From Candidatus Levyibacteriota bacterium (lineage in GTDB: Bacteria > Patescibacteriota > Microgenomatia > Levybacterales > UBA12049), in the NCBI GenBank assembly GCA_016186645.1, contig JACPLF010000005.1, forward strand, positions 33,257-97,256: a stretch of 64,000 bases of DNA, in the 5' to 3' direction. Positions 1-64,000 of this stretch are shown in pieces. The position numbers and the translations under genes are program-made. Each line of letters opens with the position of its first letter. Positions within the stretch are counted from its first letter, which is position 1. The notes beneath the pieces were generated by a model. That model was not told the DNA's origin, did not search any database, and saw nothing but the letters and a program-made list of their open reading frames with translations.

Positions 1-1343
1 CTGATCAATTAAATTTTCCAGTTCTTTACGCAATTGGACGAGAAGGAAAAGCCGCAGAAAAATTAGAAGACGTGCAGACAAGCACGACTTTGGATGCGAT
101 CATGCAAACAATTGTAGATTATGTTCCCGCTCCGAGAATTAATGATGGGCCTTTCAAAATGCTTGCAACTGCTTTAGATTTTGATACACACAAAGGCAAG
201 CACGTAATCGGGAAAATAAGATCTGGTAGTTTGGAAAAGGGACAAGCTGTTGTTTTAATCAATTCCAAAAACGAAAAAATTGGAGCTCGAATAGAAAATA
301 TTTTTATCAATCGCGGACTTAAAAAAGATGAAATCGAAAAAGTAATGGCTGGAGAAATAGTAGATATAACAGGAATCGATGGGGCAGCAATTGGGGATAC
401 AATTGCAGACCCAAGTAACCCTGTTGCGCTTCCTAGGATTTCCATAGAAGAACCGACAATCAAAATTGCTATTTTTGCAAATACTTCTCCATTTGCAGGA
501 AAGGAAGGAAAATTTTCCAATTCCAGACAAGTTTATGAAAGATTACTTAAGGAATTGGAAACAAATATTAGCATGAAACTTGAAATGTACGATGATAAAT
601 TTATAATTTCAGGACGGGGAGAATTGCATTTGTCAGTTTTGATTGAAACATTAAGACGTGAAGGCTATGAATTCCAGGTTGAGAAGCCAGAAGTTATTAC
701 AAAAATTGTTAATGGTGTGGAAATGGAACCTGTTGAAGATTTAATAATAGATGTTCCGGATGAATTTCAAGGAATTGTATCAAGGGAGTTAGGAGAGAGA
801 AGGGGACAGATGACAAATATGAATGCCGATGGGAAAGGCAACACAAGATTTGAATACAAAATTCCATCGAAAAATCTTTTGGGACTCCGAAACGTTTTAC
901 TAACCAACACGAAGGGAACAGCTGTAATAAATACTATGTTTGACAAATATGAGCCCCTTACCCCTGCGCTTCCTAAGATTAGGAATGGTGTTTTAATTGC
1001 ATCGGAACCGGGCAAGGCATTGACTTTTGGATTGGAAAACGCGCAGGGAAGAGGCATAACTTTCATAGATCCCGGAACCCCTGTCTACGAAGGGATGATT
1101 GTTGGGCTCAATTCAAGAGGGGATGACATAGAAATAAATGTGGCAAAAGGAAAAAAGATGTCCAACATGAGATCTTCAACTTCAGATATTGCTATTGCAT
1201 TAACGCCTCCTTTGAAAATGAGTCTTGAGCAATATCTGGATTTCCTGGAAGATGATGAGCTTTTGGAAGTTACTCCAAAAAATTTAAGACTTCGAAAAAA
1301 ACTTCTTACCAAACTTGATCGCGTCCGCTCCGCAAGAGTATAA
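1..1343 (+). CDS. typA: GTP-binding protein TypA/BipA, 5' truncated by window edge
   Basis: Frame is open from position 3. The sequence NFPVLYAIGREGKAAEKL...IVDYVPAP matches the BipA region after the G domain. EF-G-like domains III-V are present. Confidence 0.8.
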   Translation, partial: DQLNFPVLYAIGREGKAAEKLEDVQTSTTLDAIMQTIVDYVPAPRINDGPFKMLATALDFDTHKGKHVIGKIRSGSLEKGQAVVLINSKNEKIGARIENIFINRGLKKDEIEKVMAGEIVDITGIDGAAIGDTIADPSNPVALPRISIEEPTIKIAIFANTSPFAGKEGKFSNSRQVYERLLKELETNISMKLEMYDDKFIISGRGELHLSVLIETLRREGYEFQVEKPEVITKIVNGVEMEPVEDLIIDVPDEFQGIVSRELGERRGQMTNMNADGKGNTRFEYKIPSKNLLGLRNVLLTNTKGTAVINTMFDKYEPLTPALPKIRNGVLIASEPGKALTFGLENAQGRGITFIDPGTPVYEGMIVGLNSRGDDIEINVAKGKKMSNMRSSTSDIAIALTPPLKMSLEQYLDFLEDDELLEVTPKNLRLRKKLLTKLDRVRSARV

Positions 1344-1352
1344 TAATCCTGC

Positions 1353-2591
1353 ATGAATTTGGCGTATCGGATGAGACCTCAAAAATTGGAAGGATTTTTT
1401 GGACAGGAACATTTGGTTGGTGTTGATAAAATTCTTCGGAAAATGATTGAGCGAAAAACTCTTTTTTCCATGATTTTATGGGGACCTCCAGGGTCCGGCA
1501 AAACTACTTTGGCTTACATAATTTCCAAAAGTACTAATTCTGACTTCTATTCACTTTCCGCCGTTCAAACTGGAAAAGATGATCTCAGGAAAATTGTAGC
1601 CGCCGCACGAGAAAATCTTAAAAAAAACAAAAGGACTATTCTATTTATTGATGAGATTCACAGATGGAATAAGGCTCAGCAAGACGGGCTTTTACCCCAT
1701 GTTGAGTCCGGGTTAATAACCCTAATAGGCGCAACTACAGAAAATCCTTCTTTTGAAGTTATAAGTCCCCTCTTGTCCCGCTGTAGAGTTTTTGTTCTGA
1801 AAGGGCTTGATGAAAAATGTCTTGAGAAAATTTTGGATACTGCTTTGAGCAACAAAGAAAAAGGTCTGGGGAAATACAAAAAGAAAATTAACAAAGACGC
1901 AAAGGAATTACTAATTAGACTAAGCGGCCAGGATGCAAGAATCATGCTCAATGCTTTGGAAATTTCCGTAACAAATTTTAAAGGAAAAAGCCTGCCTGCC
2001 GGCAGGCAGGAAATTACCGCAGACACAATTAAAGAAGTTTTTCAAACTCGCAGCGCAGGCCTTTACGATAAAAAAGCAGATGAACATTACAATATAATCA
2101 GCGCTTACATAAAATCTATGAGAGGATCTGACCCGGATGCGGCTTTATATTATTTGGCCAGAATGTTGGAAAATGGAGAAGATCCGAAATTTATTGCAAG
2201 ACGCATGATAATATTGGCCTCCGAAGATGTCGGACTTGCTGACAGGGGAGCGCTCATTCAGGCAAATGCTGCGTTTGAGGGAGTAACAAAAATTGGCATG
2301 CCGGAGGCCCAACTCATTTTGGCCCATGCAACGCTGTATTTGGCAACAGCCAAAAAATCTAGAGAAGTCGCCAATGCATTAGGAAGGGCTAAAGAAGCAG
2401 TTTATGAATTTCCCAACGAATCCATTCCTCTTCATCTACGAAACGCCCCGACAAAACTTATGAAAGATTTGGGATATGCAAAAAATTATACCTGGAGCGA
2501 TAAATATGTCGGTCCGAAAAGTAATCTAAGTTTTCTTCCCGAAAGATTAAAAGGCAAAAAATTCTTCCACCCTGAGGAAAATAAAAAATAA
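1353..2591 (+). CDS. rarA: Replication-associated recombination protein A (AAA+ ATPase RarA/MgsA)
   Basis: Walker A motif GPPGSGKTT. MgsA-type C-terminal helical domain. 412 aa. Confidence 0.85.
1990..2009. repeat. Perfect 20-bp GC palindrome CCTGCCTGCCGGCAGGCAGG in frame within rarA (read as LPAGRQ)
   Basis: Self-complementary. Member of the CCTGCC...GGCAGG family. Confidence 0.7.
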
Positions 2592-2594
2592 AGT

Positions 2595-2670
2595 TGGGTG
2601 GCATAACGGACTCGAACCGTCAACCCTCAGGTCCACAACCTGATGCTCTAACCATTGAGCTAATGCCACC
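2595..2670 (-). tRNA. tRNA-His (anticodon GTG)
   Basis: Reverse complement folds as a cloverleaf. Anticodon loop TTGTGGA. Extra 5' G typical of tRNA-His. Confidence 0.75.
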
Positions 2671-2685
2671 ATCTCATTATTCTTG

Positions 2686-2758
2686 TGCGCCCAGAGGGAA
2701 TCGAACCCCCAACCTATTCGTTAGAACCGAAGTGCTCTATCCGTTGAGCTATGGGCGC
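2686..2758 (-). tRNA. tRNA-Arg (anticodon TCT), tentative
   Basis: Acceptor GCGCCCA pairs with TGGGCGC. D-arm AGCTCAACGGATAGAGC. T-arm GGGGG-TTCGATT-CCCTC. Anticodon loop GTTCTAA. Confidence 0.6.
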
Positions 2759-2877
2759 CAAGTCTGACTTGACTGGTACGTGGCGTAAGATTTACGTGCC
2801 GCAATAAATGTATTTTACAGCATTTCTCCTCTCTTTGACAATACTACCATCCTTTACGTATACTACAAATATAGATT

Positions 2878-3867
2878 ATGAAAAATCCCATTATTGATTA
2901 CTTAGCCCATAATCAATTTCTTACTACTCTTATTGTTCTTGCTTTAATCTGGCTTGCAGCGGAATTAAGTGGAATACTAATTATAATTTTTATTTCCTAC
3001 ATTATAATGGCAGCTCTATCTCCATTTGCTGATTTTTTAATTAAAAAACGTATTCCTAGGATTTTGTCTGTATTAATTCCCTATACAACAACAATAGCGG
3101 TTTTAGTTTTACTTATTTTTCCATTAGTTCCTTTCTTTGCATCTCAAATAGAGATTCTTTTCAGTAATTTCCCAATATACATCAACCAGATAGCTAAGAC
3201 TTTTAATCTCGATATTAATGTTTCCAATGTCGATAATGTTTTCCAATCGGATATAAATACTATTGGAAAAAATGCCCTGAGCGTTACTGGCAAAATCTTT
3301 AGCGGAGCTTTCTCTATGCTTGCCGTGTTTGTTATAAGTTTTTATCTGATGCTTCAGCGGGAAATGCTGAAAGAGCAATTTATAGCTTTCTTCCCTAAGA
3401 AGTATCAAGAGAAAGTCCTGAAAACCGTAGCTCAAATTGAAAATAAAATTGGGCTATGGTTACGGGGACAGATGATCCTATCATTTACCATTGGCTTTAG
3501 CACTTGGGCTGGACTTACACTCTTAGGCCTTCCTTTTGCCCTGCCTCTTGGCTTATTAGCCGGAATATTGGAAATTGTGCCTACAATCGGACCTATCATT
3601 TCAGCTGTTCCGGCCATTATTGTCGCTCTAACTATCTCTCCTGGAGTTGCCTTATCCGTAGTGATTTTTTATATTTTACTGCAGATGGTGGAAAACAATA
3701 TTTTGGTACCAAAAATAATGCAAAAAGCTGTCGGGCTGAATCCAATCGTTGTAATTATCGGCGTTTTAATAGGGAGTAAATTTTTAGGAGTTCTAGGAGC
3801 TCTTCTGGCAGTTCCATTCATAGCAATGGTTTTAATTATTGCAAAAAGCTTCAAAAGCTCCAATTAA
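2878..3867 (+). CDS. AI-2E family transporter (PerM/UPF0118 membrane protein)
   Basis: 329 aa polytopic membrane protein. Conserved PTIGPIIS-like region typical of AI-2E transporters. Confidence 0.65.
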   Translation: MKNPIIDYLAHNQFLTTLIVLALIWLAAELSGILIIIFISYIIMAALSPFADFLIKKRIPRILSVLIPYTTTIAVLVLLIFPLVPFFASQIEILFSNFPIYINQIAKTFNLDINVSNVDNVFQSDINTIGKNALSVTGKIFSGAFSMLAVFVISFYLMLQREMLKEQFIAFFPKKYQEKVLKTVAQIENKIGLWLRGQMILSFTIGFSTWAGLTLLGLPFALPLGLLAGILEIVPTIGPIISAVPAIIVALTISPGVALSVVIFYILLQMVENNILVPKIMQKAVGLNPIVVIIGVLIGSKFLGVLGALLAVPFIAMVLIIAKSFKSSN

Positions 3868-3890
3868 ATAGCTTCGAATTGTTCTAAAAA

Positions 3891-3906
3891 ATGCATAAGT
3901 ATGCAT
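3891..3906. promoter_or_regulatory. Perfect dyad ATGCATA-AG-TATGCAT, candidate operator about 90 bp upstream of the arsR-family gene
   Basis: 16-bp inverted repeat. Near-identical copies at 9183-9198 and 16985-17000. Confidence 0.4.
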
Positions 3907-3994
3907 AATAGCAAAAAGAGAATTCGGTAAATAGAGTATAGCATAAACTTTCTGTTAATCTCCCCTTGACTTTAAAATATAAAATGTTTATTAT

Positions 3995-4321
3995 TTGAAC
4001 AGTCCTTCAAATACCATGAGTCAATATAAAAAAATTAAGAAAGAATTAAAAAATAAGAAAGAGCTGGTTGCTTGCGCACAACAACTGGGAGTTGTTGGTG
4101 ATACAACAAGACTCAAGATTTGTTACCTCCTTTGTCATTATCCCGAAGTTTCTGTTGGTGAAATGGCAGAAATCTTGGATACTTCTGTCTCCGTTGTTTC
4201 CCATAGCGTAAAAAAGCTTTTAGAGCTTGAGCTTGTTACTAGAAGAAAAGAGGCACAAACAGTTTATTACTCACTTACCGATAACAACTTTGTCAAAACC
4301 TTGAAAGGTTTTATTGTCTAG
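3995..4321 (+). CDS. ArsR/SmtB family metalloregulator (likely regulator of the downstream mer-like genes)
   Basis: Winged HTH region TRLKICYLL...VGEMAEILDTSVSVVSHSVKKL typical of ArsR family. Confidence 0.8.
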   Translation: MNSPSNTMSQYKKIKKELKNKKELVACAQQLGVVGDTTRLKICYLLCHYPEVSVGEMAEILDTSVSVVSHSVKKLLELELVTRRKEAQTVYYSLTDNNFVKTLKGFIV

Positions 4322-4327
4322 TTAAAT

Positions 4328-4888
4328 ATGAGATATAAAGAATTTTTAATTATAGGTTCAGTTTTACTCGTTGGCTTTGCCTTCTTTTTAAGCAGTAAAT
4401 CAGGTCTAGTATCAAACAATAAACAAGAATCCTCACAGGTTCTTTCTCAAGCTAACCCTTTACCGGCAACGCTTCTTGGCAAACAAGCTACAGACTTTAA
4501 ATTAACTACTCTTGATAATCAAGAATTTAAGTTAAACGATAAGAGGGGTAAAACAATTATTTTATTTGGGATGGCTGGGTGGTGCGGAACCTGCATACCC
4601 GAAGGAAGGGCTTTAACTCAAGTGCGTAAGGTTTATGCAGGTAGAGGAGTAGAAGTTATCGGGGTGGCATTTACCAAAGGAGACAATGAGGATTTCTTAA
4701 AAGAATTTAGGAATCTTGGAACGATTGACATTCCCTTAGCTTTAGACACAGATAACGTTGCTTCTAAATATCAGCTTGTTAAGTTGGAAACAACTTATAT
4801 CATAAATAAGGATGGTGTAATTGTTTACAAAGATGAAGGATTCACCAGTTATGAAGATTACAAAAGAGAATTGGATAAAATCATATGA
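4328..4888 (+). CDS. TlpA/ResA-like thiol-disulfide oxidoreductase (thioredoxin fold, N-terminal membrane anchor)
   Basis: WCGTC active-site motif. N-terminal TM helix. Redoxin fold length. Confidence 0.7.
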   Translation: MRYKEFLIIGSVLLVGFAFFLSSKSGLVSNNKQESSQVLSQANPLPATLLGKQATDFKLTTLDNQEFKLNDKRGKTIILFGMAGWCGTCIPEGRALTQVRKVYAGRGVEVIGVAFTKGDNEDFLKEFRNLGTIDIPLALDTDNVASKYQLVKLETTYIINKDGVIVYKDEGFTSYEDYKRELDKII

Positions 4889-5304
4889 AAGATAAAAAAG
4901 AACATTTAACAGGGATATCAGCAATTTGGGCAGTAATACTAGGGGTACTTTGTCCTTTATGTTTTATAGCACCATTACTTATCGCAGCTGGTTTGGGTTC
5001 AGTATTAGCTTTGGCAGTTCCTTGGTTTAAGCCTCTTCTTATTGTTTCATTAGTTATCGCAGTGGTAGCATTTGTCATTTCATTTAGATTACACAAAAAC
5101 GTATTGCCTCTAATTTCTGCTATTTTAGGCGGAGGTTTAATGTATTATGGTGGATATATCAGATTTGAGCAGAATTTAATTTATCTGGGAGGAATTTTAC
5201 TAATAGCTTCCGTTGGTTTAGATTGGTGGTTTAGAAGGCAAGTCAGAAATTGTTTGACTTGCAGAGTTAATCCCGGACATCATAAAGCAGTCAAGATATT
5301 ATGA
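4885..5304 (+). CDS. Small polytopic membrane protein with CPLC in TM1 and a C-terminal CLTC; MerT-like heavy-metal transporter candidate
   Basis: GVLCPLCFIAPLLIAAGLG resembles the MerT TM1 cysteine-pair region. Paralog follows immediately. 4-bp overlap with flanking genes. Confidence 0.4.
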   Translation: MKDKKEHLTGISAIWAVILGVLCPLCFIAPLLIAAGLGSVLALAVPWFKPLLIVSLVIAVVAFVISFRLHKNVLPLISAILGGGLMYYGGYIRFEQNLIYLGGILLIASVGLDWWFRRQVRNCLTCRVNPGHHKAVKIL

Positions 5305-5687
5305 AATTACTAACTAGGATACAGACAATTCTTTTACCAATACTCGGAGCGGGTGCAGTTGGGGTGTGTCCCTTATGTTGGATAGGTTCTGCCTCACTCT
5401 TAACTTACTTGGGACTCGGAGCAGTTATTCCAATTTGGAGGCAGCTTGCCTTTGGAATGTTATTTATAGCTGGGATAGGTTTTCTTCTAGACTTCCGTAG
5501 CCACAGAAACGTTATACCCCTAACCCTTCTCTTACTCGGCGGAATTCTTCTCTATGTTGGCCGATACATATTCCTAAGCACATGGGGAGCATGGCCAATT
5601 TGGGGAACAGGTGGATTGTTAATCCTTATAGCGGTAATCTACAACAAACAACTATTTAGGAGACAGAAAGATCATGGAACAATATGA
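5301..5687 (+). CDS. Paralogous CPLC membrane protein (MerT-like candidate)
   Basis: GVCPLCWIGSASLL motif in TM1. Same architecture as the preceding ORF. Confidence 0.4.
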   Translation: MKLLTRIQTILLPILGAGAVGVCPLCWIGSASLLTYLGLGAVIPIWRQLAFGMLFIAGIGFLLDFRSHRNVIPLTLLLLGGILLYVGRYIFLSTWGAWPIWGTGGLLILIAVIYNKQLFRRQKDHGTI

Positions 5688-5741
5688 TTTAACCATAATC
5701 GGCGGTGGAGCTGGGGCATTTGCTGTTGTAAATAGTATCGT

Positions 5742-6005
5742 TTGTCAAAGGCACAAAATATTATGATTAAACTAACTATTGTTCATATTAAAGATTGCAC
5801 TTGTTGCGAAAGCGTAATTAAAATCGCAAAGGAGCTCGCAAAGGAAATAAGCATTAAATTACAATTACAGGATTGGAATCAGTCCAAAAATTTAATAGAG
5901 AAAAACAAAATTGTTTCTTCGCCAGCGATTTTTATCAATGATAAGTTCGTTCACGCAGGAGAGCTTAGCAAAGAGGAGTTAAAAGATTTAATTAAAAAAA
6001 CATGA
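5742..6005 (+). CDS. Small thioredoxin-fold protein (Thioredoxin_3 / redox-active disulfide protein 2-like)
   Basis: 87 aa with a CTCC cysteine cluster. Conserved SSPAIFINDKFV...G C-terminal topology. Confidence 0.5.
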   Translation: MSKAQNIMIKLTIVHIKDCTCCESVIKIAKELAKEISIKLQLQDWNQSKNLIEKNKIVSSPAIFINDKFVHAGELSKEELKDLIKKT

Positions 6006-6040
6006 ACCCCGTTAGAAATTAAAAACGGGGCAATAAAATT

Positions 6041-6424
6041 ATGACTATACAAAATAAAATTTCTAACGGGGTGAATAAAACTCAAATTCAAATTTTATAT
6101 TTCCCAGATTGCCCAATTTATAAGGAACTGGAAAAACTTGTTCAAGAAACAATCAAAGAGCTTAAGATTAAAGCAAGTTTAGAATTGGTTAATATTCAGA
6201 CAAAAGAAGATGCCGAAAAATATCACTTTACAGGATCACCAGGACTTCTTATCAATGGAAAGAATATTGACTCATTAGCAAAAGATGCGCCGGTAGTCCT
6301 GAGAAGTTGCAAGATCTACCGAACAGAAGAAGGAATGAAGATGATGCCGACAAAAAAGATGGTTATAGAAGCACTCTTGGAGACAAGGAACAAAAATAAG
6401 TCTGTAGTTAAGGACTGTTGTTAA
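6041..6424 (+). CDS. Thioredoxin-fold protein, single-Cys CPIY variant
   Basis: FPDCPIYKELEKLV...TGSPGLLINGK resembles the preceding small thioredoxin-like protein. Confidence 0.4.
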   Translation: MTIQNKISNGVNKTQIQILYFPDCPIYKELEKLVQETIKELKIKASLELVNIQTKEDAEKYHFTGSPGLLINGKNIDSLAKDAPVVLRSCKIYRTEEGMKMMPTKKMVIEALLETRNKNKSVVKDCC

Positions 6425-6425
6425 T

Positions 6426-7565
6426 ATGGATAATGCAATTAAAAAAGATCGTTTTGGCCCTGAGTATGTGGTTAAAGTATATGATCCAAAGCTGGGGATG
6501 GAAGGGTTTTTGGTCATTGATAATACTGCTTTGGGTTCTGGTAAAGGCGGGATTAGGATGACTACCAATGTAAACGAAAAAGAGGTGAGACGACTTGCTC
6601 GTACAATGACTTGGAAAAATGCCCTAGCGGATATTCCTTTTGGTGGGGCAAAAGCGGGAATTATTTGGCCCGGAGGATCGGAAGAATTAAAAAAGCAATA
6701 CATTCAAAGTTTTGCTCGGTTAATCAAGATATTTACTCCTAAAAAATACATTGCCGGACCTGATGTCAATACCGGCGAGAAAGAAATGGCTTGGTTTGTG
6801 GAAGCAACAGGCGACTGGCGTTCGGCAACGGGGAAGCCTGCTGATTTGTGCATGAAAATTTTTGGCAAGCTCGGTGAGAAATGTGGCATTCCTCACGAAT
6901 TTGGCAGTACCGGATTTGGGGTGGCACATGCAGCAGTCGTTGCCCTACAGCTGCTTAATCTCGATATTAAAAAGTCTACTGTTGCTATTCATGGTTTTGG
7001 AAATGTGGGAACTTTCACCTATAAGTATTTGGCCTCAATGGGCGCTCGGATTGTGGCTCTTACCGATAGTAGTGGAGCAATTTACGACAAGGGTGGTTTT
7101 GAAAATAAAACAGTTGAGCGGTGGATTGAGGAGAGAAGGAAGCTTAAAGATTACCCATCGGGTGATAAAATTGATCCTTTGGATTTTTGGGGCTTGCCGG
7201 TGGATGTTCTAATCCCTGCCTCTGTGACAGATGTCATCAACAAGAGTAATAAAGATAGCATCAAAGCAAAAATAATTGTAGAGGCAGCCAATATTCCAAT
7301 GAGCGAAGACATTGAAAACGAACTTTTCAAAAGAGGGATTCTAATTATCCCCGACTTTATCGCCAATGCAGGCGGTGTTATCTCCTCATATGCAGAGTAT
7401 CGGGGATACAATCCAAAAAAGATGTTTGAACTGGTTGAGAAAAAGATCAAAAGAAATGTTAAACTGGTTTTAGAAGAAAGTATAAAAAAACATCGGAATT
7501 CTCGTGTCGTCGCGTTAGCATTAGCAAAATCAAGGATTATAAAAGAAATGAATAGGTCAAGGTAA
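6426..7565 (+). CDS. Glu/Leu/Phe/Val dehydrogenase family protein (size suggests Leu/Val-type)
   Basis: GGAKAG motif. GFGNVG NAD-binding motif. 379 aa. Confidence 0.75.
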   Translation: MDNAIKKDRFGPEYVVKVYDPKLGMEGFLVIDNTALGSGKGGIRMTTNVNEKEVRRLARTMTWKNALADIPFGGAKAGIIWPGGSEELKKQYIQSFARLIKIFTPKKYIAGPDVNTGEKEMAWFVEATGDWRSATGKPADLCMKIFGKLGEKCGIPHEFGSTGFGVAHAAVVALQLLNLDIKKSTVAIHGFGNVGTFTYKYLASMGARIVALTDSSGAIYDKGGFENKTVERWIEERRKLKDYPSGDKIDPLDFWGLPVDVLIPASVTDVINKSNKDSIKAKIIVEAANIPMSEDIENELFKRGILIIPDFIANAGGVISSYAEYRGYNPKKMFELVEKKIKRNVKLVLEESIKKHRNSRVVALALAKSRIIKEMNRSR

Positions 7566-7569
7566 AAAT

Positions 7570-9000
7570 ATGGAAGAATATGACTTGATTATTATCGGTG
7601 GAGGAGCGGGATCGTTTGCGGCTGCTATCAAGGCTAATGAGCTTGGCGCTAAAACCTTACTAATTAACAAAGTGTTACCGCTAGGCGGAACTTGCGTTAA
7701 TGTTGGCTGTGTTCCTTCTAAAACGCTTTTGTGGGCAGGAGAAGTGATGCACCTTGCCAAAAACCATAATATTCCGGGGATTGATATAGAAGTTAAAAAC
7801 TTTAATTTTGGCCAAGTCGTTCAGCATGAACTTGATCTAGTAGCAAAGTTAAGAGCTGAAAAATATGAGAAAGTCTTAAATGGTTTAGAAAATGTTACCC
7901 ACATAGAAGGTAGAGCTAGTTTTGTTTCCCCTAATGAAATTGAGGTTAATCCTTCGGCAAACTCAGGACAGGGTGGACAGAAATACACTTCTAAGAAATT
8001 TGTTATTGCCGCCGGATCAACAACTACAGTTCCACCGATTGAAGGTATTAAAGAGGTAGGATTTATAACTCATATTGAAGCCTTAAAATTTAAAGAACAG
8101 CCAAAAGAACTTATTATAGTTGGTGCAGGCCCTTTAGGCTTGGAATTTGCTCAAATGTATTCCAGATTTGGAACTAAAGTAACTATACTGCATAGAGGAT
8201 CATCTATTTTTCGGGGAGAAGAAGAACTAATCGCAAGACTTGCAGAAATACTAACACAAGAGGGAATTACTATTAAATTGAATGCTCGGGTAAAAAAGGC
8301 TTACAAAGAGGGAAATAAGAAAGTCTTAGTTTATAAGGAAGGAGACTTGTCCGCCGAAGCTTTAGCGAAGGCGGATGAAATACTACTCGCAACAGGTAAA
8401 ACTCCAAATACTCAAGAACTTAATCTTAACAAAGCAGGAGTAAATGTTGACGAAAAGCAAGCTATTAAAGTGACTTCGCAACTTCAAACTTCTCAACCAC
8501 ACATTTATGCAGTAGGTGATGTAATAAACTTACCTATAAGACAAGAACCAACAGCAGGCAGAGAAGGAACACTTGCTACAGAGAACGCCTTAAGTAATGC
8601 GCAAAATAGCATTGACTATAATACTGTTCCCTGGACTATCTTTACTGACCCGCAGCTTGCAGGAGTAGGGTTTACTGAAGAAGAGCAAATGAAAAGGTTC
8701 GACACTTGTATGTGTAAAACAGTATCGTTTAAAGATATTCCCAAAGCCATAATCATCAATCGAACCGAAGGACTGATTAAAATGGCAATTCATCCTGAAA
8801 CTAAACAGATTATGGGAGTGCATATCTTAGCTCCCAATGCAGGGGAACTAATTGCTCAAGCGATGGTACTTGTTAAAAATAAGAACACCATTGATGACGT
8901 CATAAATTCCTTACCGATGTTTCCCACACTCTCAGAAGCAATAAAAATTGTGGCCTTATCCTTCACTAAAGATATATCCAAGTTGAGCTGTTGTGTATAA
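7570..9000 (+). CDS. merA: Mercuric reductase MerA core (no NmerA domain)
   Basis: FAD site GGGAGS. Redox-active GGTCVNVGCVPSK. C-terminal vicinal cysteines ...KLSCCV, characteristic of MerA and distinguishing it from Lpd and glutathione reductase. Confidence 0.8.
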   Translation: MEEYDLIIIGGGAGSFAAAIKANELGAKTLLINKVLPLGGTCVNVGCVPSKTLLWAGEVMHLAKNHNIPGIDIEVKNFNFGQVVQHELDLVAKLRAEKYEKVLNGLENVTHIEGRASFVSPNEIEVNPSANSGQGGQKYTSKKFVIAAGSTTTVPPIEGIKEVGFITHIEALKFKEQPKELIIVGAGPLGLEFAQMYSRFGTKVTILHRGSSIFRGEEELIARLAEILTQEGITIKLNARVKKAYKEGNKKVLVYKEGDLSAEALAKADEILLATGKTPNTQELNLNKAGVNVDEKQAIKVTSQLQTSQPHIYAVGDVINLPIRQEPTAGREGTLATENALSNAQNSIDYNTVPWTIFTDPQLAGVGFTEEEQMKRFDTCMCKTVSFKDIPKAIIINRTEGLIKMAIHPETKQIMGVHILAPNAGELIAQAMVLVKNKNTIDDVINSLPMFPTLSEAIKIVALSFTKDISKLSCCV

Positions 9001-9215
9001 AAAATGACCTGTTCGTAACCTGTGTCGTAACCTGGAAGGTTGAACAGCTTCGCATCCTCCATATCCTCAAGAAAATCTGTATGGAGCTCCTGACGTGATC
9101 TTAGCCAGACTGCCAGAATTTTTCAAATTGTTCCATGAGAACGCTCTAACCTCTGATTTTATCTACTGTCTAGGCCTAAAAAATGTATAAGTATGCATAT
9201 CAGATTTTGGAACTT

Positions 9216-9674
9216 TTAGCTACCGAATTCACCCCTAGTTAAAATTATACCTTCAACAGTTTTTATTCTGTTAAAATCAGCTAACGGTAAAGTTTTTATC
9301 CATTTTCTACTAAAACCAAACTCTCTAAAGGTCGCGTCTGAGCCAATATGGATTTTTTGATCAGAATTAAGATCGTGAACGTATATCCAATCTAAATTAT
9401 CACTTGAATTAATTAACTTAAAGTTTTTATCATGGAAGGTTGGATCATAAATAGATTTCCAGTGTCTTATTTTTCTCTCATATTGTAATTTTCTGGCATA
9501 CTCAGATAGAATCTTAATTCCTCCAATTCCTGCAAGAATCGCACCAATACCAAGGCTAAAATTATAAAAAATTTGAGAGTAATTTATAATATTTTGAGAA
9601 GAAAATATTTGCATAATAAGTATTAAAATTAATAGATATAGCAATATTATTTCAATGACTGCTCTATATGTCAT
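9216..9674 (-). CDS. Hypothetical membrane-anchored protein
   Basis: N-terminal TM helices. No recognisable motif. Confidence 0.3.
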   Translation of the reverse strand: MTYRAVIEIILLYLLILILIMQIFSSQNIINYSQIFYNFSLGIGAILAGIGGIKILSEYARKLQYERKIRHWKSIYDPTFHDKNFKLINSSDNLDWIYVHDLNSDQKIHIGSDATFREFGFSRKWIKTLPLADFNRIKTVEGIILTRGEFGS

Positions 9675-9708
9675 GCATGCACAAGTCTATTTTAAGTTGC
9701 ATTTTTGC

Positions 9709-10323
9709 CTATAGATCCCATGGATTAATTGGTTGTCTGTGCGAATCTCTCTGAATTACAATTCCCGCTAATCCTTTTTGAGTGAAAGTTAATTGGTTAT
9801 CTTCAGTAATTTTTTCTCGCCATAAACAGTCGGTAATATCTCCTTCGAGTAAAGTAAATTCATATCTTTTATTGCCTTCCGCATATTCTTTTGGTCCTCT
9901 AAACGGCATTTCAGGAGTAACTTGTCTTAAAGCTGTCTTTAAGAATTCGTAGGTCTGCTTTGCTTTGTCTTCGTAACCTTCCGTTTGCCCATGCCCACCA
10001 TATTGCATAGTCCAAGCTGGTTGACCTTTGTAATAGACAGTAGTCATACCAGGCGCTCTAAAATAACCAGTGTAACTATCTCTTAAAAGCCAATCTTCCC
10101 AGCCTTTGTATGCTTTAGAATCTTCCTCTGTCATATTTGGATATGGCCACTGTAATTCCTTGTATCCCGGTCTTTGAGGATCAACTTCTGCGCCATCAGA
10201 AGCCCATGTTTTCCCATTAGCAATGACGATAAAATCAGCAAGATTTTTTAGCCAAGCTTCTTTTTTAGCTTCTTGTTCTGGTGTTAATTGTACTTCTTTA
10301 CTCATAGTATTTACATCTTCCAT
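9709..10323 (-). CDS. Hypothetical protein
   Basis: 204 aa ORF, Trp/Tyr-rich. No motif recognised. Confidence 0.3.
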   Translation of the reverse strand: MEDVNTMSKEVQLTPEQEAKKEAWLKNLADFIVIANGKTWASDGAEVDPQRPGYKELQWPYPNMTEEDSKAYKGWEDWLLRDSYTGYFRAPGMTTVYYKGQPAWTMQYGGHGQTEGYEDKAKQTYEFLKTALRQVTPEMPFRGPKEYAEGNKRYEFTLLEGDITDCLWREKITEDNQLTFTQKGLAGIVIQRDSHRQPINPWDL

Positions 10324-10357
10324 AGTTCATTCTGGTTTACGCACGTATGGTTAGGTC

Positions 10358-10431
10358 TGGAGCGGGATAGGGGAGTCGAACCCCTCTTTTTTGCTTGGAA
10401 AGCAAATGTTGAACCGATCAACTAATCCCGC
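10358..10431 (-). tRNA. tRNA-Gly (anticodon TCC)
   Basis: Cloverleaf on minus strand. Anticodon loop TTTCCAA. 3' CCA encoded. Confidence 0.75.
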
Positions 10432-10445
10432 CTTTAATCATTTTA

Positions 10446-11609
10446 TCACCTTATTCTCCTCATCTCAACTCTATAAAAAAGAATAAAACCTACCAAAAGC
10501 ACCACTACTGTTACCCAAAACGGAAAAGAATACCCAAGTCTTCCGATTGTAAATCCGGCAATAACAGGACCAAATATCCTGCCCATACTTTCAAAAGAAA
10601 AAGCCAAACCCATTGTAGTCCCCTGACCTTCTTTTGTAGCTTTGGACAAAACCGCATTAACTGTTGGTCTTTTAAATCCGCTTCCAATAATTGAAAATAT
10701 AAAGAATACATAAAAAAGCGTTAACGACAAAGTCAAAGGAGCTAACAACTGCCCAAAAACCATAAGACCGATTCCCAACAGAATTGTTTTTAATTCTCCG
10801 ATTTTTCTGATAACAATAGGCAGCAAAAACCACTGGGCAATTGCTGATGCCAGACCTGTCATTGAGAAAAATATTCCAATGTCCATTTGCTTCATGGCGA
10901 ATTTGGCCTCGGTTAAAAGCGGGATGGCTACTTGAAAATTAGAAATATAAAAAGACCAAGCAAAAAGAAGATAGAATAATACTCCAAAATCCCCTCTTAG
11001 TCCTGAGTAAATTGCTTTAAGATTCAGAAAACCTTCCCGAAGCACGAAATGTTTTGCTTTCTTCGTGAGCGATTCCGGAAGAAATATCCAGACCAACACC
11101 AAATTTACCAAAGTAATTAATGCCGCTGCTATAAAAGCCAACGAAAATCCCAAGCTTCCCAGAAATCCTCCAATAGCCGGACCGAATACAAACCCCAGCG
11201 CAAAAAGGGCAGCTACTTTACCCATATACTCAGTTCTTTTTTCTTTGGAGACAATATCTGCGATATACGCTTGGGCTATAGGAAAATTTCCAGCTGTTGC
11301 TACACCATGCAATACCCTGGACAGAAAAATAAGAGTTAAGTTATTAGCAAATCCAATCAAGAAAAATGCCAGAGCAGATCCGATAATTGAAGCTGCCAAT
11401 ATGGGTTTCCTGCCATATTTATCAGACAAACGGCCGAAAATCGGAGCCGCAACAAACTGCCCTACCGAAAAACTCGCAGCCAAAATGCCTATGTCAAATG
11501 GGGTTGCTTTAAAAGTTTCAGCAAATAACGGAAGGAGCGGAAAAACCATTCCAAACCCTGTTATATTGACAAAAACAGTGATATAAAGCCAAAAAATCTT
11601 TTTCTGCAT
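10446..11609 (-). CDS. MFS transporter
   Basis: 12-TM protein with MFS signature GRLSDKYGRKP. Confidence 0.75.
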   Translation of the reverse strand: MQKKIFWLYITVFVNITGFGMVFPLLPLFAETFKATPFDIGILAASFSVGQFVAAPIFGRLSDKYGRKPILAASIIGSALAFFLIGFANNLTLIFLSRVLHGVATAGNFPIAQAYIADIVSKEKRTEYMGKVAALFALGFVFGPAIGGFLGSLGFSLAFIAAALITLVNLVLVWIFLPESLTKKAKHFVLREGFLNLKAIYSGLRGDFGVLFYLLFAWSFYISNFQVAIPLLTEAKFAMKQMDIGIFFSMTGLASAIAQWFLLPIVIRKIGELKTILLGIGLMVFGQLLAPLTLSLTLFYVFFIFSIIGSGFKRPTVNAVLSKATKEGQGTTMGLAFSFESMGRIFGPVIAGFTIGRLGYSFPFWVTVVVLLVGFILFYRVEMRRIR

Positions 11610-11702
11610 AAGTACAAAAATAAATTATAACAAGTTTTGTAAAAAGTTGTTTTAGTATTTCACTATCCTAGCTTCATGTGTTACAATATCTTCAATATTC
11701 AA

Positions 11703-11785
11703 GCTGCGGTGGTGGAATGGTATACACGGAGGCCTTAAGAGCCTCTATCCGTAAGGGTGTGTGGGTTCGACTCCCTCCCGCAGCA
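11703..11785 (+). tRNA. tRNA-Leu (anticodon TAA), class II long variable arm
   Basis: Acceptor GCTGCGG pairs with CCGCAGC. Anticodon loop CTTAAGA. Long variable arm. Confidence 0.65.
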
Positions 11786-11787
11786 CT

Positions 11788-11861
11788 CGGGGGTTAGCTC
11801 AGCTGGCTAGAGCGCGCGGTTTGGGACCGTGAGGTCGGAGGTTCAAATCCTCTACCCCCGA
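11788..11861 (+). tRNA. tRNA-Pro (anticodon TGG)
   Basis: Acceptor CGGGGGT pairs with ACCCCCG. D-arm GCTCAGCTGGCTAGAGC. Anticodon loop TTTGGGA. Confidence 0.8.
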
Positions 11862-11888
11862 CAAACGATCTTGTATATAATTGAATCG

Positions 11889-12851
11889 CTATTGGTGGGG
11901 AGGAGGAGTGATACCTTGAATTTTCAAACCATAATCTAGCAAATCTTTCATTTCCTGCCTTCTATTGTCACTTCCCAAAAGAATACCAATAATTTCGTGA
12001 CCCTTGTAATTGAGATAAGTAACTAAGCAAAGTCCTGCTTCTGGAGTGTATCCATCTTTTACGCCAAAAACTCCGGGATAACTAGAAATAAGATTAGTTT
12101 GGTTTTCCAAATAAAATGCTTTGTGATTTTGCGAATAGGGAATATTGTGAATAAAAGTTCCCGCAACTTTTTTAAAAATAGGGAACTGCAAAGCATATTT
12201 TGTTATTACCAATAAATCATATGCAGTTGCATATTGTCTTCCTTCTCCTTCAAGGCCTGTTGGATTTGTAAAATGAGTATTCTTAAGTCCCAGGGATTTT
12301 GCTTTATTATTCATAGCCTCAATAAATTTATCTCGTCCCTCAGGAAAATTTCCTGCCAGTGTTTCCGCCGCATCGTTGCCGGAAGTCAGAATCAAACCAT
12401 AAAGCAATTCTTTCAATGTTAATTTTTCACCTACTGAAAGCCCCATTGAATTTTCACCAACAAGGTCTTGCGGAAAAACTAAATACTTGTCATCCGGAGT
12501 TGCCGACTCTATTGCCACAATTGCAGTCATTATTTTTGTAAGAGAAGCCATTGGAAGCTTTTTAGATGCATCTTTTGAAAACAAAATCTTGTTATCGGTT
12601 AGGTCATAAACCAAAGCAGATTTTGCGCTTAGACTTGGAATTTTATTTTTATCCTCTTCGAACATTTCAAAAAAAGGCGACCACAAATTAAGAGTAGACA
12701 CCTGGTTATTTGCGAAAGATGTTAGAAAATTTGGAAGAGGAGAAACAATAATTTGTTTAAATTTAAAGATTTTCTGATACGCAAAAACGCAGATCCCCAA
12801 AAATAAAACGATCAATAACAAAATATAAATCCTGTAAATGTTTTTATTCAC
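11889..12851 (-). CDS. D-alanyl-D-alanine carboxypeptidase (PBP5/6 family, S11 peptidase)
   Basis: SLTKIMT (SxxK), SGND (SxN) and KTG motifs. N-terminal TM helix. Confidence 0.8.
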   Translation of the reverse strand: MNKNIYRIYILLLIVLFLGICVFAYQKIFKFKQIIVSPLPNFLTSFANNQVSTLNLWSPFFEMFEEDKNKIPSLSAKSALVYDLTDNKILFSKDASKKLPMASLTKIMTAIVAIESATPDDKYLVFPQDLVGENSMGLSVGEKLTLKELLYGLILTSGNDAAETLAGNFPEGRDKFIEAMNNKAKSLGLKNTHFTNPTGLEGEGRQYATAYDLLVITKYALQFPIFKKVAGTFIHNIPYSQNHKAFYLENQTNLISSYPGVFGVKDGYTPEAGLCLVTYLNYKGHEIIGILLGSDNRRQEMKDLLDYGLKIQGITPPPHQ

Positions 12852-12973
12852 TCAAATTATTTTATCATAGAAGGGTATTGACATACTTTTGGATATATGT
12901 CTATACTAGTTTAGAGACCCGCCTTCGTCCGCCTCTGGCGGACTTCGGCGAGGCGAAGAAGGAGGTGATATAA

Positions 12974-13162
12974 ATGAAAGGACTTCAACAAGCAGCAAAC
13001 GTTCTCGTAATCGTTGGTGCACTTAACTGGGGATTGGTCGGACTTCTCGACCTTAACGTTGTAAATATGGTCTTGGGTTCAATGGCCGGACTTGAAAAAA
13101 TTGTATATATCTTGGTCGGTTTGTCCGGAGTATTGGCACTGACTAACATGAACAAGAAATAA
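12974..13162 (+). CDS. DUF378 family small membrane protein
   Basis: 62 aa with LVIVGALNWGLVGL motif. Strong RBS GAAGGAGG. GC-rich hairpin in the 5' UTR. Confidence 0.55.
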   Translation: MKGLQQAANVLVIVGALNWGLVGLLDLNVVNMVLGSMAGLEKIVYILVGLSGVLALTNMNKK

Positions 13163-13240
13163 TCTTTGTTCTGCAATGCAGAACTGGATAGGTTTTATAT
13201 TCATCCCGGGATGAGCTAGTAGCATTAAACAGGAAAAGGG

Positions 13241-13249
13241 TGGTATAAT
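13241..13249 (+). promoter_or_regulatory. Extended -10 promoter element TGGTATAAT
   Basis: TGnTATAAT consensus about 60 bp upstream of the 13311 ORF. Confidence 0.35.
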
Positions 13250-13310
13250 ATAAAAAAGACGGATTTCTTTTGTCTTTTTTTTTGTTTCTAGGGGTAAAAA
13301 AGACGACAGA

Positions 13311-14282
13311 ATGATTGAACAAGTTATGATTAAGGATAATGGCATGAAAATCTCTGCTGAGAATATTCCAAATCTTGATCAAACAGTAATGCAGGCTTTG
13401 GTTTTTTTTATCGAAAATCCGCCTCCCCGCATTGATATTTCTCAATTCAAATCTCCATTTGTATTTGGATCTGGGAATGCTATAAATGCAGGACTTATTA
13501 TTTTCTCAGACACAGGTGCCACTTTTGGGGACGAAAGTAATTACAAGTCTGTATTCTCATCTTCAAACAAAAAGACTCAGCAAGGGGAATTAAGGGATGT
13601 CATTGTCATATCTGCTTCCGGAGCTAAGGATGCGCCTTCAGAAATTGAGTTTGCAAAACAAAACGGACTTAAAACCACGCTTTTAACAACTAAATCAGAA
13701 TCTGATGCTGCAAAGATTGCAGATAAAGTTATAACCTATAAATCGATTGCAGAACCATACACCTACAATACTTCAACATACATGGGAATGATTCTGTCGG
13801 CAACGGGAGAAAATCCAGCTAGAATCAAACAGCTTATAGAAGGCCTTAAGCTACCTGAAAATTTCGCAGAGCATAAGTATTTTGCTTTTGTTGTGCCGGA
13901 TGAATTTATGCAGATTTGCCCAATGCTTGATATTAAAGACAATGAGCTGTTCGGACCTCACAGTACTATTAGAGCCTACAGCCAAGGTCACGCAAGACAT
14001 GCTAAATTTGTTATAAGAGACGAAAACGAGCTGGTTATGACGGTGGGGAGCAAGAATGAACATTTTGGCGATCCTAATCATAGATGGGACATAGATATTC
14101 CCAATGATATTAAGTACGGTGGTATTATGGCTTTAACTTATTATATTGTCGGCAAAATTCAGGCTTCAAAGCCTCCGTATTTTAAAGAAAATATAGCCAG
14201 ATACGCAAAAGAGGATGGTCCTGCTGCATATGGAGAGGGAACAAAACCTTTTGAAGTGATAGTTCCGGGATCTGAAGACTAA
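13311..14282 (+). CDS. Hypothetical protein with possible SIS-like phosphosugar-binding region
   Basis: DVIVISASGAKD...LKTTLLTTKSES...KIADKVI pattern resembles a SIS domain. Confidence 0.3.
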   Translation: MIEQVMIKDNGMKISAENIPNLDQTVMQALVFFIENPPPRIDISQFKSPFVFGSGNAINAGLIIFSDTGATFGDESNYKSVFSSSNKKTQQGELRDVIVISASGAKDAPSEIEFAKQNGLKTTLLTTKSESDAAKIADKVITYKSIAEPYTYNTSTYMGMILSATGENPARIKQLIEGLKLPENFAEHKYFAFVVPDEFMQICPMLDIKDNELFGPHSTIRAYSQGHARHAKFVIRDENELVMTVGSKNEHFGDPNHRWDIDIPNDIKYGGIMALTYYIVGKIQASKPPYFKENIARYAKEDGPAAYGEGTKPFEVIVPGSED

Positions 14283-14611
14283 CGCAGAATCTTTTTCTTA
14301 TTTAGCCTCATTTTGGTCTTAATACGAGCTTTTTTCGCTGAATCCTGTTCTTTTTGGAGTTTGATTCTGGCTTTGGTTCTTTTGTCGATTCCTGCCTGGC
14401 ACTCTTTATCAGGACATCTGTAAATTGTGGTAATTATCTTGGAAAAGCTGTCTTTTGTTTCGGTTTTACCCACGAAGATAAGCTTTCTTCCACACTGGCT
14501 ACACTGGGGCTGTTTTGTTGTTGGGTTAGATATTATCAAAGAACTGCTATTATACCATATTTGTGCATATTTTGCTTTTTGTTTTAATGGTCTATAGATA
14601 AAACATTGCAA
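14279..14611 (-). CDS. Topoisomerase-type C4 zinc-ribbon protein with Lys-rich tail
   Basis: CSQCGRKLIF...YRCPDKECQ, then a KARIKLQKEQDSAKKARIKTKMRLNKKK tail. Confidence 0.4.
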   Translation of the reverse strand: MQCFIYRPLKQKAKYAQIWYNSSSLIISNPTTKQPQCSQCGRKLIFVGKTETKDSFSKIITTIYRCPDKECQAGIDKRTKARIKLQKEQDSAKKARIKTKMRLNKKKILR

Positions 14612-15218
14612 AAAAGTGGCAAATACTACCCCCTAGAACAAACAGATGCCATACTGCGTGATTGAAGTAAATTTGCTTCAGGGAATAAAAAATTATCCCG
14701 CTTGTATACAGTATCCCTCCCAACGTCAAAAGATATATCGCATTAATAGATAAAGACTCCAAAAGTGGTTTTATACCAATAATGGCAAACCAACCCATGA
14801 AAATATAAAGAATTAGAGATAATTTCTTAAACTTATGCACATAGAATATCTTGAGAAATATACCTACAATCGTGATAATCCATATTAAGGTCAATAGTGT
14901 TAATCCGAATTGCCCTTTTAAGGCTACCAGCATAAAAGGAGTATATGTGCCTGCAATTAACAAAAATATACAGGAATGGTCCAAAATTCTAAGTACTTTT
15001 TGGGCTTTAGTAAAACTCAAACTATGATAAAGAGTAGAAACTAAGTAGGAAAATATAATTACAATGCCAAAGGCACTAAAACCAATGATTTTATTTTTAT
15101 TCTCTCCGGCTAAGTTTAAAAGTATCAGCCAGCCAACAATGCTCAAAACTATTCCCAATCCATGAGTAACTGCATTAAAAATTTCTTCTATTATGGATGT
15201 GTTATTGTGACGGACCAT
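14592..15218 (-). CDS. Hemolysin III / PAQR family channel protein
   Basis: 7-TM protein. Conserved C-terminal HxxxH region NHAVWHLFVLGGSICHF. Confidence 0.8.
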   Translation of the reverse strand: MVRHNNTSIIEEIFNAVTHGLGIVLSIVGWLILLNLAGENKNKIIGFSAFGIVIIFSYLVSTLYHSLSFTKAQKVLRILDHSCIFLLIAGTYTPFMLVALKGQFGLTLLTLIWIITIVGIFLKIFYVHKFKKLSLILYIFMGWFAIIGIKPLLESLSINAIYLLTLGGILYTSGIIFYSLKQIYFNHAVWHLFVLGGSICHFFAMFYL

Positions 15219-15292
15219 AGACTTAAAACATTATATAATAAAAAAGTGATAACGCTTGACTTCTTTCCCGTAAAAAGGCTATTATTTAACTT

Positions 15293-15826
15293 ATGGCAAC
15301 AGACGTCTGTCCTAAATGCGGGAGTTCACTTTCCGATATCACAACCACAAAAACAGGCAAAAAATTGCAAAGATGCTCAACTGGCTCATGGGATCCGGAA
15401 ACAAGGTCTAATGTTGGATGCGACTTCGTAAAATGGATTGAAGTAGAACCCCAAACATTGGACGAGAAATGCCCAAAATGCGGCGCTAATCTTATTCTTG
15501 CAGTGACCAGATTTGGAAAGAAGATGAAAAAATGCTCAAAGGGATCTTGGGATAAAGAGGCCAAAAAAGCAATCGGGTGTGATTATGTTGAATGGATCAA
15601 TGGCACAAAAGAACCGCTTGATGAAGACTGTCCGCAGTGCGGAAGTAAACTCGTGCTATTCACGACAAATGCGGGGAAGAAAATGAAAAAATGCTCAACG
15701 AGTGGATGGGATCCAAAAGAGAGGGCTGCGACCGGATGCACGTATATTCAATGGCTCAAGCCAAGCGATTATCCAACTGCGGAAAATACCGGAGAGGAAT
15801 TCCTCCCGCCAGAACCCCAGAATTAG
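15293..15826 (+). CDS. Protein of three tandem topoisomerase-I-type C4 zinc ribbons
   Basis: Three repeats of CPKCG-x(n)-KKxxKCS-x-GSWD-x(n)-GCD(Y/F)(V/I)xW. Confidence 0.6.
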   Translation: MATDVCPKCGSSLSDITTTKTGKKLQRCSTGSWDPETRSNVGCDFVKWIEVEPQTLDEKCPKCGANLILAVTRFGKKMKKCSKGSWDKEAKKAIGCDYVEWINGTKEPLDEDCPQCGSKLVLFTTNAGKKMKKCSTSGWDPKERAATGCTYIQWLKPSDYPTAENTGEEFLPPEPQN

Positions 15827-15938
15827 ATCTCCGTCAAGTTCACGTTTGTGATATAATTTTGTAGATTGCGGCACGTAAAGTTTCGATGTCTCAATACCAC
15901 GTGCCAGCAACGTGATTTGCCAGACGCAAATTTTACGT

Positions 15939-16009
15939 TGCGGGATCGTTTAATGGTAGGACGGAGGACTTTGGATCCTCTAATCTAGGTCCGATTCCTA
16001 GTCCCGCAG
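15939..16009 (+). tRNA. tRNA-Gln (anticodon TTG), U1-A72 pair
   Basis: Acceptor TGCGGGA pairs with TCCCGCA. Anticodon arm GAGGA-CTTTGGA-TCCTC. T-arm CTAGG-TCCGATT-CCTAG. Confidence 0.6.
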
Positions 16010-16282
16010 CTCTGAATACTAATATTATTGAATAGAATAGGATATCCTTCGGTTTGAACCTAAACAACCCCGGGATTGATTAGCTTTGAGCATCTTTCTC
16101 TGTCTTTGCTTAATAATTGGATTAAGCAGACAAATTTATCCGATCGGCAAATTTTGTCAAGAGATTCTAATTAATTTTACCATCCGCAGCTGAATCTACT
16201 ACCAAACAGCTTGCTCTTTTCGTTCTTTATTTAACTAAATATTTTGTAATCCACCTTACAGAGAAAACTATAGGTGAGAAAA

Positions 16283-16438
16283 ATGATACAGCAACAATGG
16301 GATCAACATGTAGACCATTTAAGGGATCACATTAGTTGGCCCGCAAGCAAAGCGCAAATCATGGCAGCGTGCATGGGGGAGGATGTTGAAAAGAGCTATC
16401 GAAATGAAGGGGAAATAAAAAAAGCCCTGGTGAATTAA
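16283..16438 (+). CDS. Small DUF2795-like protein (52 aa), below the ORF-track cutoff
   Basis: ATG start. Motif HISWPASKAQIMAAC typical of DUF2795 (YPAxK). Confidence 0.45.
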   Translation: MIQQQWDQHVDHLRDHISWPASKAQIMAACMGEDVEKSYRNEGEIKKALVN

Positions 16439-16442
16439 GTTT

Positions 16443-16928
16443 TCAATCACTTTCTCCGTACAAACCAATTAATTGTGTTTTATCTATTATATGACCCTGC
16501 ATTACTTCCCCAATCTGAGTTTTTGTTGATTCTTGGGGCAAATCTAACAAACTATCCAAAGCATACAATTTGAAAAAGTAGCGATGGACTCCACTTGGAG
16601 GACAAGGTCCGCCGTAACCCGGCTTTCCAAAATCTGTAATGCCTAAAACAGCACCTTTTGGAACGCTGTTTTCTAAAATTTCCTTTGTTTTTGGATCAAT
16701 ATTGTAAACAACCCAATGAACCCAGGTTTTGGAAGGCGCATCCGGATCATCCATAATTAAAACTAAACTTTTTGCATCCCGAGGAACATCGAAGAAAGAA
16801 AGTGGAGGATTGATATTCTCTCCATCGCAAGTATATTTAGCCGGAATTTTTGCATTATTCTCAAAAGCAGAACTGACAATTTTCATGTGAGCTCCTGACG
16901 TACTGTTACACAGACTGCCAGGATTCAT
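16443..16928 (-). CDS. YbhB/YbcL family PEBP (Raf kinase inhibitor-like) protein
   Basis: GPCPPSGVHRYFFKLYALD PEBP signature. The real start may be the second Met at 16886, which is preceded by AGGAG. Confidence 0.8.
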   Translation of the reverse strand: MNPGSLCNSTSGAHMKIVSSAFENNAKIPAKYTCDGENINPPLSFFDVPRDAKSLVLIMDDPDAPSKTWVHWVVYNIDPKTKEILENSVPKGAVLGITDFGKPGYGGPCPPSGVHRYFFKLYALDSLLDLPQESTKTQIGEVMQGHIIDKTQLIGLYGESD

Positions 16929-17183
16929 CAGATTGTTTCTATCTGACGGTCTTTTACCTAATTTAGTCTATGCTTTAGGTTAAAAATGTATAAGTATGCA
17001 TATTAGGAACTCGATCCTAGTGACAGAGATGAATTATCAATTATGATATCAATATTCGCCCCCTAACGGTAAGGCCTGTCCCGCCGAAGCCGTAAGGCGA
17101 AGGAGGATACTGTGAAAAGATTATAGCACAAATTTTCTGTTAATTTATGTTGTATAATCAAAGCAGTCAAAAGTTAAAACATT

Positions 17184-17579
17184 ATGATATATAAGGGCGT
17201 TATTATTGAAGAAAGTCTAAGCAATACTCCTATCTTAAAGGACGTTAGTATTTTAGAAACTAAAGTTGAAACGGTCACTCCTGAACATCAAACTCCTTGG
17301 TTGAAGCAATGGACTCTTCATACAGTGGAAGTACCAGAAGATAAAGCAGAGGATATAGCTGAAAAATTAAGTAAGTCCTTGGATTATTCCCACAATAGTA
17401 GCTGGTATGCTGATTTTAAAAATGATGAGTACCACTTTATTATTTTTAAGGATAAAATTTTTAAGGTCGGACTTGATGACGCTGAAGGGTTTAAAGAAGA
17501 AAAACAATATGGTATTTCTTTAGGAATTCCAGAGTACCAAGTTGATTTTGCACCAGAAGATAAAGTTTGGGAGCGATAA
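17184..17579 (+). CDS. Hypothetical protein
   Basis: 131 aa ORF. Overlaps the start of cdd by 13 nt. Confidence 0.3.
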   Translation: MIYKGVIIEESLSNTPILKDVSILETKVETVTPEHQTPWLKQWTLHTVEVPEDKAEDIAEKLSKSLDYSHNSSWYADFKNDEYHFIIFKDKIFKVGLDDAEGFKEEKQYGISLGIPEYQVDFAPEDKVWER

Positions 17580-18016
17580 ATATGGATATGACAGACCAGC
17601 AACAGAAAAACTTAATAACAGCAGCGCTAGAAGGAATGAAAAATGCTTTTACTGGTACTAATAAACCAGAAGACATGAGATTTGGCGCAGCAGTTTTAAC
17701 AAAGAAAGGCAACATTTATTCTTCTGGACAATATTATTCTGACACTTATTCTTTGACGCTACACGCGGAACAATCGGCCTTAGCTCACGCAGCTGCTCAC
17801 GGAGAGTACGACATTGTCGCTATTGCCATTACTGGAAATGAACCGGTGGGTCCGAATGATTCAATTTATCCATGCCATATGTGTAAACAGCTTCTTTGGG
17901 AAAATCACTTGCGTTCAAAAGAAAACACAGAGCTCATTTTATTGAATGAGAAGGGCAAAATATTAGAAAAATTGAAACTGCTCGATATTATAAATTATCC
18001 TTGGCCTAAAGGATGA
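17567..18016 (+). CDS. cdd: Cytidine deaminase
   Basis: Zinc-binding HAEQSA and PCHMCKQ motifs of the homotetrameric CDA family. Confidence 0.7.
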   Translation: MGAINMDMTDQQQKNLITAALEGMKNAFTGTNKPEDMRFGAAVLTKKGNIYSSGQYYSDTYSLTLHAEQSALAHAAAHGEYDIVAIAITGNEPVGPNDSIYPCHMCKQLLWENHLRSKENTELILLNEKGKILEKLKLLDIINYPWPKG

Positions 18017-18810
18017 TGATTATGTATGAAGATAATCCATTTATGTTAAAAAGCAAAGGTCATTCCTTAGAATCAAGTGAAAATCAAGTATTGAAGCAAT
18101 TACAACTTATGTTTAGGGAAAGAAATGATATCGCAGCCGTCATTATTGAACCAGTTATGGTGAATGCGGGCGGTTTTATTTTTAGCAAAAGGTTCCTGAA
18201 GGAATTAAGAAATATATGCTCGAAATACAATGTATCATTAATTTTTGATGAAATTCAAACAGCGTTTGGTTGGCTTGGAACTTTTTTTGCTTCTGATTTC
18301 TTTGGTGTCACTCCGGATATTGTTACTCTCGGTAAAGGTTTAAGTAGTGGTTTTCCGCTCGCAGCGATCATCATGAAAGAGGAGTACGACGTAATTAACT
18401 ATGGTGAAGATGAGTACACATACGGTGGTCATCCCATTTCCTGCGCAGTTGCACTAGAAACTATCAGGTTTCTGGAAAATTCAAACATTTTTTCTGAAGT
18501 TATGGAAAGAAGTAATTTACTTAAAAAACTATTGCTAGAAATGGCAAAAACAAATAAAGAATATATTAAAGAGGTAAGAATATGCGGTCTTATCGCCTCT
18601 TTAGAATTTTACCAAAATAAACACAAAGATTTTGCAAATTATGTATATAAAACCGCATTATATAATGGGCTAGTGTTAAGAAAGTCATCTAACGGTTTTA
18701 GGCCGAGCCTCGTATTAAAACCTCCTCTCATTGTTTCAATAACAGAGACTGAGAGAGCCATGGATTTATTATCAGAAAGTATTCATGAGGCAGCTGAAGC
18801 ATTGCGGTAA
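18013..18810 (+). pseudogene. Class III (acetylornithine/GABA-type) aminotransferase, N-terminally truncated by about 150 aa
   Basis: Retains DEIQTAFGWLG and TLGKGLSSG (PLP lysine) but lacks the N-terminal substrate-binding domain. Preceded by cdd in another frame. Confidence 0.5.
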
Positions 18811-18815
18811 AAACA

Positions 18816-19472
18816 ATGATCAAACTCATCATTTTCGATTACGATGGTCTTCTTGTTGAAAGCGAGAAATTGGCATTTCGTGCAGAGGAAAAGATTTTAC
18901 GGAGATATGGAAAACCACTAACGAAAGATTTGTTCGATAAATATTTAGGTTATTCTGTAATTGATACGCTGAAAGGATATATTGGATATCATAATTTATC
19001 TATTTCTATTGATGACTTTTATGCACAGAGAGAGGCTACGATAAATACTTCTTTGGAAACAAACCTTATATTAAAGCGCGGAGCAAAGATACTACTAGAG
19101 TATCTGCATAAAAAAAGGATAACAATGGTTATTGGCTCTTCAGGGGAGCGTTCATATATTGAAACCGGGTTGAAGATTTTAGGTGTTGAAAAATATTTCA
19201 AAAATATTACTTGCGTCAGCGAAGTCAAAAGAGGAAAACCAAACCCTGATTTATTCCTTGAAGCTTTAAGGAAAAATAATACAAAGGCAAAAGAAGCAAT
19301 TGTTCTTGAAGATGCTATCTCAGGAATTAAAGCAGCAAAAGCTGCCAATATATTTTGCATCACCGTTCCACCGCTTGATATGAATATACAAGGCCATAGA
19401 ATCGCTGATATTGTTGTTGATAATTTAGAAAAAGTAAAAGATATATTTGAAAATTTTCAAACATTCTCGTAA
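18816..19472 (+). CDS. HAD-IA family hydrolase (beta-phosphoglucomutase-like)
   Basis: DxD motif IIFDYDGLLVESE. SGIKAAKAA motif IV. Confidence 0.75.
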   Translation: MIKLIIFDYDGLLVESEKLAFRAEEKILRRYGKPLTKDLFDKYLGYSVIDTLKGYIGYHNLSISIDDFYAQREATINTSLETNLILKRGAKILLEYLHKKRITMVIGSSGERSYIETGLKILGVEKYFKNITCVSEVKRGKPNPDLFLEALRKNNTKAKEAIVLEDAISGIKAAKAANIFCITVPPLDMNIQGHRIADIVVDNLEKVKDIFENFQTFS

Positions 19473-20280
19473 CTTTTGCCTGATGTGTATGCTATTGAGA
19501 GAAATTGAAGAGTACAGCAAACAACAAGAGAGTTTATTACCGAGACATAACCCTGAAGTATTAATATTTGATACACCAGAAACAGTTGACACTTTTGCAG
19601 CATTGAGGGTTATTGAGCAAGTTCGGACAAAACCAGACTCCATTTTAACCCTTCCTACTGGTAATACGCCTATTGCTATGCATCAACATATCGTAGAAAG
19701 TCACAAGCAAGGTAGAGTAGATTTTAGTAGAGTAACAATATTTAATCTGGATGAATATTGTCCAATTCAACAGACCCATCCAAGCAGTTATACAGCATTT
19801 ATGAGAAGATGCCTTATTGATCATGTGCCGGTATTAGCTCGGCATATTCCAAACGGTGAAGCACCCGGTCTTGAAGCGGAAACAGAACGATACAGATATC
19901 TTTTAGAACAACATCAGCCAATCGACCTTGCGATATTGGGAATTGGTCCATCAACAACATGCCACATAGGTTTTAACGAAAGGGGTTCTGCAATTGACTC
20001 TGTAGTAAGATACGTATCCTTGCATCCAGAGACTAAGCAGGAAAATGCAAAGGCTTTTGCCAATCCTGAAGAAATTCCAAAGGGGGCTCTAACGCGGGAA
20101 TTGCAGATATATTGAGAGCAGAAAACATTCTTGTTATTGCTAAGGGTATGTCAAAAGCATGGGGCATAAATAGAACATTAAGAGGAATAATCTCTTCTGG
20201 AGCACCATCTTCATTTTTACGTCTTCATCCAAATGTAACATTTGCTCTCGATCAAGAAGCAGCAATGTATATAAAATAAT
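19447..20280 (+). pseudogene. Glucosamine-6-P deaminase / 6-phosphogluconolactonase family gene with a +1 frameshift near 20100
   Basis: N-terminal LTLPTGNTP...DEYCPI ends at 20115. The C-terminal GIADILRAENILVIAKG...LRLHPNVTFALDQEA continues in the +1 frame to 20280. Confidence 0.5.
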
Positions 20281-20373
20281 AATGGGTCAAAGCGGATGGG
20301 AGATTTTGAAGAAATAGATTTTGATGAGAAATAACAAACTTAAGGCTAGTTCAATTCCCCTTAGGGTATTAGA

Positions 20374-20664
20374 TTATAGGATTATTTTAGATAGAATTTT
20401 CCTTAACTGTCTACGTCCCCAGGCAGTTTTGAAATGTTGTTCGCGTTTGAAAGCCTCATACTTATCCACGTATTCTTCTTTATACCAAAGCACAAATGGA
20501 ATCCTGCCTTTTGTAGATTTCACTTCGCCTGTGTTATGTTCTTTAATCCTGTTTTCTAACTCCTTAGTGCAACCAATATATGTCCTGCCATCTTTTAAAC
20601 TTTTAAGAACATAAACTACATGCATTATTACTGTTTTAATGCGCCCGCCTCTTTTGTGAAACAA
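20374..20664 (-). CDS. GIY-YIG nuclease family protein
   Basis: VYVLKS...GRTYIGCT...ENRIKEHN GIY-YIG core motifs. Confidence 0.75.
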   Translation of the reverse strand: MFHKRGGRIKTVIMHVVYVLKSLKDGRTYIGCTKELENRIKEHNTGEVKSTKGRIPFVLWYKEEYVDKYEAFKREQHFKTAWGRRQLRKILSKIIL

Positions 20665-20679
20665 AAGGGCGAGGCGATG

Positions 20680-20750
20680 AGCGGGGTACGAGAATTGAAC
20701 TCGCTTCTCTACCTTGGCAAGGTAGCATACTACCGGTGTACTAACCCCGC
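20680..20750 (-). tRNA. tRNA-Gly (anticodon GCC)
   Basis: Acceptor GCGGGGT pairs with ACCCCGC. Anticodon loop TTGCCAA. Confidence 0.8.
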
Positions 20751-20768
20751 GCTGAGCTTGCTGAAGGG

Positions 20769-20841
20769 TGCCGAGAGCAGGAATCGAACCCGCATAACGT
20801 GTTCTTCAGACACGCGCCATGACCGCCTAGGCTATCTCGGC
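20769..20841 (-). tRNA. tRNA-Phe (anticodon GAA)
   Basis: Acceptor GCCGAGA pairs with TCTCGGC. Anticodon loop CTGAAGA. Confidence 0.8.
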
Positions 20842-21004
20842 AGATTACGTATTGAATGATAACAATTTAAATATTCTTTGTCAAAGCGAATGTGCATCCT
20901 GATGTTTAAAGTCAAACAACACCAAGCGTTACTTACATTCTCGTACATTGCTACGCTATAGCGTAAGGTTGTACGGGAAACAAGAGGTAAATAAAGCAAG
21001 AGAC

Positions 21005-21430
21005 TTATAAAGCTTTGATGTTTGATAGAAAGTATAATTTTGTCAGGAGGTTTTTAAGATTTTCGCGGGTTTTTTCCGCTAAATATTTGGAAATCGACTT
21101 TTTGGGATCAGCTTTTAATGCGTCTAAATTTAGACCTGCGGCTGCTCGTTCAAGAAGTGCTAGGTTTAAAAGTTTTTTATCTGAGTCGGTTTTTGCCAAG
21201 CTATTTATTTTCGAAAGCCAAAGATTTCTTTGTTCTTCAATAAGTTCAATCGTTGGATTTTTCAGTCGGTCGCGGGCAAGTTGATAAATAAACCAATGGT
21301 ATCCAAAAATTGCATCATAAAAAGGAGACTTCCAAAACTCCTTTTTCCCGATCATGCAAATCAGAACCAGACAGAAAGAGGTATGAAATTTTATTTTGAC
21401 CGAGTTCGACTCGGTTTTGACTTTGCACAA
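21005..21430 (-). CDS. Hypothetical protein
   Basis: 141 aa ORF with no motif. Confidence 0.3.
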   Translation of the reverse strand: MCKVKTESNSVKIKFHTSFCLVLICMIGKKEFWKSPFYDAIFGYHWFIYQLARDRLKNPTIELIEEQRNLWLSKINSLAKTDSDKKLLNLALLERAAAGLNLDALKADPKKSISKYLAEKTRENLKNLLTKLYFLSNIKAL

Positions 21431-22033
21431 TCCTATTATACAATAGAAAATGTGGAGATTTTCTTATACAATTTCAACTTTATCTGGTTCAATACATTCT
21501 TGGCTTTGATTGCAGTATTCTTTGGATGGCGTATGTTAAAAGCCCGTTCCAAATTTGCGATATACGTGCATGGATTTATCTGGTTTATCTTTCTTCCTAA
21601 TACTATTTATATATTGACTGATATCGCACATCTTTTTGAAGATTGGACAAAAGTAAATGATTTTTTCAGAACGATACTTGTAGCCCAGTACACGCTTTTT
21701 GCTATTGTGGGGATCATCTCTTTTACTGTTGCCGTTAATTATTTTCGAAAACTACTTGACCGGAATAGCAAAAAAATGAAAATCTCTACCATACTTACGA
21801 TATGTCTTTTGAATTTCATAGTGGGTTTCGGGGTTGTTTTAGGCGGGATCGAGAGAACCAATTCCTGGTATGTTATCACAGATCCGTCAAGAGTCTTGGA
21901 GGATGCGCTAGATCTAATTTATACTGAAGAATTATTAATGCTCTCTATAGGAGTCGGACTTTTCAATAACGCTGTGTACTTTATTATGACTGAAACTGTT
22001 GCAACGTGGGATAAAAAATTCTTCAAAAAGTAA
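21230..22033 (+). CDS. Hypothetical polytopic membrane protein (start probably downstream, about 21381)
   Basis: Multiple TM helices. The 5' part overlaps the minus-strand ORF. Confidence 0.4.
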   Translation: MFFNKFNRWIFQSVAGKLINKPMVSKNCIIKRRLPKLLFPDHANQNQTERGMKFYFDRVRLGFDFAQSYYTIENVEIFLYNFNFIWFNTFLALIAVFFGWRMLKARSKFAIYVHGFIWFIFLPNTIYILTDIAHLFEDWTKVNDFFRTILVAQYTLFAIVGIISFTVAVNYFRKLLDRNSKKMKISTILTICLLNFIVGFGVVLGGIERTNSWYVITDPSRVLEDALDLIYTEELLMLSIGVGLFNNAVYFIMTETVATWDKKFFKK

Positions 22034-22085
22034 GCTAATTTTCTTGTCAAGCTCTCCACCTTCTGGTAGAATCAAGAAGGCAAAT

Positions 22086-22168
22086 GCCCAGGTGATGAAA
22101 TGGTAGACATGCAGTGTTCAGAACGCTGTGTCCGCAAGGATTTGGGAGTTCGAGTCTCCCCCTGGGCA
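22086..22168 (+). tRNA. tRNA-Leu (anticodon CAG)
   Basis: Class II tRNA. Acceptor GCCCAGG pairs with CCTGGGC. Anticodon loop TTCAGAA. Confidence 0.8.
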
Positions 22169-22193
22169 CACATATGCTAGAATAGGTAAGTTT

Positions 22194-22275
22194 GGGCTCG
22201 TGGCGGAACTGGTATACGCGTACGCTTGAGGTGCGTATTCCGCAAGGAGTGGAGGTTCAAGTCCTCTCGAGCCCA
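22194..22275 (+). tRNA. tRNA-Leu (anticodon GAG)
   Basis: Acceptor GGGCTCG pairs with CGAGCCC. Anticodon loop TTGAGGT. Long variable arm. Confidence 0.8.
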
Positions 22276-22279
22276 CCCT

Positions 22280-22352
22280 GGACTCTTGGCTCAGCTGGTA
22301 GAGCGTCTCATTTACACTGAGAAGGTCAGAGGTTCGAATCCTCTAGAGTCAC
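22280..22352 (+). tRNA. tRNA-Val (anticodon TAC) with apparent G1-A72 mismatch
   Basis: D-arm GCTCAGCTGGTAGAGC. Anticodon arm TCTCA-TTTACAC-TGAGA. T-arm AGAGG-TTCGAAT-CCTCT. Confidence 0.6.
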
Positions 22353-22418
22353 AGCGCAATTACGCACACTTCCGATAACAGAGTCGCATTTGCCGCACTT
22401 CCATCAAGTGAAAATGTA

Positions 22419-22823
22419 TTGGGAGACAATATTTTCTTCAAAGACGCCAGAATTGAAATAGTCAGACAGTTTTTCGAGAAATACAAATCGCCACTCGTTC
22501 CTTTTGCTGAAAATATCGTCGAGGATGCGGATAAATACGGTCTTGATTACAAGCTTCTTCCCGCTATTGCGATGCAAGAATCAAATCTGTGCCAGAAAAT
22601 CATAACTGACTCCTACAACTGCTGGGGATTTGGAATATATGGAAAAAAAGTCACCAGATTTGAAAGCTATCCTGAGGCTATTGATACTGTAACCAGAACC
22701 CTTGTTAATAACTATGTTGCCGGAGGATTGACTACTCCGCAGGAAATTATGAAAAAGTACACTCCCTCCAACAATGGATCCTGGGCGTACAGCGTAAGTT
22801 ACTTCATGAACCTCCTTCAATAA
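22419..22823 (+). CDS. Glucosaminidase (GH73/FlgJ-like) domain protein, TTG start, no signal peptide
   Basis: PAIAMQESNLCQK...NCWGFGIYG resembles the glucosaminidase motif. Paralog of the 23046 ORF. Confidence 0.4.
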   Translation: MGDNIFFKDARIEIVRQFFEKYKSPLVPFAENIVEDADKYGLDYKLLPAIAMQESNLCQKIITDSYNCWGFGIYGKKVTRFESYPEAIDTVTRTLVNNYVAGGLTTPQEIMKKYTPSNNGSWAYSVSYFMNLLQ

Positions 22824-22912
22824 ACCTATAAGAAAGTACCCGCCCGACTTCGCCTGCGACACCCGCTCGTTTCGATGACCTAATCGATTGGACAAAGTCA
22901 CTGGCGGGCGGG

Positions 22913-22941
22913 CTTGACAAACCTATAGTTCTGTGGTATAA
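22913..22941 (+). promoter_or_regulatory. Consensus sigma70-type promoter TTGACA-17 bp-TATAAT
   Basis: Perfect -35 and -10 hexamers with 17-bp spacing, upstream of the 23046 ORF. Confidence 0.55.
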
Positions 22942-23045
22942 TGTAAGTTAGATCCTAAGGTATGCCTTTCCAAATGCATACGTTAGGATTTTTTTATTGT
23001 GTCGCAACACAATAACCCGCCGATTCAGCGCTCTTTGCAGCGTGT

Positions 23046-23645
23046 ATGAATAATACTGAAAAGCTACAAAGTAAGCTTAGGCGGGTAATCATTATGAAGA
23101 ATTTATTTTATCTAATAATTTTTATAATTACTATAACCGCTATAAACGTTAAACCTTCTTATGCTGCGGAAATTTCTGCAGGGTCTTCTGCCGCGCTCTT
23201 AAAACCTGTTGCGAAAGAACCCGATAGTCGTGTAAAAATTCTTAGGGAATATCTTGGCCAATATGATTCCCCGCTGCAGCCTTATGCGCAGGATTTTGTG
23301 GAGATTGCTGACAAATATGGGCTGGACTGGAAACTTGTTGCTGCTATTTCAGGCGTGGAATCTACTTTTGGGAAGCAAATCCCATATCAATCATTTAACG
23401 GATGGGGATGGGGAATTTATGGCACCAATATGATCAGATTTTCATCTTGGACACAGGGTATTGAAACCGTGTCCGAAGGATTGAGAACTAATTATCTTAA
23501 TAAGTGGGAAGCAAGAGATGTTTATGAAATCGGAAGATTTTATGCTGCTTCTCCAACATGGGCACAAAGGGTTGATTATTTTATGAGAAAAATTGATGAG
23601 CTTAAAAATCAAAAACTAGCCCAAAACCTATCTATTTCGCTGTAA
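23046..23645 (+). CDS. Secreted glucosaminidase (GH73-like) domain protein
   Basis: N-terminal signal/TM. AAISGVESTFGKQIPYQSFNGWGWGIYG motif. Confidence 0.45.
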   Translation: MNNTEKLQSKLRRVIIMKNLFYLIIFIITITAINVKPSYAAEISAGSSAALLKPVAKEPDSRVKILREYLGQYDSPLQPYAQDFVEIADKYGLDWKLVAAISGVESTFGKQIPYQSFNGWGWGIYGTNMIRFSSWTQGIETVSEGLRTNYLNKWEARDVYEIGRFYAASPTWAQRVDYFMRKIDELKNQKLAQNLSISL

Positions 23646-23772
23646 CTTGTGTATAATAATCTTCAATCACCAGCGGACGTTACACGCGGACGTAGCGAAA
23701 ATGCCCGCCCGCAACGACTTCGCAAGCTCGTCTTGCGTGTCGGGCGGGGCAGACCTGCCCGACAGTGCCAAT

Positions 23773-23853
23773 GCCAGGGTGGCGAAATGGTAGACGCGCA
23801 TGGTTTAGGACCATGTGGGGAAACCTTTGGAGGTTCGAGTCCTCTCCCTGGCA
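23773..23853 (+). tRNA. tRNA-Leu (anticodon TAG)
   Basis: Acceptor GCCAGGG pairs with CCCTGGC. Anticodon arm CATGG-TTTAGGA-CCATG. Long variable arm. Confidence 0.8.
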
Positions 23854-23860
23854 CAGTCTT

Positions 23861-23930
23861 TGGCAGGCGGGCGCGCATGGTTTAGGACCATGTCCTTAAA
23901 GGGATGGAGGTTCAACTCCTCTCCGACCCA
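23861..23930 (+). pseudogene. Degenerate tRNA-Leu(TAG) copy: identical anticodon arm, D-loop deleted, 5' half replaced by GC-rich repeat sequence
   Basis: GCGCATGGTTTAGGACCATG is identical to the upstream tRNA. T-arm GGAGG-TTCAACT-CCTCT is present. No matching 5' acceptor strand. Confidence 0.4.
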
Positions 23931-23958
23931 CTATAGTTCTAATTTGAATAATATACGT

Positions 23959-24471
23959 ATGAACCAAAAAGGAAATGTAAATAACGCACTAATTATCACA
24001 ATAGTTATTCTGTTAATCGGTATTGGCGTATATTTTGCGTTCTTCAAAAAACAAAATTCCTTTCCGCCGTATTCCGTTACTGCCAATAATACTCTTTCGA
24101 CCAATATTGATGGCTATTTTGAGACTTGCATGAATAATACATCTGTCTATAAAAAGAAAAATAGTTCATGGGAAAAAGTTTCGAATGAATTACCAAGAAA
24201 AGGACTTTACTACTTGGATGACAAATTTTTCGGGTATGGGATGTGCGATGTTGTTTATTGCGACAAGCTGCCAATGCCCTACACAATGAAACTTGTTGAA
24301 TACAAAAAAGTAGGTGAAAAAACTCCACCTCCAGATAGCGGTAGCAGCGCAAATGTTTTACCCATGTATCAAACTGTTTCATTGAATGATGATATTAAAA
24401 TTAATATAGAATACTTCAGCGACAATAATTGTCAAAACAAAAAAACAATCTCTACTGTCATAAAAAAATAA
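23959..24471 (+). CDS. Secreted/membrane-anchored hypothetical protein (paralog A)
   Basis: ATG at 23959. N-terminus MNQKGNVNNALIITIVILLIG shared with the next gene, including a 20-bp leader. Confidence 0.45.
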   Translation: MNQKGNVNNALIITIVILLIGIGVYFAFFKKQNSFPPYSVTANNTLSTNIDGYFETCMNNTSVYKKKNSSWEKVSNELPRKGLYYLDDKFFGYGMCDVVYCDKLPMPYTMKLVEYKKVGEKTPPPDSGSSANVLPMYQTVSLNDDIKINIEYFSDNNCQNKKTISTVIKK

Positions 24472-24487
24472 TTTGAATAATATACGC

Positions 24488-25549
24488 ATGAACCAAAAAG
24501 GAAATGTAAATATCATACTGGTTATAATTATTGTCGCACTCGTTGGCGCAGGGGCTTATTTTATTTTGAATCGTCAAGCTCAACCAACACCTAGACTAAT
24601 TACGGTCAGCGGTGAAATTACATGCTTGCCTAAAAAAGGGCAAGGTGGAAGCGAGGAATGCGCCATAGGACTTAGGGGAACAAATGGTCAACATTATGGC
24701 TTGAAAAACGTCTTCAAGCTTGACCCAGAAAATAAATTTTCTGTAACAGGATTGCGTGTCGAAATCTCTGGTACATTTAACCCTGAAGAAATGAAAGGAC
24801 CTTATGGCAGTAAATATGATGCGGTAGGCACAATTGACGTCATTTCAATAAAAAAAGTTGAAGGAAGTACCCAATCCAATTTTGAAAAAATAATTAGAAC
24901 AGTGGGTGAAAAAGAAAGTTCTTTCTTAATTCAAAAAATCAATCCTAATAACGTTGATGGCCGTTGGTATGAAATATATCCAATTGAGATACCGAATGAT
25001 CCTGGCATTCCAAAAACTTTGCATATCGGGGATGACATAGGTTATGTCTGCGAAGGCGTATCAGAAAAACTTACAAGCATTAATTTTTCTGGTCAGACAA
25101 TAACTTTTACTAAAGCTAAAGTCATTCCATCCTACGGCGGATGTCCGATTTGTCTTGACGGTAACACGCTGATAGACACGCCTTCAGGATTAGTACCAGT
25201 AAAAAATTTACAAGTTGGCATGTCGGTTTGGACAACGGACAAAACTGGTCAACGTGTATCCGGTGTTATAACCAAAACTTCAAAAGTACCGGTACCGTTA
25301 ACCCACCAGATGATCCATTTGGTTCTTGCCAACGGACGAGGACTATTTGTTTCTCCTGGACATCCAACCATTGATGAACGTATCGTTTGGGATCTTTCAG
25401 TTGGTGACATCTACGATGGCTCTACTGTTGCGAGCGTAGAACGTGTTTCTTACGATCAAGAAGCAACGTACGATATATTGCCATCAGGTGAGACCGGATT
25501 CTATTGGGCTAATGGCATACTACTTAACAGTACACTTAACTATGAATAA
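24488..25549 (+). CDS. Secreted protein with C-terminal Hint (Hedgehog/intein-like, BIL-type) domain (paralog B)
   Basis: Shared signal-anchor N-terminus. C-terminal GG|CPICLDGNTLIDTPSG...VWTTD...HLVLANGRGLFVSPGHP matches Hint domain blocks. Confidence 0.55.
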   Translation: MNQKGNVNIILVIIIVALVGAGAYFILNRQAQPTPRLITVSGEITCLPKKGQGGSEECAIGLRGTNGQHYGLKNVFKLDPENKFSVTGLRVEISGTFNPEEMKGPYGSKYDAVGTIDVISIKKVEGSTQSNFEKIIRTVGEKESSFLIQKINPNNVDGRWYEIYPIEIPNDPGIPKTLHIGDDIGYVCEGVSEKLTSINFSGQTITFTKAKVIPSYGGCPICLDGNTLIDTPSGLVPVKNLQVGMSVWTTDKTGQRVSGVITKTSKVPVPLTHQMIHLVLANGRGLFVSPGHPTIDERIVWDLSVGDIYDGSTVASVERVSYDQEATYDILPSGETGFYWANGILLNSTLNYE

Positions 25550-26399
25550 AAATATCGCTGCTTTACAAAAAGAGCCAAACGGAACAATCAGACTTACAGT
25601 CACAATTCCCTCTTCCGATGTTAAAAAAACATGGGAGGAAGTTTTCGCGGATGCTGTAAAAAATATAGAAGTTCCCGGATTTCGAAAAGGCAAAGCTCCA
25701 AGAAACTTGACTGAGGGAAAAATTGATAAAGAAAAAATCCGTGAAGAAGTTCTGAAAAAGCTTTTGCCAATAGCGTACACGCAGGCAATAAAAACCCACG
25801 GAATAAAACCAATTATAAATCCCAAGATTCATGTAGAAAAATTGGAAGACCCTTCGACAAGCTCAGGGCAAGTCCGGGACTGGCAATTCACTGCATTAAC
25901 TTGCGAAGCGCCAATTGTTAACCTAAATAATTATAAAGATAATATAAAAAGTTTAACTGCAAAAGCAAAAATAGTTATTCCCGGCAAAGACAAACAGGAA
26001 GTAAAGTTTGAGGAAATTGTAAAAGCCTTACTTGAAAGTGTGAAAGCTGAAATTCCGACAATTTTAATTGACAATGAAACAGATAGGCTTTTGTCCCAGA
26101 CTCTTGAAGATGTTAAAAAATTGGGGCTGACGCTCGATCAATATTTATCTTCCACTGGGAAAAAGCCCGAAGATTTAAGAGCGGAGTATAGAGCAAAAGC
26201 GGAAAACGATATCAAGCTTGAGTTCGCGCTTTTGAAAATTGCAGAGGAGGAAAAGATTGTGGTTGAAGAAAAAGAAATTAACGAAGCTATACTGGCTGCC
26301 AAAACTGAAGATGAGAAAAAGAACCTGGAAGCCAACCGTTATCTTCTGGCAAGTATTTTGAGGCAGCAAAAAACCCTTGATTTTCTCAAGAATTTGTGA
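25542..26399 (+). CDS. tig: Trigger factor (short form)
   Basis: N-terminal ribosome-binding signature VPGFRKGKAP. C-terminal helical arm domain. Confidence 0.65.
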   Translation: MNKNIAALQKEPNGTIRLTVTIPSSDVKKTWEEVFADAVKNIEVPGFRKGKAPRNLTEGKIDKEKIREEVLKKLLPIAYTQAIKTHGIKPIINPKIHVEKLEDPSTSSGQVRDWQFTALTCEAPIVNLNNYKDNIKSLTAKAKIVIPGKDKQEVKFEEIVKALLESVKAEIPTILIDNETDRLLSQTLEDVKKLGLTLDQYLSSTGKKPEDLRAEYRAKAENDIKLEFALLKIAEEEKIVVEEKEINEAILAAKTEDEKKNLEANRYLLASILRQQKTLDFLKNL

Positions 26400-26414
26400 T
26401 AATGTGAGTGCGCT

Positions 26415-27014
26415 ATGACAAAAATAAAAACTAAAACAAAACAATTTGTCAATAATAAAAACCCCATTGAGCAGTTTCTTGGCATTGGAGGAGGCGCAGT
26501 TCAATCCGGCGCAGATTTGGCAGAAAGGCAAGAGAAACAAAAAAAGCATCAAGCTAGCGGAGATCTTCATGAAGGAGAGGAATTAAACCTTGAAGATTTG
26601 AAAAAAGAAAATAAAGAAAAACTTCATATCGAAGGCGGAATTGATTATGCCAGAGAAATAGTTCATGTTGGAGAAAAAGCTGTTAATCGCGAAAATAGAG
26701 AATTGGAAAACCAGCTTAGAGAAATAATGGCTGAGATCAAAAAATTGGCAGACAGTTCCAGGGAATTGCAAACTCAATTCAAAGAAATCGCTGTTGAGCA
26801 GCATATTGCAAAACCAGGAAAATATCACAAGTCATTTTTCACCTGGATGCTTTCTATGATTTCTGCAGCACGTCAAAAGGTCGAAGATTCAGGCGCATGG
26901 TTAACTGCTATGCAAAGCAAGAAAAAATCAAGAGAATATGGCGCGATGGCGAAAAAGCATGGCACTACATTCAGTCTTTCCAACGAGCGCGTTGTCGCCA
27001 CCCAAGTCGGATAA
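26415..27014 (+). CDS. Hypothetical charged protein
   Basis: 199 aa ORF with no motif. Confidence 0.3.
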   Translation: MTKIKTKTKQFVNNKNPIEQFLGIGGGAVQSGADLAERQEKQKKHQASGDLHEGEELNLEDLKKENKEKLHIEGGIDYAREIVHVGEKAVNRENRELENQLREIMAEIKKLADSSRELQTQFKEIAVEQHIAKPGKYHKSFFTWMLSMISAARQKVEDSGAWLTAMQSKKKSREYGAMAKKHGTTFSLSNERVVATQVG

Positions 27015-27085
27015 TTCCTCATTTACCTTATTCAAACCTAGATAGAGTCCAAATTGTAAATACATATGCTATAATTTATGGACGT

Positions 27086-27162
27086 GGGCTCATAGCTCAG
27101 TTGGTTAGAGCGTTACATTGACATTGTAAAGGTCAGAGGTTCGACTCCTCTTGGGCCCACCA
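27086..27162 (+). tRNA. tRNA-Val (anticodon GAC), CCA encoded
   Basis: Acceptor GGGCTCA pairs with TGGGCCC. Anticodon arm TTACA-TTGACAT-TGTAA. Confidence 0.85.
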
Positions 27163-27234
27163 AACTTAAACTAGAGTCATAGAAAGATCCAGTTGACAAA
27201 TGCGATATTGTCTTTGCTATACTAATTATCCTTC

Positions 27235-27579
27235 ATGAAAAAAACTACGAAACAAAAACCACAAGAAGAAAAATCCGTAGATATCCTTAATAAGGTTGCT
27301 AAAAGAATTGAGGAAGCGACAATTGATATTCACGACATCAGATTTGATTTAAAGTCAGTAAAGCTTAGATTAAGCAATGTTGAACATAACACTGAAATCA
27401 TGAAGATTGATATCGAAAAGATGAAGAATGAAATAGGAGATATGAAAAAAGATATTAAGGAAGTTAAGAGAAATACTGAGGGCATTATAGAAACAACAGG
27501 TCACATTCTTAAAGAAGCAGTTACTCATGACGAATACAATGCTCTTTCCCAACGTGTCACCGTCCTTGAACAAAGCTGA
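27235..27579 (+). CDS. Hypothetical coiled-coil protein
   Basis: Heptad-rich 114 aa ORF. Confidence 0.3.
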   Translation: MKKTTKQKPQEEKSVDILNKVAKRIEEATIDIHDIRFDLKSVKLRLSNVEHNTEIMKIDIEKMKNEIGDMKKDIKEVKRNTEGIIETTGHILKEAVTHDEYNALSQRVTVLEQS

Positions 27580-27601
27580 ACCACCTGCTAGAATAATTTA
27601 A

Positions 27602-28813
27602 ATGGATAAAGCAAATTTAAAAGACCACCGCCAGATAGGTCAAGAGCTTGAAATATTCATGGTTAATGAATTAGCCCCAGGAACCATCTTTTGGCTACCA
27701 AAAGGCATGACAATAGTCAAGCAACTCGAAAAGTTCATTCGTAGTCAAAATGAAATTCATGGCTTTCAAGAAGTACAAACTCCAATATTAGTAAAAAGCG
27801 ATATTTTCCAACAATCAGGTCACTTTAAATATTATGAACACAGCATGTACAACATGGAAATTGAACATGAAAGGTATAGTCTAAAACCCATGAATTGTCC
27901 AGAAACAGCACTAATTTATAAATCCAAAACACGGAGCTACAAAGATTTACCTTTAAGATATTCTGAATATGGAAGGTTACATCGACGAGAACTTTCTGGA
28001 GTGGTTGGCGGTTTACTACGAGTAATTGAATTCACACAAGATGATGGACATGTTTTTTTGAAAAGTGATCAACTGGAAAATGAGGTTTTAAGTATTCTAA
28101 AATGGGTAAGTCAATTCCACGCTTTAATGGGTTTCCCATCAAAATTTTATCTAGGAACAAAACCTGATAAAGCTCTTGGAGATGCTAAAATCTGGCAAAT
28201 GGCAGAAGCATCTCTTAAAAATGCGCTCAAGAAAAGTGGTGTTAATTTTGAAATTCGCGAAAAAGATGGCGTTTTCTATGGACCGAAGATCGACATTGAT
28301 ATTACCGACATTCAAAATCGAACATGGACAGTATCTACAATCCAAACTGATTTTAATATTCCTAAACAATTCGATCTTGAATATGTAGATGAAGATGGTA
28401 AGTCGCAAAAACCTGTTATGATACACAGATCAATTATCGGTAGCTTTGAACGCTTTATAGGAATTCTACTAGAGCATTATCAGGGGGCGTTTCCGGTGTG
28501 GCTTGCTCCAGTTCAAGTTGTAATAATGCCGATTACCGACAGGCAAGAAGAACATGCAAAAAAAATTGTAGAAGAATTGAAAGAAAATGGAATTCGGGCG
28601 GAATTGGATAATCGGGCGGAAAGACTTCAGGCAAAAATAAGAGATGGCTCTTTACAAAAAGTGCCGTATTTGGGTATAATAGGAGACAAGGAAGTTCAAA
28701 GTTACGAAGAAAGTTTAATTTCAGTAAGAAAAAGAAATGGAGAAGATCTTGGGCAATTAAAATTGTCTGATTTTATAAAAAGGTTAAAAGAAGAAATTGA
28801 TAAGAAGATTTAG
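27602..28813 (+). CDS. thrS: Threonyl-tRNA synthetase, catalytic core plus anticodon-binding domain only (no TGS or editing domain)
   Basis: Starts at the DHRQIGQELEIF motif. Class II motifs and HRSIIGSFERFIGIL are present. 403 aa versus about 640 aa typical. Confidence 0.85.
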   Translation: MDKANLKDHRQIGQELEIFMVNELAPGTIFWLPKGMTIVKQLEKFIRSQNEIHGFQEVQTPILVKSDIFQQSGHFKYYEHSMYNMEIEHERYSLKPMNCPETALIYKSKTRSYKDLPLRYSEYGRLHRRELSGVVGGLLRVIEFTQDDGHVFLKSDQLENEVLSILKWVSQFHALMGFPSKFYLGTKPDKALGDAKIWQMAEASLKNALKKSGVNFEIREKDGVFYGPKIDIDITDIQNRTWTVSTIQTDFNIPKQFDLEYVDEDGKSQKPVMIHRSIIGSFERFIGILLEHYQGAFPVWLAPVQVVIMPITDRQEEHAKKIVEELKENGIRAELDNRAERLQAKIRDGSLQKVPYLGIIGDKEVQSYEESLISVRKRNGEDLGQLKLSDFIKRLKEEIDKKI

Positions 28814-29396
28814 CAAAAAAAGACAAGACACGAGGCGCTTTTACCGGATCAATGAGCGTATTTTTGCAAGCAACCTTCGCGTTTTGGATCAAGAAGGAAA
28901 GCAAATTGGAGTATTAACCCGATTTGAAGCTTTGCAAAAAGCAAAAGACTTAGGAGTTGATTTGGTTGAAATTGCGCCAATGGCAAGCCCTCCTGTTGTT
29001 AAAATAATTGATTTTAAGAAATTTTTATATCAGGAGTCCAAGAAGAAAAACGAAGAAAAGAAAAGAAGTAAGGTCTCGGAAACAAAGGAAATTAGGCTTG
29101 GGCCTTTCATGAACGACCACGACCTGAATACGATGATACGACGGGGAACCGGGTTTTTGCAAGACAATGACAAAGTAAGATTGATAGTCAAATTCATGGG
29201 ACGCCAGATTGCGCATCCGGAGTTTGGACAGCAAATAATGCAAAAGGTGATTAGTGCGTTATCTGATATTTCCAAGCCTGAAAGAGAACCGCATTTTGAA
29301 GGAAAACAATTAATAGCGATTTTATCGCCGGAAAGGAAAGGAAGTTTGACTTCCAAAAAAATAAATGAAAAAGAAGATAAAAAACTCAGTAAGTAA
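28797..29396 (+). CDS. infC: Translation initiation factor IF-3
   Basis: RINERI...VLDQEGKQIGVL...DLVEIAPMASPPVVKIIDFKKF matches IF3. The true start may be a non-ATG codon slightly downstream. Confidence 0.8.
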   Translation: MIRRFSKKRQDTRRFYRINERIFASNLRVLDQEGKQIGVLTRFEALQKAKDLGVDLVEIAPMASPPVVKIIDFKKFLYQESKKKNEEKKRSKVSETKEIRLGPFMNDHDLNTMIRRGTGFLQDNDKVRLIVKFMGRQIAHPEFGQQIMQKVISALSDISKPEREPHFEGKQLIAILSPERKGSLTSKKINEKEDKKLSK

Positions 29397-29559
29397 AAGG
29401 TTTAAAGTCACCAAAAATGGTAAAGTGATGTTTTCTCATCAATATAAGTCCCATTTGAAAATAAATAAGTCGGGGAGTAGACTTCGAAGACAAAAAGAGC
29501 CGGGTGTTTTAAGAGGAAAATTCGCTCACAAAATTAAACAAATGTTAGGAGCAGCATAA
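29365..29559 (+). CDS. rpmI: 50S ribosomal protein L35
   Basis: MKKKIKNSVSKRFKVTKNGKV... with conserved synteny to infC and rplT. Confidence 0.85.
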   Translation: MKKKIKNSVSKRFKVTKNGKVMFSHQYKSHLKINKSGSRLRRQKEPGVLRGKFAHKIKQMLGAA

Positions 29560-29560
29560 T

Positions 29561-29908
29561 ATGAGAATTAAACGCGGGATGGTATCCCGAAGAAAACATA
29601 GAAAACTTCTAGGCCTTGCGAAAGGATACCGCCAGAATAGAAGCAGAAACGTAAAGCAAGCAAAAGAAGCGGTTCTCCATGCCGGCTCTTACGCTTTCCA
29701 TGGCAGAAAACTCAAAAAAAGAGATTTTAGAGCACTCTGGAATATAAGAATTGGCGAAGCTGCAAAATTGAATGGCTTGTCCTACAGCATTTTTATGCAC
29801 AAATTAAAAAAAACCAATATTGAGCTAGATAGAAAAACACTTAGTGAAATTGCAGTTAATGATGCTGCAGTCTTTAAGTCTATTGTCGATAGCGTGAAAA
29901 ATGCTTAA
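29561..29908 (+). CDS. rplT: 50S ribosomal protein L20
   Basis: MRIKRGMVSRRKHRKLL...DFRALWNIRI matches L20. Confidence 0.9.
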   Translation: MRIKRGMVSRRKHRKLLGLAKGYRQNRSRNVKQAKEAVLHAGSYAFHGRKLKKRDFRALWNIRIGEAAKLNGLSYSIFMHKLKKTNIELDRKTLSEIAVNDAAVFKSIVDSVKNA

Positions 29909-29947
29909 TACCTTTCCCCAAAAACCCCAATATGTTATTCTTAAACT

Positions 29948-31006
29948 ATGGAAGAAGAGTTGATGCAGATTAAAAATTCAGCGGTTTCAATGATAATTGA
30001 GGCCACGGATCAAAAAGAACTGGAAGAAATAAAACTTCAATTTTTGGGAAGATCAGGAAAATTAACTTCACTGTTTAAAGAAATTACGAAAGTTCCCATA
30101 GAAAGAAGGCGAGAAGTTGGTCAACTCGCCAATGACGTTAAAAATATAATTGAAGAAACCCTTCGGCTAGCTCAGGACAAGGTATCTGATCAAGAATCAC
30201 AATCCCGAAAAGAAAGTATAGACGTAACAGCGCCGGGAATAAAACCTCCAATCGGACACATACACCCTATGACACAAGTACTCTATGATGTGGTTGACAT
30301 ATTCAAAAAGATAGGATTCCAAGTCGCAGACGGACCCGAAATAGAAAGTGACTATTACAATTTTGAAGCACTTAATATCGCAAAAGATCATCCTGCCCGG
30401 GATACTCAACAAACTCTTTATTTAGATACAAGAAATAGTAAAATAAATCCTGGCGAAATAATTTTGAGGACTCAGACTTCTGCAATGCAAGGACGCGTAA
30501 TGGAAAAAGTAAAACCTCCGGTTCGTGTGATTGTTCCCGGAAAAAATTTTAGATATGAACAAGTCGATGCTTCTCATGGATTTGAATTTTGGCAGGTTGA
30601 AGGATTTATGGTTGACGAAAACGTAAGACTAACAGATTTATTCGGAACAATTGATTATGTTCTGAAGAAGTTGATGGGAGAAAGTACCAAATTAAAATTT
30701 GCAACAACTAACTTTCCTTTTGTTGAGCCGGGAGTTGATACATATATTGAGTGTACTGTTTGTAAGGGTAAAGCCCGCCTGCCGGACGGGCAGGGGTGCA
30801 GTTTCTGCAAACATAGCGGATGGAGCGAAATCATGCCGGCTGGAATGATTCATCCAAATGTCTTAAAAGCTGTTGGGTATGATAGTCAAAAAGTTTCAGG
30901 ATTTGCTTTCGCAATAGGCCTTTCCCGTCTCGTAACACTTCGCTATCAAATGGACGATTTGCGTTTGCTTACAAACCCGGATTTAAGAATCCTAAATCAA
31001 TTTTAA
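29948..31006 (+). CDS. pheS: Phenylalanyl-tRNA synthetase alpha subunit
   Basis: Class II motifs. FPFVEPG and GFAFAIGLSRL. Located upstream of pheT. Confidence 0.9.
   Translation: MEEELMQIKNSAVSMIIEATDQKELEEIKLQFLGRSGKLTSLFKEITKVPIERRREVGQLANDVKNIIEETLRLAQDKVSDQESQSRKESIDVTAPGIKPPIGHIHPMTQVLYDVVDIFKKIGFQVADGPEIESDYYNFEALNIAKDHPARDTQQTLYLDTRNSKINPGEIILRTQTSAMQGRVMEKVKPPVRVIVPGKNFRYEQVDASHGFEFWQVEGFMVDENVRLTDLFGTIDYVLKKLMGESTKLKFATTNFPFVEPGVDTYIECTVCKGKARLPDGQGCSFCKHSGWSEIMPAGMIHPNVLKAVGYDSQKVSGFAFAIGLSRLVTLRYQMDDLRLLTNPDLRILNQF
30778..30794. repeat. Palindrome CCTGCC-GGACG-GGCAGG in frame within pheS (read as LPDGQG)
   Basis: 6-bp arms with a 5-nt spacer. Same family. Confidence 0.65.
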
Positions 31007-31093
31007 ATTGAAAAAGGTAAATTGTAAAAACACATTGTAAATTTCAAATTTAATATGAATATTTACTATTTAATATTTACTATTTAATATTTT

Positions 31094-33019
31094 ATGCTGG
31101 CACCTTTGTCTTGGTTAAAAGAATATGTAGACATAAAATTAACTCCCAAAGAATTGGGAGAAAAACTTACCGAAGTTGGACTTGGCGTTGAAAAAATTAC
31201 CAAAACTTCAGATGACACTATTTTTGAATTGGAAATAACTCCAAACCGCCCTGACTTACTTTCAATTATTGGAATTACTCGCGAAATTGCAGCAATTGAA
31301 AACCAGCCTGCCGGCAAGGCAGGTAAAAATATTAAATATCCCAAATTCAAAACCCAACTCAAACCAACTGCAAAAGTACTTCCACTAACTATCAAAACTG
31401 ATTCAAAAATTAACCCAAGATTTACAGGAATTATTATTTCGGGAGTAAAAGTAGGGGAATCCCCAAAATGGCTAAAAGACCGCTTAGAAAAAATGGGGCA
31501 GAGACCCATCAATAATATTGTTGATATTACCAATTATGTAATGCTGGAATTGGGCAATCCTATTCATGCTTTTGATTACGACAAAATTGCTGAACATATA
31601 ATGATAGTTTCTCAAACAAAAGGCGGGGAAAAATTTGAAAGCGTAGACGGAGTAACTTATCACCTTCCCAAAGATACGGTCGTAATATCTGACAAAGAAA
31701 AAATTATAGATCTTTGCGGGATAAAAGGGGGAAGAAATACAGGAACTTATGAGGATACAAAAACTATTTTTATCCGTGTTCCTGTTGAAATCTCAAATTT
31801 AATAAGAAGAACATCTCTATCTCTTGGATTGAGAAGTGAGGCATCAAGTATTTTTGAGAGAGGAGTTAATGCCGGCGGTACAATTGATGCTTTGAAAAGA
31901 ACAGTTGATTTGGTTTTGGAATTGGCAGGCGGAGAAGTCGCAAGCGAACTTTATGATATAAAAAAAGAATATTTTAAACCTTGGAAATTAGAACTAAGAG
32001 TAAAAAGATTAAACCAAATTTTAGGCATTGAAATTCCAACAAAAAAAATTCTGGAGATTTTAGGATCACTCAATCTTTCACCCATACACCTTCCAGGTGA
32101 ACGGAAACGACACCTGGAAGGTGAAACGGTTATTGAATGTGCCATTCCAACCTACAGAAATGATTTAAAAATCGAAGAAGATTTGATTGAAGAAATTGCC
32201 CGAATTTATGGTTATAATAATTTTCCCAAAACAATGCCGGGAGGTACAATCCCAACAAAACAAATTCCATATTTCAAAGATTACAGACTTGATGAGAAAG
32301 TAAAAAATATTTTAAAAGCAAGCGGTTTTTCAGAAATTTATACCTACAGCTTGATAAGCGAAAAAGATTTAATAGAGGCGGGCATTAATTCTCAAAATGT
32401 TCTCCGCGTTGATAATCCGGTAAGTCGTGACTTCGAATATCTGCGTCCAACACTTAAAACTAATTTATTGAAAGCTCTGTCTCAAAATAAGTCTAACTTT
32501 GAAAAAATTAATCTTTTTGAATTAGGAAAAGTTTACAACGGAAAAAATTTAGATGAGGCAGAAGAAAATTATTTTCTCTCTGGGATTTCAAACTCTAAAT
32601 CATATTTTGAAGTTAAAGGAATGCTTGAAAAAATCTTTGAAGACTTAGGAATCAAAGAAGATCCAACAAGATATATTGAGATCTTGAACGAAAGAATTTT
32701 CTTTGAATTAAATTATTCAGAGCTTATTAAGAAAATAAATCCTGATAAAAAATTTATTCCTCTACCAAAATATCCGCCTATCGTAGAAGATTTATCAATA
32801 ATTTCAGACGCAAAAACTAGTGAGATTATTGATGAAATAAAAAAACAAAGTTCTATTATTGTTAATGTTTCACTTTTGGATCAGTTTGAAGATTCAAGAA
32901 CTTTTCATATTGTCTACCAAGATGAAAATAAAAACTTAACAGGAGAAGAAGTTGCTAAAATCCGCGAAAAACTCCTCAAGAGTCTTAAAGAAAAGTTCAC
33001 CGCCAGACTAAGGGAATAG
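31094..33019 (+). CDS. pheT: Phenylalanyl-tRNA synthetase beta subunit (short form)
   Basis: B3/B4 and B5 domain region. C-terminal FDV-like domain. Synteny with pheS. Confidence 0.85.
   Translation: MLAPLSWLKEYVDIKLTPKELGEKLTEVGLGVEKITKTSDDTIFELEITPNRPDLLSIIGITREIAAIENQPAGKAGKNIKYPKFKTQLKPTAKVLPLTIKTDSKINPRFTGIIISGVKVGESPKWLKDRLEKMGQRPINNIVDITNYVMLELGNPIHAFDYDKIAEHIMIVSQTKGGEKFESVDGVTYHLPKDTVVISDKEKIIDLCGIKGGRNTGTYEDTKTIFIRVPVEISNLIRRTSLSLGLRSEASSIFERGVNAGGTIDALKRTVDLVLELAGGEVASELYDIKKEYFKPWKLELRVKRLNQILGIEIPTKKILEILGSLNLSPIHLPGERKRHLEGETVIECAIPTYRNDLKIEEDLIEEIARIYGYNNFPKTMPGGTIPTKQIPYFKDYRLDEKVKNILKASGFSEIYTYSLISEKDLIEAGINSQNVLRVDNPVSRDFEYLRPTLKTNLLKALSQNKSNFEKINLFELGKVYNGKNLDEAEENYFLSGISNSKSYFEVKGMLEKIFEDLGIKEDPTRYIEILNERIFFELNYSELIKKINPDKKFIPLPKYPPIVEDLSIISDAKTSEIIDEIKKQSSIIVNVSLLDQFEDSRTFHIVYQDENKNLTGEEVAKIREKLLKSLKEKFTARLRE
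31307..31323. repeat. Palindrome CCTGCC-GGCAA-GGCAGG in frame within pheT (read as PAGKAG)
   Basis: Same family. Confidence 0.7.
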
Positions 33020-33099
33020 GCAAGAGATAATTTCCTCTAATTTAAGACGTAGAGATTACATTTCTCATGAGATGAGTGCTTGAAATTAAACTTTGGAAT

Positions 33100-33606
33100 C
33101 TAGCTTGATTTACCTTGCCATTTATCTAAGAAACCTATGGTCTGCTCTATGGTTATTTCACGTCTAGCCCTATTTTCTCTTAAATTCAAGATACTGCGAC
33201 TTATTCCTACAATTCTTCTTGTATTTTCAACGTTTACGGGAAATTCAGGATTAACATTTAAAGCGGGTAATAATGATAATGGTACAGCATAAAATTTCAG
33301 CAACCTGTTATCTTTCGCTCCCGCACGCCTAACAATCAACAGTAATTTATCATCTGCGTCCCATCCCCTAAATATAGGCCATACTGTAACAACTTCCAAC
33401 TGTCCTTCATCGGAATCAACTGTTCCAAAAGACAAAACAGCCCTTTTTTCTTTATTCTCTCCTAAAGTATTTATTAGATATTCAGCATGTGTTCTACCAT
33501 AAAAATTCCTCACGTCTTCAAATAAACCCATCAAATTCTCCCTGGCTTCCTCAATGATTTTTTCCTTTTCATCTGGAGAAAGACTTTGCCCTATGTATTC
33601 GTTCAT
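33100..33606 (-). CDS. Hypothetical protein
   Basis: 168 aa ORF adjacent to the RAYT element. Confidence 0.3.
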   Translation of the reverse strand: MNEYIGQSLSPDEKEKIIEEARENLMGLFEDVRNFYGRTHAEYLINTLGENKEKRAVLSFGTVDSDEGQLEVVTVWPIFRGWDADDKLLLIVRRAGAKDNRLLKFYAVPLSLLPALNVNPEFPVNVENTRRIVGISRSILNLRENRARREITIEQTIGFLDKWQGKSS

Positions 33607-33651
33607 TTAAGCGATTTTAACACACGGAAAAATCAATTGCAAAAATTTATA

Positions 33652-34439
33652 CCCCCCGATTACACCCCGCCCTCCGATTACACCCCGAGGGTGTTTGCCG
33701 TTGACACCTGAGGAAATTTGTGATTTACTGACCATATGCCTTCAAGAATAATTCCTTTTGTAAACGGTGAATATTACCACATTTTTAATAGAGGCGTAGC
33801 CAAAATGCAGATATTTAATAATTTCTATGATTACAATCGTTTCGTAAAAACGATGATTTATTATTCAATTGAAGGACCCAAGCCAAGATTTTCAGTTTTC
33901 ACCCCAACCATATCAATATTGAACATAAATAAGAAAATCGTCGATATTATTTGTTATTGCCTCATGCCTAATCATTTCCATTTCCTCTTGCGTCAGGTCA
34001 AAAAAGGCGGCATTACAGAATTCGTAAGCAGACTCAGTAATAGTTATACAAAATATATCAACATTAAAAATAAAAGAGTTGGTCCTTTATTGCAAGGGAA
34101 TTTTAAGGCTGTTCACGTAGAGACAAACGAACAGCTCCTGCATCTTTCACGATATATTCATCTAAACCCTCTTGTAAGCTATGTCGTAAAAGATTTAGAT
34201 ATCTATAAATGGTCATCCTATCTTGAATATATCGATCTAATTAATAATGGGATCTGCGATAAAAAAATAATACTGGATCAATTTAAGTCTCCTAAAGAAT
34301 ATAGGCAATTCGTTTTAGATCAAGAGAGTTATGGAAAAAAACTAGAAGCGATAAAGCATCAGCTTTTGGATTTGGAGGCGTAATTCCTATGTGCAATCGT
34401 AAGACACCCCGAGGGTGTAAACGGAAGGTGTAAACGGAA
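33652..34439 (+). mobile_element. REP-associated tyrosine transposase (RAYT/IS200-like) unit with flanking hairpin and tandem terminal repeats
   Basis: Identical 15-mer hairpin ACACCCCGAGGGTGT at 33680-33694 and 34404-34418. Tandem CCGATTACACCCC x2 on the left. Tandem GGTGTAAACGGAA x2 on the right, an imperfect inverse of the left repeats. Confidence 0.55.
33736..34383 (+). CDS. REP-associated tyrosine transposase (Y1 HUH transposase, IS200-like)
   Basis: HUH motif MPNHFHFLL. RYIHLNPL...YKWSSY resembles the RayT YIHxNPV...YPWSS catalytic Tyr region. Confidence 0.7.
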   Translation: MPSRIIPFVNGEYYHIFNRGVAKMQIFNNFYDYNRFVKTMIYYSIEGPKPRFSVFTPTISILNINKKIVDIICYCLMPNHFHFLLRQVKKGGITEFVSRLSNSYTKYINIKNKRVGPLLQGNFKAVHVETNEQLLHLSRYIHLNPLVSYVVKDLDIYKWSSYLEYIDLINNGICDKKIILDQFKSPKEYRQFVLDQESYGKKLEAIKHQLLDLEA

Positions 34440-34442
34440 AAT

Positions 34443-36830
34443 TTAAGGTGTAGGCGTGATTGTTAACGTAGGCATTGGGGTAGGAATAGGTGTTTGAGTT
34501 GGAGTCGGAGTGTCGGTTACAATTCTAGTTGACAGCTCAGTTGGCGGATGGTACGAAGGATCGTCTTTATAAGTTTCGTTTACCCACTTATCAATTCCCT
34601 CTTGCCAGCGATTTTTTCCATCCCCTGATGTCGGATCGTCTTCGCGAAACACAATAAATTTACGGGTATCATATTCATTTTTATCAAGCTCGGATGCACT
34701 TGCAATTTTATTGCCATCTGCCTTTGAAACTTTGATTGTTTTGTAAATTGGGCTTGGCCCCTGCGGTTCGGTTCCTTTTATAAAATACTCAGAACGAGTT
34801 GATTGTCCGTCTACTGGCAGCCCTCCGCCCAAAGAATCAATTGTAACGGCAATAACATTGTCAGGTTTTATAAATTCTTCAGATGGTTTATTTTTCAAAG
34901 CCTCCAAAATGATTCTTCTCCAAATCGGCGTTGCTCCTGTCACTCCGGACGCAACATTACCCATAGGTGAATTGTCGTTATTTCCAACCCATGTCGCAAC
35001 CAAAATACTCGGCGTCCAGCCGATTGTCCAGTTATCTCTTTTATCATCTGTTGTTCCTGTTTTTACAGCAATCGCTCGGCTGCCCATATTCAAATAGCTA
35101 TTTACTCCGAAAGTAATAAGTCTCGCATTATTGTCCAAGAGTATATGGGAAATTATGAATGCCACTTCCGGACTTAACACTCTTTTCTTATCTGTTTCTT
35201 TTTGCTCAAACAAAACCTTACCTTTTGGATCTGTAACTTTGAGAATTGCAATTGGATCAGATCTATATCCCTCATTTGCGAATGCTGTATATGCAGCAGC
35301 CAGCTCAAGAGGCTTTACGTCTCCTCCTCCCAATGTCAGAGACAGCCCAAAACGATTTACATTATCCTGAGTCGGCGCAAACGTGCTAATTCCCATATTG
35401 TATGCTGTTGACAGCATGTTTTTAACTCCGACCAAAGCCAAAAGTTTTACAGCAGGAATATTAATTGATGAACCTAAAGCGAATCTTAGCTGGAGAGGTC
35501 CGTGGAATTTACCGTCGTAATTTTTCGGCTCATAATCTTTTTCTTCTCCGGGATTTGGAAAAACTGTTGGCGTATCCATTATTAAAGATGCCGCTGTATA
35601 TCCTCTTTCCAAAGCCGTAGCATATGCAACTGGTTTTATGGAAGAACCGGGCTGGCGAAGTGCCTGGGTTATTACATTAAATTGCCCGCCCTTTGAGGGA
35701 GTATCTTTTTCATCCTCGCCCTCAGCAGATTCATCGAAAAAATCTCTGCTTCCAACCATTGCCAGGATTTCTCCGTTTTTTGAATCCAAGACAATACTTG
35801 CCCCATTTCCAACATTTAGACTCTCTGCATTCTCTACTTCTTCTTTCACAATTTCTTCCGCTTTTTCTTGTAATTTATAATCCAAAGTCGTTGTAACCTG
35901 CAGTCCGCCTTGCTCAACAACATTTTCTCCAAATTGCTTAATCAACAAATCTTTAACATAAAAAGAGAAATGGGGAGCTTTTATCGCGTGCGTTTCTTTG
36001 AGAAACTCGACATTGGGTAATTTTTTTATCGTATCTAATTCCTGCTTTTTAGTAATGTAATTGTCTTCCTGCATTCTTCGCAATACCTCTTTGCCTCTAT
36101 CTATATATGCTTTTGGATTCTGCCCGTAAGGAGAAAAAAAGGAAGGTCTTTGGGGAAGTCCTGCTAAAATTACTGACTCTGTCAGATCCAGATCTTTGGC
36201 TTTTTTTCCAAAATATCTTTCTGATGCTGCTTCAATTCCAACTGTTGTTCCGCCATAGGGAGTGGCATTAAAGTAGAGCTCCAAAACTTGGTCCTTTGTG
36301 TATTTTCTGTCAACCTGAATTGCCAGAATAAATTCTTTGATTTTACGAGTTACTGTCTGTTCGGATGTTAATAGGGTATTTTTAACTAATTGCTGTGTAA
36401 TGGTAGAACCTCCTCCTGATATCCTTCCTCGTAAAATTGCGTTTCTAAACGCTCTGAGATAACCTGTTATTGAAAATCCCTGGTTCTGATAAAAATCTTT
36501 ATCTTCTATGGCAAGTGTTGCCTGCTGTAAAATTTTGGGAATTTGATCTAAAGTTATGTACGTACGATTTTCATCCCGATATATATCGTAAAGAAGAAGT
36601 TCCTGCCTATCGAAAATTTTTGTGGACTGAGGAAAATTGCTGGCAGAGAGTTTTTCAGGAGTAGGTAGCTCCCGGCTAAACCACACAAACATTACAAACA
36701 TGATTACAAAAAGACCAATTAGTCCAAAAAAGGCAAGTTTTGCAATTTTGCTATAAAGAAAAATGCTTGAGGAATGTCGTTGCAATCTGCTGCGTCTGCC
36801 AAACAAAGCCATAAAAACATTATATACCAC
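34443..36830 (-). CDS. Class A penicillin-binding protein (PBP1A: transglycosylase plus transpeptidase) with Pro/Thr-rich C-terminal tail
   Basis: GT51 motifs EDKDFY and GGSTITQQ. Transpeptidase SxxK and KTGT. C-terminal TPTPTQTPIPTPMPT tail. Confidence 0.85.
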   Translation of the reverse strand: MVYNVFMALFGRRSRLQRHSSSIFLYSKIAKLAFFGLIGLFVIMFVMFVWFSRELPTPEKLSASNFPQSTKIFDRQELLLYDIYRDENRTYITLDQIPKILQQATLAIEDKDFYQNQGFSITGYLRAFRNAILRGRISGGGSTITQQLVKNTLLTSEQTVTRKIKEFILAIQVDRKYTKDQVLELYFNATPYGGTTVGIEAASERYFGKKAKDLDLTESVILAGLPQRPSFFSPYGQNPKAYIDRGKEVLRRMQEDNYITKKQELDTIKKLPNVEFLKETHAIKAPHFSFYVKDLLIKQFGENVVEQGGLQVTTTLDYKLQEKAEEIVKEEVENAESLNVGNGASIVLDSKNGEILAMVGSRDFFDESAEGEDEKDTPSKGGQFNVITQALRQPGSSIKPVAYATALERGYTAASLIMDTPTVFPNPGEEKDYEPKNYDGKFHGPLQLRFALGSSINIPAVKLLALVGVKNMLSTAYNMGISTFAPTQDNVNRFGLSLTLGGGDVKPLELAAAYTAFANEGYRSDPIAILKVTDPKGKVLFEQKETDKKRVLSPEVAFIISHILLDNNARLITFGVNSYLNMGSRAIAVKTGTTDDKRDNWTIGWTPSILVATWVGNNDNSPMGNVASGVTGATPIWRRIILEALKNKPSEEFIKPDNVIAVTIDSLGGGLPVDGQSTRSEYFIKGTEPQGPSPIYKTIKVSKADGNKIASASELDKNEYDTRKFIVFREDDPTSGDGKNRWQEGIDKWVNETYKDDPSYHPPTELSTRIVTDTPTPTQTPIPTPMPTLTITPTP

Positions 36831-36970
36831 TCCGCTTTAAGTTTGCAAAAGCTGGTATATGCCTCCGTAGCTTTCAACAAACCCTTGTGTTTTAATATTG
36901 AGCAAAAACTTTAGCTTCGTTAGGTATATGAATTATAAAAAGCGAAGGGGCATACAACTTTTGGCCTCTT

Positions 36971-38173
36971 TTGTGCTATACTTTTGCTATGGACAAGACT
37001 GAGGAATTATTAACAAGGGGAGTGGCAAACATCATTCCAAACAAAGATGAACTAAGGAAGGTTTTGGTATCCGTAAAGAAATTAAACGTTTATCTGGGGA
37101 TTGATCCCACAGCCACAAAAATTCACCTAGGGCATGCTGCAGTTCTCCGAAAACTTAACGAATTCGCTAAATTAGGGCACAACGTAACTTTTCTAATCGG
37201 CGATTTCACAGCATTAATAGGCGACACCTCTGATAAAGATACTGAACGCCCGGTTTTAACTCCGGAACAAATCCAGGAAAATTTCAAAACCTATAAAAAA
37301 CAAGCAGAAAAAATATTAGATTTTTCAAAAATTAAAGTTCGTCATAACAGTGAATGGTTAAATAAATTAACATCTCGCGAGCTTATAAAGCTTGTGCAGC
37401 AATTTTCGTTTGGCGATTTTGGCTCTAGAGAACTTATTAAGAAACGCCTTGAAGAAGGTAAGAGGGTTGGAATGCACGAAGGTTTATATCCTGCTTTACA
37501 AGGATATGACAGCTATTTTCTTGATACGGATATTCAATTGGGCGGAACAGATCAAACATTTAACATGCAGGCAGGCAGGACATTGTTAAAAAGATGGAAG
37601 AATAAAGATTCTTTTGTTTTAGCAACTGAATTTTTGATGGGAACTGACGGAAGAAAAATGAGCAAAAGTTGGGGAAATGCAATTTGGCTTGACGATAATC
37701 CGCAAGATATGTTCACCAAAGTTATGGCAATTCAAGACAATTTGATTGATTCATATTTTATATTAGGGACTAACAAAGATTTAAAAACAATCGAAGAAAT
37801 TAAATCCGGAAAAAGTCCAATGGATGTAAAAAAAGAATTAGCAAAAATTATTGTTACAGAATTACATAATGAAAAAGATGCGATGTCAGCCAAAGGAAAT
37901 TTTGAACAGACAGTTCAGGGAGAAAAATTACCGGATGATATACCTGTTTTCAAATGGGTAAATTCAAATGCATCTGGTCCTTCAATTGCCCATGCTTTAT
38001 TCGATACGGGCTTAGTGAAAACAATATCTGAAGGGAAAAGAGTAACTGTACAGGGTGGCACTGCAATTAATGATACTATTATTAATAACCCTAATAGCCC
38101 TTATATTCCTAATGAAGGAGATATCTTAAGAGTCGGGAAAAGAAAATTTGTAAAAATAAAGATTATTAGATAA
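36971..38173 (+). CDS. tyrS: Tyrosyl-tRNA synthetase
   Basis: HLGH (HIGH) and KMSKS motifs. C-terminal S4-like domain. Confidence 0.85.
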   Translation: MCYTFAMDKTEELLTRGVANIIPNKDELRKVLVSVKKLNVYLGIDPTATKIHLGHAAVLRKLNEFAKLGHNVTFLIGDFTALIGDTSDKDTERPVLTPEQIQENFKTYKKQAEKILDFSKIKVRHNSEWLNKLTSRELIKLVQQFSFGDFGSRELIKKRLEEGKRVGMHEGLYPALQGYDSYFLDTDIQLGGTDQTFNMQAGRTLLKRWKNKDSFVLATEFLMGTDGRKMSKSWGNAIWLDDNPQDMFTKVMAIQDNLIDSYFILGTNKDLKTIEEIKSGKSPMDVKKELAKIIVTELHNEKDAMSAKGNFEQTVQGEKLPDDIPVFKWVNSNASGPSIAHALFDTGLVKTISEGKRVTVQGGTAINDTIINNPNSPYIPNEGDILRVGKRKFVKIKIIR

Positions 38174-38294
38174 GATATATTTTATGGAAACATTTAGAAA
38201 GCATAAATGGATCGCGAAAATTATAGTAGCAATAGCAGCTTTGGGTCTTATTGCGACCTCTGTCCTTCCGTTCTTATCACTTTAGTTATTTTTT

Positions 38295-40334
38295 ATGAAC
38301 CTTCAGATGCCAGTTGAGAAAGCCGGAAGGATATATAAAATGTATGCACGGCGCCTTGAAAAATTGGGCATAAAAACTTTTGAAGATTTCTTGTATCACA
38401 TCCCAAGCCGCTATGATGATTTTTCTTTAATCTCAAAAATCAACAGAGTCCAGCCCGGCGAAGTGGTTACTATTCAGGGTACTGTTTCTGAAATAAATAA
38501 TGAATTTACAAAAAATTTCAAAAAACTGCAAAGAGCAGAGATTGCAGATGACACCGGCACTATCGAAGTTGTGTGGTTTAATCAGCCTTATCTAACAAAA
38601 GTTATTAACAAAAACGACAAAATTTCTCTATCTGGAACTGTAGATTGGTTTTCAAGAAAATTAGTCATGCAGTCTCCGGAATATGAGATATTAAACGACT
38701 CACCAACAATTCACACCGGAAGATTAGTGCCTGTATATCCTGAAACTCGGGGAATAACATCCAAATGGCTTAGAAGACAGGTATATAAATTGATTAAAGA
38801 AAACCTTCAAACATTTGTCGAATATCTTCCCGATCAAATTATTAACGAGCATTCCCTGATAAAATTTGACGCCGCAATTAAACATATTCACTTCCCGCAA
38901 AATAAAGAATTGGCTGAAAAGTCAAAAAAAAGACTGTCATTTGATGAACTTTTCCTTTTACAGCTCTCTAGCCTGGAGAGAAAATTAAACTGGAATAAAA
39001 CTTTGGTGAGCAATCCATTTTCTGTAGATAAATTTAAAAATGAAACTGAAAATTTTTTAAACAGATTACCATTCAAATTAACAAGCGCTCAAAAAAGAGT
39101 AGTTGAAGAAATATTTAAAGATTTATCGAAATCCAAACCTATGAATAGGCTATTGGAAGGAGATGTCGGATCGGGAAAAACAGTTGTATCAGCAATAGGG
39201 ATGTATTTGGCTTTTTTAAACGGCTTTCAATCTGTTCTTATGGCTCCTACAGAAATTCTGGCTCAGCAGCATTACAAAACAATCTCAAAATTACTAGAAC
39301 CTTTTGGAATTAAAATTGGATTTGCAACCGGAAGTACAAAAACTAAATTAAAAAAATTTGATGTCATGGTCGGAACTCATGCTGTTTTAGAAAAGGGAAT
39401 TAACTTTGAAAAATTAGGACTTGTTGTCATTGACGAACAGCAAAGATTTGGGGTCGAGCAAAGAGCGATAATACGAAGCCGAGGTAAAAACCCTCACCTC
39501 CTTACTATGACAGCAACACCAATCCCCCGAACAATTGCATTAACTTTGTATGGAGATTTGGATCTTTCGATTCTGGATGAAATGCCTATTGGAAGAAAAC
39601 AAATCAAAACCTGGCTTGTGCCCCCGGAAAAACGTCTTAATGCTTATGCATGGATTGAAAAAGAAATTAAAACAACAAAAAGCCAGGTATTTATAGTTTG
39701 CCCTTTTATTGAAGAATCGGAAACTATGCAGACTGTGAAAGCGGCAAACAAAGAATTTGAATATTTGCAAAAAAATGTCTTCAAAAACCCGCCTGCCGGC
39801 GAGGCAAGCCTAAAACTTGGACTTTTGCACGGAAAAATGAAAGCAAAAGAAAAAGAAGAGGTTTTGACTAAGTTTAGGGATGGAAAAATTGATATTTTGG
39901 TTGCAACTCCTGTTGTTGAGGTTGGAATTGACATTCCAAATGCAGCAATTATTGTGATTGAAGCAGCAGAGCGTTTTGGTCTTGCGCAATTACATCAACT
40001 TCGAGGAAGAGTAGGAAGAGGAGATAAACAATCTTATTGCCTATTATTTACAGAGTCAAAGAATCCGCAGACTCTTGAACGATTAAAAGCCATGGAAAAG
40101 CATAATTTTGGCGCAGAATTAGCAGAACTGGATTTAAAGCTTAGAGGACCTGGGGAAATTTATGGAACCATGCAGCATGGCCGAAAATTCCTCAAAATCG
40201 CAAGTTTTTACGATCTGGATTTGATAAAGAGAGTTAGATTGGCTGCTGAAAAAATATTTCCAGACCTAAATAGATATCCTAAGCTTTCAGAAAAATTAAA
40301 AACCATAAATCTCAAAAAAGTCTCTCCCGATTAG
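38295..40334 (+). CDS. recG: ATP-dependent DNA helicase RecG
   Basis: Wedge domain. Helicase motifs GDVGSGKT, DEQQRFG and TATPIPRT. Confidence 0.9.
   Translation: MNLQMPVEKAGRIYKMYARRLEKLGIKTFEDFLYHIPSRYDDFSLISKINRVQPGEVVTIQGTVSEINNEFTKNFKKLQRAEIADDTGTIEVVWFNQPYLTKVINKNDKISLSGTVDWFSRKLVMQSPEYEILNDSPTIHTGRLVPVYPETRGITSKWLRRQVYKLIKENLQTFVEYLPDQIINEHSLIKFDAAIKHIHFPQNKELAEKSKKRLSFDELFLLQLSSLERKLNWNKTLVSNPFSVDKFKNETENFLNRLPFKLTSAQKRVVEEIFKDLSKSKPMNRLLEGDVGSGKTVVSAIGMYLAFLNGFQSVLMAPTEILAQQHYKTISKLLEPFGIKIGFATGSTKTKLKKFDVMVGTHAVLEKGINFEKLGLVVIDEQQRFGVEQRAIIRSRGKNPHLLTMTATPIPRTIALTLYGDLDLSILDEMPIGRKQIKTWLVPPEKRLNAYAWIEKEIKTTKSQVFIVCPFIEESETMQTVKAANKEFEYLQKNVFKNPPAGEASLKLGLLHGKMKAKEKEEVLTKFRDGKIDILVATPVVEVGIDIPNAAIIVIEAAERFGLAQLHQLRGRVGRGDKQSYCLLFTESKNPQTLERLKAMEKHNFGAELAELDLKLRGPGEIYGTMQHGRKFLKIASFYDLDLIKRVRLAAEKIFPDLNRYPKLSEKLKTINLKKVSPD
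39792..39808. repeat. Palindrome CCTGCC-GGCGA-GGCAAG (one mismatch) in frame within recG (read as PAGEAS)
   Basis: Same family. Confidence 0.6.
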
Positions 40335-40359
40335 ATTAAAATCCTGGGGTGCAGATACA

Positions 40360-40379
40360 AATCCACCCTAGGGTGGATT
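40360..40379. terminator. Perfect 20-bp palindrome AATCCACCCTAGGGTGGATT after recG, followed by a T-run; REP-like or terminator
   Basis: Perfect dyad. Core CACCCnnGGGTG resembles the RAYT-flanking hairpin. Confidence 0.35.
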
Positions 40380-40597
40380 AGGATTGTTTTTCAAAATGAA
40401 ATTCTAAGACGTTGTAAAAAAAGAGGTGTTGCAATTTGAGGGAAAAGGCGTAAGATAGACAAGAGGGGGTGAGTAATATCATGGGGTGGAATTATGGGGA
40501 TATGATGGGAGGATTTGGTGTAGTCGGAATTATAGTGCTTATTGATTTAATTCTTTTAGGCGTCTGGCTTTGGAAACAAATAACTAAAAAATAAACA

Positions 40598-41062
40598 ATG
40601 AAAATTTATATTTTTCTTCTTCGTATATCATTGGGGATATTATTTTTTTACGCTGGGCTAACAAAAATATTGAATCCTAACTGGTCCGCCTCTGGTTATC
40701 TAAAAGGTGCACAAACATTCTCTGAATTTTACAATTTTCTTTTGCAGCCTGCTATATTGCCAATTATTAATTTTATAAATACATGGGGATTAACTCTTTT
40801 AGGAGTGTCATTATTATTGGGAGTAGCTGTTCGTTTAAGTTCAAGGCTTGGCGCATTACTTATGCTGCTTTATTATATTCCTATCCTAAAATTTCCGTAT
40901 GCAGGAACCAATTCATTTTTGGTTGATCAACATATAATTTATATTATTTCTTTGCTTTTGTTAGGCTCAGCAAAAGCCGGAAGATTCTGGGGTCTTGAAA
41001 AATGGTGTTCAAGTCTTCCAATTTGCTCCAAATATCCAAAACTTCGTGAACTGTTGGGATAG
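40598..41062 (+). CDS. DoxX family membrane protein
   Basis: 154 aa, 4 TM helices. ISLGILFFYAGLTKI DoxX-like N-terminus. Confidence 0.55.
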   Translation: MKIYIFLLRISLGILFFYAGLTKILNPNWSASGYLKGAQTFSEFYNFLLQPAILPIINFINTWGLTLLGVSLLLGVAVRLSSRLGALLMLLYYIPILKFPYAGTNSFLVDQHIIYIISLLLLGSAKAGRFWGLEKWCSSLPICSKYPKLRELLG

Positions 41063-41213
41063 ATACATAATCCCTCAAGATATTTGGAAATCCTTCATCA
41101 TTTGCTGCCTGATGTTAGAATTGAAAAGGATGTAGTCAGAGAACATATCCGCGACAAAGAGACAAACTTGCATTAATTATTTTTCTTTGTAATAATATCC
41201 CTAGGAGGGGGAT

Positions 41214-41486
41214 ATGGCATACAGACCAAAAGACACACAAGAAAGAATTCTCCATAGGCTAAAGATTGCTCATGGGCATCTCAAAAAAGTTATTCAAATG
41301 GTTGAGGAAGATGTATACTGTATTGATGTACTTCATCAATCTCAAGCTGTACAAAAGGCACTTAGGGAAACCGATAACGTTATGCTTGAAAACCACTTAA
41401 AAACTTGCGCAAGCGATGCTATTGGAAAAGGAAAGAAAAAGGAAGCAATAGGAGAAATTATGCAAGTTTTTAGCAAAATGTCCTAA
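41214..41486 (+). CDS. csoR: CsoR/RcnR family metal-sensing transcriptional repressor
   Basis: RLKIAHGHLKKV...YCIDVLHQSQAV...H...C signature of CsoR. Confidence 0.8.
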   Translation: MAYRPKDTQERILHRLKIAHGHLKKVIQMVEEDVYCIDVLHQSQAVQKALRETDNVMLENHLKTCASDAIGKGKKKEAIGEIMQVFSKMS

Positions 41487-41502
41487 GGGAGGTGAGCTAT
41501 AT

Positions 41503-41916
41503 GTGTCCAAATTGTGGTTAGTAATAAATATGACTGTAGATAAAATCATTGTTGCCTTACTCAGTATAGGAGGTATTATTTTCACTTATTGGTTTTTTTT
41601 GATGAAAAAAGAAGATAAAGCGTTTACTGTCAATAAAAATAGCGTAGACATAACAGTAAAAGGCGGATATTCGCCGGAAACTATTTCTATTCCAAAAGGA
41701 AAAACTACAACGTTTCATTTTATCCGCCGCGACTCAAGTTCGTGTCTTGAAGAAGTTATAATTCCAGATTTTAAAATACGCAAATATTTGCCGATGGACA
41801 AAGAAGTTTCGATTCCAATAACTCCTCAAAAAGAAGGAAAGTACGAAATCTCCTGCGGCATGAATATGTTCCATGGAAAGATTATTGTCAAAGATCCTGA
41901 GCAAGTCGAAGGATAA
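41503..41916 (+). CDS. Membrane-anchored cupredoxin-like protein
   Basis: TM helix followed by a beta-rich domain ending ISCGMNMFHGKIIV (Cys/Met/His ligand pattern). Confidence 0.5.
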   Translation: MSKLWLVINMTVDKIIVALLSIGGIIFTYWFFLMKKEDKAFTVNKNSVDITVKGGYSPETISIPKGKTTTFHFIRRDSSSCLEEVIIPDFKIRKYLPMDKEVSIPITPQKEGKYEISCGMNMFHGKIIVKDPEQVEG

Positions 41917-41922
41917 AATAGT

Positions 41923-42438
41923 ATGACAACAGAAAATAAAATATTTATCGGAATTGGTTTAGTAACAGTTCTTATTATGGGGGTAGGAATATTCTTTCTT
42001 TCAAAACAAGATGAACGATTAAATAAACCCCTTATGGGTCAAGAGGTTAAGGTTGAAAACAGTAACCATGTACCAGAAGGAACATCTATTGAATATGAAT
42101 CAAATCCGCCAGCAGCAGGTTCTCATTATGCTAAAACATCGCATGCAGGAATGTATGATAAAGCACCGGCTGATGGAAATCTTGTTCATAGCCTAGAACA
42201 TGGAGCAGTAATACTTTGGTATAGAGAGAATTTACCAAAAGAAGATATTGAAAAATTGAAAAAAATTTTCAGTCAAACACCTGGAAGATCAATTATGACA
42301 CCACGAAAAAGTTTAGATGTACCAGTTGCAGTATCGTCTTGGGGGAGAGTATTGAGACTGCAGGCAATTGATGAGAAGCAAATTAAAGCATTTTTTGAAA
42401 CAAATCATGATCGAGCGCCTGAGCAAGCCCCAATTTAG
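41923..42438 (+). CDS. Membrane-anchored hypothetical protein (DUF3105-like)
   Basis: N-terminal [14 protein letters not shown] motif. Confidence 0.35.
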
Positions 42439-42443
42439 AACGT

Positions 42444-44729
42444 ATGAACGAAGTAAAGAAAACACTCCCGATAAAAGGCATGCATTGTGCGTCCTGTGTC
42501 AGGACGATTGAAAGATCATTAATAAAAATTAAAGGCATAAGAAATGCTGTTGTAAATTTGGCAACTGAAAAAGCAACGGTAACTTACGATTCTGATATTT
42601 GCTCTGAAGATCAGATTGCATCCGCAGTATCAAATGTCGGATACAAAGTAATTATTGAAGATGAGTCCGCCGACGCGCAAGCTATGGCGGATAAAGAGAA
42701 AATCGAAAAGGCAAAAGAACTGAAAGACCTAAAGAATAAAGTATTGGTAAGTTTGTTTTTAGGATTATTAGTTTTGTGGGGAAGTTTTCCGGGTCTTATG
42801 AATACTGCGCCAGCATTTCTACAAAATTTCTTTGTTCAACTCCTTCTTGCGACACCTGTACAATTTTGGGCTGGGAGTATGTTCTATAAAGCAACAATTC
42901 CTGCTTTAAAACATAGGACTGCCAACATGGATACTCTTGTTGCTTTGGGCACAACTGTTGCTTATGCATATTCTGCATTCGTAACAATATTTCCTCAAAT
43001 TCCTAAATCAATTGGCATTGAGCCAGTTCCATATTTTGATGTTGCAACAATTATTATCGGACTTATTCTCTTAGGCCGCTATCTCGAAGCAAAGGCAAAA
43101 GCCGGAACATCAGAGGCGATTAAAAAATTAATTGGTTTACAGGCAAAAACAGCACGAGTTGTAAAAAACAATAAAGAAGTCGATATTCCAGTTGGCGAGG
43201 TCCAAATTGGTGATATTATCCGAGTACGGCCAGGAGAGAAAATTCCTGTTGATGGCGTAATAGCCGAAGGCGAATCTTCAATTGACGAATCAATGGTTAC
43301 CGGAGAAAGTATTCCTGTTGATAAAATAAAAGGAGATACGGTCATTGGGGCGACGATGAATAAATCGGGAACGTTTATGTTTAAAGCAAGCAAAGTTGGA
43401 CAAGATACAATGTTAGCGCAAATTATAAAGCTTGTTGAAGAAGCGCAAGGCTCAAAAGCTCCAATCCAACGGATTGCAGATATTATTTCCTCCTATTTTG
43501 TTCCAATTGTTATCATGCTTGCATTTATAACTTTTGGAATGTGGTATGTTCTTGGACCGCAGCCGGCATTTCTTTTTGCAATGCTGAATACTGTAGCTGT
43601 TTTAATTATTGCTTGTCCTTGCGCAATGGGACTGGCTACTCCGACAGCTATTATGGTTGGTACAGGCATTGGCGCAGAACACGGAATCTTGATCCGCGAT
43701 GCGGAAAGTTTGGAAACTGCTCACAAAATCAACACGGTTATCTTTGACAAAACAGGAACTCTCACTAATGGAAAACCCGAAGTAACAGATATTGTCCCCT
43801 TAAATAACACAAGGAAAGATGAGATATTACGACTTGCTGCTTCGATAGAAAAGGGATCGGAACATTCCTTGGCAGAAGCGATTATTAAAAAGTCTGAACA
43901 AGAAAAAGTAAAGCTAGATTCTACGACTAAATTCAAAGCAGTTGCAGGACATGGGGTGGAAGGAGTAATTAATAATAAAAAGATTGTATTTGGTAATAAA
44001 AAATTAATGGAAAAAGAAGAGATTAATTTTAGTTCAACAGTTCAAACTGCTGAACTACTAGAAAAAGAGGGAAAGACAGTAATGATGTTAGGAGTAGACG
44101 GTAAATTAGCGGGATTCATTGCAGTTGCAGATACTATTAAAGAGTCTGCAAAAGATGGCATAAAAGCGCTTGAAAAAAAAGGAATAGAAGTTATAATGAT
44201 TACAGGTGATAATCAAAGAACAGCGCAGGCGATTGCAAAACAGGTCGGTATTAAGAAAGTTTTTGCTGAAGTATTACCGCAAGAAAAAGAAAAGATTCTG
44301 AAATCCATTCGGCAAGCTCAGGATCCTGAGTTAACCGAAGGACAAGTTCAGAATGACAACCTAGGAGGAAAAGTTGCTATGGTTGGAGACGGAATTAATG
44401 ATGCGCCTGCATTGGCCGCTTCTGATATTGGTATTGCGATGGGAACGGGAACTGATGTGGCAATTGAAGCAGCAGACATAACGTTACTAAATAAAGACTT
44501 GCGATCTGTAGCATCTGCCATAGAGCTTTCCAAAAAAACCATGAGAACAATAAAGCTAAATCTTTTTTGGGCTTTTGGATATAATATAATTCTCATTCCG
44601 GTTGCTATGGGAATTCTTTATCCATTTTTCAATATTCTTTTAAATCCTATTTTTGCATCTGTTGCAATGGCAACAAGCTCAATTTCAGTTGTAATGAACT
44701 CTTTATTATTAAAAAAAACTAAAATATAA
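42444..44729 (+). CDS. copA: Copper-translocating P1B-type ATPase
   Basis: N-terminal HMA domain GMHCASC. Transmembrane CPC. DKTGTLT and GDGINDAP. Confidence 0.9.
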
Positions 44730-44731
44730 TT

Positions 44732-45748
44732 ATGAATTTGTGGGTGGTGTTTATAACCGGATTAACTGTTGGAGGATTGACTTGCCTTGCTGTTCAGGGC
44801 GGGCTTTTGGCTTCAGTTATAGCAGCTAAAGAAGAGGATGAAATTAAAAAAGGAGTTAATCGCAAGAACACAGTTCTTCCAACGCTCGCTTTTCTACTCG
44901 CAAAGCTCATTGCTTATGCAGTATTAGGTTTTATTCTTGGCGCTTTCGGGGGCGCAATCGGCATAAGTCAGGAAGTTCAAATAATAATGCAATTGTTAGC
45001 TGGAATTTATATGGTTGCCGTTGCTTTTGACCTTTTGAATGTGCATCCAATTTTTAGGTACGCGGTTATTCAGCCGCCAAAATTTTTGACAAGGCGGGTC
45101 AGAAATCAATCCAGAAGTAAAGATTTATTCGCACCCGCTTTCTTGGGAGCTATGACTATTTTTATTCCCTGCGGTACGACACTTGCCATGGAAGCTTTGG
45201 CAATTAGTAGTGGTAATGCTTTTGCGGGGGCTGCTATTTTGTCTGTTTTTGTCTTGGGAACAATGCCTTTATTTTTTGGAATAGGAATTATAACAAGTTT
45301 TCTGGGAGACAATTTCAGAGAAAAGTTTTTAAGAATTGCTGCTATAACTGTATTATATCTTGGGTTTTCATCTATAAATGGAGCGCTTGTTGCAGGCGGT
45401 TCACCTATAAGCATACAATCTGTGACAGAAGACGTTTTAATCGCATTTGGTGGCAATAATAGTAAAAAAGAAAATATAGCCATAACTTCCAACCAGCAAA
45501 TTCTTGTTACTTCTTCTGGTTATTCTCCAAATTATATAAAGGTTAAAAAAGGAACTCCCGTAACAATTCAACTTAGAAGTCAAGATGCGTATAGCTGCGC
45601 TTCTGCATTTAGAATTCCATCACTTGGAATAAGCAAAAATCTACAGCCAAATGAAATACAAACCATAACATTTGCTCCAGAAAAAACCGGACAGATTCCA
45701 TTTTCTTGCTCAATGGGAATGTACAGAGGGGTAATTGAAGTTTTATGA
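44732..45748 (+). CDS. Polytopic membrane protein (CcdA/DsbD_2-like) fused to C-terminal cupredoxin-like domain
   Basis: TGLTVGGLTCLAVQGG TM1 motif. C-terminal FSCSMGMYRGVIEV is paralogous to the 41503 protein domain. Confidence 0.5.
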   Translation: MNLWVVFITGLTVGGLTCLAVQGGLLASVIAAKEEDEIKKGVNRKNTVLPTLAFLLAKLIAYAVLGFILGAFGGAIGISQEVQIIMQLLAGIYMVAVAFDLLNVHPIFRYAVIQPPKFLTRRVRNQSRSKDLFAPAFLGAMTIFIPCGTTLAMEALAISSGNAFAGAAILSVFVLGTMPLFFGIGIITSFLGDNFREKFLRIAAITVLYLGFSSINGALVAGGSPISIQSVTEDVLIAFGGNNSKKENIAITSNQQILVTSSGYSPNYIKVKKGTPVTIQLRSQDAYSCASAFRIPSLGISKNLQPNEIQTITFAPEKTGQIPFSCSMGMYRGVIEVL

Positions 45749-45957
45749 TTATTAAGAGAAAATTAAAAATTGAAGGAATGCATTGTACGAGTTGCGCTAT
45801 GAATATTGATTTTGATTTGGAAGACTTAGGAGGAATAAAGTCCGTTAACACCAATTATGCTAAAAGTGAAACCGAAGTGGAATTTGATGAAGAAAAAATA
45901 AGTGTTGAGCAAATTGTTAAATCCATAGAAAACACCGGCTACAAAGCCCAACCATAA
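45745..45957 (+). CDS. copZ: Copper chaperone CopZ (HMA domain)
   Basis: GMHCTSCAMNI metal-binding motif. 70 aa. Confidence 0.8.
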   Translation: MIIKRKLKIEGMHCTSCAMNIDFDLEDLGGIKSVNTNYAKSETEVEFDEEKISVEQIVKSIENTGYKAQP

Positions 45958-46190
45958 GCCTCAAAAAAGTCTCCTAGAACTAAAGCTTTTTATTTGCTTT
46001 TATCCTTGACTTCAAATATAATTATTTCATGCGTTATCCTTGGGTTTGTTTGTCTATCTGTGGAGTGTGGCTTGCGACATTACTAGTAACAGGATTCAAT
46101 ATTGTCGATCCCACAGTTTTGTATATTTATGCCTCTGTTACGGTATTAATTCTTTTCTTCCTGGGCTTTGCCAGAAATTAAGCTTAAATC

Positions 46191-47693
46191 ATGTTTCGAT
46201 TTTTATATATCATCAGTCTCCTGACTAAGTATTTTTTCATCTATTCTTTACTAAGGTTAAACTTATACAAGAAGCCAAAGCAAAAAATCCTTAGAAATTT
46301 TTTTGAAGAAGCAGGAGGATCTTTTATCAAATTCGGTCAGCTTTTAGCCTTGAGAGTCGATGTTTTACCTAAGGAATATGCACTTGAAATGATTGGTCTG
46401 TTTGATAACGTCAAACCTTTCCCCTATGAAGACGTAGAGAGAATTTTTTTGCAGGAATTAGGAGCAACACCGCAAAAGATATTTAAAGATTTCCAAAAAA
46501 TTCCTTTTGCATCAGCTTCTTTTGGCCAAGTTCACGGCGCAAAATTGGAAAATGACCATATAGTTGCGGTGAAGGTTATGCGCCCGGGAATAGAAGAAAA
46601 AGTTCTCGCAGATTTTTTATTGATTGATATTCTTGCATTTTTTGCAGATCTATTTTTCAAAATCGAAGCGCTTCCTTGGATGGAATTTGCCAAAGAATTT
46701 AAAAGGTGGACAAAAATCGAATTAAATTATGAAATAGAAGCGGAAAATATGCGGAGAATGTACAAAAATGCTTCTGTAAATAAGAATATTGTTATTCCAA
46801 AAGTTTACCCTCAAATTTCAACGAAAAAGATTTTGGTTGAAGATTATATTGAAGGCATTCCGTTAAGTAGAGTGTTACTGGGACTTAAAGACGGCAGATT
46901 AACGCCGGAAAAACTTGAAAAAATGGGTATAGACATAAAAAAGGTTCCAAGTGTATTTACACAAGAGTTTCTTAGGGAATTTTTCATGGATGACATATTT
47001 CATGCTGATCCCCATCCCGGTAATATTTTGATCCTGAAAGACAACAAGTTGGCTCTTTTGGACTTTGGAATCATTGGAAAAACCATCACATATAATAAGG
47101 CATCATTTGTAAAATCAATTACAAGCTCTCTTAAAGACAAAGAATTTAGAGACTTACGCGAAACGATATTTCATTTTGCAAATTTTTCCAGCGAAGAATT
47201 AAAAAGTATTATAGGAAGCGCTTTGCCTGCAAATACTTCGCAAAAAAGATTGGAAGAAATTCTCAATTTGCTGTCTGAACATTTCTCTGAAACCGTTTAT
47301 AAGATGAATTCTACTGGCAGAAAAGAACTAGAACTAATGAAAAAAGATTATGCCGTATACTATTTAGAGATTATGAAAGCAGGGCAGAAATACAAAGTTA
47401 AACTTCCTGCAGAATCCGTATTGTTTATTAGAGTATTAAGTATAACAGGATTTTTATCAAAACATCTAAATTATAACTATAAATTAGCCGAGGAAATGAG
47501 AGAGTTTCTTAAAATTCATCCTGAAGAAACGTTATTGGACGAAAATGACTACGCGCCTTTATTTAAAAGAATAAACAGAGAACAAGCCATAGAAAAATTG
47601 AATAATTGGCTGGCATATTTAATCGAGATAGATCCGCCTTTATATAAACTTGTCAAAGAGAAATTTAAGGAATATAATTCAATTGACAGCTAA
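46191..47693 (+). CDS. ABC1/UbiB family atypical kinase
   Basis: ASASFGQVHGAKL, HADPHPGNILI and DFGIIG motifs. Confidence 0.8.
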   Translation: MFRFLYIISLLTKYFFIYSLLRLNLYKKPKQKILRNFFEEAGGSFIKFGQLLALRVDVLPKEYALEMIGLFDNVKPFPYEDVERIFLQELGATPQKIFKDFQKIPFASASFGQVHGAKLENDHIVAVKVMRPGIEEKVLADFLLIDILAFFADLFFKIEALPWMEFAKEFKRWTKIELNYEIEAENMRRMYKNASVNKNIVIPKVYPQISTKKILVEDYIEGIPLSRVLLGLKDGRLTPEKLEKMGIDIKKVPSVFTQEFLREFFMDDIFHADPHPGNILILKDNKLALLDFGIIGKTITYNKASFVKSITSSLKDKEFRDLRETIFHFANFSSEELKSIIGSALPANTSQKRLEEILNLLSEHFSETVYKMNSTGRKELELMKKDYAVYYLEIMKAGQKYKVKLPAESVLFIRVLSITGFLSKHLNYNYKLAEEMREFLKIHPEETLLDENDYAPLFKRINREQAIEKLNNWLAYLIEIDPPLYKLVKEKFKEYNSIDS

Positions 47694-47696
47694 ATT

Positions 47697-47879
47697 ATGG
47701 ATAAGTTTTTAAACTTTTACAGCAAGTATCCGTGGGTGGCAATAGTTATAGTTATTCAGTGGCTGGCAACTGCTTTTGTTATTATTTATTCCGATGTAAA
47801 TGTAACTAATGTGATGGGCACTGCATTTCTTGCAACAGTTATTTTTGCTTATTTTGGCTTCAAAATCCCCAAAGGATAA
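47697..47879 (+). CDS. Small hypothetical membrane protein
   Basis: 60 aa with two TM helices. Confidence 0.3.
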   Translation: MDKFLNFYSKYPWVAIVIVIQWLATAFVIIYSDVNVTNVMGTAFLATVIFAYFGFKIPKG

Positions 47880-47907
47880 AATACGCTTGAGAATACCTCT
47901 GAAAACT

Positions 47908-47916
47908 GGTATAATT
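47908..47916 (+). promoter_or_regulatory. Extended -10 element within conserved AAAACTGGTATAAT upstream of rpmF
   Basis: Same 14-mer occurs upstream of rpsP at 49255-49268. Confidence 0.4.
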
Positions 47917-47940
47917 ATTTGGATTAAGAGCTAAAAAAAT

Positions 47941-48159
47941 ATGCCGCATGAACCGAAAAAAAGACATTCACGGGCAAGACAGGGAAAAAGAAGAGCTTCG
48001 ATCAAACTTGAAGTCCCTGGCTTTACCGTATGTCCAAATTGCAAGGAGATGACTTTACCGCATACTGTTTGTAAAAAATGCGGATTTTATAATGGAAGAC
48101 AAGTTTTGACTATAAAAGCGAAAGAAAAGAATCCCGACGCTTCGGGAAAATCCGCCTAA
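47941..48159 (+). CDS. rpmF: 50S ribosomal protein L32
   Basis: [18 protein letters not shown] zinc ribbon of L32. Confidence 0.85.
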
Positions 48160-48209
48160 TTTATGACCCATTCGACTTTGCTCAGGGTCATAGTGAGTGT
48201 AATCGAACT

Positions 48210-48554
48210 ATGAAGACTCCTTTGGATCCTCGGCACAAAAGACGACAGAAGATTGTCGAAAACCTATTCAAAATAGATTTTCATAAACAAAGAATAGACG
48301 ACAATGCGAAGACGATATTGTCTCATAAAGATTTTATTGATAAAAAGATAGAATCTGCAGCTCCTGAATTTTCAATTGATAAAATCAACAAAGCAGATCT
48401 TGCGATATTAAGACTTGCGGTTTATGAACTTTTGGTTGAAAAGAAACAACCCCCAAAGGTAATCATTGATGAAGCAATTGAACTGGCAAAGGAATACGGA
48501 GGAGATTCCAGTCCCTCTTTTGTTAATGGAGCGCTGGGAAATATTAAGTTATGA
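48210..48554 (+). CDS. nusB: Transcription antitermination factor NusB-like
   Basis: [10 protein letters not shown]...ILRLAVYEL NusB signature. Confidence 0.7.
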
Positions 48555-48581
48555 CCCGTTCGACTAACGCTCAGGGTCATA

Positions 48582-49256
48582 TTGAGTAAAAATCGAAATA
48601 TGAGTTTTCCAAAATTTAAAAATCCTAAACTTTTTGAAGAGGCTTTTACACACAGGTCTTATTTGAATGAAGCAAAACTTAAGGTGACATCCAATGAGCG
48701 TCTTGAATTTTTGGGAGACAGCATTCTTTCTTTTGTAGTTTCTGATCATCTTTTTACTAAATTTCCTGATTTTGAAGAGGGAACTCTTACCAACTTAAGA
48801 TCTCTATTAGTCAATACAAAAAATTTGTCGGAAATCGCAAGAGAACTTAAGATGGGTAAGCTTTTAAAACTCTCCCGCGGAGAAGAAGAATCCAAGGGAC
48901 GGGAAAACGCAACTCTTCTTGAGAATAGCTTTGAAGCCTATATTGGAGCGCTTTTCTTAGATCAAGGAATTGCCTCCGTAGTCAAATTTTTAGAAGATGT
49001 GCTCTTTCCAAGAATACAGAACTTTGTCGCCAAAAAAGCCTTCAAGGATCCTAAAAGCTTGCTTCAGGAAAAAGTGCAAGCTAAAAAACAAAACTCACCC
49101 TTATATAGAGTCTTATGCGAGAGCGGCCCTGCACATGCAAAAACGTTCAAGGTTGGTGTGTACGTTGATGGAAAATTATTGGGAGAAGGATCAGGAAAAT
49201 CCAAACAAATAGCAGAGGAGTCTGCTGCCAGAGTTGCCCTTGAGAGTAAAAGTTAA
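48582..49256 (+). CDS. rnc: Ribonuclease III
   Basis: ERLEFLGDSIL catalytic signature. C-terminal dsRBD. Confidence 0.9.
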   Translation: MSKNRNMSFPKFKNPKLFEEAFTHRSYLNEAKLKVTSNERLEFLGDSILSFVVSDHLFTKFPDFEEGTLTNLRSLLVNTKNLSEIARELKMGKLLKLSRGEEESKGRENATLLENSFEAYIGALFLDQGIASVVKFLEDVLFPRIQNFVAKKAFKDPKSLLQEKVQAKKQNSPLYRVLCESGPAHAKTFKVGVYVDGKLLGEGSGKSKQIAEESAARVALESKS

Positions 49257-49259
49257 AAC

Positions 49260-49268
49260 TGGTATAAT
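49260..49268 (+). promoter_or_regulatory. Extended -10 element TGGTATAAT upstream of rpsP
   Basis: AAAACTGGTATAAT is shared with the rpmF upstream region. Confidence 0.4.
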
Positions 49269-49276
49269 TTAAATCT

Positions 49277-49507
49277 ATGTCAGTTGTAATTAGACTATCA
49301 AAAACGGGAAAACGCGGTGAAGGAAGATATCGTGTCGTTGTAACAGAAAAAAGATATAGACGCGATGGAGAACCAATAGAGACTCTTGGGTGGTACGAAA
49401 AAAGGGAAAAGGAACAGAAAAAGGAAATAGATAAAAAAAGATACGATTATTGGATTTCAAAAGGCGCAAAACCAAGTCCGACCGTTGAAAAAATTATAAA
49501 CCTGTAG
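49277..49507 (+). CDS. rpsP: 30S ribosomal protein S16
   Basis: MSVVIRLSKTGKRGEGRYRVVV matches S16. Confidence 0.85.
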   Translation: MSVVIRLSKTGKRGEGRYRVVVTEKRYRRDGEPIETLGWYEKREKEQKKEIDKKRYDYWISKGAKPSPTVEKIINL

Positions 49508-49544
49508 TGAGCGAAGCCGCGTTTGACGCGGCGAAGCCGAATCT

Positions 49545-49796
49545 ATGAAAAAAGCATTAGAATACATTGTCACTCAAATCGTTGATGACCCCGAGAAGGT
49601 AGAAATTTTTGAAACAGAAGATAACGGCATGATAAATTTCGCTATTTCTGTCGCTCCTTCCGACATGGGTAAGATTATTGGCAAAAATGGTAAGATAATA
49701 AGAGCCATAAGAAATGTTGTTAAAATAGCTGCAATAAAACAAAACAAGAAAATAAATATCGCGCTGACCGAAACCACGTCTTCCCAGCTTCTATGA
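49545..49796 (+). CDS. KH-domain RNA-binding protein (UPF0109)
   Basis: IGKNGKIIRAIRNVV GxxG KH motif. Conserved position between rpsP and trmD. Confidence 0.8.
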   Translation: MKKALEYIVTQIVDDPEKVEIFETEDNGMINFAISVAPSDMGKIIGKNGKIIRAIRNVVKIAAIKQNKKINIALTETTSSQLL

Positions 49797-50566
49797 ATAT
49801 CTCGATCCTGACTCTTTTCCCCGAAATGTTCCAAGGTCCTTTTGACTATTCCATTATAAAAAACGCGAAAGTGCAAAAGAAAGTTGATATTGAATTTATA
49901 AATATTCGGGATTTCGGTATCGGAAAACATAAAGTTGTTGACGATAAACCTTATGGAGGAGGAATTGGTATGATATTAAGAGTTGATGTCCTGGAGAAAG
50001 CAATTTCTGAAACAAAAGACCTGCCCGCCATCAGCTCGCGCCGAAGGCAAGCGCAGGCGGGCAAAAGACCCGCTTCGCCCGCCCAGACCCGGCGAGGCTG
50101 GCCGCGAGGCGAGCTAACGACTAAAGACCAAAGGGTAATTCTTCTAAGTCCCCATGGGAAAACTTTTAATCAGAAAAAAGCCTTGGAGCTTTCCCGCCTC
50201 AAACATCTTATTCTTGTATGCGGACGTTATGAGGGAATTGATGAAAGAGCAAAAGAATTTATAGACGAAGAACTGTCCATTGGAGACTTCGTGGTTACTG
50301 GCGGAGAAATTCCGGCAATGCTGGTCGTAGATGCTGTGGTAAGACTTATTGATGGCGTCCTAAAGAAAGGCGTGACAACTTCGGAGTCTTTTTCGCCAAT
50401 TCTAGAATACCCACAATACACCAAGCCCAATGCTTTCAAAAACTTAGACGTTCCTCCTATTCTCCTCAGCGGAGATCATAAGAAAATAAAAGATTGGAGA
50501 GATAATGAAGCGCTCATTATAACTAATAAACTTCGCCCTGATCTACTTAGCCGGAAAAAATCTTAA
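49793..50566 (+). CDS. trmD: tRNA (guanine37-N1)-methyltransferase TrmD carrying an in-frame GC-rich insertion of about 32 aa
   Basis: FPEMF, DKPYGGG, LVCGRYEGIDER and GGEIPAM motifs. Inserted segment PAISSRRRQAQAGKRPASPAQTRRGWPRGELT is encoded by 50019-50114. Confidence 0.85.
   Translation: MNISILTLFPEMFQGPFDYSIIKNAKVQKKVDIEFINIRDFGIGKHKVVDDKPYGGGIGMILRVDVLEKAISETKDLPAISSRRRQAQAGKRPASPAQTRRGWPRGELTTKDQRVILLSPHGKTFNQKKALELSRLKHLILVCGRYEGIDERAKEFIDEELSIGDFVVTGGEIPAMLVVDAVVRLIDGVLKKGVTTSESFSPILEYPQYTKPNAFKNLDVPPILLSGDHKKIKDWRDNEALIITNKLRPDLLSRKKS
50019..50114. repeat. GC-rich (about 70% GC) palindromic element inserted in frame in trmD
   Basis: Starts ACCTGCCCGCC and contains the inverted repeat TGCCCGCC/GGCGGGCA. 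Related copies at 22838-22912, 23672-23770 and 53704-53777. Confidence 0.6.
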
Positions 50567-51276
50567 AAGGGAGTTGTACTTTCTTGCGCAGAAGAGGTAG
50601 AAATAGGAATTTGTTGGAAAACAGCTACATTCTCAAAGAGACTCAGCTTATTTATTATTTCCAGTCCTTTTTGGGAAATTGGCTGTATAGGTGAATCCTC
50701 TTTGTACTCCGAGGAACCTAAGGGTTTATAGTAAAAAGATATTTTTACACTGGATGCTGCATTTTTTACTTTTATTATGGTTACTTCTGATAGGGGAACT
50801 GTTTTGGCTAAAGTTTCAACAAAACTATTTACTCCTGAAGCATTCGCATTAATCGGTACAAGTAAACTTATTGATGGAAAATCCTCCTGTTTCTTAGTAT
50901 CTTCTAAATCTCCTATTTGGAGCGAAAAATTACCAAGGATGATACCTTTTTTTTGAGATGCAAAGTAAATAGCATTTAAGATTCCGCTAAAATCTTTATT
51001 TAATGGTAACGCAAGGTTCAAAGTCTTAAGTCTTGCATCAAGAGCTTTCTCATCAGTATTTGTAAGCACGTTCAAATTTTCTTTCAATGTTTGGAGCTTC
51101 AAGGATGCTTGTTTGGCTTCTTCCTGCGCTGCTAACAAAAGCCCAAATTGCGGAATCACAAACTGGAAAAAAAGAACAATGCAAGCTAATATAATGACTG
51201 ATGGCAAAATGAAATTTTTGTTGCGTTCAAAAATGAATTTTAAAGATTTAAAATCGGCGTTTATTTTTTCGTTCAT
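50563..51276 (-). CDS. Type IV pilus assembly protein PilO-like
   Basis: N-terminal TM plus coiled-coil. Position after pilM and pilN. Confidence 0.5.
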   Translation of the reverse strand: MNEKINADFKSLKFIFERNKNFILPSVIILACIVLFFQFVIPQFGLLLAAQEEAKQASLKLQTLKENLNVLTNTDEKALDARLKTLNLALPLNKDFSGILNAIYFASQKKGIILGNFSLQIGDLEDTKKQEDFPSISLLVPINANASGVNSFVETLAKTVPLSEVTIIKVKNAASSVKISFYYKPLGSSEYKEDSPIQPISQKGLEIINKLSLFENVAVFQQIPISTSSAQESTTPF

Positions 51277-51278
51277 AT

Positions 51279-51812
51279 TTATAACTCCGCTTCTACTGAA
51301 ACTTGATAAGAATTTTTGCTTTCATCAAAAAGTAAGGTGCTAAGGGTTAAAGATTTTATTATTTCTTTTTTCCTAACCATGTCTGTTAAATTATTTATTA
51401 ATTCCCCAATTGCTGAGAGAGAAGTTGATTGAGCTGTCATAACAACAGCTTTGTCGTCAATTTCCAAATCTTCAATAAATAGTCTGCCGGGTATCTTTGC
51501 CAATAAGGAATTATTCACATAAGACAGATCAATTCTCCTTTGCAGAATCTTTTCAATATTATTTATTCTATTATTCAAAACAAAAAGTTTTGCCTGCCTA
51601 TCCTGAAGCTTCGATATTTTTTCTCTAATTTCATTTTGCTGTGTTCTTACAGAGGAGGGGTTGATAATTTGAATTAGTAAAAACAGGAGAAGAGATAAGC
51701 TGCCAACTCCTATCAAAGACGTGATTGCAATAAAATTAAATCTTTTGACGCGCCTTAATCTTTTTAACGTCTCTTCATCTGCACGCAGTAGAAGGTTTAT
51801 ATTTGTATTCAT
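51279..51812 (-). CDS. Type IV pilus assembly protein PilN-like
   Basis: Short cytoplasmic N-terminus, TM, coiled-coil. Follows pilM with a 4-bp overlap. Confidence 0.55.
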   Translation of the reverse strand: MNTNINLLLRADEETLKRLRRVKRFNFIAITSLIGVGSLSLLLFLLIQIINPSSVRTQQNEIREKISKLQDRQAKLFVLNNRINNIEKILQRRIDLSYVNNSLLAKIPGRLFIEDLEIDDKAVVMTAQSTSLSAIGELINNLTDMVRKKEIIKSLTLSTLLFDESKNSYQVSVEAEL

Positions 51813-52840
51813 ATATCTCTCATTGCTAGCCCTAGTGCAATAGTATAATCAGTTGCGCCGTTGAGTATTTCGGGGGAAATCTGTTGATTTGCAAAAATTT
51901 TCCAAGGATTTGCAATTACTGTCTCTATACCCAAATTCTCTGCGAAAAAAATATCTATGCCTGGAAGCCTTGCGGTCCCTCCGGATAACAACACTTGCTG
52001 AATTATTTCGCCGTCCTTATATTTCTGGGAATAAAAGGCCAGCGCTTTTCTTATTTCCAAAAGAATTGAAGACAGAATTGGCTCTGTAGATTTACCGATT
52101 TTTTTTCCGGCTCCTTCTTTTGTAAAACCGTATGTTTTTTTATACTCTTCTCCTTGAGATGGGGTTAAGCCAAAGTCTGCTTCGATAGATCTACTTATTG
52201 CATTGCCACCTGTTTGTATTGAATAAGTTAAAACCAAAATTCCATCTTTAATTATCGCCAAAGAAGTATTGATTGCGCCAATGCTCACAATTATTGTTGG
52301 GGGGAAATTTGGCGTAACCAAAGCTCGAACAATTGCTAAAGTTTCTGTTTCTATGGAATTTAAATTAAGACCTCCCATCTGAAGTACTTTTTGATATTTG
52401 TTAATAAGATTTGTTGGCGCTCCTACCATCAAAACCTGCATTTTTTCCTCGTTCGTTGGACTTGATGGACGCTTCAAAACGTTCCAGACTAAAGTTATTG
52501 TTGATAGCGCGACTGGAATATGACGCTCTGCTTCCCAATAAATTGCCAAAGATAGCTCTTTGTCCGTGAGGGGCGGCATTTCTATAACCTTTGTATACAC
52601 CTGATTATCAGGGAGAGCAATATTTACACTTTTGCTATTTACTTTCAAATCGTCTACAGTTTTCCCCAAGGCTTGAGCCATTTCACCCTCATCCAGAGGA
52701 GACTCTGAAAGCATGCCCTTTGCAGGCGTCGGTGCAACCTGAAAGGCATCAAGAACGTAGTTATTGTTTTGGCGGGAGAGAGAGATTGCCTTGATTTTTG
52801 TCAAGCCAATATCTAGACCGATAGACTTATTAAATACCAT
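51809..52840 (-). CDS. pilM: Type IV pilus assembly ATPase-fold protein PilM
   Basis: Actin-like ATPase fold GLDIGLTKIKAISL. 343 aa. Confidence 0.8.
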   Translation of the reverse strand: MVFNKSIGLDIGLTKIKAISLSRQNNNYVLDAFQVAPTPAKGMLSESPLDEGEMAQALGKTVDDLKVNSKSVNIALPDNQVYTKVIEMPPLTDKELSLAIYWEAERHIPVALSTITLVWNVLKRPSSPTNEEKMQVLMVGAPTNLINKYQKVLQMGGLNLNSIETETLAIVRALVTPNFPPTIIVSIGAINTSLAIIKDGILVLTYSIQTGGNAISRSIEADFGLTPSQGEEYKKTYGFTKEGAGKKIGKSTEPILSSILLEIRKALAFYSQKYKDGEIIQQVLLSGGTARLPGIDIFFAENLGIETVIANPWKIFANQQISPEILNGATDYTIALGLAMRDI

Positions 52841-52854
52841 ATTTTTTTTGAAAA

Positions 52855-53799
52855 CTAATTGGCCACAAAAAGGCCATACGATAGATAAGGCAGATAAGTC
52901 TGTGAATATCCCTCAAATGCAACTATCTTAATGGTTGACGATCCGGATGTTCCGGTTGAAGTGATCATATATCCCTGAGAAGGCAAAGATGTGCAATTGT
53001 TTCCCGCATGATTACAAGCATATACTCCGACCACAGCGTCTTTATAAATCGGAATCACTCTCATAAAAACAATGTCATTAACTCCTTTTGCAAGATCGCT
53101 GTTTGCTCCTGTTTCCGGTGTCCTATTTCCAAAAGTGAAGTTTGAAATTCCTGTGACGGTAAAACTTCCTGAATCAGCTTGAGTAAAATTGTTTACTGAG
53201 ATTCGTGCGGGACAGCTATCATAGGCATAACGATAAGATTTTATTTCTCCTGTATTTTTATTTCTTAGAATTACTATTGCCTGAATCGCAGCAGGAGCTG
53301 TTGACGTACCGCATGCCTCCTGGGGAGTACCCCAATATAAATGCAGAAAATTGGGAGACAGAGCAGAAGAATAATCCGGGGTACCATCTGCATTATGATT
53401 GACAAACCAAACATCGGCTCCCTCGTCTTTTGGGACAGCATTGCCTCCGTTTATTAAAAAACTGGAGCTTTGAATCTGCGTGAATTGAGTGGCATAACTA
53501 GAGTTATTGCTTGGATTATTTCCCTGTACTGCTATAGGAACAGAACCCTGTATTGCTCGCTCTATTCCTGCTTCTGCGGCAGCCAAAGCTTTTTGAGATT
53601 CTGCTTCTTCGGTTGAAGTCCTAAGGCTCGTAATGCTTCTTGAGGCAAGAGTAAGACCTATAGTTGATGCTATTATAATAACCAGAATAACTATCAAAAG
53701 AATCTGCCCGCCTTGACTCTCGCATCGCGCTCGCCTCGATTCGGCGAAGCGGGGCGAAGCGGGCGGCGAGGCAGGGCTCTTTTCTTTCCGCTCAGACAT
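52855..53799 (-). CDS. Pilin-like secreted protein (divergent N-terminal hydrophobic helix); N-terminus encoded by a GC-rich repeat
   Basis: GQILLIVILVIIIASTIGLTLA helix after a charged leader. No canonical GFTLIE motif. Confidence 0.35.
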   Translation of the reverse strand: MSERKEKSPASPPASPRFAESRRARCESQGGQILLIVILVIIIASTIGLTLASRSITSLRTSTEEAESQKALAAAEAGIERAIQGSVPIAVQGNNPSNNSSYATQFTQIQSSSFLINGGNAVPKDEGADVWFVNHNADGTPDYSSALSPNFLHLYWGTPQEACGTSTAPAAIQAIVILRNKNTGEIKSYRYAYDSCPARISVNNFTQADSGSFTVTGISNFTFGNRTPETGANSDLAKGVNDIVFMRVIPIYKDAVVGVYACNHAGNNCTSLPSQGYMITSTGTSGSSTIKIVAFEGYSQTYLPYLSYGLFVAN

Positions 53800-53908
53800 A
53801 CATATTTAGCATAACAAGTGCTTTATATTATTGTCAACCTCATGGTTCTTGCCCCGTAACATCGCCCTTGCGACGCGTGCACGTAGAGCACGGGAGCAAG
53901 TAAGATTG

Positions 53909-55342
53909 TTATGGGGCTACGTTCTGCCAGGCTCTTGGGATATATCCGGACAAAGAAGGATAATGAAGCATGAAATCAGGTCTTTCAATAAAGCTGACAG
54001 AAGGGTAGGAAGAGTTGTTTGCGCAAAGGGTTCTGTTGTTTATGAAAGTTCCGGTTGGCCCGCCGATTCCTCTTCCCGCATTTGCAACAACTGTACCTGC
54101 AATGTTAAGCCTTAGATCAACAGTCGGACAGGAATTTGCGCCATCAGCTATGAAATTAACATCTGCGGAATAAAGTCCTTGTATTGTTGGGTTTGCTGAA
54201 GAAGCCTGCTCTCCAATACTTCTATCAACAGTTATGTTTCCTTTAGCTGAAAATATAACAGTAGAAGTATTGGGAACTGAAATTTTTTCATTGATATTTA
54301 AATTTCCATTTATTAAAATTACATAGTTTTGGTTTGGGGGAAAGGCATATCCGCTGCCATTAAGATTAAGATCGCTGTTTATCCAATAAACTCCATGTTC
54401 AACATTTGCGTTCCAAGCGCAATTAAAAGCATCTCCATTACTGCAAAGACTCTCTGCTCCTTTTTTGGCAATTGCAGATGCATTCACGGTATCTAGTAAG
54501 AATCTGTAGGAAGTGTAAATCAGATTATGGGTATCTGTAAAAACATCAGGATATGAAAAACTCCCAACTTGCCAGTTAAATGGATTGGGGCTTGCTTGTC
54601 CATTCCCAAAGAAAGGAGCAGTTTTCCCTGAGAATATTACACCTGGCATTCCGCCAGTGCCGGGAATTGAAGCGTATTTCCCTGAAGGCAGAATATTTGT
54701 AAATCCTGCGTCCCATCTCATGTCAGAACCTGCGGACTGGAACCAGGCAGAAGCAAGATTTGTCACTCCGCTATTTAGATTAATAATGTTCCCGCTGGAA
54801 CAGCTTGCCTCACTTGTTATGGGGACAGAACACCCTGCTCCGACATTAACAATAAGGGAGTTTCCTGGAGTTGTCGGATATGTGAAGCTATATCCTGCAG
54901 GCAGTCCTGAATAAGTAATTGCATACTGGCCCGAAGGAAGACTGTTAAAAGAATAATTTCCTGTCCCAACAGGACTTGAATAAGAGCCTGAAGCAGGAAG
55001 CCTGGTTATTGCAATAGCGCCTGTGTAATTGGAGTCTCCAATGCTTTTTGTATCGCTATTGACATCATTGAAAATCTTTCCTGATATGGAATAAGTGGGG
55101 ATAGGGGTTGGAGTGGGAGTTGAGGTTGGAGCCGGGGTGGGAATGGCGCAGGAACAGGAACCTGTGATAATGCAATTAGTATTCTGCATAGAGTTACTGC
55201 CGTTTGGCTGGCAGCTGAGATCTACGCTTGCTGCGCAAAAGGTAGAGGTGTTTGAGAGGGAAAAAACACTACAGGAAGGACCATTATAGAAATTCAGAGT
55301 GCATGAATAACTGTTGCATCCTGCCGCAGGGGGGAAGGACAA
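53909..55342 (-). CDS. Secreted Cys-rich protein with PT linker and SdrD-B/Cna-B-like domain (adhesin-like)
   Basis: PTPAPTSTPTPTPIPT linker. SGKIFNDVNSD motif. Confidence 0.4.
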   Translation of the reverse strand: MSFPPAAGCNSYSCTLNFYNGPSCSVFSLSNTSTFCAASVDLSCQPNGSNSMQNTNCIITGSCSCAIPTPAPTSTPTPTPIPTYSISGKIFNDVNSDTKSIGDSNYTGAIAITRLPASGSYSSPVGTGNYSFNSLPSGQYAITYSGLPAGYSFTYPTTPGNSLIVNVGAGCSVPITSEASCSSGNIINLNSGVTNLASAWFQSAGSDMRWDAGFTNILPSGKYASIPGTGGMPGVIFSGKTAPFFGNGQASPNPFNWQVGSFSYPDVFTDTHNLIYTSYRFLLDTVNASAIAKKGAESLCSNGDAFNCAWNANVEHGVYWINSDLNLNGSGYAFPPNQNYVILINGNLNINEKISVPNTSTVIFSAKGNITVDRSIGEQASSANPTIQGLYSADVNFIADGANSCPTVDLRLNIAGTVVANAGRGIGGPTGTFINNRTLCANNSSYPSVSFIERPDFMLHYPSLSGYIPRAWQNVAP

Positions 55343-56007
55343 TAAATAGAATAGTTAACAGTTGCATCCGAAATCATAAGACGATTGGCAGGATTAGCGC
55401 TGGTAACTGTGCAGCCGGCAGGAGGAGATGTAGTAAGTGTTACATTAACTGAGTGCTGATCCGGCCAGATGCGGGGAGTCTGGTAAACCCCAAATGAATC
55501 TGTAATGTAGGGACCTAAAAGATTGTCTGCAGTTACATCCTTTACTAGAATGTGGGCTCCGCTACCATAGTCATCATCGCCTGCATTCCTATCAAATACA
55601 CCATTATTGTCATTATCGTAATATACAGTGCCCTTTATCAGCCAGAGGGTTGGGGTGGGGGTGGGGGTTGGTGTATTAGTCGGGGTTGGAGTGGGGGTGG
55701 GGAGATTATTGCAACAGCGAAATTCATAAAGGGGAGTAATGCCGCGTGGTCGATTTTCACAATAGTCGTATCCTAATCCTCCTTGAGCAATTGGAGTAGT
55801 GCAACATTGAGTGCCTGTAAATCCACCAGATCCAGTACAGTCTTGCTGAAAGAGATTGCTACTGCAAGAAGGCAGACTAGATTGTGTCGCCCACCAAGAA
55901 GTACAAGTCTGAGCAAATATTTTTTGAGGAATTATTAGAACAAAGATAACTACAGAAAGGAAAATTACAAGCGACTTAACTATAGACGAGAATAAATTCT
56001 TTTGCAC
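55294..56007 (-). CDS. Secreted protein with PT linker and SdrD-B-like calcium-binding domain
   Basis: Signal peptide. PTPTPTNTPTPTPTPT linker. GTVYYDNDNNGVFDRNAGDDD motif. Confidence 0.45.
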   Translation of the reverse strand: MQKNLFSSIVKSLVIFLSVVIFVLIIPQKIFAQTCTSWWATQSSLPSCSSNLFQQDCTGSGGFTGTQCCTTPIAQGGLGYDYCENRPRGITPLYEFRCCNNLPTPTPTPTNTPTPTPTPTLWLIKGTVYYDNDNNGVFDRNAGDDDYGSGAHILVKDVTADNLLGPYITDSFGVYQTPRIWPDQHSVNVTLTTSPPAGCTVTSANPANRLMISDATVNYSIYCPSPLRQDATVIHAL

Positions 56008-56026
56008 TAATTAATTGTAGCATGAT

Positions 56027-57052
56027 TTAATTTTTCTGCAAAAGCATGAAGACATGATCTTGTCCCAGAGAATCTTTGGTTGTAAAGAATTGAGGAGTTA
56101 ATAAATATAAAGCTTTATCAGTTATCGTAGCTTCTGGCCCTATTCTTTCTCCCTCGTATGCCTCCACAGACACTCTTACTTGCTGATTATCGTTCTGAGT
56201 TTGTATAAGGGGGGTAGCCCGATCGATCATTGGAAGATCTTTCCATCCCGTATCTCTAAAGTATTGTTTATCATCAAATCGTGGAATATTTATGATTGGT
56301 TCAAATGGGGTCTGGTCTAAAGAAAATATCTTTATTAAGTAAGTTTTGTTAGCTGACTTATCATGGAAAACAATTGCCGCTCCATATGCCTTAGTTGCAT
56401 CCTGTCCAGACTCGGAAGTCCCAAAACCAATAGCTCCGTTGCCATTTACTGGAGATACTATGACTGTGCCTTTTGGCAAAACGAAATCTATATTGTTCTT
56501 GTCATTTTCTGCTTGTGCCTGTTTCTGTAATTCTTCTGTTGGAAGTCTATCAGACAGACTTTTTATATAGCTTGCTGTCGTTCCCTCTGGAAGAATAAAT
56601 GGCAAAATAAGACTAATCGTATTACCTTTTTCAATAATCTGTTCTGGAAATTGACTTTGAACCTCAGACAAATTACCATGATTAATGTTATTTTCTCCAA
56701 TTAATCCTTCGTCTCTGGTATTATCAAATGTATTTGGTACATCTCTTGCAGATACTATTCCCAATAAATTATTTACAGTTCTGTGGACGGCAGGGACTTC
56801 CAATTGGTAAGCAATGCCTCCCGCACTAGCAAGACCCAGTCCTGCGAGAGTCCACCTTAGAGCAAGGTTATTCAGTAGTCTTTGAATCAATGATCGTTTT
56901 GTTTTTTTGGGTTCAGGTTCACCCGAGGGTTCAAGCACTGGTTGAGGCTTGGGAGGAACAATAACTCCAACTCTCTCTTGTGCAGGAGTTGATCTAAAAA
57001 ATATGCCTCGTCTGTGACCACCTTCTGGACCCACCATATCTTTTGCCTCCAT
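56027..57052 (-). CDS. Hypothetical membrane-anchored protein (Pro-rich N-terminus)
   Basis: 341 aa ORF in the pilus-associated operon. Confidence 0.3.
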   Translation of the reverse strand: MEAKDMVGPEGGHRRGIFFRSTPAQERVGVIVPPKPQPVLEPSGEPEPKKTKRSLIQRLLNNLALRWTLAGLGLASAGGIAYQLEVPAVHRTVNNLLGIVSARDVPNTFDNTRDEGLIGENNINHGNLSEVQSQFPEQIIEKGNTISLILPFILPEGTTASYIKSLSDRLPTEELQKQAQAENDKNNIDFVLPKGTVIVSPVNGNGAIGFGTSESGQDATKAYGAAIVFHDKSANKTYLIKIFSLDQTPFEPIINIPRFDDKQYFRDTGWKDLPMIDRATPLIQTQNDNQQVRVSVEAYEGERIGPEATITDKALYLLTPQFFTTKDSLGQDHVFMLLQKN

Positions 57053-57092
57053 TTAAACCGATTGTAATGCTATGCTGCGGGTTTGTCAAATT

Positions 57093-57869
57093 TTAAATTC
57101 CTGTATCAGCGAATTCGGCCGTACAGCTTTTCCAACTGTAAATAGTTGCAGCGCTTTTACCGTGCTGACAGAAGCTAACAATTGAGCCTGCTGTTCCATT
57201 TAGAATAGTAAATGGTCCATACATACTTATTCCTCTTCTTATTCCATCATTCTCTTCCCAAAAATTTTCACAGTAAGTTCTGTCATAAAGAGGCTTACAT
57301 CCCCATTTTCCATTAGGTTGAATAACAAATAATGAACTGGTTGTTGCTTCAGCAGACTGTATGGAAGGCGAAGAAGCTTGTGTTGTAGGAAGTTGGATAT
57401 TAAGTGATGAGATTTCTTCCGGATTTGCAGGTAATATAAATACTGCGCTTATTGTTCCTTCTTTCTTTTCCCAGGATATAGTAAAACTATCTTTAGTAAT
57501 TTTGTCTTGAGTAACTATCATGTCTGATTTTGAAGGAATTAAGGACGCATTAAGAATTTTTGGCAGAAAGTTTGCTAAAGTGTCTTTTGCATTTTTTTCA
57601 AGGGAGATAACAGGAGTTGGTGAAAATACAATATTCTGCTGGTTTAATGAGATATTTTTTGTTTGAGTTGTTTGTCTTGGCAGCCAGCTGAGATATTTGG
57701 GGAATGCGTCTGAGACAGAAAGAATGTTGAAATAGTTAAGTGTTCCGAAGAGTAAAAAGAGAACAATCCCTACAAAAACAATCTCAAAAACTCCTATTTC
57801 CAAAAAAGCAAGAGCTTTAAGATTCCATTTTCGTTTCTCCATTGGGTATCGCAGAGGAGTTTCTTCCAT
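57093..57869 (-). CDS. Hypothetical protein with pilin-like N-terminal hydrophobic segment
   Basis: LAFLEIGVFEIVFVGIVLFLL segment. First gene of the operon. Confidence 0.3.
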   Translation of the reverse strand: MEETPLRYPMEKRKWNLKALAFLEIGVFEIVFVGIVLFLLFGTLNYFNILSVSDAFPKYLSWLPRQTTQTKNISLNQQNIVFSPTPVISLEKNAKDTLANFLPKILNASLIPSKSDMIVTQDKITKDSFTISWEKKEGTISAVFILPANPEEISSLNIQLPTTQASSPSIQSAEATTSSLFVIQPNGKWGCKPLYDRTYCENFWEENDGIRRGISMYGPFTILNGTAGSIVSFCQHGKSAATIYSWKSCTAEFADTGI

Positions 57870-57913
57870 AGTTTTATATTAAACTCTTATTGAAGATTTA
57901 GTCAAGCAAACGA

Positions 57914-58219
57914 TTATACTGCTTGGGGAGCTTTTTCAAGGATTTTAATTCTCTTCTCGTGGTTTTCAACTTCTTCACGCAGTTGTGAGGTCTGGTGAAT
58001 AGATAAAACTATATCTTGTTGTAAGTCCTCGAGCTGACCCGATATGTCATCAAGTTTGGTCAATACTTCATCCTTGTATTGCTTATGTTCTCCGCGCATT
58101 TCCTGTATTTCTATTTTTAGTTCTCCTTTTAGCTCCTGCATTTCTCCCCTTAAAGATTGCCCTAGAAGTTTTAAGTCCTTTTTCGTGGCAAGTTCTTCTG
58201 CTTTGGTTTTTTGTTTCAC
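57914..58219 (-). CDS. Hypothetical coiled-coil protein
   Basis: 101 aa heptad-rich ORF. Confidence 0.3.
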   Translation of the reverse strand: MKQKTKAEELATKKDLKLLGQSLRGEMQELKGELKIEIQEMRGEHKQYKDEVLTKLDDISGQLEDLQQDIVLSIHQTSQLREEVENHEKRIKILEKAPQAV

Positions 58220-58323
58220 GTTTTAAGTATACTAGAATTTTGAAAAGCAATTCAATAGGACAAAATAGATCAAATAGTTGGAGCGGGAGAGTTGCCGTCT
58301 ATAATTTGTGTTAAAATGTCATT

Positions 58324-59274
58324 GTGAAAAAGCTTATATTAATCGACGGCAACGCTATCTTGCACAGGGCGTATCATGCCCTGCCTCCTTTGACTAACAA
58401 AAATGGAATTGTGGTTAACGCTGTTTATGGGTTTTTCTCAATGTTTCTTAAGATTCTGGAGGATCAAAAGCCTGATTTTATAATAGTCTGTTTTGACAAA
58501 AAAGCCCCGACTTTCCGCAAAGAATTATTTGTCGGTTATCAGGCAAAACGTCCTAAGATGTCAGATGAGCTAATTCCGCAAATCAAATTTGTCCATGATA
58601 TTTTGGAAAGGGCAAAAGTTGAAATTTTTGAAATTGACGGATATGAAGCAGATGACATGATAGGTACGATAGCCTATCAAACTCAAAACTCAAAACTCAA
58701 AACTCAAAACATAGAAACGTTGATTGTTTCAGGAGATCGGGATTTGCTGCAGCTTGTTAATCATCATGTCAAAATGATCGCGCCGATTACAGGTTTGACC
58801 AACATGATTGTTTATGATGAAGCTTTGGTTTTTCAAAAATATGGGATTAAACCTTCCCAAATGGTTGATTACAAAGCGCTGGTTGGAGATCCGTCAGATA
58901 ATTATCCTGGCGTAGCAGGAATTGGTCCCAAAACCGCGTCGACCCTTATTAATCAATACAAAAACCTGGAAAATATATATAAAAATTTGGAAAAAATCAA
59001 AGCCAAAAATCCAAATCTTGCTTTAAAACTTGCAGAAGGTGCGGAAGCTGCAGGACTTGCGCAAAAACTGGCGGGAGTTGTTTTGGACGCCCCGATAACT
59101 TTGGATATTGAAAAATCAAGCATAAAATTTTTTGATAAAGAAGGTCTGAAGAAGGAATTTGAGAAATTCGGCTTCAAAAGCTTGTTAAAGCGATTAAGCG
59201 ACCCGCGACCCGCCTTCGCCAAGGCTTCTGCGGGCAAAGAAAAACCAGAAGCAGAACAGATGGGACTATTATGA
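58324..59274 (+). CDS. 5'-3' exonuclease (Pol I N-terminal FEN-like nuclease domain only)
   Basis: LILIDGNAILHRAYHA and GYEADDMIGT motifs. HhH region GIGPKTA. Confidence 0.85.
   Translation: MKKLILIDGNAILHRAYHALPPLTNKNGIVVNAVYGFFSMFLKILEDQKPDFIIVCFDKKAPTFRKELFVGYQAKRPKMSDELIPQIKFVHDILERAKVEIFEIDGYEADDMIGTIAYQTQNSKLKTQNIETLIVSGDRDLLQLVNHHVKMIAPITGLTNMIVYDEALVFQKYGIKPSQMVDYKALVGDPSDNYPGVAGIGPKTASTLINQYKNLENIYKNLEKIKAKNPNLALKLAEGAEAAGLAQKLAGVVLDAPITLDIEKSSIKFFDKEGLKKEFEKFGFKSLLKRLSDPRPAFAKASAGKEKPEAEQMGLL
58679..58712. repeat. Tandem heptanucleotide repeat (AAACTCA) x4.5 inside the 5'-exonuclease CDS
   Basis: TCAAACTCAAAACTCAAAACTCAAAACTCAAAAC encodes QTQNSKLKTQN in a loop between conserved nuclease blocks. 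Confidence 0.7.
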
Positions 59275-60398
59275 ATATAGCCTTAGCGCATGATTACATC
59301 AAGGAGTATGGTGGTGCCGAGCGTGTTTTGGAAGCGCTGCATGAGATTTGGCCGGACGCGCCAGTTTTTACATCTGTTTATTTACCGGAATTTTTGGGTC
59401 CGCATAAAGAGAGATTTAAAAATTGGAATATCAGAACATCATGGTTACAGTTTTTGCCTTTTAAAAATAAGCTAATAAGCCCGATTCGGCTTATAGCACC
59501 TTTTGTGTTCAAAAGTTTTGATTTTTCTAAATTCGATGTGGTAATTGTTTCCGCCACTGGCGCATATGTTAAGCAATTTAAAATTAAAAATTTAAAATTA
59601 AAAATTGTGGAATATTGCCACACGCCGCCAAGGTATCTTTATGGTTATGCAACTGCAAGAGAATGGAAAAATAATTTAATTTTTAGAGTTTTTGGAGAAA
59701 TTGCGAATCATTTTTTGCGCCTTGTGGATTTTAAGTCTAGCCAAAATGTAGATTTTTTCATCGCAAATTCCCACAATGTAGCGGGAAGAATTAAAAAGTT
59801 TTACAGGAAAGATTCAAGTGTGATTTACCCACCCGCCATGCAAGACAGCTTGCTGGCGTTACGGGCAGGTCCGCCATCTACTCCTTACTTCCTCGCAGGA
59901 GGAAGAATTGCGAGGCCAAAACACATTGATTTGATAATTAAAACTTTTGGAAAATTAGATTTACCACTTAAGGTTTTTGGAAGAGGGTTTGCAGGGGCAG
60001 ATTTAAGTTCCAAAAATTCCAACATAGAATTTCTCGGGGAAGTGAGCGATGAAGAGAAAATAAAGTTAATGAGAAATGCGAAGGCTTTTGTTTTTGCCGC
60101 CGAAGATGAAGATTTTGGAATAACTCCGGTTGAGGCAATGTCAGTTGGCACGCCAGTTATCGCCTTTGCGTCAGGAGGAATTTTGGAAACGATAATTGAC
60201 GGGCAGACGGGAGTTCTTTATTACTTTAATGATTTAAACCTGCCTGCCGGCAAGGCAGGTCATTTAAGTGAAGCAATCCGTAAGTTTGAGAAAATGAAAT
60301 TTGACAGAGAGTTAATAATAAAACACGCGCAAAAATTTTCAAAAGAAAGATTCAGAAATGAGATTTTTGAATTCGTAAACTCAAAGTTTAAAAAGTAA
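59271..60398 (+). CDS. Glycosyltransferase family 4 (GT-B, group 1)
   Basis: C-terminal EDFGITPVEAMSVGTPVIA EX7E-like motif. Confidence 0.8.
   Translation: MNIALAHDYIKEYGGAERVLEALHEIWPDAPVFTSVYLPEFLGPHKERFKNWNIRTSWLQFLPFKNKLISPIRLIAPFVFKSFDFSKFDVVIVSATGAYVKQFKIKNLKLKIVEYCHTPPRYLYGYATAREWKNNLIFRVFGEIANHFLRLVDFKSSQNVDFFIANSHNVAGRIKKFYRKDSSVIYPPAMQDSLLALRAGPPSTPYFLAGGRIARPKHIDLIIKTFGKLDLPLKVFGRGFAGADLSSKNSNIEFLGEVSDEEKIKLMRNAKAFVFAAEDEDFGITPVEAMSVGTPVIAFASGGILETIIDGQTGVLYYFNDLNLPAGKAGHLSEAIRKFEKMKFDRELIIKHAQKFSKERFRNEIFEFVNSKFKK
60239..60259. repeat. Palindrome CCTGCCTGCCGGCAAGGCAGG in frame within the glycosyltransferase (read as LPAGKAG)
   Basis: Same family. Confidence 0.7.
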
Positions 60399-60403
60399 AA
60401 TAT

Positions 60404-60607
60404 ACCAGAATTACCTGAGGCGGAAACAATTCGTCTTGGATTGCAAAAATATATTGTTGGCGTAAAGCCACGTGGTGGCCACGCCACTATACGTGGAAAA
60501 ACAATCGAAGATATTGAGGTAAGACTTAGGAAAATTTTCGAGGGCAATGATAAAAATAACTCTTGGCTGGCCGCGGGCACTTATTTTTGCCCCGCCTTCC
60601 GGAGATA
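60404..60607 (+). pseudogene. Remnant of formamidopyrimidine-DNA glycosylase (Fpg/Nei) N-terminus
   Basis: Frame reads IPELPEAETIRLGLQKYIVG and matches the Fpg N-terminal PELPEVETxRRGL. ATA sits in place of ATG. Stop after about 66 codons. Confidence 0.45.
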
Positions 60608-60682
60608 AAGCTGTTTGTTTCTTCTTGCTTGTTTTTTATTTCTGTGTTACTATTGACAATTAGAAAATAGCAGAGGGAATTT

Positions 60683-61390
60683 ATGGGAAGTGGCTATAAA
60701 GATAAGGTTATTATCTCGGTAGGCGGATCCCTGGTTGTTCCCAACGGAGGGATCGACACTACTTTCCTTTCAAAATTTAATAGCTTTATCAGAAAGCAGC
60801 TGGCGAAAAATCCAAATCGCCAGTTTTTTTTGGTTATAGGAGGCGGAACAACAGCGCGCCACTATAGAGACGCAGGCCGCACAGTTTTGGGCCACGAACT
60901 TACTCATGATGATTTGGACTGGATTGGGATTCATGCAACAAAATTAAATGCCCACTTGGTTAGGACTGTTTTTAGAGACATTGCCCATCCATATATACTC
61001 AAACATTATGAAATTATAAGGAAAGTCACAGAGCCGGTTGTTGTTGCGGCTGGATGGAAGCCGGGATGGTCTACGGATTATGACGCAGTTTTGCTTTGTG
61101 AGGATTATGGGGCAAAAACAGTTATTAATTTGAGTAATATTGACAAAGTTTACAATAAAGATCCAAGAAAATTTAAAGACGCAAAATCTTATGACAAAAT
61201 TTCATGGCCTGATTTTAGAAAAATAGTTGGAGACAAATGGATTCCCGGAATAAATGCGCCTTTTGATCCTGTTGCAGCCAAAAAAGCTCAGGATTTAGGG
61301 GTCAAAGTTATTGTTATGGATGGAGCTCATTTGAAAAATCTGGAAAACTTCCTTAACGGAAAAAAATTTGTCGGCACAGTCATAGGATAA
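60683..61390 (+). CDS. Amino-acid-kinase family protein, likely archaeal-type UMP kinase
   Basis: VIISVGGSLV...FLVIGGG...AAGWKPGWSTD pattern of the aspartokinase/UMPK fold. Confidence 0.55.
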   Translation: MGSGYKDKVIISVGGSLVVPNGGIDTTFLSKFNSFIRKQLAKNPNRQFFLVIGGGTTARHYRDAGRTVLGHELTHDDLDWIGIHATKLNAHLVRTVFRDIAHPYILKHYEIIRKVTEPVVVAAGWKPGWSTDYDAVLLCEDYGAKTVINLSNIDKVYNKDPRKFKDAKSYDKISWPDFRKIVGDKWIPGINAPFDPVAAKKAQDLGVKVIVMDGAHLKNLENFLNGKKFVGTVIG

Positions 61391-61508
61391 TCTCAGAACT
61401 CAAATCGCAAAACTCAAAACCACAACTAAAATCTAAAATCTTTAGATGACGAAGTTTTGAGATTTACAGATGTAGATTTGACATTTGAGATCTAAGATTT
61501 GAGATTTC

Positions 61509-62594
61509 ATGCATTTAAAACACTTGAGCCTTCAAAACTTCAGAAACTACAAAAGAACAAGTTTTAATTTCTCTGAAAATACCACTTTAGTTGTTGGTCC
61601 AAATACGGCTGGTAAATCCAATTTAATTGAAGCTATTTTTTTTATGGCAAGGGGGGGAAGTTTTAGAATTGATAAAGATGAGCAATTGGTAAAATTTGGT
61701 GAAGAAGTTGCCAGAATCAAAGGAAAACTTGGAGATAAAGACTTAGAAGTTCTAATAGCGAAGGAGGGCGTAGGGGGGAGAATTACTCCTTTTAAAAAAT
61801 ATTTGGTCAATGGAGTAAATAAGCGAAAAGTGGATTTTGTCGGAAATTTTTTTGCAGTTCTTTTTGCGCCAAATGATCTTGAAATTATCGTAGGCAGTCC
61901 CGGGGAAAGGCGAGGCTTTATAAACAATATATTAATTCAGACAGATCGCGATTATCGCTTGGCAATGACATTTTATGAAAAGGGATTAAGAATGCGGAAT
62001 GCGCTTTTGCATAGAGCACAAGAAACAGGCGCAAGATCGGAAAAAGAATTTGCGTATTGGGACAATCTCTTGATAGTTCAAGGCCAAAAAATTACAAAAA
62101 AAAGAGAAGAATTTATTGATTATTTAAGAATCTCAAGAAAAGAAATTCTGAATTTTGAAATATTTTATGACAAAAGCATTATTTCAAAAGATCGGCTTTT
62201 GCAATATAAAGATGCGGAAGTTGGAGCCGGTGTAACCTTGGTTGGGCCTCACAGAGACGACCTTATTATACGAATTTATCCAAATAAAATTAATGCGAAT
62301 GAATCCGAATCAGTGGACATTAGGTATTTTGGTTCTAGGGGACAGCAAAGACTTGCGGTTTTACAGTTGAAAATTTTAGAATTGGCTTATGTCGAAAAGA
62401 CAACAGGTGAGCGGCCAGTTCTTCTTTTGGATGATATTTTTTCAGAACTGGATGAAAAGCATATAAGTTTGGTTTTAGACCAGACCCTCCAACGCCTTGG
62501 CTACGGCGGGCAAGCAATTATTACCACAACACACAGGGAATTTGTAGGCAAGGAGCTTCTAAAAGATCTAAATGTGATAGAATTGAAGAAATAA
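61509..62594 (+). CDS. recF: DNA replication and repair protein RecF
   Basis: NFRNY...VGPNTAGKSNLIEAI Walker A. C-terminal LLLDDIFSELD signature. Confidence 0.85.
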   Translation: MHLKHLSLQNFRNYKRTSFNFSENTTLVVGPNTAGKSNLIEAIFFMARGGSFRIDKDEQLVKFGEEVARIKGKLGDKDLEVLIAKEGVGGRITPFKKYLVNGVNKRKVDFVGNFFAVLFAPNDLEIIVGSPGERRGFINNILIQTDRDYRLAMTFYEKGLRMRNALLHRAQETGARSEKEFAYWDNLLIVQGQKITKKREEFIDYLRISRKEILNFEIFYDKSIISKDRLLQYKDAEVGAGVTLVGPHRDDLIIRIYPNKINANESESVDIRYFGSRGQQRLAVLQLKILELAYVEKTTGERPVLLLDDIFSELDEKHISLVLDQTLQRLGYGGQAIITTTHREFVGKELLKDLNVIELKK

Positions 62595-63425
62595 ATGGAG
62601 AAATTTGACCCTGAAATTTTTAAAAAACTTTATATTCCGCCGCCCAATTCGCACAAAGGGCAAAATGGAAAGTTAATGATTATTGGAGGGTCCCAGCTTT
62701 TTCACGCAGCCTCTCTCTGGTCTTTGAAAGTCGCGTCTCGAATTGTTGATATGGTTTTTTATTCCTCGGTTCCGCAAAATAGTCAGATTGTTGCAAAAGC
62801 CAAGCAAGAGTTTAGAGACGGAATTGTGGTGCCAAGAAATAAGATTGGGGATTATATTGTAGAATCCGATTGTATTTTGATCGGTCCCGGTCTGCCGCGA
62901 AAAAATGGAGAAGAGGTCGGAGATGACGACACTAAGGATTTGACGGAAAATTTATTGAAAAAGTATCCGGACAAAAAATGGGTGGTAGATGGAGGTAGTC
63001 TTCAGACCAGTGCCCCATCTTTTATTCCCTCCAACAGCATACTTACGCCCCATGTAAAAGAGTTTGAAAAGATCTTTGATTTAAGATTTAAGATTAAAGA
63101 TTTAAGAATGATTAGGGAAATGGCGAAGAAGTATAATTGCACGATTTTATTAAAAGGGCCGGTGGATGTTGTTTGCTCGCCGCATAAATGCGTAAGGATT
63201 TCGGGGGGAAATGCGGGGATGACCAAAGGCGGGACAGGAGATGTTTTGGCAGGATTAGTTGCTGGGCTTTACTGTAAAAATGACGACCCATTTTTGGTCG
63301 CAAGTGCAGCAAGTTTTATCAATAAGAAAGCAGGAGAAAGTTTATTTGCAAAAGTCGGCTACTACTTCAACGCTTCGGACCTAGCGGATGAGATTCCTAG
63401 GGTGATGAAGGATTTAGTAGTTTAA
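62595..63425 (+). CDS. nnrD: ADP-dependent NAD(P)H-hydrate dehydratase (YjeF C-terminal domain)
   Basis: HKGQNGKLMIIGGS and GGTGDVLAG motifs. Confidence 0.8.
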   Translation: MEKFDPEIFKKLYIPPPNSHKGQNGKLMIIGGSQLFHAASLWSLKVASRIVDMVFYSSVPQNSQIVAKAKQEFRDGIVVPRNKIGDYIVESDCILIGPGLPRKNGEEVGDDDTKDLTENLLKKYPDKKWVVDGGSLQTSAPSFIPSNSILTPHVKEFEKIFDLRFKIKDLRMIREMAKKYNCTILLKGPVDVVCSPHKCVRISGGNAGMTKGGTGDVLAGLVAGLYCKNDDPFLVASAASFINKKAGESLFAKVGYYFNASDLADEIPRVMKDLVV

Positions 63426-63469
63426 CTTTTGAGTTTTTTCTGGTTTTTGTTTATAATGGTTACTCTTAT

Positions 63470-64000
63470 ATGCGGATAAATATTTTAGGTAATGGGGTAT
63501 GGGGTACTGCTTTAAGCAAACTTCTTTCTTCAAATGGTCATGAAGTCAGTTGTTGGGACAAGAAAAGTCAAATAGAGCCTTTAGATTGTGTAGTTATTGC
63601 AATTCCAACACGAGCGATAAGAGGAGTAATGAAGAATTACGGCCGCAATTTGAAAAAAGCAGTAATTGTAAATTCTGCAAAAGGCATAGAAAAGTCTTCT
63701 CAAAAAACTCCATCACAAATAGTAAAAGAGATGTTGGGAACGGAAATTGAATATTTTACTTTGATAGGACCGAGTTTCGCACAAGAAGTAAGTAACAAAT
63801 TGCCGACCCTAGTTAATTTAGGAGGATACAACGGAAAAATACAGGAAATATGCAATCTTTTTGAGACTGATTATTTTAGAGTAAGACCTACGAAATCAGT
63901 TGAAGCACTCGAATTGGCAGGAGCTTTGAAAAATGTATATGCAATTGCATGCGGAATAGCAGATGGCTTAGGATTTAAAGAAAATACCAGAGCAAAATTA
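63470..64000 (+). CDS. gpsA: NAD(P)H-dependent glycerol-3-phosphate dehydrogenase, 3' truncated by window edge
   Basis: ATG at 63470. MRINILGNGVWGTALS Rossmann motif. Conserved NVYAIACGIADGLG. No stop before the window end. Confidence 0.75.
   Translation, partial: MRINILGNGVWGTALSKLLSSNGHEVSCWDKKSQIEPLDCVVIAIPTRAIRGVMKNYGRNLKKAVIVNSAKGIEKSSQKTPSQIVKEMLGTEIEYFTLIGPSFAQEVSNKLPTLVNLGGYNGKIQEICNLFETDYFRVRPTKSVEALELAGALKNVYAIACGIADGLGFKENTRAKL

Follow-up and report, generated by a model that had tools for sequence, protein, structure and literature searches.

The window, a stretch of 64,000 nucleotides, contains at positions 3966-9000 what is confirmed as a single compact mercury-detoxification cluster on one strand. 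The cluster is probably an ArsR-repressed Hg(II) resistance operon in a Candidatus Levybacteria (Microgenomates, CPR) genome. On re-checking the sequence, all eight previously described open reading frames were present on the + strand in the given order, encoding ArsR, a TlpA-like redoxin, two MerC-family proteins, a Thioredoxin_3 protein (Trx3), a DF-family protein (DF), a GDH-like enzyme and a core-only MerA. As read from the sequence, one strong promoter (3966-3994) is followed by these eight closely spaced genes, the last of which is merA. The 4-bp overlaps previously described are present at two junctions only (4885-4888 and 5301-5304); elsewhere the genes are separated by gaps of 1-75 nt. 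The earlier guess of a reduced CPR-like host is borne out by MerA, whose sequence is found with 100% identity in a Candidatus Levybacteria MAG. The host bacterium is tiny, uncultured and from groundwater. The features are as follows.

3887..3908, +, repeated intergenic element, copy 1, core AAAAATGYATAAGTATGCATA, containing the dyad 3891-3906
3966..3994, +, sigma-70-like operon promoter, TTGACT-17-TATTAT
3992..4013, +, candidate ArsR operator, TATTTGAA-N6-TTCAAATA
4016..4321, +, arsR, ArsR/SmtB metalloregulator, 101 aa
4328..4888, +, TlpA/ResA-like redoxin, 186 aa
4885..5304, +, merC-like 1 (MerC1), 139 aa, about 4 TM segments
5301..5687, +, merC-like 2 (MerC2), 128 aa
5763..6005, +, Trx3, soluble Thioredoxin_3 protein with a CxCC motif (CTCC), 80 aa
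6041..6424, +, DF-family Trx-fold protein, 127 aa
6426..7565, +, GDH-like ELFV dehydrogenase, 379 aa
7570..9000, +, merA, core-only mercuric reductase, 476 aa
9179..9200, +, repeated intergenic element, copy 2, located after the merA stop codon and before the convergent gene downstream

Promoter, candidate operator and the ArsR regulator

The operon promoter is the best match between positions 3700 and 9400 (10/12), and its arrangement recurs as TTGACA-17-TATTAT in a related locus (L065). The candidate operator spans its -10 box and transcription start and has arms of 8 nt with 100% complementarity. TTTGAA-N6-TTCAAA occurs once in the 64 kb window, where 0.11 would be expected, and at least 17 related loci have one copy of the motif just 5' of arsR. 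The -10/+1 region of the promoter is covered by a conserved TGAA-N6-TTCA inverted repeat, and on such sequence evidence the repeat over the -10 box is the best operator candidate. The preliminary description had instead pointed to the dyad ATGCATA-2-TATGCAT (3891-3906). This dyad exists and is a poor operator candidate, lying ~60 bp 5' of the -35 box within a repeated intergenic element whose core is an 11-2-11 inverted repeat. Three + strand copies of the element are found in the window (0 expected by chance); copies flank the mer cluster, the element is also present between convergent genes, and it recurs in related loci 5' of arsR (L029) and 3' of merA (L026).

ArsR was identified with NF033788 (64.6 bits against a cut-off of 55) and PF01022. 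Its start is most likely the ATG at 4016 and not the TTG at 3995, because positions 3992-4013 are conserved promoter/operator DNA in relatives. Its assignment as regulator of the mer locus is upheld by the position of arsR, which lies directly 5' of merA or heads the cluster in most related loci, and Cys20, Cys36 and Cys40 are all kept in most MerA-linked ArsRs. ArsR-type mer repressors are on record (PMC3466566). By analogy with those of Sulfolobus solfataricus and Streptomyces lividans, an ArsR dimer would occupy the operator when Hg(II) is absent and would leave it once Hg(II) is bound by the three conserved cysteines.

The mercuric reductase and the membrane proteins

That this is a mercury-resistance locus follows from MerA, which reaches 493.1 bits with TIGR02053 (the NCBIfam MerA equivalog; cut-off 454.45) and carries every published signature residue listed in PMC8261052: Cys42/47, Tyr99, Phe451 (archaeal form) and Cys474/475. 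The redox motif GGTCVNVGCVPSK (Cys42/Cys47) and the C-terminal end KLSCCV are present as first described. The protein begins straight at the FAD-binding GxGxxG, with no HMA/NmerA domain detected, and reads MFPTLSE, placing Phe451 where disulfide reductases use an active-site His. In Lpd and GR enzymes this His lies in an HAHPT(L)SE-type motif. With the lipoamide dehydrogenase model the score is 367, below the threshold of 409, and among solved structures MerAs score best (Metallosphaera 4ywo, 320 bits; best Lpd, 249 bits), so that profile scores and solved relatives both favour MerA over the dihydrolipoamide dehydrogenases considered earlier as a possible grouping. The signature motifs are kept in 120/120 close homologs (75-83% identity). 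Most homologs with a named source come from Microgenomates lineages. By its sequence, the enzyme is a bona fide, archaeal-type, core-only MerA.

MerC1 matches PF03203 with 34.6 bits (cut-off 27.6) and contains CPLC (Cys23/26) in TM1 and CLTC (Cys123/126) in its C-terminal tail. A CxxC in TM1 together with a C-terminal Cys pair is the pattern of Tn21 MerC. MerC2 is a paralog (41% identity) which keeps the TM1 CPLC and lacks cysteines in the tail; by itself it misses the Pfam cut-off (20.1 bits), which weighs against our best explanation. In both proteins the CPLC (residues 23-26) is inside the first hydrophobic segment, as had been noted, and the suggested resemblance to metal transporters holds; the family, however, is MerC and not MerT, PF03203 being found in 8/8 family members. 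A tblastn search of MerC1 against plasmids gave no match. A MerC2 homolog lies immediately 5' of merA in three related loci (L011, L050, L051), and in other relatives the same position is filled by known mer transporters, namely MerT/HMA (L003, L065) and MerE (L055). The TlpA-like redoxin has an N-terminal membrane anchor (residues 3-26) and a WCGTC motif (Cys86/Cys89) predicted to face outward; the order TlpA-MerC1-MerA is also seen in L014, L017 and L024.

Thioredoxin-fold proteins and the GDH-like dehydrogenase

Both small Trx-fold proteins contain the motifs reported for them, CTCC and CPIY. The start of Trx3 is most likely the ATG at 5763, as in homologs and the NCBI record, and its CTCC is kept in all Trx3 homologs inspected. 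DF (NF049942, 87.5 bits against 70) has Cys24 (CPxY) and Cys90 (CRxY-type), near-invariant across the family, and ends in Cys126-Cys127. This C-terminal CC is limited to a subgroup (5/151 representatives), which counts against our best explanation. The DF model, too, counts against it, having a generic thioredoxin fold that shows no special likeness to metallochaperones such as ArsD.

Trx3-DF is a conserved two-gene module, and its proposed membership of the mer locus is supported by its surroundings. The order ArsR-MerT/HMA-Trx3-DF-MerA occurs in a complete Roizmanbacteria genome and two more contigs, L053 shares the window order MerC1-MerC2-Trx3-DF-GDH-MerA, and in L054 and L069 a MerA is 3-5 kb or less from the pair. 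Fusions join distant DF domains to MerB (P0214, P0276, P0320), MerT-HMA (P0333) or Trx_3 (P0196), and a CC often comes right behind the DF domain. Counting against a mer role, Trx3-DF is also found on contigs without MerA in view (L052, L055, L068), all of which are short and do encode TlpA/CcdA and Cys-motif membrane proteins. The DF family is not mercury-specific, since standalone DF genes of actinobacterial plasmids occur in arsenic/mixed-metal islands or beside non-canonical flavoprotein reductases. DUF2703, of related fold, has been interpreted as simply serving ArsC as a thioredoxin (PMC6514093). Judged from sequence and gene context, Trx3 and DF look like previously undescribed helpers of MerA.

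The best solved relatives of the GDH-like enzyme are the GDHs of Thermotoga and Thermococcales (192 bits), LeuDH reaching ~97 bits. The preliminary description had called this Glu/Leu dehydrogenase unrelated-looking. It is no stray: its position is the same in L053, the Trx3-DF-GDH linkage repeats in L053, L055 and L069, and Trx3-DF repeatedly adjoins NAD(P)H-forming dehydrogenases (GDH, a G6PD-6PGD fusion, a 2-hydroxyacid DH). Overall, the mer locus and the mer-linked Trx-fold proteins of the preliminary description stand, while its MerT-like proteins, unrelated-looking dehydrogenase and dyad operator are not supported.

Proposed pathway, alternatives and known mer systems

The cluster as a whole is probably an ArsR-repressed Hg(II) operon with MerC import, a Trx3/DF relay, MerA and GDH. 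Going by precedent and homology, both MerC-family proteins would carry Hg(II) through the membrane via their TM1 CPLC pairs, and MerC1 would pass it to its own cytoplasmic CLTC tail. Cytosolic Trx3 (CTCC) and DF (Cys24, Cys90, C-terminal Cys-Cys) may then take over Hg(II) from both the transporter and damaged thiols and hand it on to Cys474/Cys475 at the MerA C-terminus, which would make them a trans counterpart of the cis-acting NmerA. MerA would convert Hg(II) to volatile Hg(0) using NAD(P)H, and the co-transcribed GDH-like enzyme might help to restore this cofactor in an organism of very limited metabolism. The TlpA-like ectodomain (WCGTC) could either capture Hg(II) outside the cell, replacing MerP, or hold outward-facing thiols reduced.

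Less probable, though deserving serious attention, is a reading which leaves the mer core (ArsR, both MerC proteins, MerA) unchanged and makes TlpA, Trx3, DF and GDH a thiol-redox maintenance module and not a relay, re-reducing disulfides and repairing Hg-stressed thiols in and outside the cell, with GDH supplying NAD(P)H to a reductase encoded elsewhere. It is consistent with TlpA-like genes adjoining CcdA/DsbD-like proteins, the classical outward reducing pathway, in L001, L055 and L068; with DF-family and DUF2703 relatives near ArsC and TrxB in arsenic islands; with NAD(P)H-forming dehydrogenases adjoining Trx3-DF even without MerA in view; and with the match of ordinary thioredoxins to the DF model. 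However, DF is without CxxC (CPxY plus the distant Cys90), and the motif of Trx3 is CxCC, a rare Cys-overloaded type that, according to Haft and Gwadz, suggests heavy-metal contact and not ordinary disulfide exchange. The MerA-like Cys-Cys C-terminus is an Hg-handling feature, the fusions to MerB and MerT-HMA suit metal hand-off better than housekeeping reduction, and the 64 kb window yielded no thioredoxin reductase, although the rest of the genome may encode one.

It seems improbable that two unrelated units merely adjoin, Trx3-DF-GDH having been inserted between merC2 and merA and sharing transcription by accident. The widest intergenic gap (54-75 nt) is indeed directly 5' of Trx3, some contigs have Trx3-DF without adjoining MerA, and a GTDB genome scan placed Trx3/DF in 0/47 species-representative MerA loci. 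Nevertheless, two architectures (window/L053 and L065-L067) share the insertion point directly 5' of merA, the gaps toward merA are only 1 nt and 4 nt, neither an above-chance promoter nor a terminator was found around the block, and independent evidence comes from other phyla, where DF is fused to MerB and MerT. We give even less credence to the flavoprotein being mainly an NADPH-dependent reductase of DF/Trx3, like a high-Mr thioredoxin reductase with an electron-shuttling C-terminal Cys-Cys, from which electrons would reach the outward TlpA-like redoxin through the CxxC membrane proteins in a GDH-fuelled transmembrane reducing pathway. The gene order would supply the full electron path, from the dehydrogenase and flavoprotein through the two Trx-folds and the CxxC membrane proteins to the ecto-redoxin, an additional clade-specific Cys380-x-Cys382 is present in 120/120 CPR MerAs examined, and DF-like genes of actinobacterial plasmids are paired with GR-like reductases under a metal-responsive regulator, those reductases not being canonical MerA (268-271 bits against 454). 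Yet the enzyme has all MerA signatures, exceeds the equivalog cut-off and carries Phe451 in place of the active-site His; MerT/HMA, MerE, copper ATPases and HMA proteins surround homologous MerA in relatives, many related loci are arsR-merA alone with no Trx3/DF partner, and the membrane proteins match MerC and not CcdA/DsbD.

The cluster with MerC import and a Trx3/DF relay, which we prefer, resembles the archaeal and Bacteroidetes core-only mer operons under ArsR control, exemplified by Sulfolobus solfataricus arsR/merR-merH-merA and Gelidibacter salicanalis ArsR-MerT/P-MerA, in its ArsR-type repressor co-directional with merA and its lack of NmerA. The window MerA has the archaeal Phe for the bacterial Tyr near the C-terminus, as in archaeal core-only MerA, shares the end ...LSCCV with Metallosphaera MerA and, unlike GbsMerA, retains the C-terminal Cys pair. 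The window cluster differs in having two MerC-family transporters instead of TRASH/MerH or MerT/P, and its additional TlpA-like, Trx3, DF and GDH genes were not found in descriptions of those operons. Metal-resistance loci had been thought rarely described in CPR; CPR MerA was in fact catalogued by Christakis, Barkay and Boyd 2021 (PMC8261052), whose available text lists Daviesbacteria, Gottesmanbacteria, Blackburnbacteria, Roizmanbacteria, Microgenomates and others as Group B, clades K12-K14, sister to Thermococci/Archaeoglobi MerA. The closest homologs of the window MerA bear the same phylum names, indicating the same enzyme lineage; that text treats MerA and MerB, and flanking genes, an ArsR operator or Trx-fold partners were not found described in it.

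With Tn21/Tn501 mer (MerR-MerT-MerP-MerC-MerA-MerD) the window shares the logic of Hg(II) sensing, paired-Cys import, hand-off to the MerA C-terminal Cys pair and NADPH reduction, as well as a MerC-family importer with a TM1 CxxC and a cytoplasmic Cys pair, whereas ArsR stands in for MerR and MerT, MerP, MerD and NmerA are absent. In 2012 reports of merC were confined to operons of beta- and gamma-proteobacteria, and its presence correlated negatively with arsR (PMC3466566). Trx3/DF and NmerA/MerP would have the same role, that of soluble Cys-based acceptors between transporter and MerA core. Trx3 and DF are nevertheless separate polypeptides with a thioredoxin fold, unrelated to the ferredoxin-like HMA fold, and carry CxCC (Trx3) and CPxY, Cys90 and C-terminal CC (DF) in place of GMTCxxC. 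SaoT of the SAO organometallic system, a CxCC thioredoxin-like (seleno)protein with a proposed contact to a mercury-like metal (Haft and Gwadz), shares with Trx3 its small size, the MJ0307/MTH895-like thioredoxin fold and the rare CxCC. Trx3 is not SaoT, since it scores 19.6 bits with NF040730 (cut-off 65 bits); its context is mer and not the nine-gene SAO locus, and it has no selenocysteine. The Thermus thermophilus mer operon oah2-merR-merA, from Norambuena et al. 2018, reportedly includes an embedded thiol-metabolism gene, so that there too a thiol/redox-supporting metabolic enzyme would be co-transcribed with merA, homocysteine synthase in Thermus and the GDH-like, presumably NAD(P)H-supplying enzyme here.

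CPR MerA and ArsR-regulated mer operons are already published, and the accessory gene set was not found described. The core of the Levybacteria mer cluster is known, and its apparently new part is the Trx-fold accessory set, whose members are candidate MerA helpers.

The cluster and its mercuric reductase

Eight open reading frames lie on the + strand within window positions 3966-9000, with intergenic spacing between -4 and +75 nt. They encode an ArsR regulator, a TlpA-like redoxin, two paralogous CPLC membrane proteins (MerC1, 139 aa, and MerC2, 128 aa), an 80-aa CTCC protein (Trx3), a 127-aa DF-family protein (DF), a GDH-like dehydrogenase and a 476-aa core-only mercuric reductase (MerA). 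We consider it very probable that the locus is an Hg(II) resistance operon. The CPR-like host guessed in the preliminary description is correct, because the window MerA matches a protein from a Candidatus Levybacteria MAG at 100% identity. A check for mobile-element boundaries revealed neither integrase nor transposase genes close to the cluster in the window; its neighbours are housekeeping genes and tRNAs. The tRNA-His and tRNA-Arg genes (2596-2758) are located upstream, and tRNA-Gly (10358-10431) downstream, of the AI-2E transporter and the mer region. A 57-aa open reading frame at 2594-2767 is simply the opposite strand of the tRNA-His/tRNA-Arg pair.

The final gene is merA by every test applied; its product is a class I flavoprotein disulfide-reductase homolog for which NADPH-dependent reduction of Hg(II) to Hg(0) is predicted. 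The protein scores 493.1 bits against the MerA equivalog TIGR02053 (cut-off 454.45) and 367.4 bits against the lipoamide dehydrogenase model, under that model's cut-off of 408.8. Among solved structures, mercuric reductases come closest (Metallosphaera sedula, 320 bits; Lysinibacillus, 307 bits; Tn501, 270 bits), and dihydrolipoamide dehydrogenase structures score lower, at 249 bits or less. The earlier identification, made from the redox motif and the KLSCCV tail, is thus confirmed by the profile, and the grouping with dihydrolipoamide dehydrogenases that was to speak against it is not seen. The MerA screen of Christakis, Barkay and Boyd uses four signatures, which in Bacillus numbering are Cys207/212, Tyr264, Tyr605 (bacterial) or Phe605 (archaeal) and Cys628/629 (PMC8261052). 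All four are found in the window MerA. The redox-active CxxxxC beside the FAD is Cys42/Cys47 in GGTCVNVGCVPSK, the conserved Tyr is Tyr99 by alignment, Phe451 (in MFPTLSE) is the archaeal form and aligns to a Tyr of the Lysinibacillus MerA, and the C-terminal vicinal pair is Cys474/Cys475 in ...KLSCCV. Among the 120 closest database sequences (75-83% identity), whose named sources are mostly Levy-, Gottesman-, Davies-, Woese- and Blackburnbacteria, both cysteine pairs are kept in all 120 and the Phe in 119. The MFPTLSE position is the site of the catalytic His in Lpd- and GR-type enzymes, and the presence of Phe451 there argues against ordinary disulfide-reductase chemistry.

As described earlier, NmerA is absent: no PF00403 match to an NmerA/HMA domain (GMTCxxC) was obtained in the protein, which opens at the FAD-binding fold, and the preceding gene stops 4 nt ahead of the merA start codon. 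An extra Cys-x-Cys (CMC, CLC or CAC) at residues 380-382 (window 8707-8715) is shared by each of the 120 close CPR homologs and is not found where the Metallosphaera and Lysinibacillus enzymes align with it; it may be a third contact site for metal or a partner. MerA proteins 70-83% identical to the Levybacteria MerA, in CPR-like contexts, also occur on GTDB species-representative contigs titled 'uncultured Gammaproteobacteria bacterium' (L005, L006, L014, L018, L020, L021, L026, L030, L035, L044 and L045), and these titles look mislabelled.

Regulatory DNA and membrane components

The ArsR/SmtB regulator proposed for the head of the cluster passes both of its cut-offs (NF033788, 64.6 bits against 55; PF01022, 34.2 against 22), and its Cys20, Cys36 and Cys40 are kept across most MerA-linked homologs. 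ArsR-type mer repressors are established in Sulfolobus solfataricus and Streptomyces lividans and were found in about 8% of mer operons (PMC3466566). Two features precede the gene.

3966-3994, + strand: sigma-70-like promoter TTGACT-17-TATTAT, best match in 3700-9400
3992-4013: candidate ArsR operator TATTTGAA-N6-TTCAAATA, a perfect 8-nt inverted repeat over the -10 box and the likely transcription start

The TTTGAA-N6-TTCAAA motif is present once in the 64 kb window (0.11 expected) and stands just before the arsR of a merA cluster in 18 loci (16 distinct) and in a Roizmanbacteria genome, usually as the sole copy of the locus. At least 17 loci conserve the shorter TGAA-N6-TTCA repeat across the -10/+1 region, which is, on this comparison of sequences, a candidate ArsR operator. 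The N-terminal peptide 'YYLNNRSNTM' of long ArsR gene calls is this conserved promoter/operator DNA in translation, so the ArsR start is most likely the ATG at 4016. A second TTTGAA-N6-TTCAAA directly before merA (L001/L031, 7975-7992), besides the copy preceding arsR, suggests that this Levybacteria locus has two regulated promoters.

The preliminary description had proposed to test ArsR binding at an upstream dyad at 3891-3906. This dyad is real, but it is the core (AAAAATGYATAAGTATGCATA) of a repeated element of about 45 nt, with the outer sequence TTAGTCTAT..TTTAGGTCTAAAAAATGYATAAGTATGCATATTAG and an 11-2-11 inverted repeat at the core, for which five copies are known.

3887-3908, 9179-9200 and 16982-17003: window copies, same strand, 0 expected by chance
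5319-5340 in L029 and 10351-10372 in L026: copies in related loci, one per locus

It is unlikely to be a mer operator because it is repeated at three window sites, lies between convergent genes in two of the five copies and is missing from most related mer loci. Every copy is on the merA strand, and two window copies exactly bracket the mer cluster. The element has no match in Rfam and its RNA folding signal is not above that of shuffled sequences, and its identity as an RNA was rejected on these grounds. It could mark the edge of a cassette or be bound by some other regulator.

Both CPLC membrane proteins carry the motif at residues 23-26 as described, with Cys23/26 within the first of about four hydrophobic segments in the hydropathy profile, and are 41% identical to each other. 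The MerT-like label given to them does not hold, since no PF02411 match was obtained at E <= 0.1, the motif is CPLC and not a vicinal CC, and the MerC family (PF03203) is matched instead. MerC1 scores 34.6 bits, above the gathering score of 27.6, and MerC2, when scored alone, 20.1 bits, under it; all eight aligned family members from the window and related loci match (best E-value 6e-11). MerC1 has a tail pair, Cys123/126 (CLTC), which is conserved in L014, L017, L024 and L053 and takes the form CLSC, CLEC or CCEDC in its relatives; MerC2 is without it. MerC of Tn21 has about four transmembrane segments, a CxxC in the first and a cytoplasmic C-terminal Cys pair. The first-segment CxxC is thus shared by both window proteins and the second, C-terminal pair by the MerC1 type. 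A tblastn search of MerC1 against 72,556 plasmids gave no merC match even at E <= 1, and the MerC assignment therefore stands on the profile. The resemblance is remote, and a role in Hg(II) uptake is predicted from it. The TlpA-like WCGTC thioredoxin was recognized correctly: it has a redoxin/AhpC-TSA fold (PF00578, 71.6 bits; PF08534, 61.0 bits) and a single hydrophobic segment at residues 3-26 as its N-terminal anchor. It does not reach the ResA, DsbE or TlpA equivalog cut-offs, and its best named relative, ResA, is far under cut-off.

Related loci and the Trx3-DF module

Comparison with 47 species-representative loci from a GTDB genome scan and several metagenome contigs reveals arsR and merA as the constant part, with modular variation in the intervening and surrounding genes. 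The variants include arsR-merA alone; arsR-MerT/HMA-MFS-merA; a CsoR-cupredoxin-CopA unit followed by arsR-merA-DsbD_2/cupredoxin-HMA; arsR-TlpA-MerC1-merA (L014, L017, L024); MerC2-merA (L011, L050, L051); arsR, a Cys-rich pair without Pfam match and merA (L002, L005, L019, L029); and, in L001, arsR, a 69-aa CC peptide, TlpA, a CcdA-like protein, a 173-aa CxxC membrane protein and merA. Such modularity, together with the presence of known mer and copper genes in the same places, is in keeping with a resistance island but not with a housekeeping redox enzyme.

The Cys-rich pair lies between arsR and merA or past merA (L002 5858-7940, L053 3898-5990, and also L005, L019 and L029). It comprises an exported protein of about 210 aa with CC/CCC motifs and a membrane protein of about 490 aa with CPVC in a transmembrane segment, both without Pfam match, and is a candidate for novel Hg transport components. 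Dual-specificity-phosphatase-like proteins (HCxxGxGR) also recur in mer or Trx3-DF neighbourhoods; some end in Cys-Cys (QSCCV, ECC), and the L069 protein is a fusion of this domain with a MerC2-like membrane domain.

L069 9088-9975: phosphatase-like
L055 2218-2691: phosphatase-like
L006 729-1229: phosphatase-like
L054 7021-7482: phosphatase-like
L068 7528-7986: phosphatase-like

The thioredoxin fold proposed for both small proteins is supported by PF13192 (Thioredoxin_3) for Trx3 (48.2 bits, cut-off 24.8) and by NF049942 ('DF family (seleno)protein'; 87.5 bits, cut-off 70) together with an AlphaFold model for DF. Trx3 scores 31.5 bits against the MTH895 family TIGR00412, under the cut-off of 62, and its CTCC is present in every homolog inspected. 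An identity as SaoT was rejected (NF040730, 19.6 bits against 65). The DF model (pLDDT 73.5) has a thioredoxin fold with an added C-terminal helix and a disordered Cys-Cys tail (Cys126-Cys127). An ArsD-like or metallochaperone fold was considered and set aside, as Foldseek gives generic thioredoxins only, with TM-scores of 0.4-0.5.

The DF family, named in a 2026 review merely as 'hypothetical protein DF', comprises 934 cluster representatives at 50% identity in an exhaustive profile-free search. In the set of 151 sequences formed by the query and the best 150 of these 934, the motifs Cys24-Pro, Phe-x-Gly-Ser-Pro and Cys90-Arg-x-Tyr are near-invariant (Cys24 in 150, Pro25 in 146, GSP in 149-150, Cys90 in 146 and the Arg after Cys90 in 149), and a C-terminal CC is rare (5/151). 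Close DF homologs have Cys24, Cys90 and a Cys-Cys at the C-terminus or within two residues of it.

The genes for Trx3 and DF are conserved as a pair, usually with an overlap of a few bases, and this two-gene module is present on every contig with a close DF homolog where upstream DNA was available. Two contigs and the complete genome CP066689.1 of Candidatus Roizmanbacteria share the order arsR-MerT/HMA-Trx3-DF-merA, with the same promoter and candidate operator. The arrangement of the window, MerC1-MerC2-Trx3-DF-GDH-MerA, recurs in L053, and in L054 and L069 MerA lies a few kb from Trx3-DF. No MerA is visible in L052, L055 and L068, which still carry MerE, TlpA-like, CcdA-like and CxxC membrane proteins. 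The Roizmanbacteria operon (L065 1570-7066) stands beside a GIY-YIG protein, a Zn-ribbon recombinase-like protein and a 695-aa MerR-family/DUF7380 protein, neighbours that hint at an island or defence context.

Among 20 longer DF-family representatives scanned, three are DF-MerB fusions (P0214, P0276, P0320), one is DF-MerT-HMA (P0333), one DF-Trx_3 (P0196) and one a weaker DF-MerT-like case (P0328); P0333 and P0196 have a CC just past the DF domain, like the tail of the window DF. Standalone DF proteins of about 100 aa encoded on actinobacterial plasmids (L074 5004-5312, L075 4995-5288) are annotated 'alkylmercury lyase' without a MerB domain, and the name was probably carried over from the DF-MerB fusions.

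On actinobacterial plasmids, standalone DF-family genes are located in arsenic or mixed-metal islands. Other plasmid genes of the family have as neighbours a MerR-type regulator and a GR-like flavoprotein, which at 268-271 bits falls short of the MerA cut-off of 454 and is no canonical MerA. DUF2703, of related fold, was read as a plain thioredoxin in a Rhodococcus ars cluster (PMC6514093). These contexts link the DF family to thiophilic metal(loid) resistance generally. In L075 (4542-6719) and L076 (4506-6893) the MerR-type regulator is divergent from the DF-like gene, which is followed by the 450-aa flavoprotein, here without C-terminal extension; the L075 unit is flanked by recombinase and transposase genes.

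The GDH-like protein contains both ELFV domains (PF00208, 169 bits; PF02812, 93 bits) and is closer to Thermotoga GDH (192 bits) than to LeuDH structures (about 97 bits). It falls under all equivalog cut-offs (for example 225 against 750), and its N-terminus is about 28 residues shorter than that of Thermotoga GDH. The gene holds the same position in L053 and adjoins Trx3-DF in L055 and L069; elsewhere Trx3-DF lies beside a G6PD-6PGD fusion or a 2-hydroxyacid dehydrogenase. NAD(P)H formation is the theme common to these dehydrogenases, and we infer that the GDH-like enzyme supplies reducing power.

A proposed route of Hg(II) to a core-only MerA

In the mechanism that seems most likely to us, Hg(II) would free ArsR from its operator. 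The metal would be caught extracellularly, perhaps by the TlpA-like ectodomain, and would traverse the membrane on the CPLC pairs of the MerC proteins. Trx3 and DF would then hand it to the C-terminal cysteines of MerA, which would turn it into Hg(0). A specific Hg(II) relay through Trx3 and DF, suggested already from the sequence in the preliminary description, seems to us close to an even prospect, and the recurrence of the pair beside merA and the fusions of DF to MerB and MerT-HMA are consistent with it. The two proteins might instead serve thiol maintenance, which we consider rather unlikely; the neighbouring dehydrogenases are compatible with such a role. A motif search confined to the 64 kb window gave neither a thioredoxin reductase nor a classical WCGPC thioredoxin. 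If the relay reading is taken further, the DF family and its CxCC Trx3 partner could be an unrecognised mercury-resistance component in CPR bacteria and Actinobacteria, a trans-acting thioredoxin-fold hand-off which would take the place of NmerA/MerP where MerA is core-only and might act for MerB too. This wider proposal is put forward tentatively and is open to considerable doubt.

That a CPR genome has a mer operon, which is the core of these findings, was known before. Earlier publications report MerA from CPR phyla together with its archaeal affinity (PMC8261052), mer operons under ArsR control (PMC3466566) and the order ArsR-MerT/P-MerA (PMC10587081). In the literature searched, the coverage of which was incomplete, we found no description of the accessory repertoire and conserved operator, of MerC-family genes paired with an ArsR-regulated archaeal-type MerA, of the Trx3-DF module and its links to MerA, MerT and MerB, or of a thioredoxin-like mer component or the structure of a CPR mer operon. 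It is above all the Trx3-DF module that goes furthest past the literature found.

Core-only MerA, without the N-terminal metal-binding domain, is common in Archaea, Actinobacteria and CPR bacteria. The locus and its relatives offer concrete candidates for the delivery of Hg(II) to such enzymes in cells without glutathione, namely two small thioredoxin-fold proteins with odd cysteine patterns that are genetically tied to MerA, MerT and MerB, and they provide a first functional context for the large uncharacterised DF family. A modular mercury island, equipped with a conserved candidate ArsR operator, is found in very small CPR genomes, which is useful for reading mercury cycling in groundwater metagenomes.

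Follow-up and report, generated by a model that had tools for sequence, protein, structure and literature searches.

The locus between tRNA-Leu and tig

Directly 5' of a pair of adjacent genes in the 64,000-nt stretch of DNA analysed here (the window) is a tRNA-Leu gene with the anticodon TAG (positions 23773–23854, forward strand), called both by ARAGORN and, at 57 bits, by the Rfam tRNA model. Behind the tRNA is a direct repeat of its 3' 53 nt, from the anticodon arm to the T arm (23872–23924, forward strand; 81% identity), which neither ARAGORN nor Rfam called as a tRNA and which by both callers is evidently non-functional; the first-pass annotation of this DNA had rightly listed a tRNA-Leu and a pseudo-tRNA here. 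Gene 1 (23959–24471) encodes 170 residues and gene 2 (24488–25549) 353 residues, both on the forward strand. The last 8 nt of gene 2 are shared with the start, from the ATG, of the trigger factor gene tig (25542–26399, forward strand). Both open reading frames are evidently real genes: for each of them NCBI has an identical entry, which comes from a Candidatus Levybacteria MAG, and homologues are many; the entry for gene 2 is named 'Hint domain-containing protein [Candidatus Levybacteria bacterium]'.

Encoded upstream are two glucosaminidase-like proteins that match each other at 43% identity (E 2e-32). They are by this measure true paralogues, as first annotated, with matches to the Pfam families Glucosaminidase and SLT that stay under the gathering score.

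Between the tRNA and tig, gene content varies among close relatives. A 74%-identical relative carries the tRNA, gene 1 and tig without the Hint gene, and a second, lacking gene 1, has the Hint gene together with an HTH open reading frame and a tig-type spacer, in keeping with the earlier description of a variable or accessory spot. Among bacteria, a position directly behind a tRNA gene is about seven times as frequent for genes of the Hint family as for other genes. An Rfam search of positions 23400–24100 returned the tRNA only, leaving the partial tRNA copy and a GC-rich stretch unmatched; the predicted fold of 23655–23772 is unremarkable (z = −1.9), and a promoter and terminator scan of 23600–25700 gave no excess over shuffled expectation.

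Two genes with a shared 5' end

Shared by the two genes is a repeat of 44 nt with a single mismatch, T/C, just 5' of the ATG. Copy 1 (23940–23983, forward strand) comprises a 19-nt leader and codons 1–8 of gene 1; copy 2 (24469–24512, forward strand) takes in the gene 1 stop codon as well as the 19-nt leader and the first eight codons of gene 2. Each copy ends with one extra base behind the eight codons (MNQKGNVN), and beyond it the likeness fades (85% over 66 nt). The repeat has two matches only within the window, against a shuffled-sequence expectation of 0. Originally reported as a near-identical segment of 47 bp made up of 20 bp of leader and nine codons, it is real and does encode MNQKGNVN, with its length and partition corrected to those given here.

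The genes had been taken for tandem paralogues, which the remainder of their sequences contradicts. BLASTP likeness between the two proteins is confined to residues 1–35, their mature parts belong to separate, unrelated homologue families, and the gene 1 and Hint families are not syntenic in other genomes checked. A tandem duplication giving two secreted paralogues, one of which later gained a Hint domain, would account for the near-identical 5' 44 nt and the similar signal anchors, but it would leave the absence of any likeness after residue 35 unaccounted for, as well as the occurrence of each mature family in genomes that have no member of the other and the conservation of the gene 2 mid-domain and Hint domain as one block across domains of life. 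We regard such an origin as very improbable, and for the mature parts as refuted.

The shared 44 nt are better read as the product of a recent gene conversion or recombination, since the sequence KG-N is limited to these two genes in the window; all other homologues of both families read KG-F, L, I, S or similar, and upstream leaders differ in relatives. Gene 1 would encode a small anchored surface protein, which is unrelated to gene 2 beyond residue 35. Its MNQKGN signal anchor is followed by a Cys-containing domain of about 125 residues that matched no family in a Pfam search and gave only chance-level matches to PDB sequences. A type IV pilin-like identity (class III signal; G−1/F+1, Glu+5) was considered and rejected: there is no Pfam N_methyl match at E ≤ 1, position +5 is hydrophobic and the window genes carry N at +1.

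Architecture of the gene 2 protein

The gene 2 protein is composed of a signal anchor and three domains, all encoded on the forward strand. At the N terminus is the anchor (residues 1–30; 24488–24577), with a single helix at residues 6–30 in the AF2 secondary structure. Beyond it lies an accessory OB-fold β-barrel (residues 36–123, 24593–24856; strands β1–β3, a helix and strands β4–β5) that few homologues have, followed by a conserved small β-barrel, which we refer to here as the mid-domain (residues 131–221; 24878–25150), ending in ...GGCPI and containing the Cys pair C188/C219. The Hint domain occupies residues 222–353 (25151–25546), with Cys1 at C222, block B at S289-x-x-H292 and block F at D329. 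Spanning the boundary is the CPxC junction C219-P220-I221-C222 (25142–25153), where cleavage is predicted between I221 and C222 (nucleotides 25150/25151). The C terminus reads ANGILLN-S348-T-L-NYE and has no His-Asn.

Members of the Hint family carry N-terminal anchors, signal peptides or lipoboxes, and relatives of gene 2 have fused PG_binding_1, TIG and PKD domains. By analogy, which is also the basis for its membrane topology, the gene 2 product is best described as a predicted exported surface protein held by an N-terminal membrane anchor, which agrees with the initial view of a secreted protein with a C-terminal Hint domain.

The Hint domain

The C-terminal module had been recognized by eye as a Hint domain, and the HMM search proposed at the time supports the assignment: the Pfam Hint_2 model matches gene 2 at 30.0 bits (cut-off 28.4), over the first 82 of 147 model positions only (the N-terminal half), and matches all 16 of the 16 family members tested. 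Pfam Vint falls below its cut-off, and NCBIfam gave no meaningful match for the proteins searched. An AF2 model (pLDDT 88.6) adopts the horseshoe-like, all-β Hint fold, for which Foldseek returned PDB matches with a probability of 1.00 and target TM-scores of 0.68–0.79, among them gp41-1, DnaB mini-inteins, CthBIL, Tetrahymena BIL2 and Hedgehog (1at0). On the Pfam match and the modelled fold together, the module is a Hint domain. Sequence matches to solved inteins are weak (E 0.001 and 0.29).

An alignment check of the catalytic Cys and the TxxH motif had also been suggested, and both are conserved. Across 65 homologues, C222, S289, H292 and D329 do not vary; the last three are likewise invariant in all 79 sequences of a cross-domain set that was picked by its CPxC pattern, a choice which in itself fixes C219 and C222. 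Block B is formed by S289-P-G-H292, the SPGHP block noted at first, in which Ser replaces the usual Thr; the VWTTD block noted alongside it contains the conserved W248 and T249. The pattern C-L-x-G-N/D-T-x-I fits block A. This conservation suggests that the Hint domain of gene 2 cleaves.

The predicted cleavage junction

Three residues separate the junction proposed initially, GG|C, from the one favoured here. In a profile alignment, Cys1 of the gp41-1 intein stands opposite C222; the Pfam Hint_2 and Vint matches begin at residues 221/222, corresponding to model positions 1/2; and C222-L-D-G-N-T-L-I fits the spacing of intein block A, with the first strand at residues 228–231 in the AF2 model. 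Alignment and model thus identify C222, not C219, as the catalytic Cys, which places the predicted scissile bond at GGCPI|C.

The same position marks the natural end of many homologues. Among 86 mid-domain cluster representatives, 50 have no Hint domain and stop exactly at ...CP-x, and the mid-domain carries a Hint tail in at least 19 clusters. The many homologues ending at the C222 codon prompted us to consider a selenocysteine at Hint position 1 (CPxU), a reading that was rejected. Both Hint-less stops inspected are real and have no Hint coding downstream: one (L088) is a TAA that has a terminator hairpin, the following gene starting about 100 nt on, and the other (L089) is a TGA followed by an unrelated, non-Hint frame.

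The sequence CP[IVKRL]C occurs in about 198 of 200 junctions of the family. Cys −3 is retained in seven proteins whose N-terminal domain has no further Cys, and in most members C188 offers it an alternative partner. C219 may bond C188 as a structural staple, or it may bond C222 and hold the reaction off until reduced.

At the other end of the domain, the chemistry of an intein is missing. S348 aligns with the terminal Asn of inteins, a variable G/D/N stands opposite the penultimate His, and only 3–7 residues follow S348 in about 200 family members (five in gene 2, which ends at 353). A His-Asn end and a C-extein are absent throughout the Hint family examined. The first-pass annotation had named a lack of Thr-x-x-His and of C-terminal Asn/His-type residues as a ground for refuting the Hint assignment; the C-terminal residues are lacking family-wide, yet the assignment itself is unaffected, the domain pointing instead to a cleavage-only type resembling Hog and B-type BIL domains. 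With Cys1 and S-x-x-H invariant and His-Asn and C-extein absent, we classify the gene 2 domain from its sequence as a Hog-like Hint of the N-terminal-cleavage-only type and not as an intein.

It is scarcely credible that the domain is an intein (a mobile element capable of protein splicing) or that it serves to release a polymorphic toxin. The fold and the block A and B motifs are common to inteins and PT-HINT domains, but there is no C-extein, terminal Asn or endonuclease; nothing is encoded after the Hint domain, which leaves no toxin to release; and the PADLOC defence-system models gave zero matches. No relative was encoded in any of 35 candidate stretches from IMG/VR, which also argues against carriage by phages or mobile elements. 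The architecture excludes both roles.

It is also decidedly unlikely that cleavage has been lost and that the domain now has a structural or binding role at the surface protein's tip. The Ser in place of Thr in block B, the loss of the C-terminal catalytic residues and the low sequence likeness to active inteins would all suit an inactive domain. The invariance of Cys1, the block B His and the block F Asp in bacteria and archaea is nevertheless hard to explain without catalysis, and Hint-less homologues end exactly at the predicted scissile bond.

Distribution of the family

The Hint family was found in CPR, DPANN, Thaumarchaeota (including Nitrosotalea devanaterra, chromosome LN890280.1, around 1.2467–1.2480 Mb), Bathyarchaeota, Anaerolineae and Acidimicrobiia, and so is not confined to episymbionts. 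Identity of the Hint module is 60–79% across CPR lineages, and ultra-small bacteria and archaea share the module with cultivable ammonia oxidizers at 45–79% identity; mid-domain and Hint domain together form a unit that is conserved in bacteria and archaea alike. A role as a host-interaction factor of an episymbiont, as proposed earlier, gains no specific support, the module also occurring in free-living ammonia-oxidizing archaea and in Anaerolineae. Among the papers covered by a literature search, none ties Hint domains to Patescibacteria or CPR, and for Thaumarchaeota the sole match was a paper on intein homing; the family is widespread but undescribed.

Proposed mechanism

We consider it probable that gene 2 encodes an exported, anchored stalk whose C-terminal Hint domain cuts itself off after I221, and that gene 1 is an unrelated gene sharing its 5' 44 nt with gene 2 through a recent conversion or recombination. 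Fold, family membership, conserved residues, domain boundary, exported architecture and distribution are what the analysis shows; cleavage, the fate of the thioester and any redox control are inferred from conservation. The N-terminal helix would hold the protein in the membrane, with the two OB-like barrels outside the cell and the 132-residue Hint domain behind them at the extreme C terminus. Of the intein and Hedgehog reactions, the Hint domain most probably carries out the first step alone, an N-to-S acyl shift at Ile221-Cys222 that would yield a thioester. Resolution of the thioester would cut the chain and free the Hint domain, and the anchored stalk that remains would end in ...GGCPI, matching the natural end of the Hint-less homologues. 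Owing to the missing terminal Asn and C-extein, splicing and C-terminal cleavage are not expected.

Were the cleaved product equal to the Hint-less homologues, the gain from carrying a Hint domain would be unexplained.

One alternative, which we hold to be unlikely, is that the thioester is passed to a nucleophile, joining the C terminus of the stalk covalently to an envelope component (a peptidoglycan amine, a lipid or the S-layer) or to a partner cell. Sortase anchoring, Hedgehog cholesteroylation and BUBL-type ligation would then have a self-contained counterpart in this family. The Hint domains of Hedgehog and BUBL use exactly such chemistry (PMC7765530), and in the structure comparison Tetrahymena BIL2 ranks with the best matches. 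Relatives with PG_binding_1 domains fit the idea, and the strong conservation across CPR lineages argues that the Hint domain is more than a disposable pro-peptide. Set against this are the 50 Hint-less clusters, whose plain ...CPx carboxylate implies that the stalk works without activation. No extension resembling a sterol-recognition or acceptor-binding region follows the Hint domain, some carriers are archaea without peptidoglycan, and no conserved neighbour gene was found for the family.

A further elaboration, unlikely as it stands, would make the CPxC-Hint unit a self-contained, redox-gated activator of surface-protein C termini that has spread horizontally: reduction of Cys−3/Cys1 would permit formation of the ...GGCPI thioester, which would then be joined covalently to a molecule of the envelope or of a partner cell. 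If true, CPR, DPANN and other single-membrane microbes would have a way of anchoring proteins without sortase, or of adhering covalently.

The family offers an unusually clean natural experiment: one cargo domain occurs with and without a Hint tail, the Hint-less form ending exactly at the predicted cut, the junction has the CPxC motif in natural form, and cultivable ammonia oxidizers are among the carriers. What a surface protein gains from a terminal Hint domain can therefore be tested directly. For the window alone the result is modest. Gene 2 was already correctly auto-annotated by NCBI, and the idea of tandem paralogues was wrong; the original observation of the repeat and of a C-terminal Hint domain is confirmed, and its interpretation is supported in part.

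Comparison with known systems

Intein-like Hint domains have been known in bacteria for some twenty years. The PT-HINT domains of CdiA, MafB and Rhs proteins resemble that of gene 2 in residing in exported bacterial proteins and in their presumed autoproteolysis. Unlike it, they lie upstream of a C-terminal toxin with immunity genes adjacent; gene 2 has neither a downstream domain nor an immunity-like partner, and the next gene is tig.

With the Hog domain of Hedgehog (structural matches 1at0 and 6tyy) the family shares the arrangement of a secreted cargo and, at the end, a Hint domain that cuts only at its own N terminus through a Cys thioester, a step predicted for gene 2. It differs in its prokaryotic hosts and in its C terminus, which lies 3–7 residues beyond the Hint domain and leaves no room for a sterol-recognition region. 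The Tetrahymena BUBL BIL (PDB 6y75 and 6tmm), the second-best structural match, likewise has a small domain with a Gly-Gly-type end directly before the Hint Cys. It retains a C-terminal Asn (N143A in the solved constructs) and sits between ubiquitin-like repeats, whereas in gene 2 an OB-like barrel ending in GGCPI precedes the Hint domain and nothing follows it.

BIL domains are known from proteobacterial hosts. Like the B-type BIL domains (Hint_2, PF13403), the gene 2 family combines a Hint fold with non-conserved exported bacterial proteins, and Hint_2 is its best Pfam match. A-type BIL domains have a conserved His-Asn at their C-terminal end, and B-type domains keep the N-terminal intein motifs, lack the canonical C-terminal motif and are expected to undergo N-terminal autocleavage (PMC7765530). 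The A-type end is absent in the gene 2 family, which fits the B-type description, as a comparison by description only in which Hint_2 aligns over its N-terminal half. It departs from the B type in the position of the Hint domain, always at the extreme C terminus, in its invariant CPxC junction and S-x-x-H block B, and in a range spanning CPR, DPANN, Thaumarchaeota and Chloroflexi.

The junction itself has its closest counterpart in redox-trap inteins, in which a C-x-x-C motif made up of Cys −3 and Cys1 spans the N-terminal splice junction; one of these inteins, the engineered Ssp DnaE trap with CPGC (PDB 3nzm), is among the structural matches. In engineered Ssp DnaE and native Pab MoaA inteins, a Cys−3/Cys1 disulfide stops N-cleavage until it is reduced (review PMC3922620). 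Compared with these, the CPxC of the gene 2 family is natural, near-universal and extracytoplasmic, and lies in a Hint domain predicted only to cleave: a natural, invariant form of the motif that intein engineers added as a redox switch.

A Hint domain at the end of gene 2

The second gene of the pair, gene 2 (24488–25549, 353 aa), encodes an anchored surface protein that ends in a genuine Hint domain, as the first-pass annotation had recognized. Pfam Hint_2 matches it with 30.0 bits (cut-off 28.4) and also matches 16/16 relatives tested. In an AF2 model based on 65 homologues (mean pLDDT 88.6), the C-terminal part matches the gp41-1 intein, the Ssp and Npu DnaB mini-inteins, a Clostridium thermocellum BIL domain, Tetrahymena BIL2 and the Hedgehog autoprocessing domain (probability 1.00, target-normalised TM of 0.68–0.79). 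Identical NCBI entries for both genes come from one Candidatus Levybacteria MAG, and gene 2 is already auto-annotated there as ‘Hint domain-containing protein’. The chemistry expected of the domain has precedents; its subfamily, referred to here as CPxC-Hint, appears undescribed in the literature searched. It stands out by its CPxC junction, by a Ser where inteins have the terminal Asn, by Hint-less twins whose sequences stop at the predicted cut and by its occurrence in both prokaryotic domains.

The predicted cleavage site

Spanning the start of the Hint domain is the motif C219-P220-x-C222-L223, invariant in the gene 2 family. Four lines of evidence identify Cys1 as C222, and hence I221|C222 as the predicted scissile bond: in the family profile alignment, the second residue of the gp41-1 intein falls opposite L223; the matches to Pfam Hint_2 and Vint start at residues 221/222 (model positions 1/2); C222-L-D-G-N-T-L-I has the block A spacing, with the first strand of the AF2 model at 228–231; and Hint-less homologues end at this point. 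The GG|C junction proposed earlier, at C219, is therefore off by three residues.

Preceding the Hint domain is a small β-barrel ending in ...GGCPI. Residues 131–218, searched against 1.84 billion cluster representatives, retrieved 88 proteins, of which 86 were read; 50 end exactly in ...C-P-x (mostly GGCPI), 19 run on into a full Hint domain and a further 6 carry a Hint domain but are truncated at a contig boundary. Selenocysteine at the stop codon was rejected at two Hint-less loci: in L088 the stop is a TAA with a terminator hairpin behind it and ~100 nt to the next gene, and in L089 a TGA precedes an unrelated frame. The Hint-less proteins thus stop naturally at the predicted bond. An unnamed, sizeable exported family with no Pfam domain carries the same β-barrel and has a C-terminus of exactly ...G-G-C-P-[ILK] (proteins P0148–P0229; L088 3001–4566, L089 3001–3828), its terminal Cys always having a partner Cys ~31 residues upstream.

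Relation between the two genes

Gene 1 (23959–24471, 170 aa), encoding a small anchored surface protein, had been taken for a tandem paralogue of gene 2, which proves wrong. BLASTP similarity between the two is limited to residues 1–35, comprising the leader and membrane helix, and they belong to separate families that were not found side by side in other genomes. The gene 1 family consists of 23 small proteins with no Pfam domain, in which a Pro-rich linker joins an MNQKGF-type anchor to a Cys-containing domain of ~125 residues; the gene 2 family has 751 matches. The near-identical repeat reported at the 5′ ends is real, but measures 44 nt (23940–23983 and 24469–24512, one mismatch) rather than 47 bp, and runs through 19 nt of leader to codon 8 (MNQKGNVN), not codon 9. 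The window holds no further copy, and none is expected by chance.

In motif-bearing homologues of both families the residue after KG is F or, less often, one of L, I, S, P and V; N is found in the two window genes only, and the leaders of close relatives’ genes are unlike those of the window and unlike one another. The shared derived TTT-to-AAT change and the identical upstream bases mean that gene conversion or recombination made the two 5′ ends alike within this genome, and that they do not descend from a whole-gene duplication. The M-N-Q-K-G-F motif with its hydrophobic helix (23959–23985 and 24488–24514 in the window) is also seen in unrelated families of CPR surface proteins; it resembles a prepilin (class III) leader, but without Glu+5 and without an N_methyl match. 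One gene 1 homologue lies just 3′ of a PilM-type pilus operon (locus L085, 1–4739).

A variable site behind a tRNA

Upstream of the gene pair is tRNA-Leu(TAG) (23773–23854). At a distance of 18 nt downstream of it, 53 nt of its 3′ part are repeated (23872–23924, 81% identical); neither ARAGORN nor Rfam calls this partial copy as a tRNA, and it could have been left behind by integration as an att-like remnant. Immediately 5′ of the tRNA, a GC-rich stretch (23655–23772, ~60% GC versus 38% in the window) contains an 11-bp hairpin; Rfam has no match for the stretch, and the fold z-score reaches only −1.9. Further upstream are two small glucosaminidase/SLT-like proteins (22419–22823 and 23046–23645), true paralogues with 43% identity and Pfam scores below cut-off; an N-terminus resembling a signal peptide is present in the second and apparently absent from the first. 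Just 5′ of these is a Leu-Leu-Val cluster (22086–22352), included in the 13 tRNA genes of the 64-kb window. On the other side, gene 2 overlaps by 8 nt the start of the trigger factor gene tig (25542–26399, Trigger_N and Trigger_C), the overlap at 25542–25549 reading ATGAATAA. In two relatives (L092 584–653; L093 1350–1392) tig is instead preceded by a ~70-nt spacer that contains a conserved element, AAAACTTGAAAT(T/C)GTC; the insertion in the window appears to have removed or replaced this spacer.

The description of this site as a variable spot behind a tRNA is supported by gene content in relatives and by tRNA counts across the family. In one relative, whose gene 1 is 74% identical, the order is tRNA 3′ end, gene 1, 70-nt spacer and tig, and the Hint gene is missing; in another, which carries a Hint gene of 70% identity, gene 1 is missing and the Hint gene lies between an HTH ORF and a tig-type spacer. 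A same-strand tRNA ends at most 400 nt from the family gene start in 21/53 bacterial loci (13/36 CPR, 4/4 Acidimicrobiia), compared with ~5–6% for other ORFs of those loci (19/~344, an arithmetic estimate), and in 0/27 archaeal loci. These tRNAs are of Ser, Ala, Arg, Leu and Asn type (loci L004–L083; for example, L006 4909–4998, L040 4879–4963 and L045 4621–4707), and the association may stem from an integration hot spot or from tRNA-promoter transcription or read-through. A sortase gene two genes upstream of a Hint-family gene in Curtissbacteria (L001 4419–5156; one genome, two assemblies) may be a coincidence.

Distribution and probable horizontal transfer

Scanning one genome per GTDB species identified 186 family loci, 45–76% identical to gene 2 over residues ~133–351. 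Bacterial carriers comprise many CPR lineages, Anaerolineae, Acetothermia and Acidimicrobiia; archaeal carriers are Woesearchaeota, Micrarchaeota, Nanoarchaeota, Thaumarchaeota (including the Nitrosotalea devanaterra chromosome), Bathyarchaeota and Methanoperedens bins. In a neighbour-joining tree built from the Hint portion, Thaumarchaeota and Anaerolineae each stand apart, the CPR ‘phyla’ are mixed and four Acidimicrobiia fall within CPR. The GC content of the family genes is ~0.44–0.50 whether the flanks are at 0.35 or 0.59, and this independence, together with the tree topology, points to horizontal transfer of the Hint module. Given the wide carrier range and these signs of transfer, the module is not an episymbiont speciality, and the suggested role as an episymbiont host-interaction factor has no specific support. 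In four Acidimicrobiia/Ilumatobacteraceae MAGs (L009, L010, L012 and L016) the gene lies behind tRNA-Ala and has a GC content of 0.49 versus 0.54–0.59 in the flanks; unless these contigs were binned wrongly, the copies look as if Actinobacteria had received them from CPR-like donors.

Expected chemistry and comparison with known systems

Residues C222, S289, H292 and D329 are invariant in 65 homologues, and the last three also in 79 bacterial and archaeal sequences, a set picked by the CPxC pattern in which both Cys are fixed by construction. Block B is S-x-x-H, not T-x-x-H. The domain closes with ANGIL-x-x-S348-T-L, in which S348 occupies the position of the intein terminal Asn, and the penultimate His is matched by a variable G/D/N; family proteins stop 3–7 residues past S348. 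The C-terminal Asn/His residues sought by the first-pass annotation are thus missing, which excludes an intein, not a Hint domain. Owing to the lack of an Asn for succinimide formation and of a C-extein, splicing and C-terminal cleavage are not expected, and the reaction left to the domain would be N-terminal cleavage via a Cys222 thioester. In the sequence of events that we consider most probable, the gene 2 protein would be exported and fold outside the cell, an N–S acyl shift would occur at Ile221-Cys222, and the 132-residue Hint domain would be released, leaving an anchored stalk ending in ...GGCPI. The putative thioester may be resolved by hydrolysis or by transfer.

The Cys at position −3 is near-universal, with C-x-x-C across the junction in ~198/200 family members; one member has C-x4-C, and two have Ser or Ala for Pro. 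Cys219 has in most members one possible partner, 26–32 residues upstream (C188), and this partner is present in every Hint-less protein, which suggests a structural disulfide stapling the GGCPI tail to the barrel. Seven Hint-bearing proteins (from Anaerolineae, one Methanoperedens bin and one CPR) have another preceding domain, itself lacking any other Cys, but keep CPI|C, and therefore Cys −3 travels with the Hint domain.

The N-terminal-cleavage-only logic expected of the gene 2 Hint domain is that of the Hog domains of Hedgehog proteins, and B-type BIL domains follow the same logic (summarized in PMC7765530). A Cys−3/Cys1 disulfide forms a ‘redox trap’, engineered in the Ssp DnaE intein and native in the Pyrococcus abyssi MoaA intein, that blocks N-cleavage until reduced (PMC3922620). 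The gene 2 family has the same Cys−3/Cys1 arrangement, and PDB 3nzm is among the structural matches of gene 2; by analogy with these inteins, we infer that Cys219 may act as a redox gate.

Follow-up and report, generated by a model that had tools for sequence, protein, structure and literature searches.

X21, a 21-nt hairpin repeat inserted in frame in five genes of a Candidatus Levybacteria genome: a putative non-autonomous mobile element

Why does the same short GC-rich palindrome lie in frame within five conserved genes of a 64-kb stretch of DNA (the window) from Candidatus Levybacteria (CPR)? The first-pass annotation read the palindromes as a selfish element that enters coding sequences while keeping the frame. 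Our analysis supported this reading, and neither of the two conditions named as refuting it was fulfilled; the mechanism of movement is inferred.

The 21-nt unit and its five copies in the window

The GC content of the window was 37.6%, not about 35% as first estimated. The motif CCTGCC-N(0-12)-GGCAGG matched at the positions given in Table 1, far above the shuffle expectation of 0.01 (100 dinucleotide shuffles, none of which gave 6 matches), indicating more than chance occurrence. A Hamming scan of the window identified exactly five family members, and a de novo repeat search recovered the family independently (as D3). Pfam assigned the host genes to MgsA/RarA, PheS, PheT, RecG and a GT4 glycosyltransferase. 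The family of GC palindromes in five coding sequences is therefore real, with a density of 1 per 12.8 kb (5 copies in the 64 kb of host genome covered). A Pfam match to PilX_N, a pilus-type protein, was also present in the window (52855-53799).

The family consists of discrete 21-nt units with the consensus CCTGCCTGCCGGCAAGGCAGG, here named X21. Each unit comprises a 4-nt 5' tail, CCNG (found as CCTG, CCAG, CCCG or CCGG), a 6-bp stem, CCTGCC/GGCAGG, and a 5-nt loop. An earlier description as two arms around a variable 5-nt spacer had to be revised, because the spacer is not free and the loop varies on a fixed length of 21 nt. This length equals 7 codons, or 3 x 7 nt, and no stop codon occurs in any of the six frames. 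The fold of the X21 DNA was -6.8 kcal/mol; the loop GGCAA is asymmetric, and the unit contains GCCGGC/CCGG. Across 21 X21 variants, 98.4% of the stem cells were paired and variation was found mostly at position 3 and at loop positions 12-15. Two of these variants carried a compensatory change from UA to CG at stem pair 7-19. In the Rfam search only tRNAs reached the thresholds, and X21 corresponded to no known RNA family. A literature search with the X21 DNA strings and the peptides LPAGKAG, PALPAGR and LPAGRQ gave no relevant match, and a search for palindromic repeats of CPR/Patescibacteria gave nothing.

Table 1. Copies of X21 in the window, with host ORFs and added residues
Host gene (ORF)	Unit	Strand	Motif match	Sequence	Residues added
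rarA/mgsA (1353-2591)	1990-2010		1991-2010	perfect 20-nt palindrome CCTGCCTGCCGGCAGGCAGG plus one flanking base (20+1 nt)	SLPAGRQ (residues 213-219)
pheS (29948-31006)	30774-30794	+	30778-30794	CCCGCCTGCCGGACGGGCAGG	ARLPDGQ
pheT (31094-33019)	31303-31323	+	31307-31323	CCAGCCTGCCGGCAAGGCAGG	QPAGKAG, after ...AAIEN
recG (38295-40334)	39788-39808	+		CCCGCCTGCCGGCGAGGCAAG	7 aa (PPAGEAS/NPPAGEA)
GT4 glycosyltransferase (59271-60398)	60239-60259	+	60239-60259	canonical CCTGCCTGCCGGCAAGGCAGG	LPAGKAG (residues 324-330)

All five copies in the window were intragenic and in frame, and each was directly preceded by a purine and sat after an A-rich run. Four of them, in rarA, pheT, recG and the GT4 gene, shared the reading phase x-L/Q/P-P-A-G-x-A, and the pheS copy was shifted by one base. 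The first-pass annotation was thus right that four of five copies agree in phase, but its register mixed two CTG triplets, and pheS is the odd one. The rarA palindrome, a perfect inverted duplication of CCTGCCTGCC, had been placed at 1990-2009, one base upstream of its actual position; the boundary of the insert is ambiguous by 1-2 nt. The recG copy is near-perfect, as claimed, with one mismatch in the arm (GGCAAG, 39792-39808) and a weak fold (-4.3 kcal/mol). The pheS copy lies between the two CxxC pairs of a zinc knuckle and is the only window copy in a Cys frame, but its TGC is changed to CGC (Cys to Arg).

Ortholog alignments demonstrated that the five copies are exact 7-aa/21-nt insertions, as the first-pass annotation had proposed, and ancestral residues were rejected on the basis of all five alignments. 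The pheS insert was missing in 16 of 17 Levybacteria orthologs and in the outgroups, being common only to the window and one further genome (L004), whereas the pheT insert was missing in all 19 aligned orthologs, L004 included. The recG insert was missing in 6/6 Levybacteria orthologs, and the GT4 insert in 119/119 homologs, the window protein being unique among 120. For rarA the insert was missing in 118 of 119 homologs; besides the window protein, only one protein, P0002 (90% identical), has it. The empty site of pheT in the orthologs was GAAAA^TAAG, and removal of the 21 nt from recG restored the junction FKN-LKL, matching L009. Comparison of empty and filled sites revealed inconsistent microhomology of 0-3 nt and no consistent target-site duplication. 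At the five sites the orthologs had no part of the 21 nt, and therefore no local template was available.

Orthologous copies were better conserved than their flanks, which had diverged by about 15%. The rarA copy in L201 was identical at 20/20 bases despite diverged flanks, and the pheS copy in L004 differed from that of the window at one loop base (20/21 identical). The window and L004 were not sisters in the neighbor-joining tree of pheS, so that the common copy requires precise loss, recombination or site-specific re-insertion.

The location of the inserts in loops, which the first-pass annotation had expected, was borne out by AF2 models of two hosts. The rarA insert is predicted to lie in a loop joining helices 195-208 and 223-232; the local pLDDT is 65. 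The GT4 insert falls in a predicted coil (318-330) that is flanked by strand 314-317 and helix 331-341 and has a local pLDDT of 64 versus 92 and 94 in the adjoining blocks. In these two models, the inserts are low-confidence loops of otherwise confident structures.

Copies elsewhere, reading frame and strain polymorphism

At least 120 metagenome contigs carried the exact 21-mer; the flanks were unrelated and formed about 120 distinct pairs. Nearly all metagenome copies, like those in the window, were singletons, few secondary copies were found in 764 kb of other loci, and among the matches listed the copies did not lie at contig ends. X21 was also present in GC-rich viral contigs; doublets of X21 with its reverse complement occurred only in the viral contigs L205 and L207. 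In L141 and L144 the unit was nested inside another GC-rich module, and one host protein fell in a cluster named Cytophagales. No exact copy was found in 7.3 Gb of plasmids and 2.3 Gb of phage genomes (9.6 Gb), and 17 of the 18 other Levybacteria loci (266 kb together) had no family member, showing the family to be lineage-specific among these relatives. Insertion into housekeeping coding sequences, as first described, is true of the window, but X21 is not specific to housekeeping genes, coding sequence, this genome or CPR.

Among the matches listed, 88 of 127 copies (approximately 70%) were inside ORFs of at least 150 codons. The frame bias of these 88 was strong: 52 read LPAGKAG and 15 read PALPAGR, and the remaining 21 were distributed over four Cys frames. 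The matches listed nevertheless included copies in all six frames and in non-coding DNA. A purine preceded X21 in 113 of the 120 copies listed (94%), including 29 of 33 copies outside ORFs. The orientation of X21 followed the strand of the host gene, and no independent GC-skew signal of a replication-strand bias was detected.

Presence/absence polymorphism between strains, a check proposed with the first-pass annotation, was observed in dnaJ. Two alleles from two samples were 98.5% identical over 3.5 kb, and their single gap was a 21-nt member of the family, with flanks 100% identical over about 120 nt. From the sequence comparison, this difference appears to reflect recent movement of a family member and provides evidence for mobility. 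Together with the occurrence of one 21-mer in at least 120 unrelated contexts, it upheld the mobility suspected from the window alone.

X21 was also associated with heptamer arrays. The unit was present in 12 of 31 arrays in 761 kb, and the arrays made up only 0.13% of the bases, corresponding to an approximately 70-fold enrichment. Direct repeats flanking X21 were exactly 7 nt long (11 exact), with no other length. We rejected these repeats as a general target duplication; in about 10% of copies they are heptamer arrays that were there before X21 or occur together with it, and about 85-90% of copies had no heptamer context. Naked heptamer arrays of 30-32 nt, also with an additional 21 nt, were found in genes of the window. 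In bacteria, heptamer repeats are more frequent than expected, and polymerase slippage has been proposed as their source (PMC4692102). The association is strong and is not explained by the mobile-element model.

Origin of the unit

This 21-nt hairpin, inserted in frame in five essential genes without harming them and matched by an identical 21-mer at over 100 unrelated sites of environmental metagenomes, behaves as one of the smallest known mobile elements would. We consider it probable that the five sequences represent a mobile element of very small size, non-autonomous and defined by its hairpin, whose copies have been filtered by selection on the encoded peptide. X21 would be inserted as a discrete 21-nt unit directly 3' of a purine (here after an A-rich run), without a consistent target-site duplication. 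Insertion into a gene would never break the frame, because the unit is 7 codons long and stop-free in six frames. Copies within structured parts of proteins, or read in any of the four frames with Cys, would be lost through purifying selection, and the remaining copies would lie in surface loops, mostly reading LPAGKAG or PALPAGR. The stem may be kept because the hairpin is recognised by the mobilising machinery or because the copies are young, and the tail and loop would drift. A transposition-like spread is inferred. It would most plausibly involve a single-stranded hairpin intermediate, on which an HUH/Y1-type enzyme or a different one acts in trans, or else an RNA intermediate; no enzyme was identified. 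That X21 is selfish rather than useful is also an inference.

The search for a mobilising enzyme was largely negative. In all-vs-all clustering of 1557 ORFs from 120 loci, no family occurred in more than 8 loci. A tblastn search for Y1_Tnp with an approximate IS200 query sequence found none in the window or in 119 of the 120 metagenome loci. The only Y1_Tnp gene in 2.19 Mb was in L155 (Pfam, E=2.5e-24), and a renewed search of the loci with its protein as query gave no further match. Copies of the X21 family were located 1.0 and 1.5 kb from this gene, the immediate flanks of which were other, unrelated hairpins; the polymorphic dnaJ copy was about 0.9 kb away from it. No HUH transposase substrate as small as 21 nt is known, and these enzymes need two ends (IS200/IS605).

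Several observations speak against the mobile-element model: no mobilising gene was found and no gene family recurred near the copies, the unit is below the known size of HUH substrates, and the pheS copy is common to two non-sister genomes. Conservation of the copies above synonymous expectation could mean function. A lineage-specific transposase hardly accounts for the identity between a Levybacteria genome and a Cytophagales-named cluster, and the occurrence of one arbitrary 21-mer in both implies horizontal spread or shared recognition machinery.

X21 might instead be a functional signal under selection, such as a DNA uptake sequence for the competence machinery on which CPR bacteria depend, a site of binding or methylation, given the GCCGGC/CCGG in the unit, or a hairpin in the mRNA at which translation pauses between domains. 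The conserved orthologous copies, the conserved stems with one compensatory pair and the sequence identity just mentioned are compatible with this explanation, as is the pilus-type protein encoded in the window. Uptake sequences are biased toward repair genes, and two of the five hosts are DNA-repair genes, which recalls this bias and that of intragenic REPs. The latter bias has been reported in PMC3733652. A function is nevertheless unlikely in our judgment, because the copies arise as whole 21-nt insertions and not by point mutation, show no positional regularity, occur in every frame and outside genes, and are missing from close relatives. The density in the window and the scarcity of secondary copies in 764 kb are also far under those of known uptake sequences (DUS/USS), which occur about once per kb, and an uptake signal common to different phyla would defeat self-recognition.

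Replication could also generate such units without transposition, as by-products of hairpin-promoted slippage, template switching or snap-back synthesis, in the same process that yields 21-nt heptamer-triplet expansions; recurrence as (CCTG)n/(CAGG)n palindromes would then reflect a favoured product. The length of 3 x 7 nt, the enrichment in heptamer arrays with flanking direct repeats of 7 nt only, the naked arrays in window genes, the slippage explanation for bacterial heptamer repeats (PMC4692102) and the inverted duplication in rarA are in accord with this possibility. We regard it as quite improbable, since the five sites offered no local template, most copies have no heptamer context, and a de novo process would not reproduce one arbitrary 21-mer, including its asymmetric loop, in at least 120 contexts. 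An adaptor, a chimera junction or a random GC-rich coincidence in the assemblies is scarcely credible, even though all data are metagenome-assembled and the exact 21-mer recurs across many projects. The window copies all keep the frame, orthologous copies show substitutions in genomes that were assembled independently, and the frame bias, the -1 purine bias and the position of copies away from contig ends are not those of a technical sequence. Chance and artefact are effectively refuted by the shuffles and by the absence of exact copies from the 9.6 Gb of plasmid and phage records.

Returning to the mobile-element reading, a bolder form of it is possible but doubtful: X21 would be a truly mobile 21-nt element in Patescibacteria, Bacteroidota and phage-like contigs, moving as one hairpin that has no terminal repeats and causes no target duplication, through an undescribed mechanism linked to the process that generates heptamer arrays. 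It might then use a conserved host replication/repair activity or an RNA intermediate and not a dedicated transposase. If this were true, the length of 3 x 7 nt and the stop-free frames would let X21 colonise coding DNA across bacterial phyla.

Should X21 move as a 21-nt hairpin, the smallest size known for mobile DNA is lowered further, and filled and empty alleles in close strains offer a tractable case for the old question of how REP- and SDR-like mini-repeats spread. The heptamer link, seen before in cyanobacteria, points to a general but unresolved mechanism. X21 also keeps supplying the essential proteins of reduced CPR genomes with loop insertions of 7 residues, which matter for protein evolution, alignment-based phylogenomics and gene annotation.

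Comparison with known repeat systems

Among known systems, DUS/USS differ from X21 in density, in arising by point mutation and drive and not by 21-nt insertion, and in being species-specific, whereas X21 is found in a Levybacteria genome and a Cytophagales-named cluster. The byp elements of yeast mitochondria (reviewed in PMC8811140) are bypassed by the ribosome, which X21 does not require, as it consists of 7 stop-free codons.

REPs and REPINs (PMC3733652; Bertels & Rainey 2011, PMC3116915) resemble X21 as dispersed, GC-rich stem-loops of 20-40 nt with a 4-nt tail first, and the lack of target duplication in X21 is as expected for HUH-type movement. Some REPs lie in frame within replication, repair and tRNA-synthetase genes (Di Nocera et al. 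2013, PMC3733652). X21, however, has neither GTAG nor CGTC at either end, its tail being CCNG. Within the 64 kb of host genome in the window and the 120 loci, no Y1 transposase flanked by X21 was encountered. REPs are mainly extragenic, often downstream of genes; with approximately 70% of its copies in ORFs, X21 is therefore not an extragenic element. REP families are species- or genus-specific, whereas X21 occurs in more than one phylum, judging from the Cytophagales-named cluster. The replicative unit of REPINs is an inverted doublet, whereas X21 is nearly always a singleton, with doublets only in the two viral contigs.

Rickettsia palindromic elements (RPEs) are palindromic repeats that lie in frame in genes of functional, conserved proteins, where surface regions tolerate them and orthologs lack them (Ogata et al. 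2000, as cited in PMC3733652). The likeness drawn by the first-pass annotation holds as an analogy, since X21 inserts are in frame in conserved proteins, tolerated in surface regions, absent from orthologs and selfish-looking, but membership fails. RPEs are about 100-150 bp long, add 30-50 aa and are confined to Rickettsia; X21, from Candidatus Levybacteria, adds 7 aa with 21 nt and is unrelated in sequence.

The cyanobacterial small dispersed repeats SDR1-8, reportedly described by Elhai et al. in 2008, are said to be 21-27 nt long and were reportedly proposed as the smallest mobile elements. Their hairpins are said to be backed by compensatory changes, with recent mobility, nested insertions and frequent occurrence in tandem heptamer repeats. 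X21 is similar in its 21-nt length, its conserved hairpin with a compensatory change, its dispersal and recent mobility, its enrichment in heptamer arrays and its nesting in two loci. Its sequence and hosts differ: X21 was found in CPR/Levybacteria, in a Cytophagales-clustered host protein and in viral contigs and not in cyanobacteria, and most of its copies lie within genes and in frame, with a strong bias among the reading frames. The SDRs are reported as confined to Nostocaceae (PMC5861425).

Yeast mitochondrial GC clusters are GC-rich palindromes regarded as mobile, with in-frame polymorphism in var1 and loop substitutions (PMC8811140). X21 is likewise a short GC-rich palindrome in AT-rich DNA with polymorphic in-frame insertions, but it is bacterial and not organellar. 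The clusters are 30-50 bp long, with AG/TAG terminal repeats taken as target duplications, whereas X21 has no consistent duplication. By analogy, the best reading is that the closest relatives of X21 are the REPs, the Rickettsia palindromic elements, the cyanobacterial SDRs and the yeast mitochondrial GC clusters.

The 21-nt family and its insertion into five host genes

The first-pass annotation had described a family of GC-rich palindromes lying in frame within five housekeeping genes of the window. This family is real: in a sequence of 37.6% GC, the pattern CCTGCC-N(0-12)-GGCAGG matched in rarA, pheS, pheT and the GT4 gene, against an expectation of 0.01 from 100 dinucleotide-preserving shuffles, and a Hamming scan, for which the 21-mer and the 20-nt palindromic variant served as probes, recovered exactly five members in 64 kb. 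The recG copy carried the single mismatch in one arm that had been described for it. Repeat finding in the window independently returned the same family (D3), and Pfam identified the host genes as MgsA/RarA, PheS, PheT, RecG and a GT4 glycosyltransferase. By its PheS relatives, the window belongs to Candidatus Levybacteria (Microgenomates, CPR), and its RarA and GT4 proteins are recorded on a 185-kb contig of a Levybacteria MAG. Mutual alignment of the copies yielded a single 21-nt unit, X21. Its computed single-stranded DNA fold, at -6.8 kcal/mol, comprises a 6-bp stem closing a 5-nt loop, preceded by a 4-nt tail on the 5' side; the stem-mismatched recG copy folded poorly. The window copies showed nine differences from the canonical unit, eight of them in the tail (position 3) or loop and one in the stem. 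All six frames of X21 are free of stop codons. The LPAGKAG frame was used by four of the five copies, and the pheS copy was in a Cys frame in which CGC had replaced TGC.

The absence of the segment from orthologs was checked for all five hosts, and nearly all orthologs lacked it (table). Judged from these sequence comparisons, all five window copies are insertions of exactly 7 codons. At the DNA level, the ortholog reading was regained once the 21 nt were deleted (KGK/GCS, EN/K and FKN/LKL), no target-site duplication was left at the insertion sites in the comparison of filled sites with orthologs, and in every window case the site followed a stretch rich in A whose last base was a purine. In AlphaFold models, built from homolog alignments for RarA and GT4 only, both inserts were predicted to sit in loops. 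The RarA insert (residues 213-219) lay between helices 195-208 and 223-232 with a local pLDDT of 65, and the GT4 insert (residues 324-330) fell within a coil flanked by strand 314-317 and helix 331-341, its local pLDDT being 64 vs 92 and 94 in the adjoining blocks.

Coordinates of X21 copies and of other features noted (window positions unless a locus is named)
Feature	Location	Sequence or unit	Remarks
rarA copy	1991-2010	CCTGCCTGCCGGCAGGCAGG	perfect 20-nt palindrome + one flanking base; insert SLPAGRQ; of 120 homologs, only in window and one 90%-identical protein
pheS copy	30774-30794 (arms and loop 30778-30794)	CCCGCCTGCCGGACGGGCAGG	21-nt unit; insert ARLPDGQ between both CxxC pairs; absent from 16/17 Levybacteria orthologs and outgroups, present only in L004
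pheS insert, shared	30774-30794; L004 10827-10847
pheT copy	31303-31323 (arms and loop 31307-31323)	CCAGCCTGCCGGCAAGGCAGG	21-nt unit; insert QPAGKAG; absent from 19/19 aligned orthologs
recG copy	39788-39808 (arms and loop 39792-39808)	CCCGCCTGCCGGCGAGGCAAG	21-nt unit; 7-aa insert; absent from 6/6 orthologs
GT4 copy	60239-60259	CCTGCCTGCCGGCAAGGCAGG	canonical 21-nt unit; insert LPAGKAG; unique among 120 homologs
Heptamer array, 5'-3' exonuclease gene	58679-58710		no X21
Heptamer array, GT4 gene	59575-59606		no X21
Heptamer array, ORF 62595-63425	63078-63107		no X21
Heptamer arrays, intergenic	30999-31092; 61392-61509
X21 head-to-head doublets	L205 632-673, 2655-2696; L207 2003-2044	X+rcX	intergenic; perfect 42-nt palindrome
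Nested X21 copies	L141 361, 965, 1590; L144 3671; L136 7212	CCTCCTTCGCCAAG-X21-GCTACGGCGGACAGG	within other GC-rich repeat
Y1_Tnp gene	L155 2678-3058; L209 2742-3077; L210 2718-3098		solitary, IS200-type
trmD block (ORF 49793-50566)	50020-50114		GC-rich, ~90 nt
PilX_N-like block (ORF 52855-53799)	53742-53777, - strand	GGCGAAGCGG	10-nt tandem repeat; N-terminus
G-rich hexamer/18-mer tandem repeat (ORF 55294-56007)	55647-55702, - strand	GGGTGG	9.3 units
tRNA gene cluster	22086-22352; 23773-23853		third D1 copy ~23872-23924

Other repeats and inserts were also noticed. In trmD, a GC-rich block adds ~30 residues (SSRRRQAQAGKRPASPAQTRRGWPRGEL), divides the Pfam tRNA_m1G_MT domain in two and contains several nested imperfect palindromes (e.g. 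CTGCCCGCC...GGCGGGCA and GCTTCGCC...GGCGAGGC) that are related to the X21 arms yet distinct. A second GC-rich block, in the PilX_N-like ORF, has the same outer arms, CCTGCC(T)CGCC ... GGCGGGCAG, and encodes SPASPPASPRFAESRRAR before a transmembrane helix. Other Levybacteria carried the inserts SSHLPGG, SPHLSSHLSSGS, SSFAGQAK, RQGLGGQAK, HSREGGNPA, SSGRQKP and SADAGSGRY in the same or nearby loops of pheT (loci L001, L003, L006, L008, L009 and L014), RarA (proteins P0091 and P0099) and GT4 (P0157, P0164, P0168, P0174 and P0230), which suggests several mini-insert families and repeated use of the same permissive loops. The repeats of the tRNA cluster (D1, D2, D12 and two GC-rich 15-mers) proved to be tRNA genes, unrelated to X21.

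Distribution, and signs of recent movement and of constraint

Among 18 other Levybacteria pheS loci, 266 kb in all, only L004 held family members. A metagenome scan with CCNGCCTGCCGGCAAGGCAGG returned at least 120 contigs holding at least 127 copies, almost all of them the exact canonical 21-mer; among the matches listed, about 120 flank pairs were distinct and unrelated, and contig GC was mostly 30-50%. There were no exact copies in 7.3 Gb of plasmids and 2.3 Gb of phage genomes. In IMG/VR, seven contigs had a copy, and the viral contigs with X21 were of 52-68% GC. X21 is not confined to CPR bacteria. One host protein, from the 315-kb contig L091, falls in a cluster at 90% identity that bears the name Cytophagales/Cyclobacteriaceae.

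Two related IMG/VR contigs of 52-55% GC (L205 and L207) carried head-to-head doublets, together with several CCTGCCTGCCGGTAGGCATGG copies and a tandemly paired X21 variant with a T-run behind it. This arrangement is REPIN- or terminator-like, and none like it is present in the window. Copies nested in another GC-rich repeat on three further contigs point to the insertion of one mini-repeat into another.

DnaJ alleles of the L155 population were 98-99% identical and differed by the 7 residues GHAYRQA. Over 3.5 kb, the filled (L210) and empty (L209) dnaJ loci of two strains shared 98.5% identity; 33 mismatches and one lone gap separated them. The gap corresponds to 21 nt that read as CCTGCCTGCCGGTAGGCATGG in reverse complement; the gap flanks were 100% identical over ~120 nt, and the boundary was ambiguous by 3 nt.

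Orthologous copies were kept more strictly than their flanks: between the window and L201 the rarA copy was identical at 20/20 bases, and between the window and L004 the pheS copy was identical at 20/21, with one loop change, while the flanks differed at ~15% of sites. These copies were found via protein homology and were therefore not ascertained on X21 itself. A comparison of 21 distinct variants showed pairing in 98.4% of stem cells, with CG in place of UA at pair 7-19 in two of them, and variation clustered at position 3 and at positions 12-15; since the variants had been collected by consensus similarity, only the stem vs non-stem contrast is informative. As to the history of the shared pheS copy, a pheS NJ tree grouped the window with the insert-free loci L001, L002 and L003 and did not make it sister to L004, and window-L004 nucleotide identity rose from 0.70 gene-wide to 0.86 in the region +/-20 codons around the insert. 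Precise loss, recombination and re-insertion all remain possible.

Insertion context and the search for a mobilising gene

Context signatures were counted on 127 copies among the metagenome matches listed, to which all counts in this paragraph refer unless otherwise stated. Open frames of at least 150 codons held 88 of the 127 copies, of which 52 read LPAGKAG, 15 PALPAGR and only 21 fell in the four Cys-containing frames. X21 orientation tracked the host gene strand, with no separate GC-skew signal. A purine directly preceded 113 of 120 copies, among them 29 of the 33 non-ORF copies; the bias is therefore a property of insertion and not of coding selection. An exact 7-nt direct repeat flanked 11 copies (18 with one mismatch allowed), and flanking direct repeats of other lengths did not occur among these matches. 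The heptamer-flanked copies resided in tandem heptamer arrays, typically 30-35 nt without X21. Such arrays made up 0.13% of 761 kb, but 12 of 31 held X21, a ~70-fold enrichment.

Compared with other bacteria, loci of Levybacteria and loci bearing X21 had heptamer arrays ~5 times more often. The three intragenic window arrays had 4.3-4.6 units (30-32 nt, equal to +21 nt). The loop that houses the GT4 array (residues 96-110) is hypervariable among homologs, where it holds heptamer-like low-complexity inserts.

No recurring gene family was found near X21 copies in the loci examined. A tblastn search with an approximate IS200 transposase sequence returned one Y1_Tnp gene in 2.19 Mb (PF01797, Pfam E=2.5e-24), located between dnaJ and rsmE in L155, L209 and L210. 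It was 0.9 kb from the polymorphic dnaJ copy and 1.5 kb from X21 in miaB; its immediate flanks held other hairpins (GGAACC..GGTTCC, and CGAGAATTTATTCTCG twice), and the L155 gene had no homologs in the window or the remaining loci. We regard it as a lead to the X21 mobiliser, not as evidence.

The interpretation of X21 as a mobile element that keeps the frame is supported in substance, with the mechanism inferred. X21 is a hairpin mini-element of 21 nt whose insertions are clean and whose length and composition keep frames open; it is filtered by selection at the peptide level, has recently been on the move and occurs widely among uncultured bacteria.

Comparison with known elements

In the literature searched, neither the X21 sequence nor its encoded peptides appeared, and no such repeats were described for CPR bacteria. 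Cyanobacterial small dispersed repeats, which reportedly share a heptamer context, are nearest to X21 by this context and by size. They have been reported as confined to Nostocaceae (PMC5861425). There is documentation both of Rickettsia palindromic elements and of intragenic in-frame REPs, whose hosts include repair genes and tRNA synthetases (PMC3733652), and yeast mitochondrial GC clusters, with in-frame polymorphisms in var1, are regarded as mobile (PMC8811140). Unlike REPs, X21 has no GTAG or CGTC tag, is not extragenic, forms no doublets except on L205 and L207, and has no flanked RAYT gene that we could find; it measures 21 nt against the 100-150 bp of Rickettsia palindromic elements, and it lacks the terminal repeats of GC clusters. 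X21 behaves like REPs, Rickettsia palindromic elements and GC clusters, yet lacks defining features of each and is a member of none of these families.
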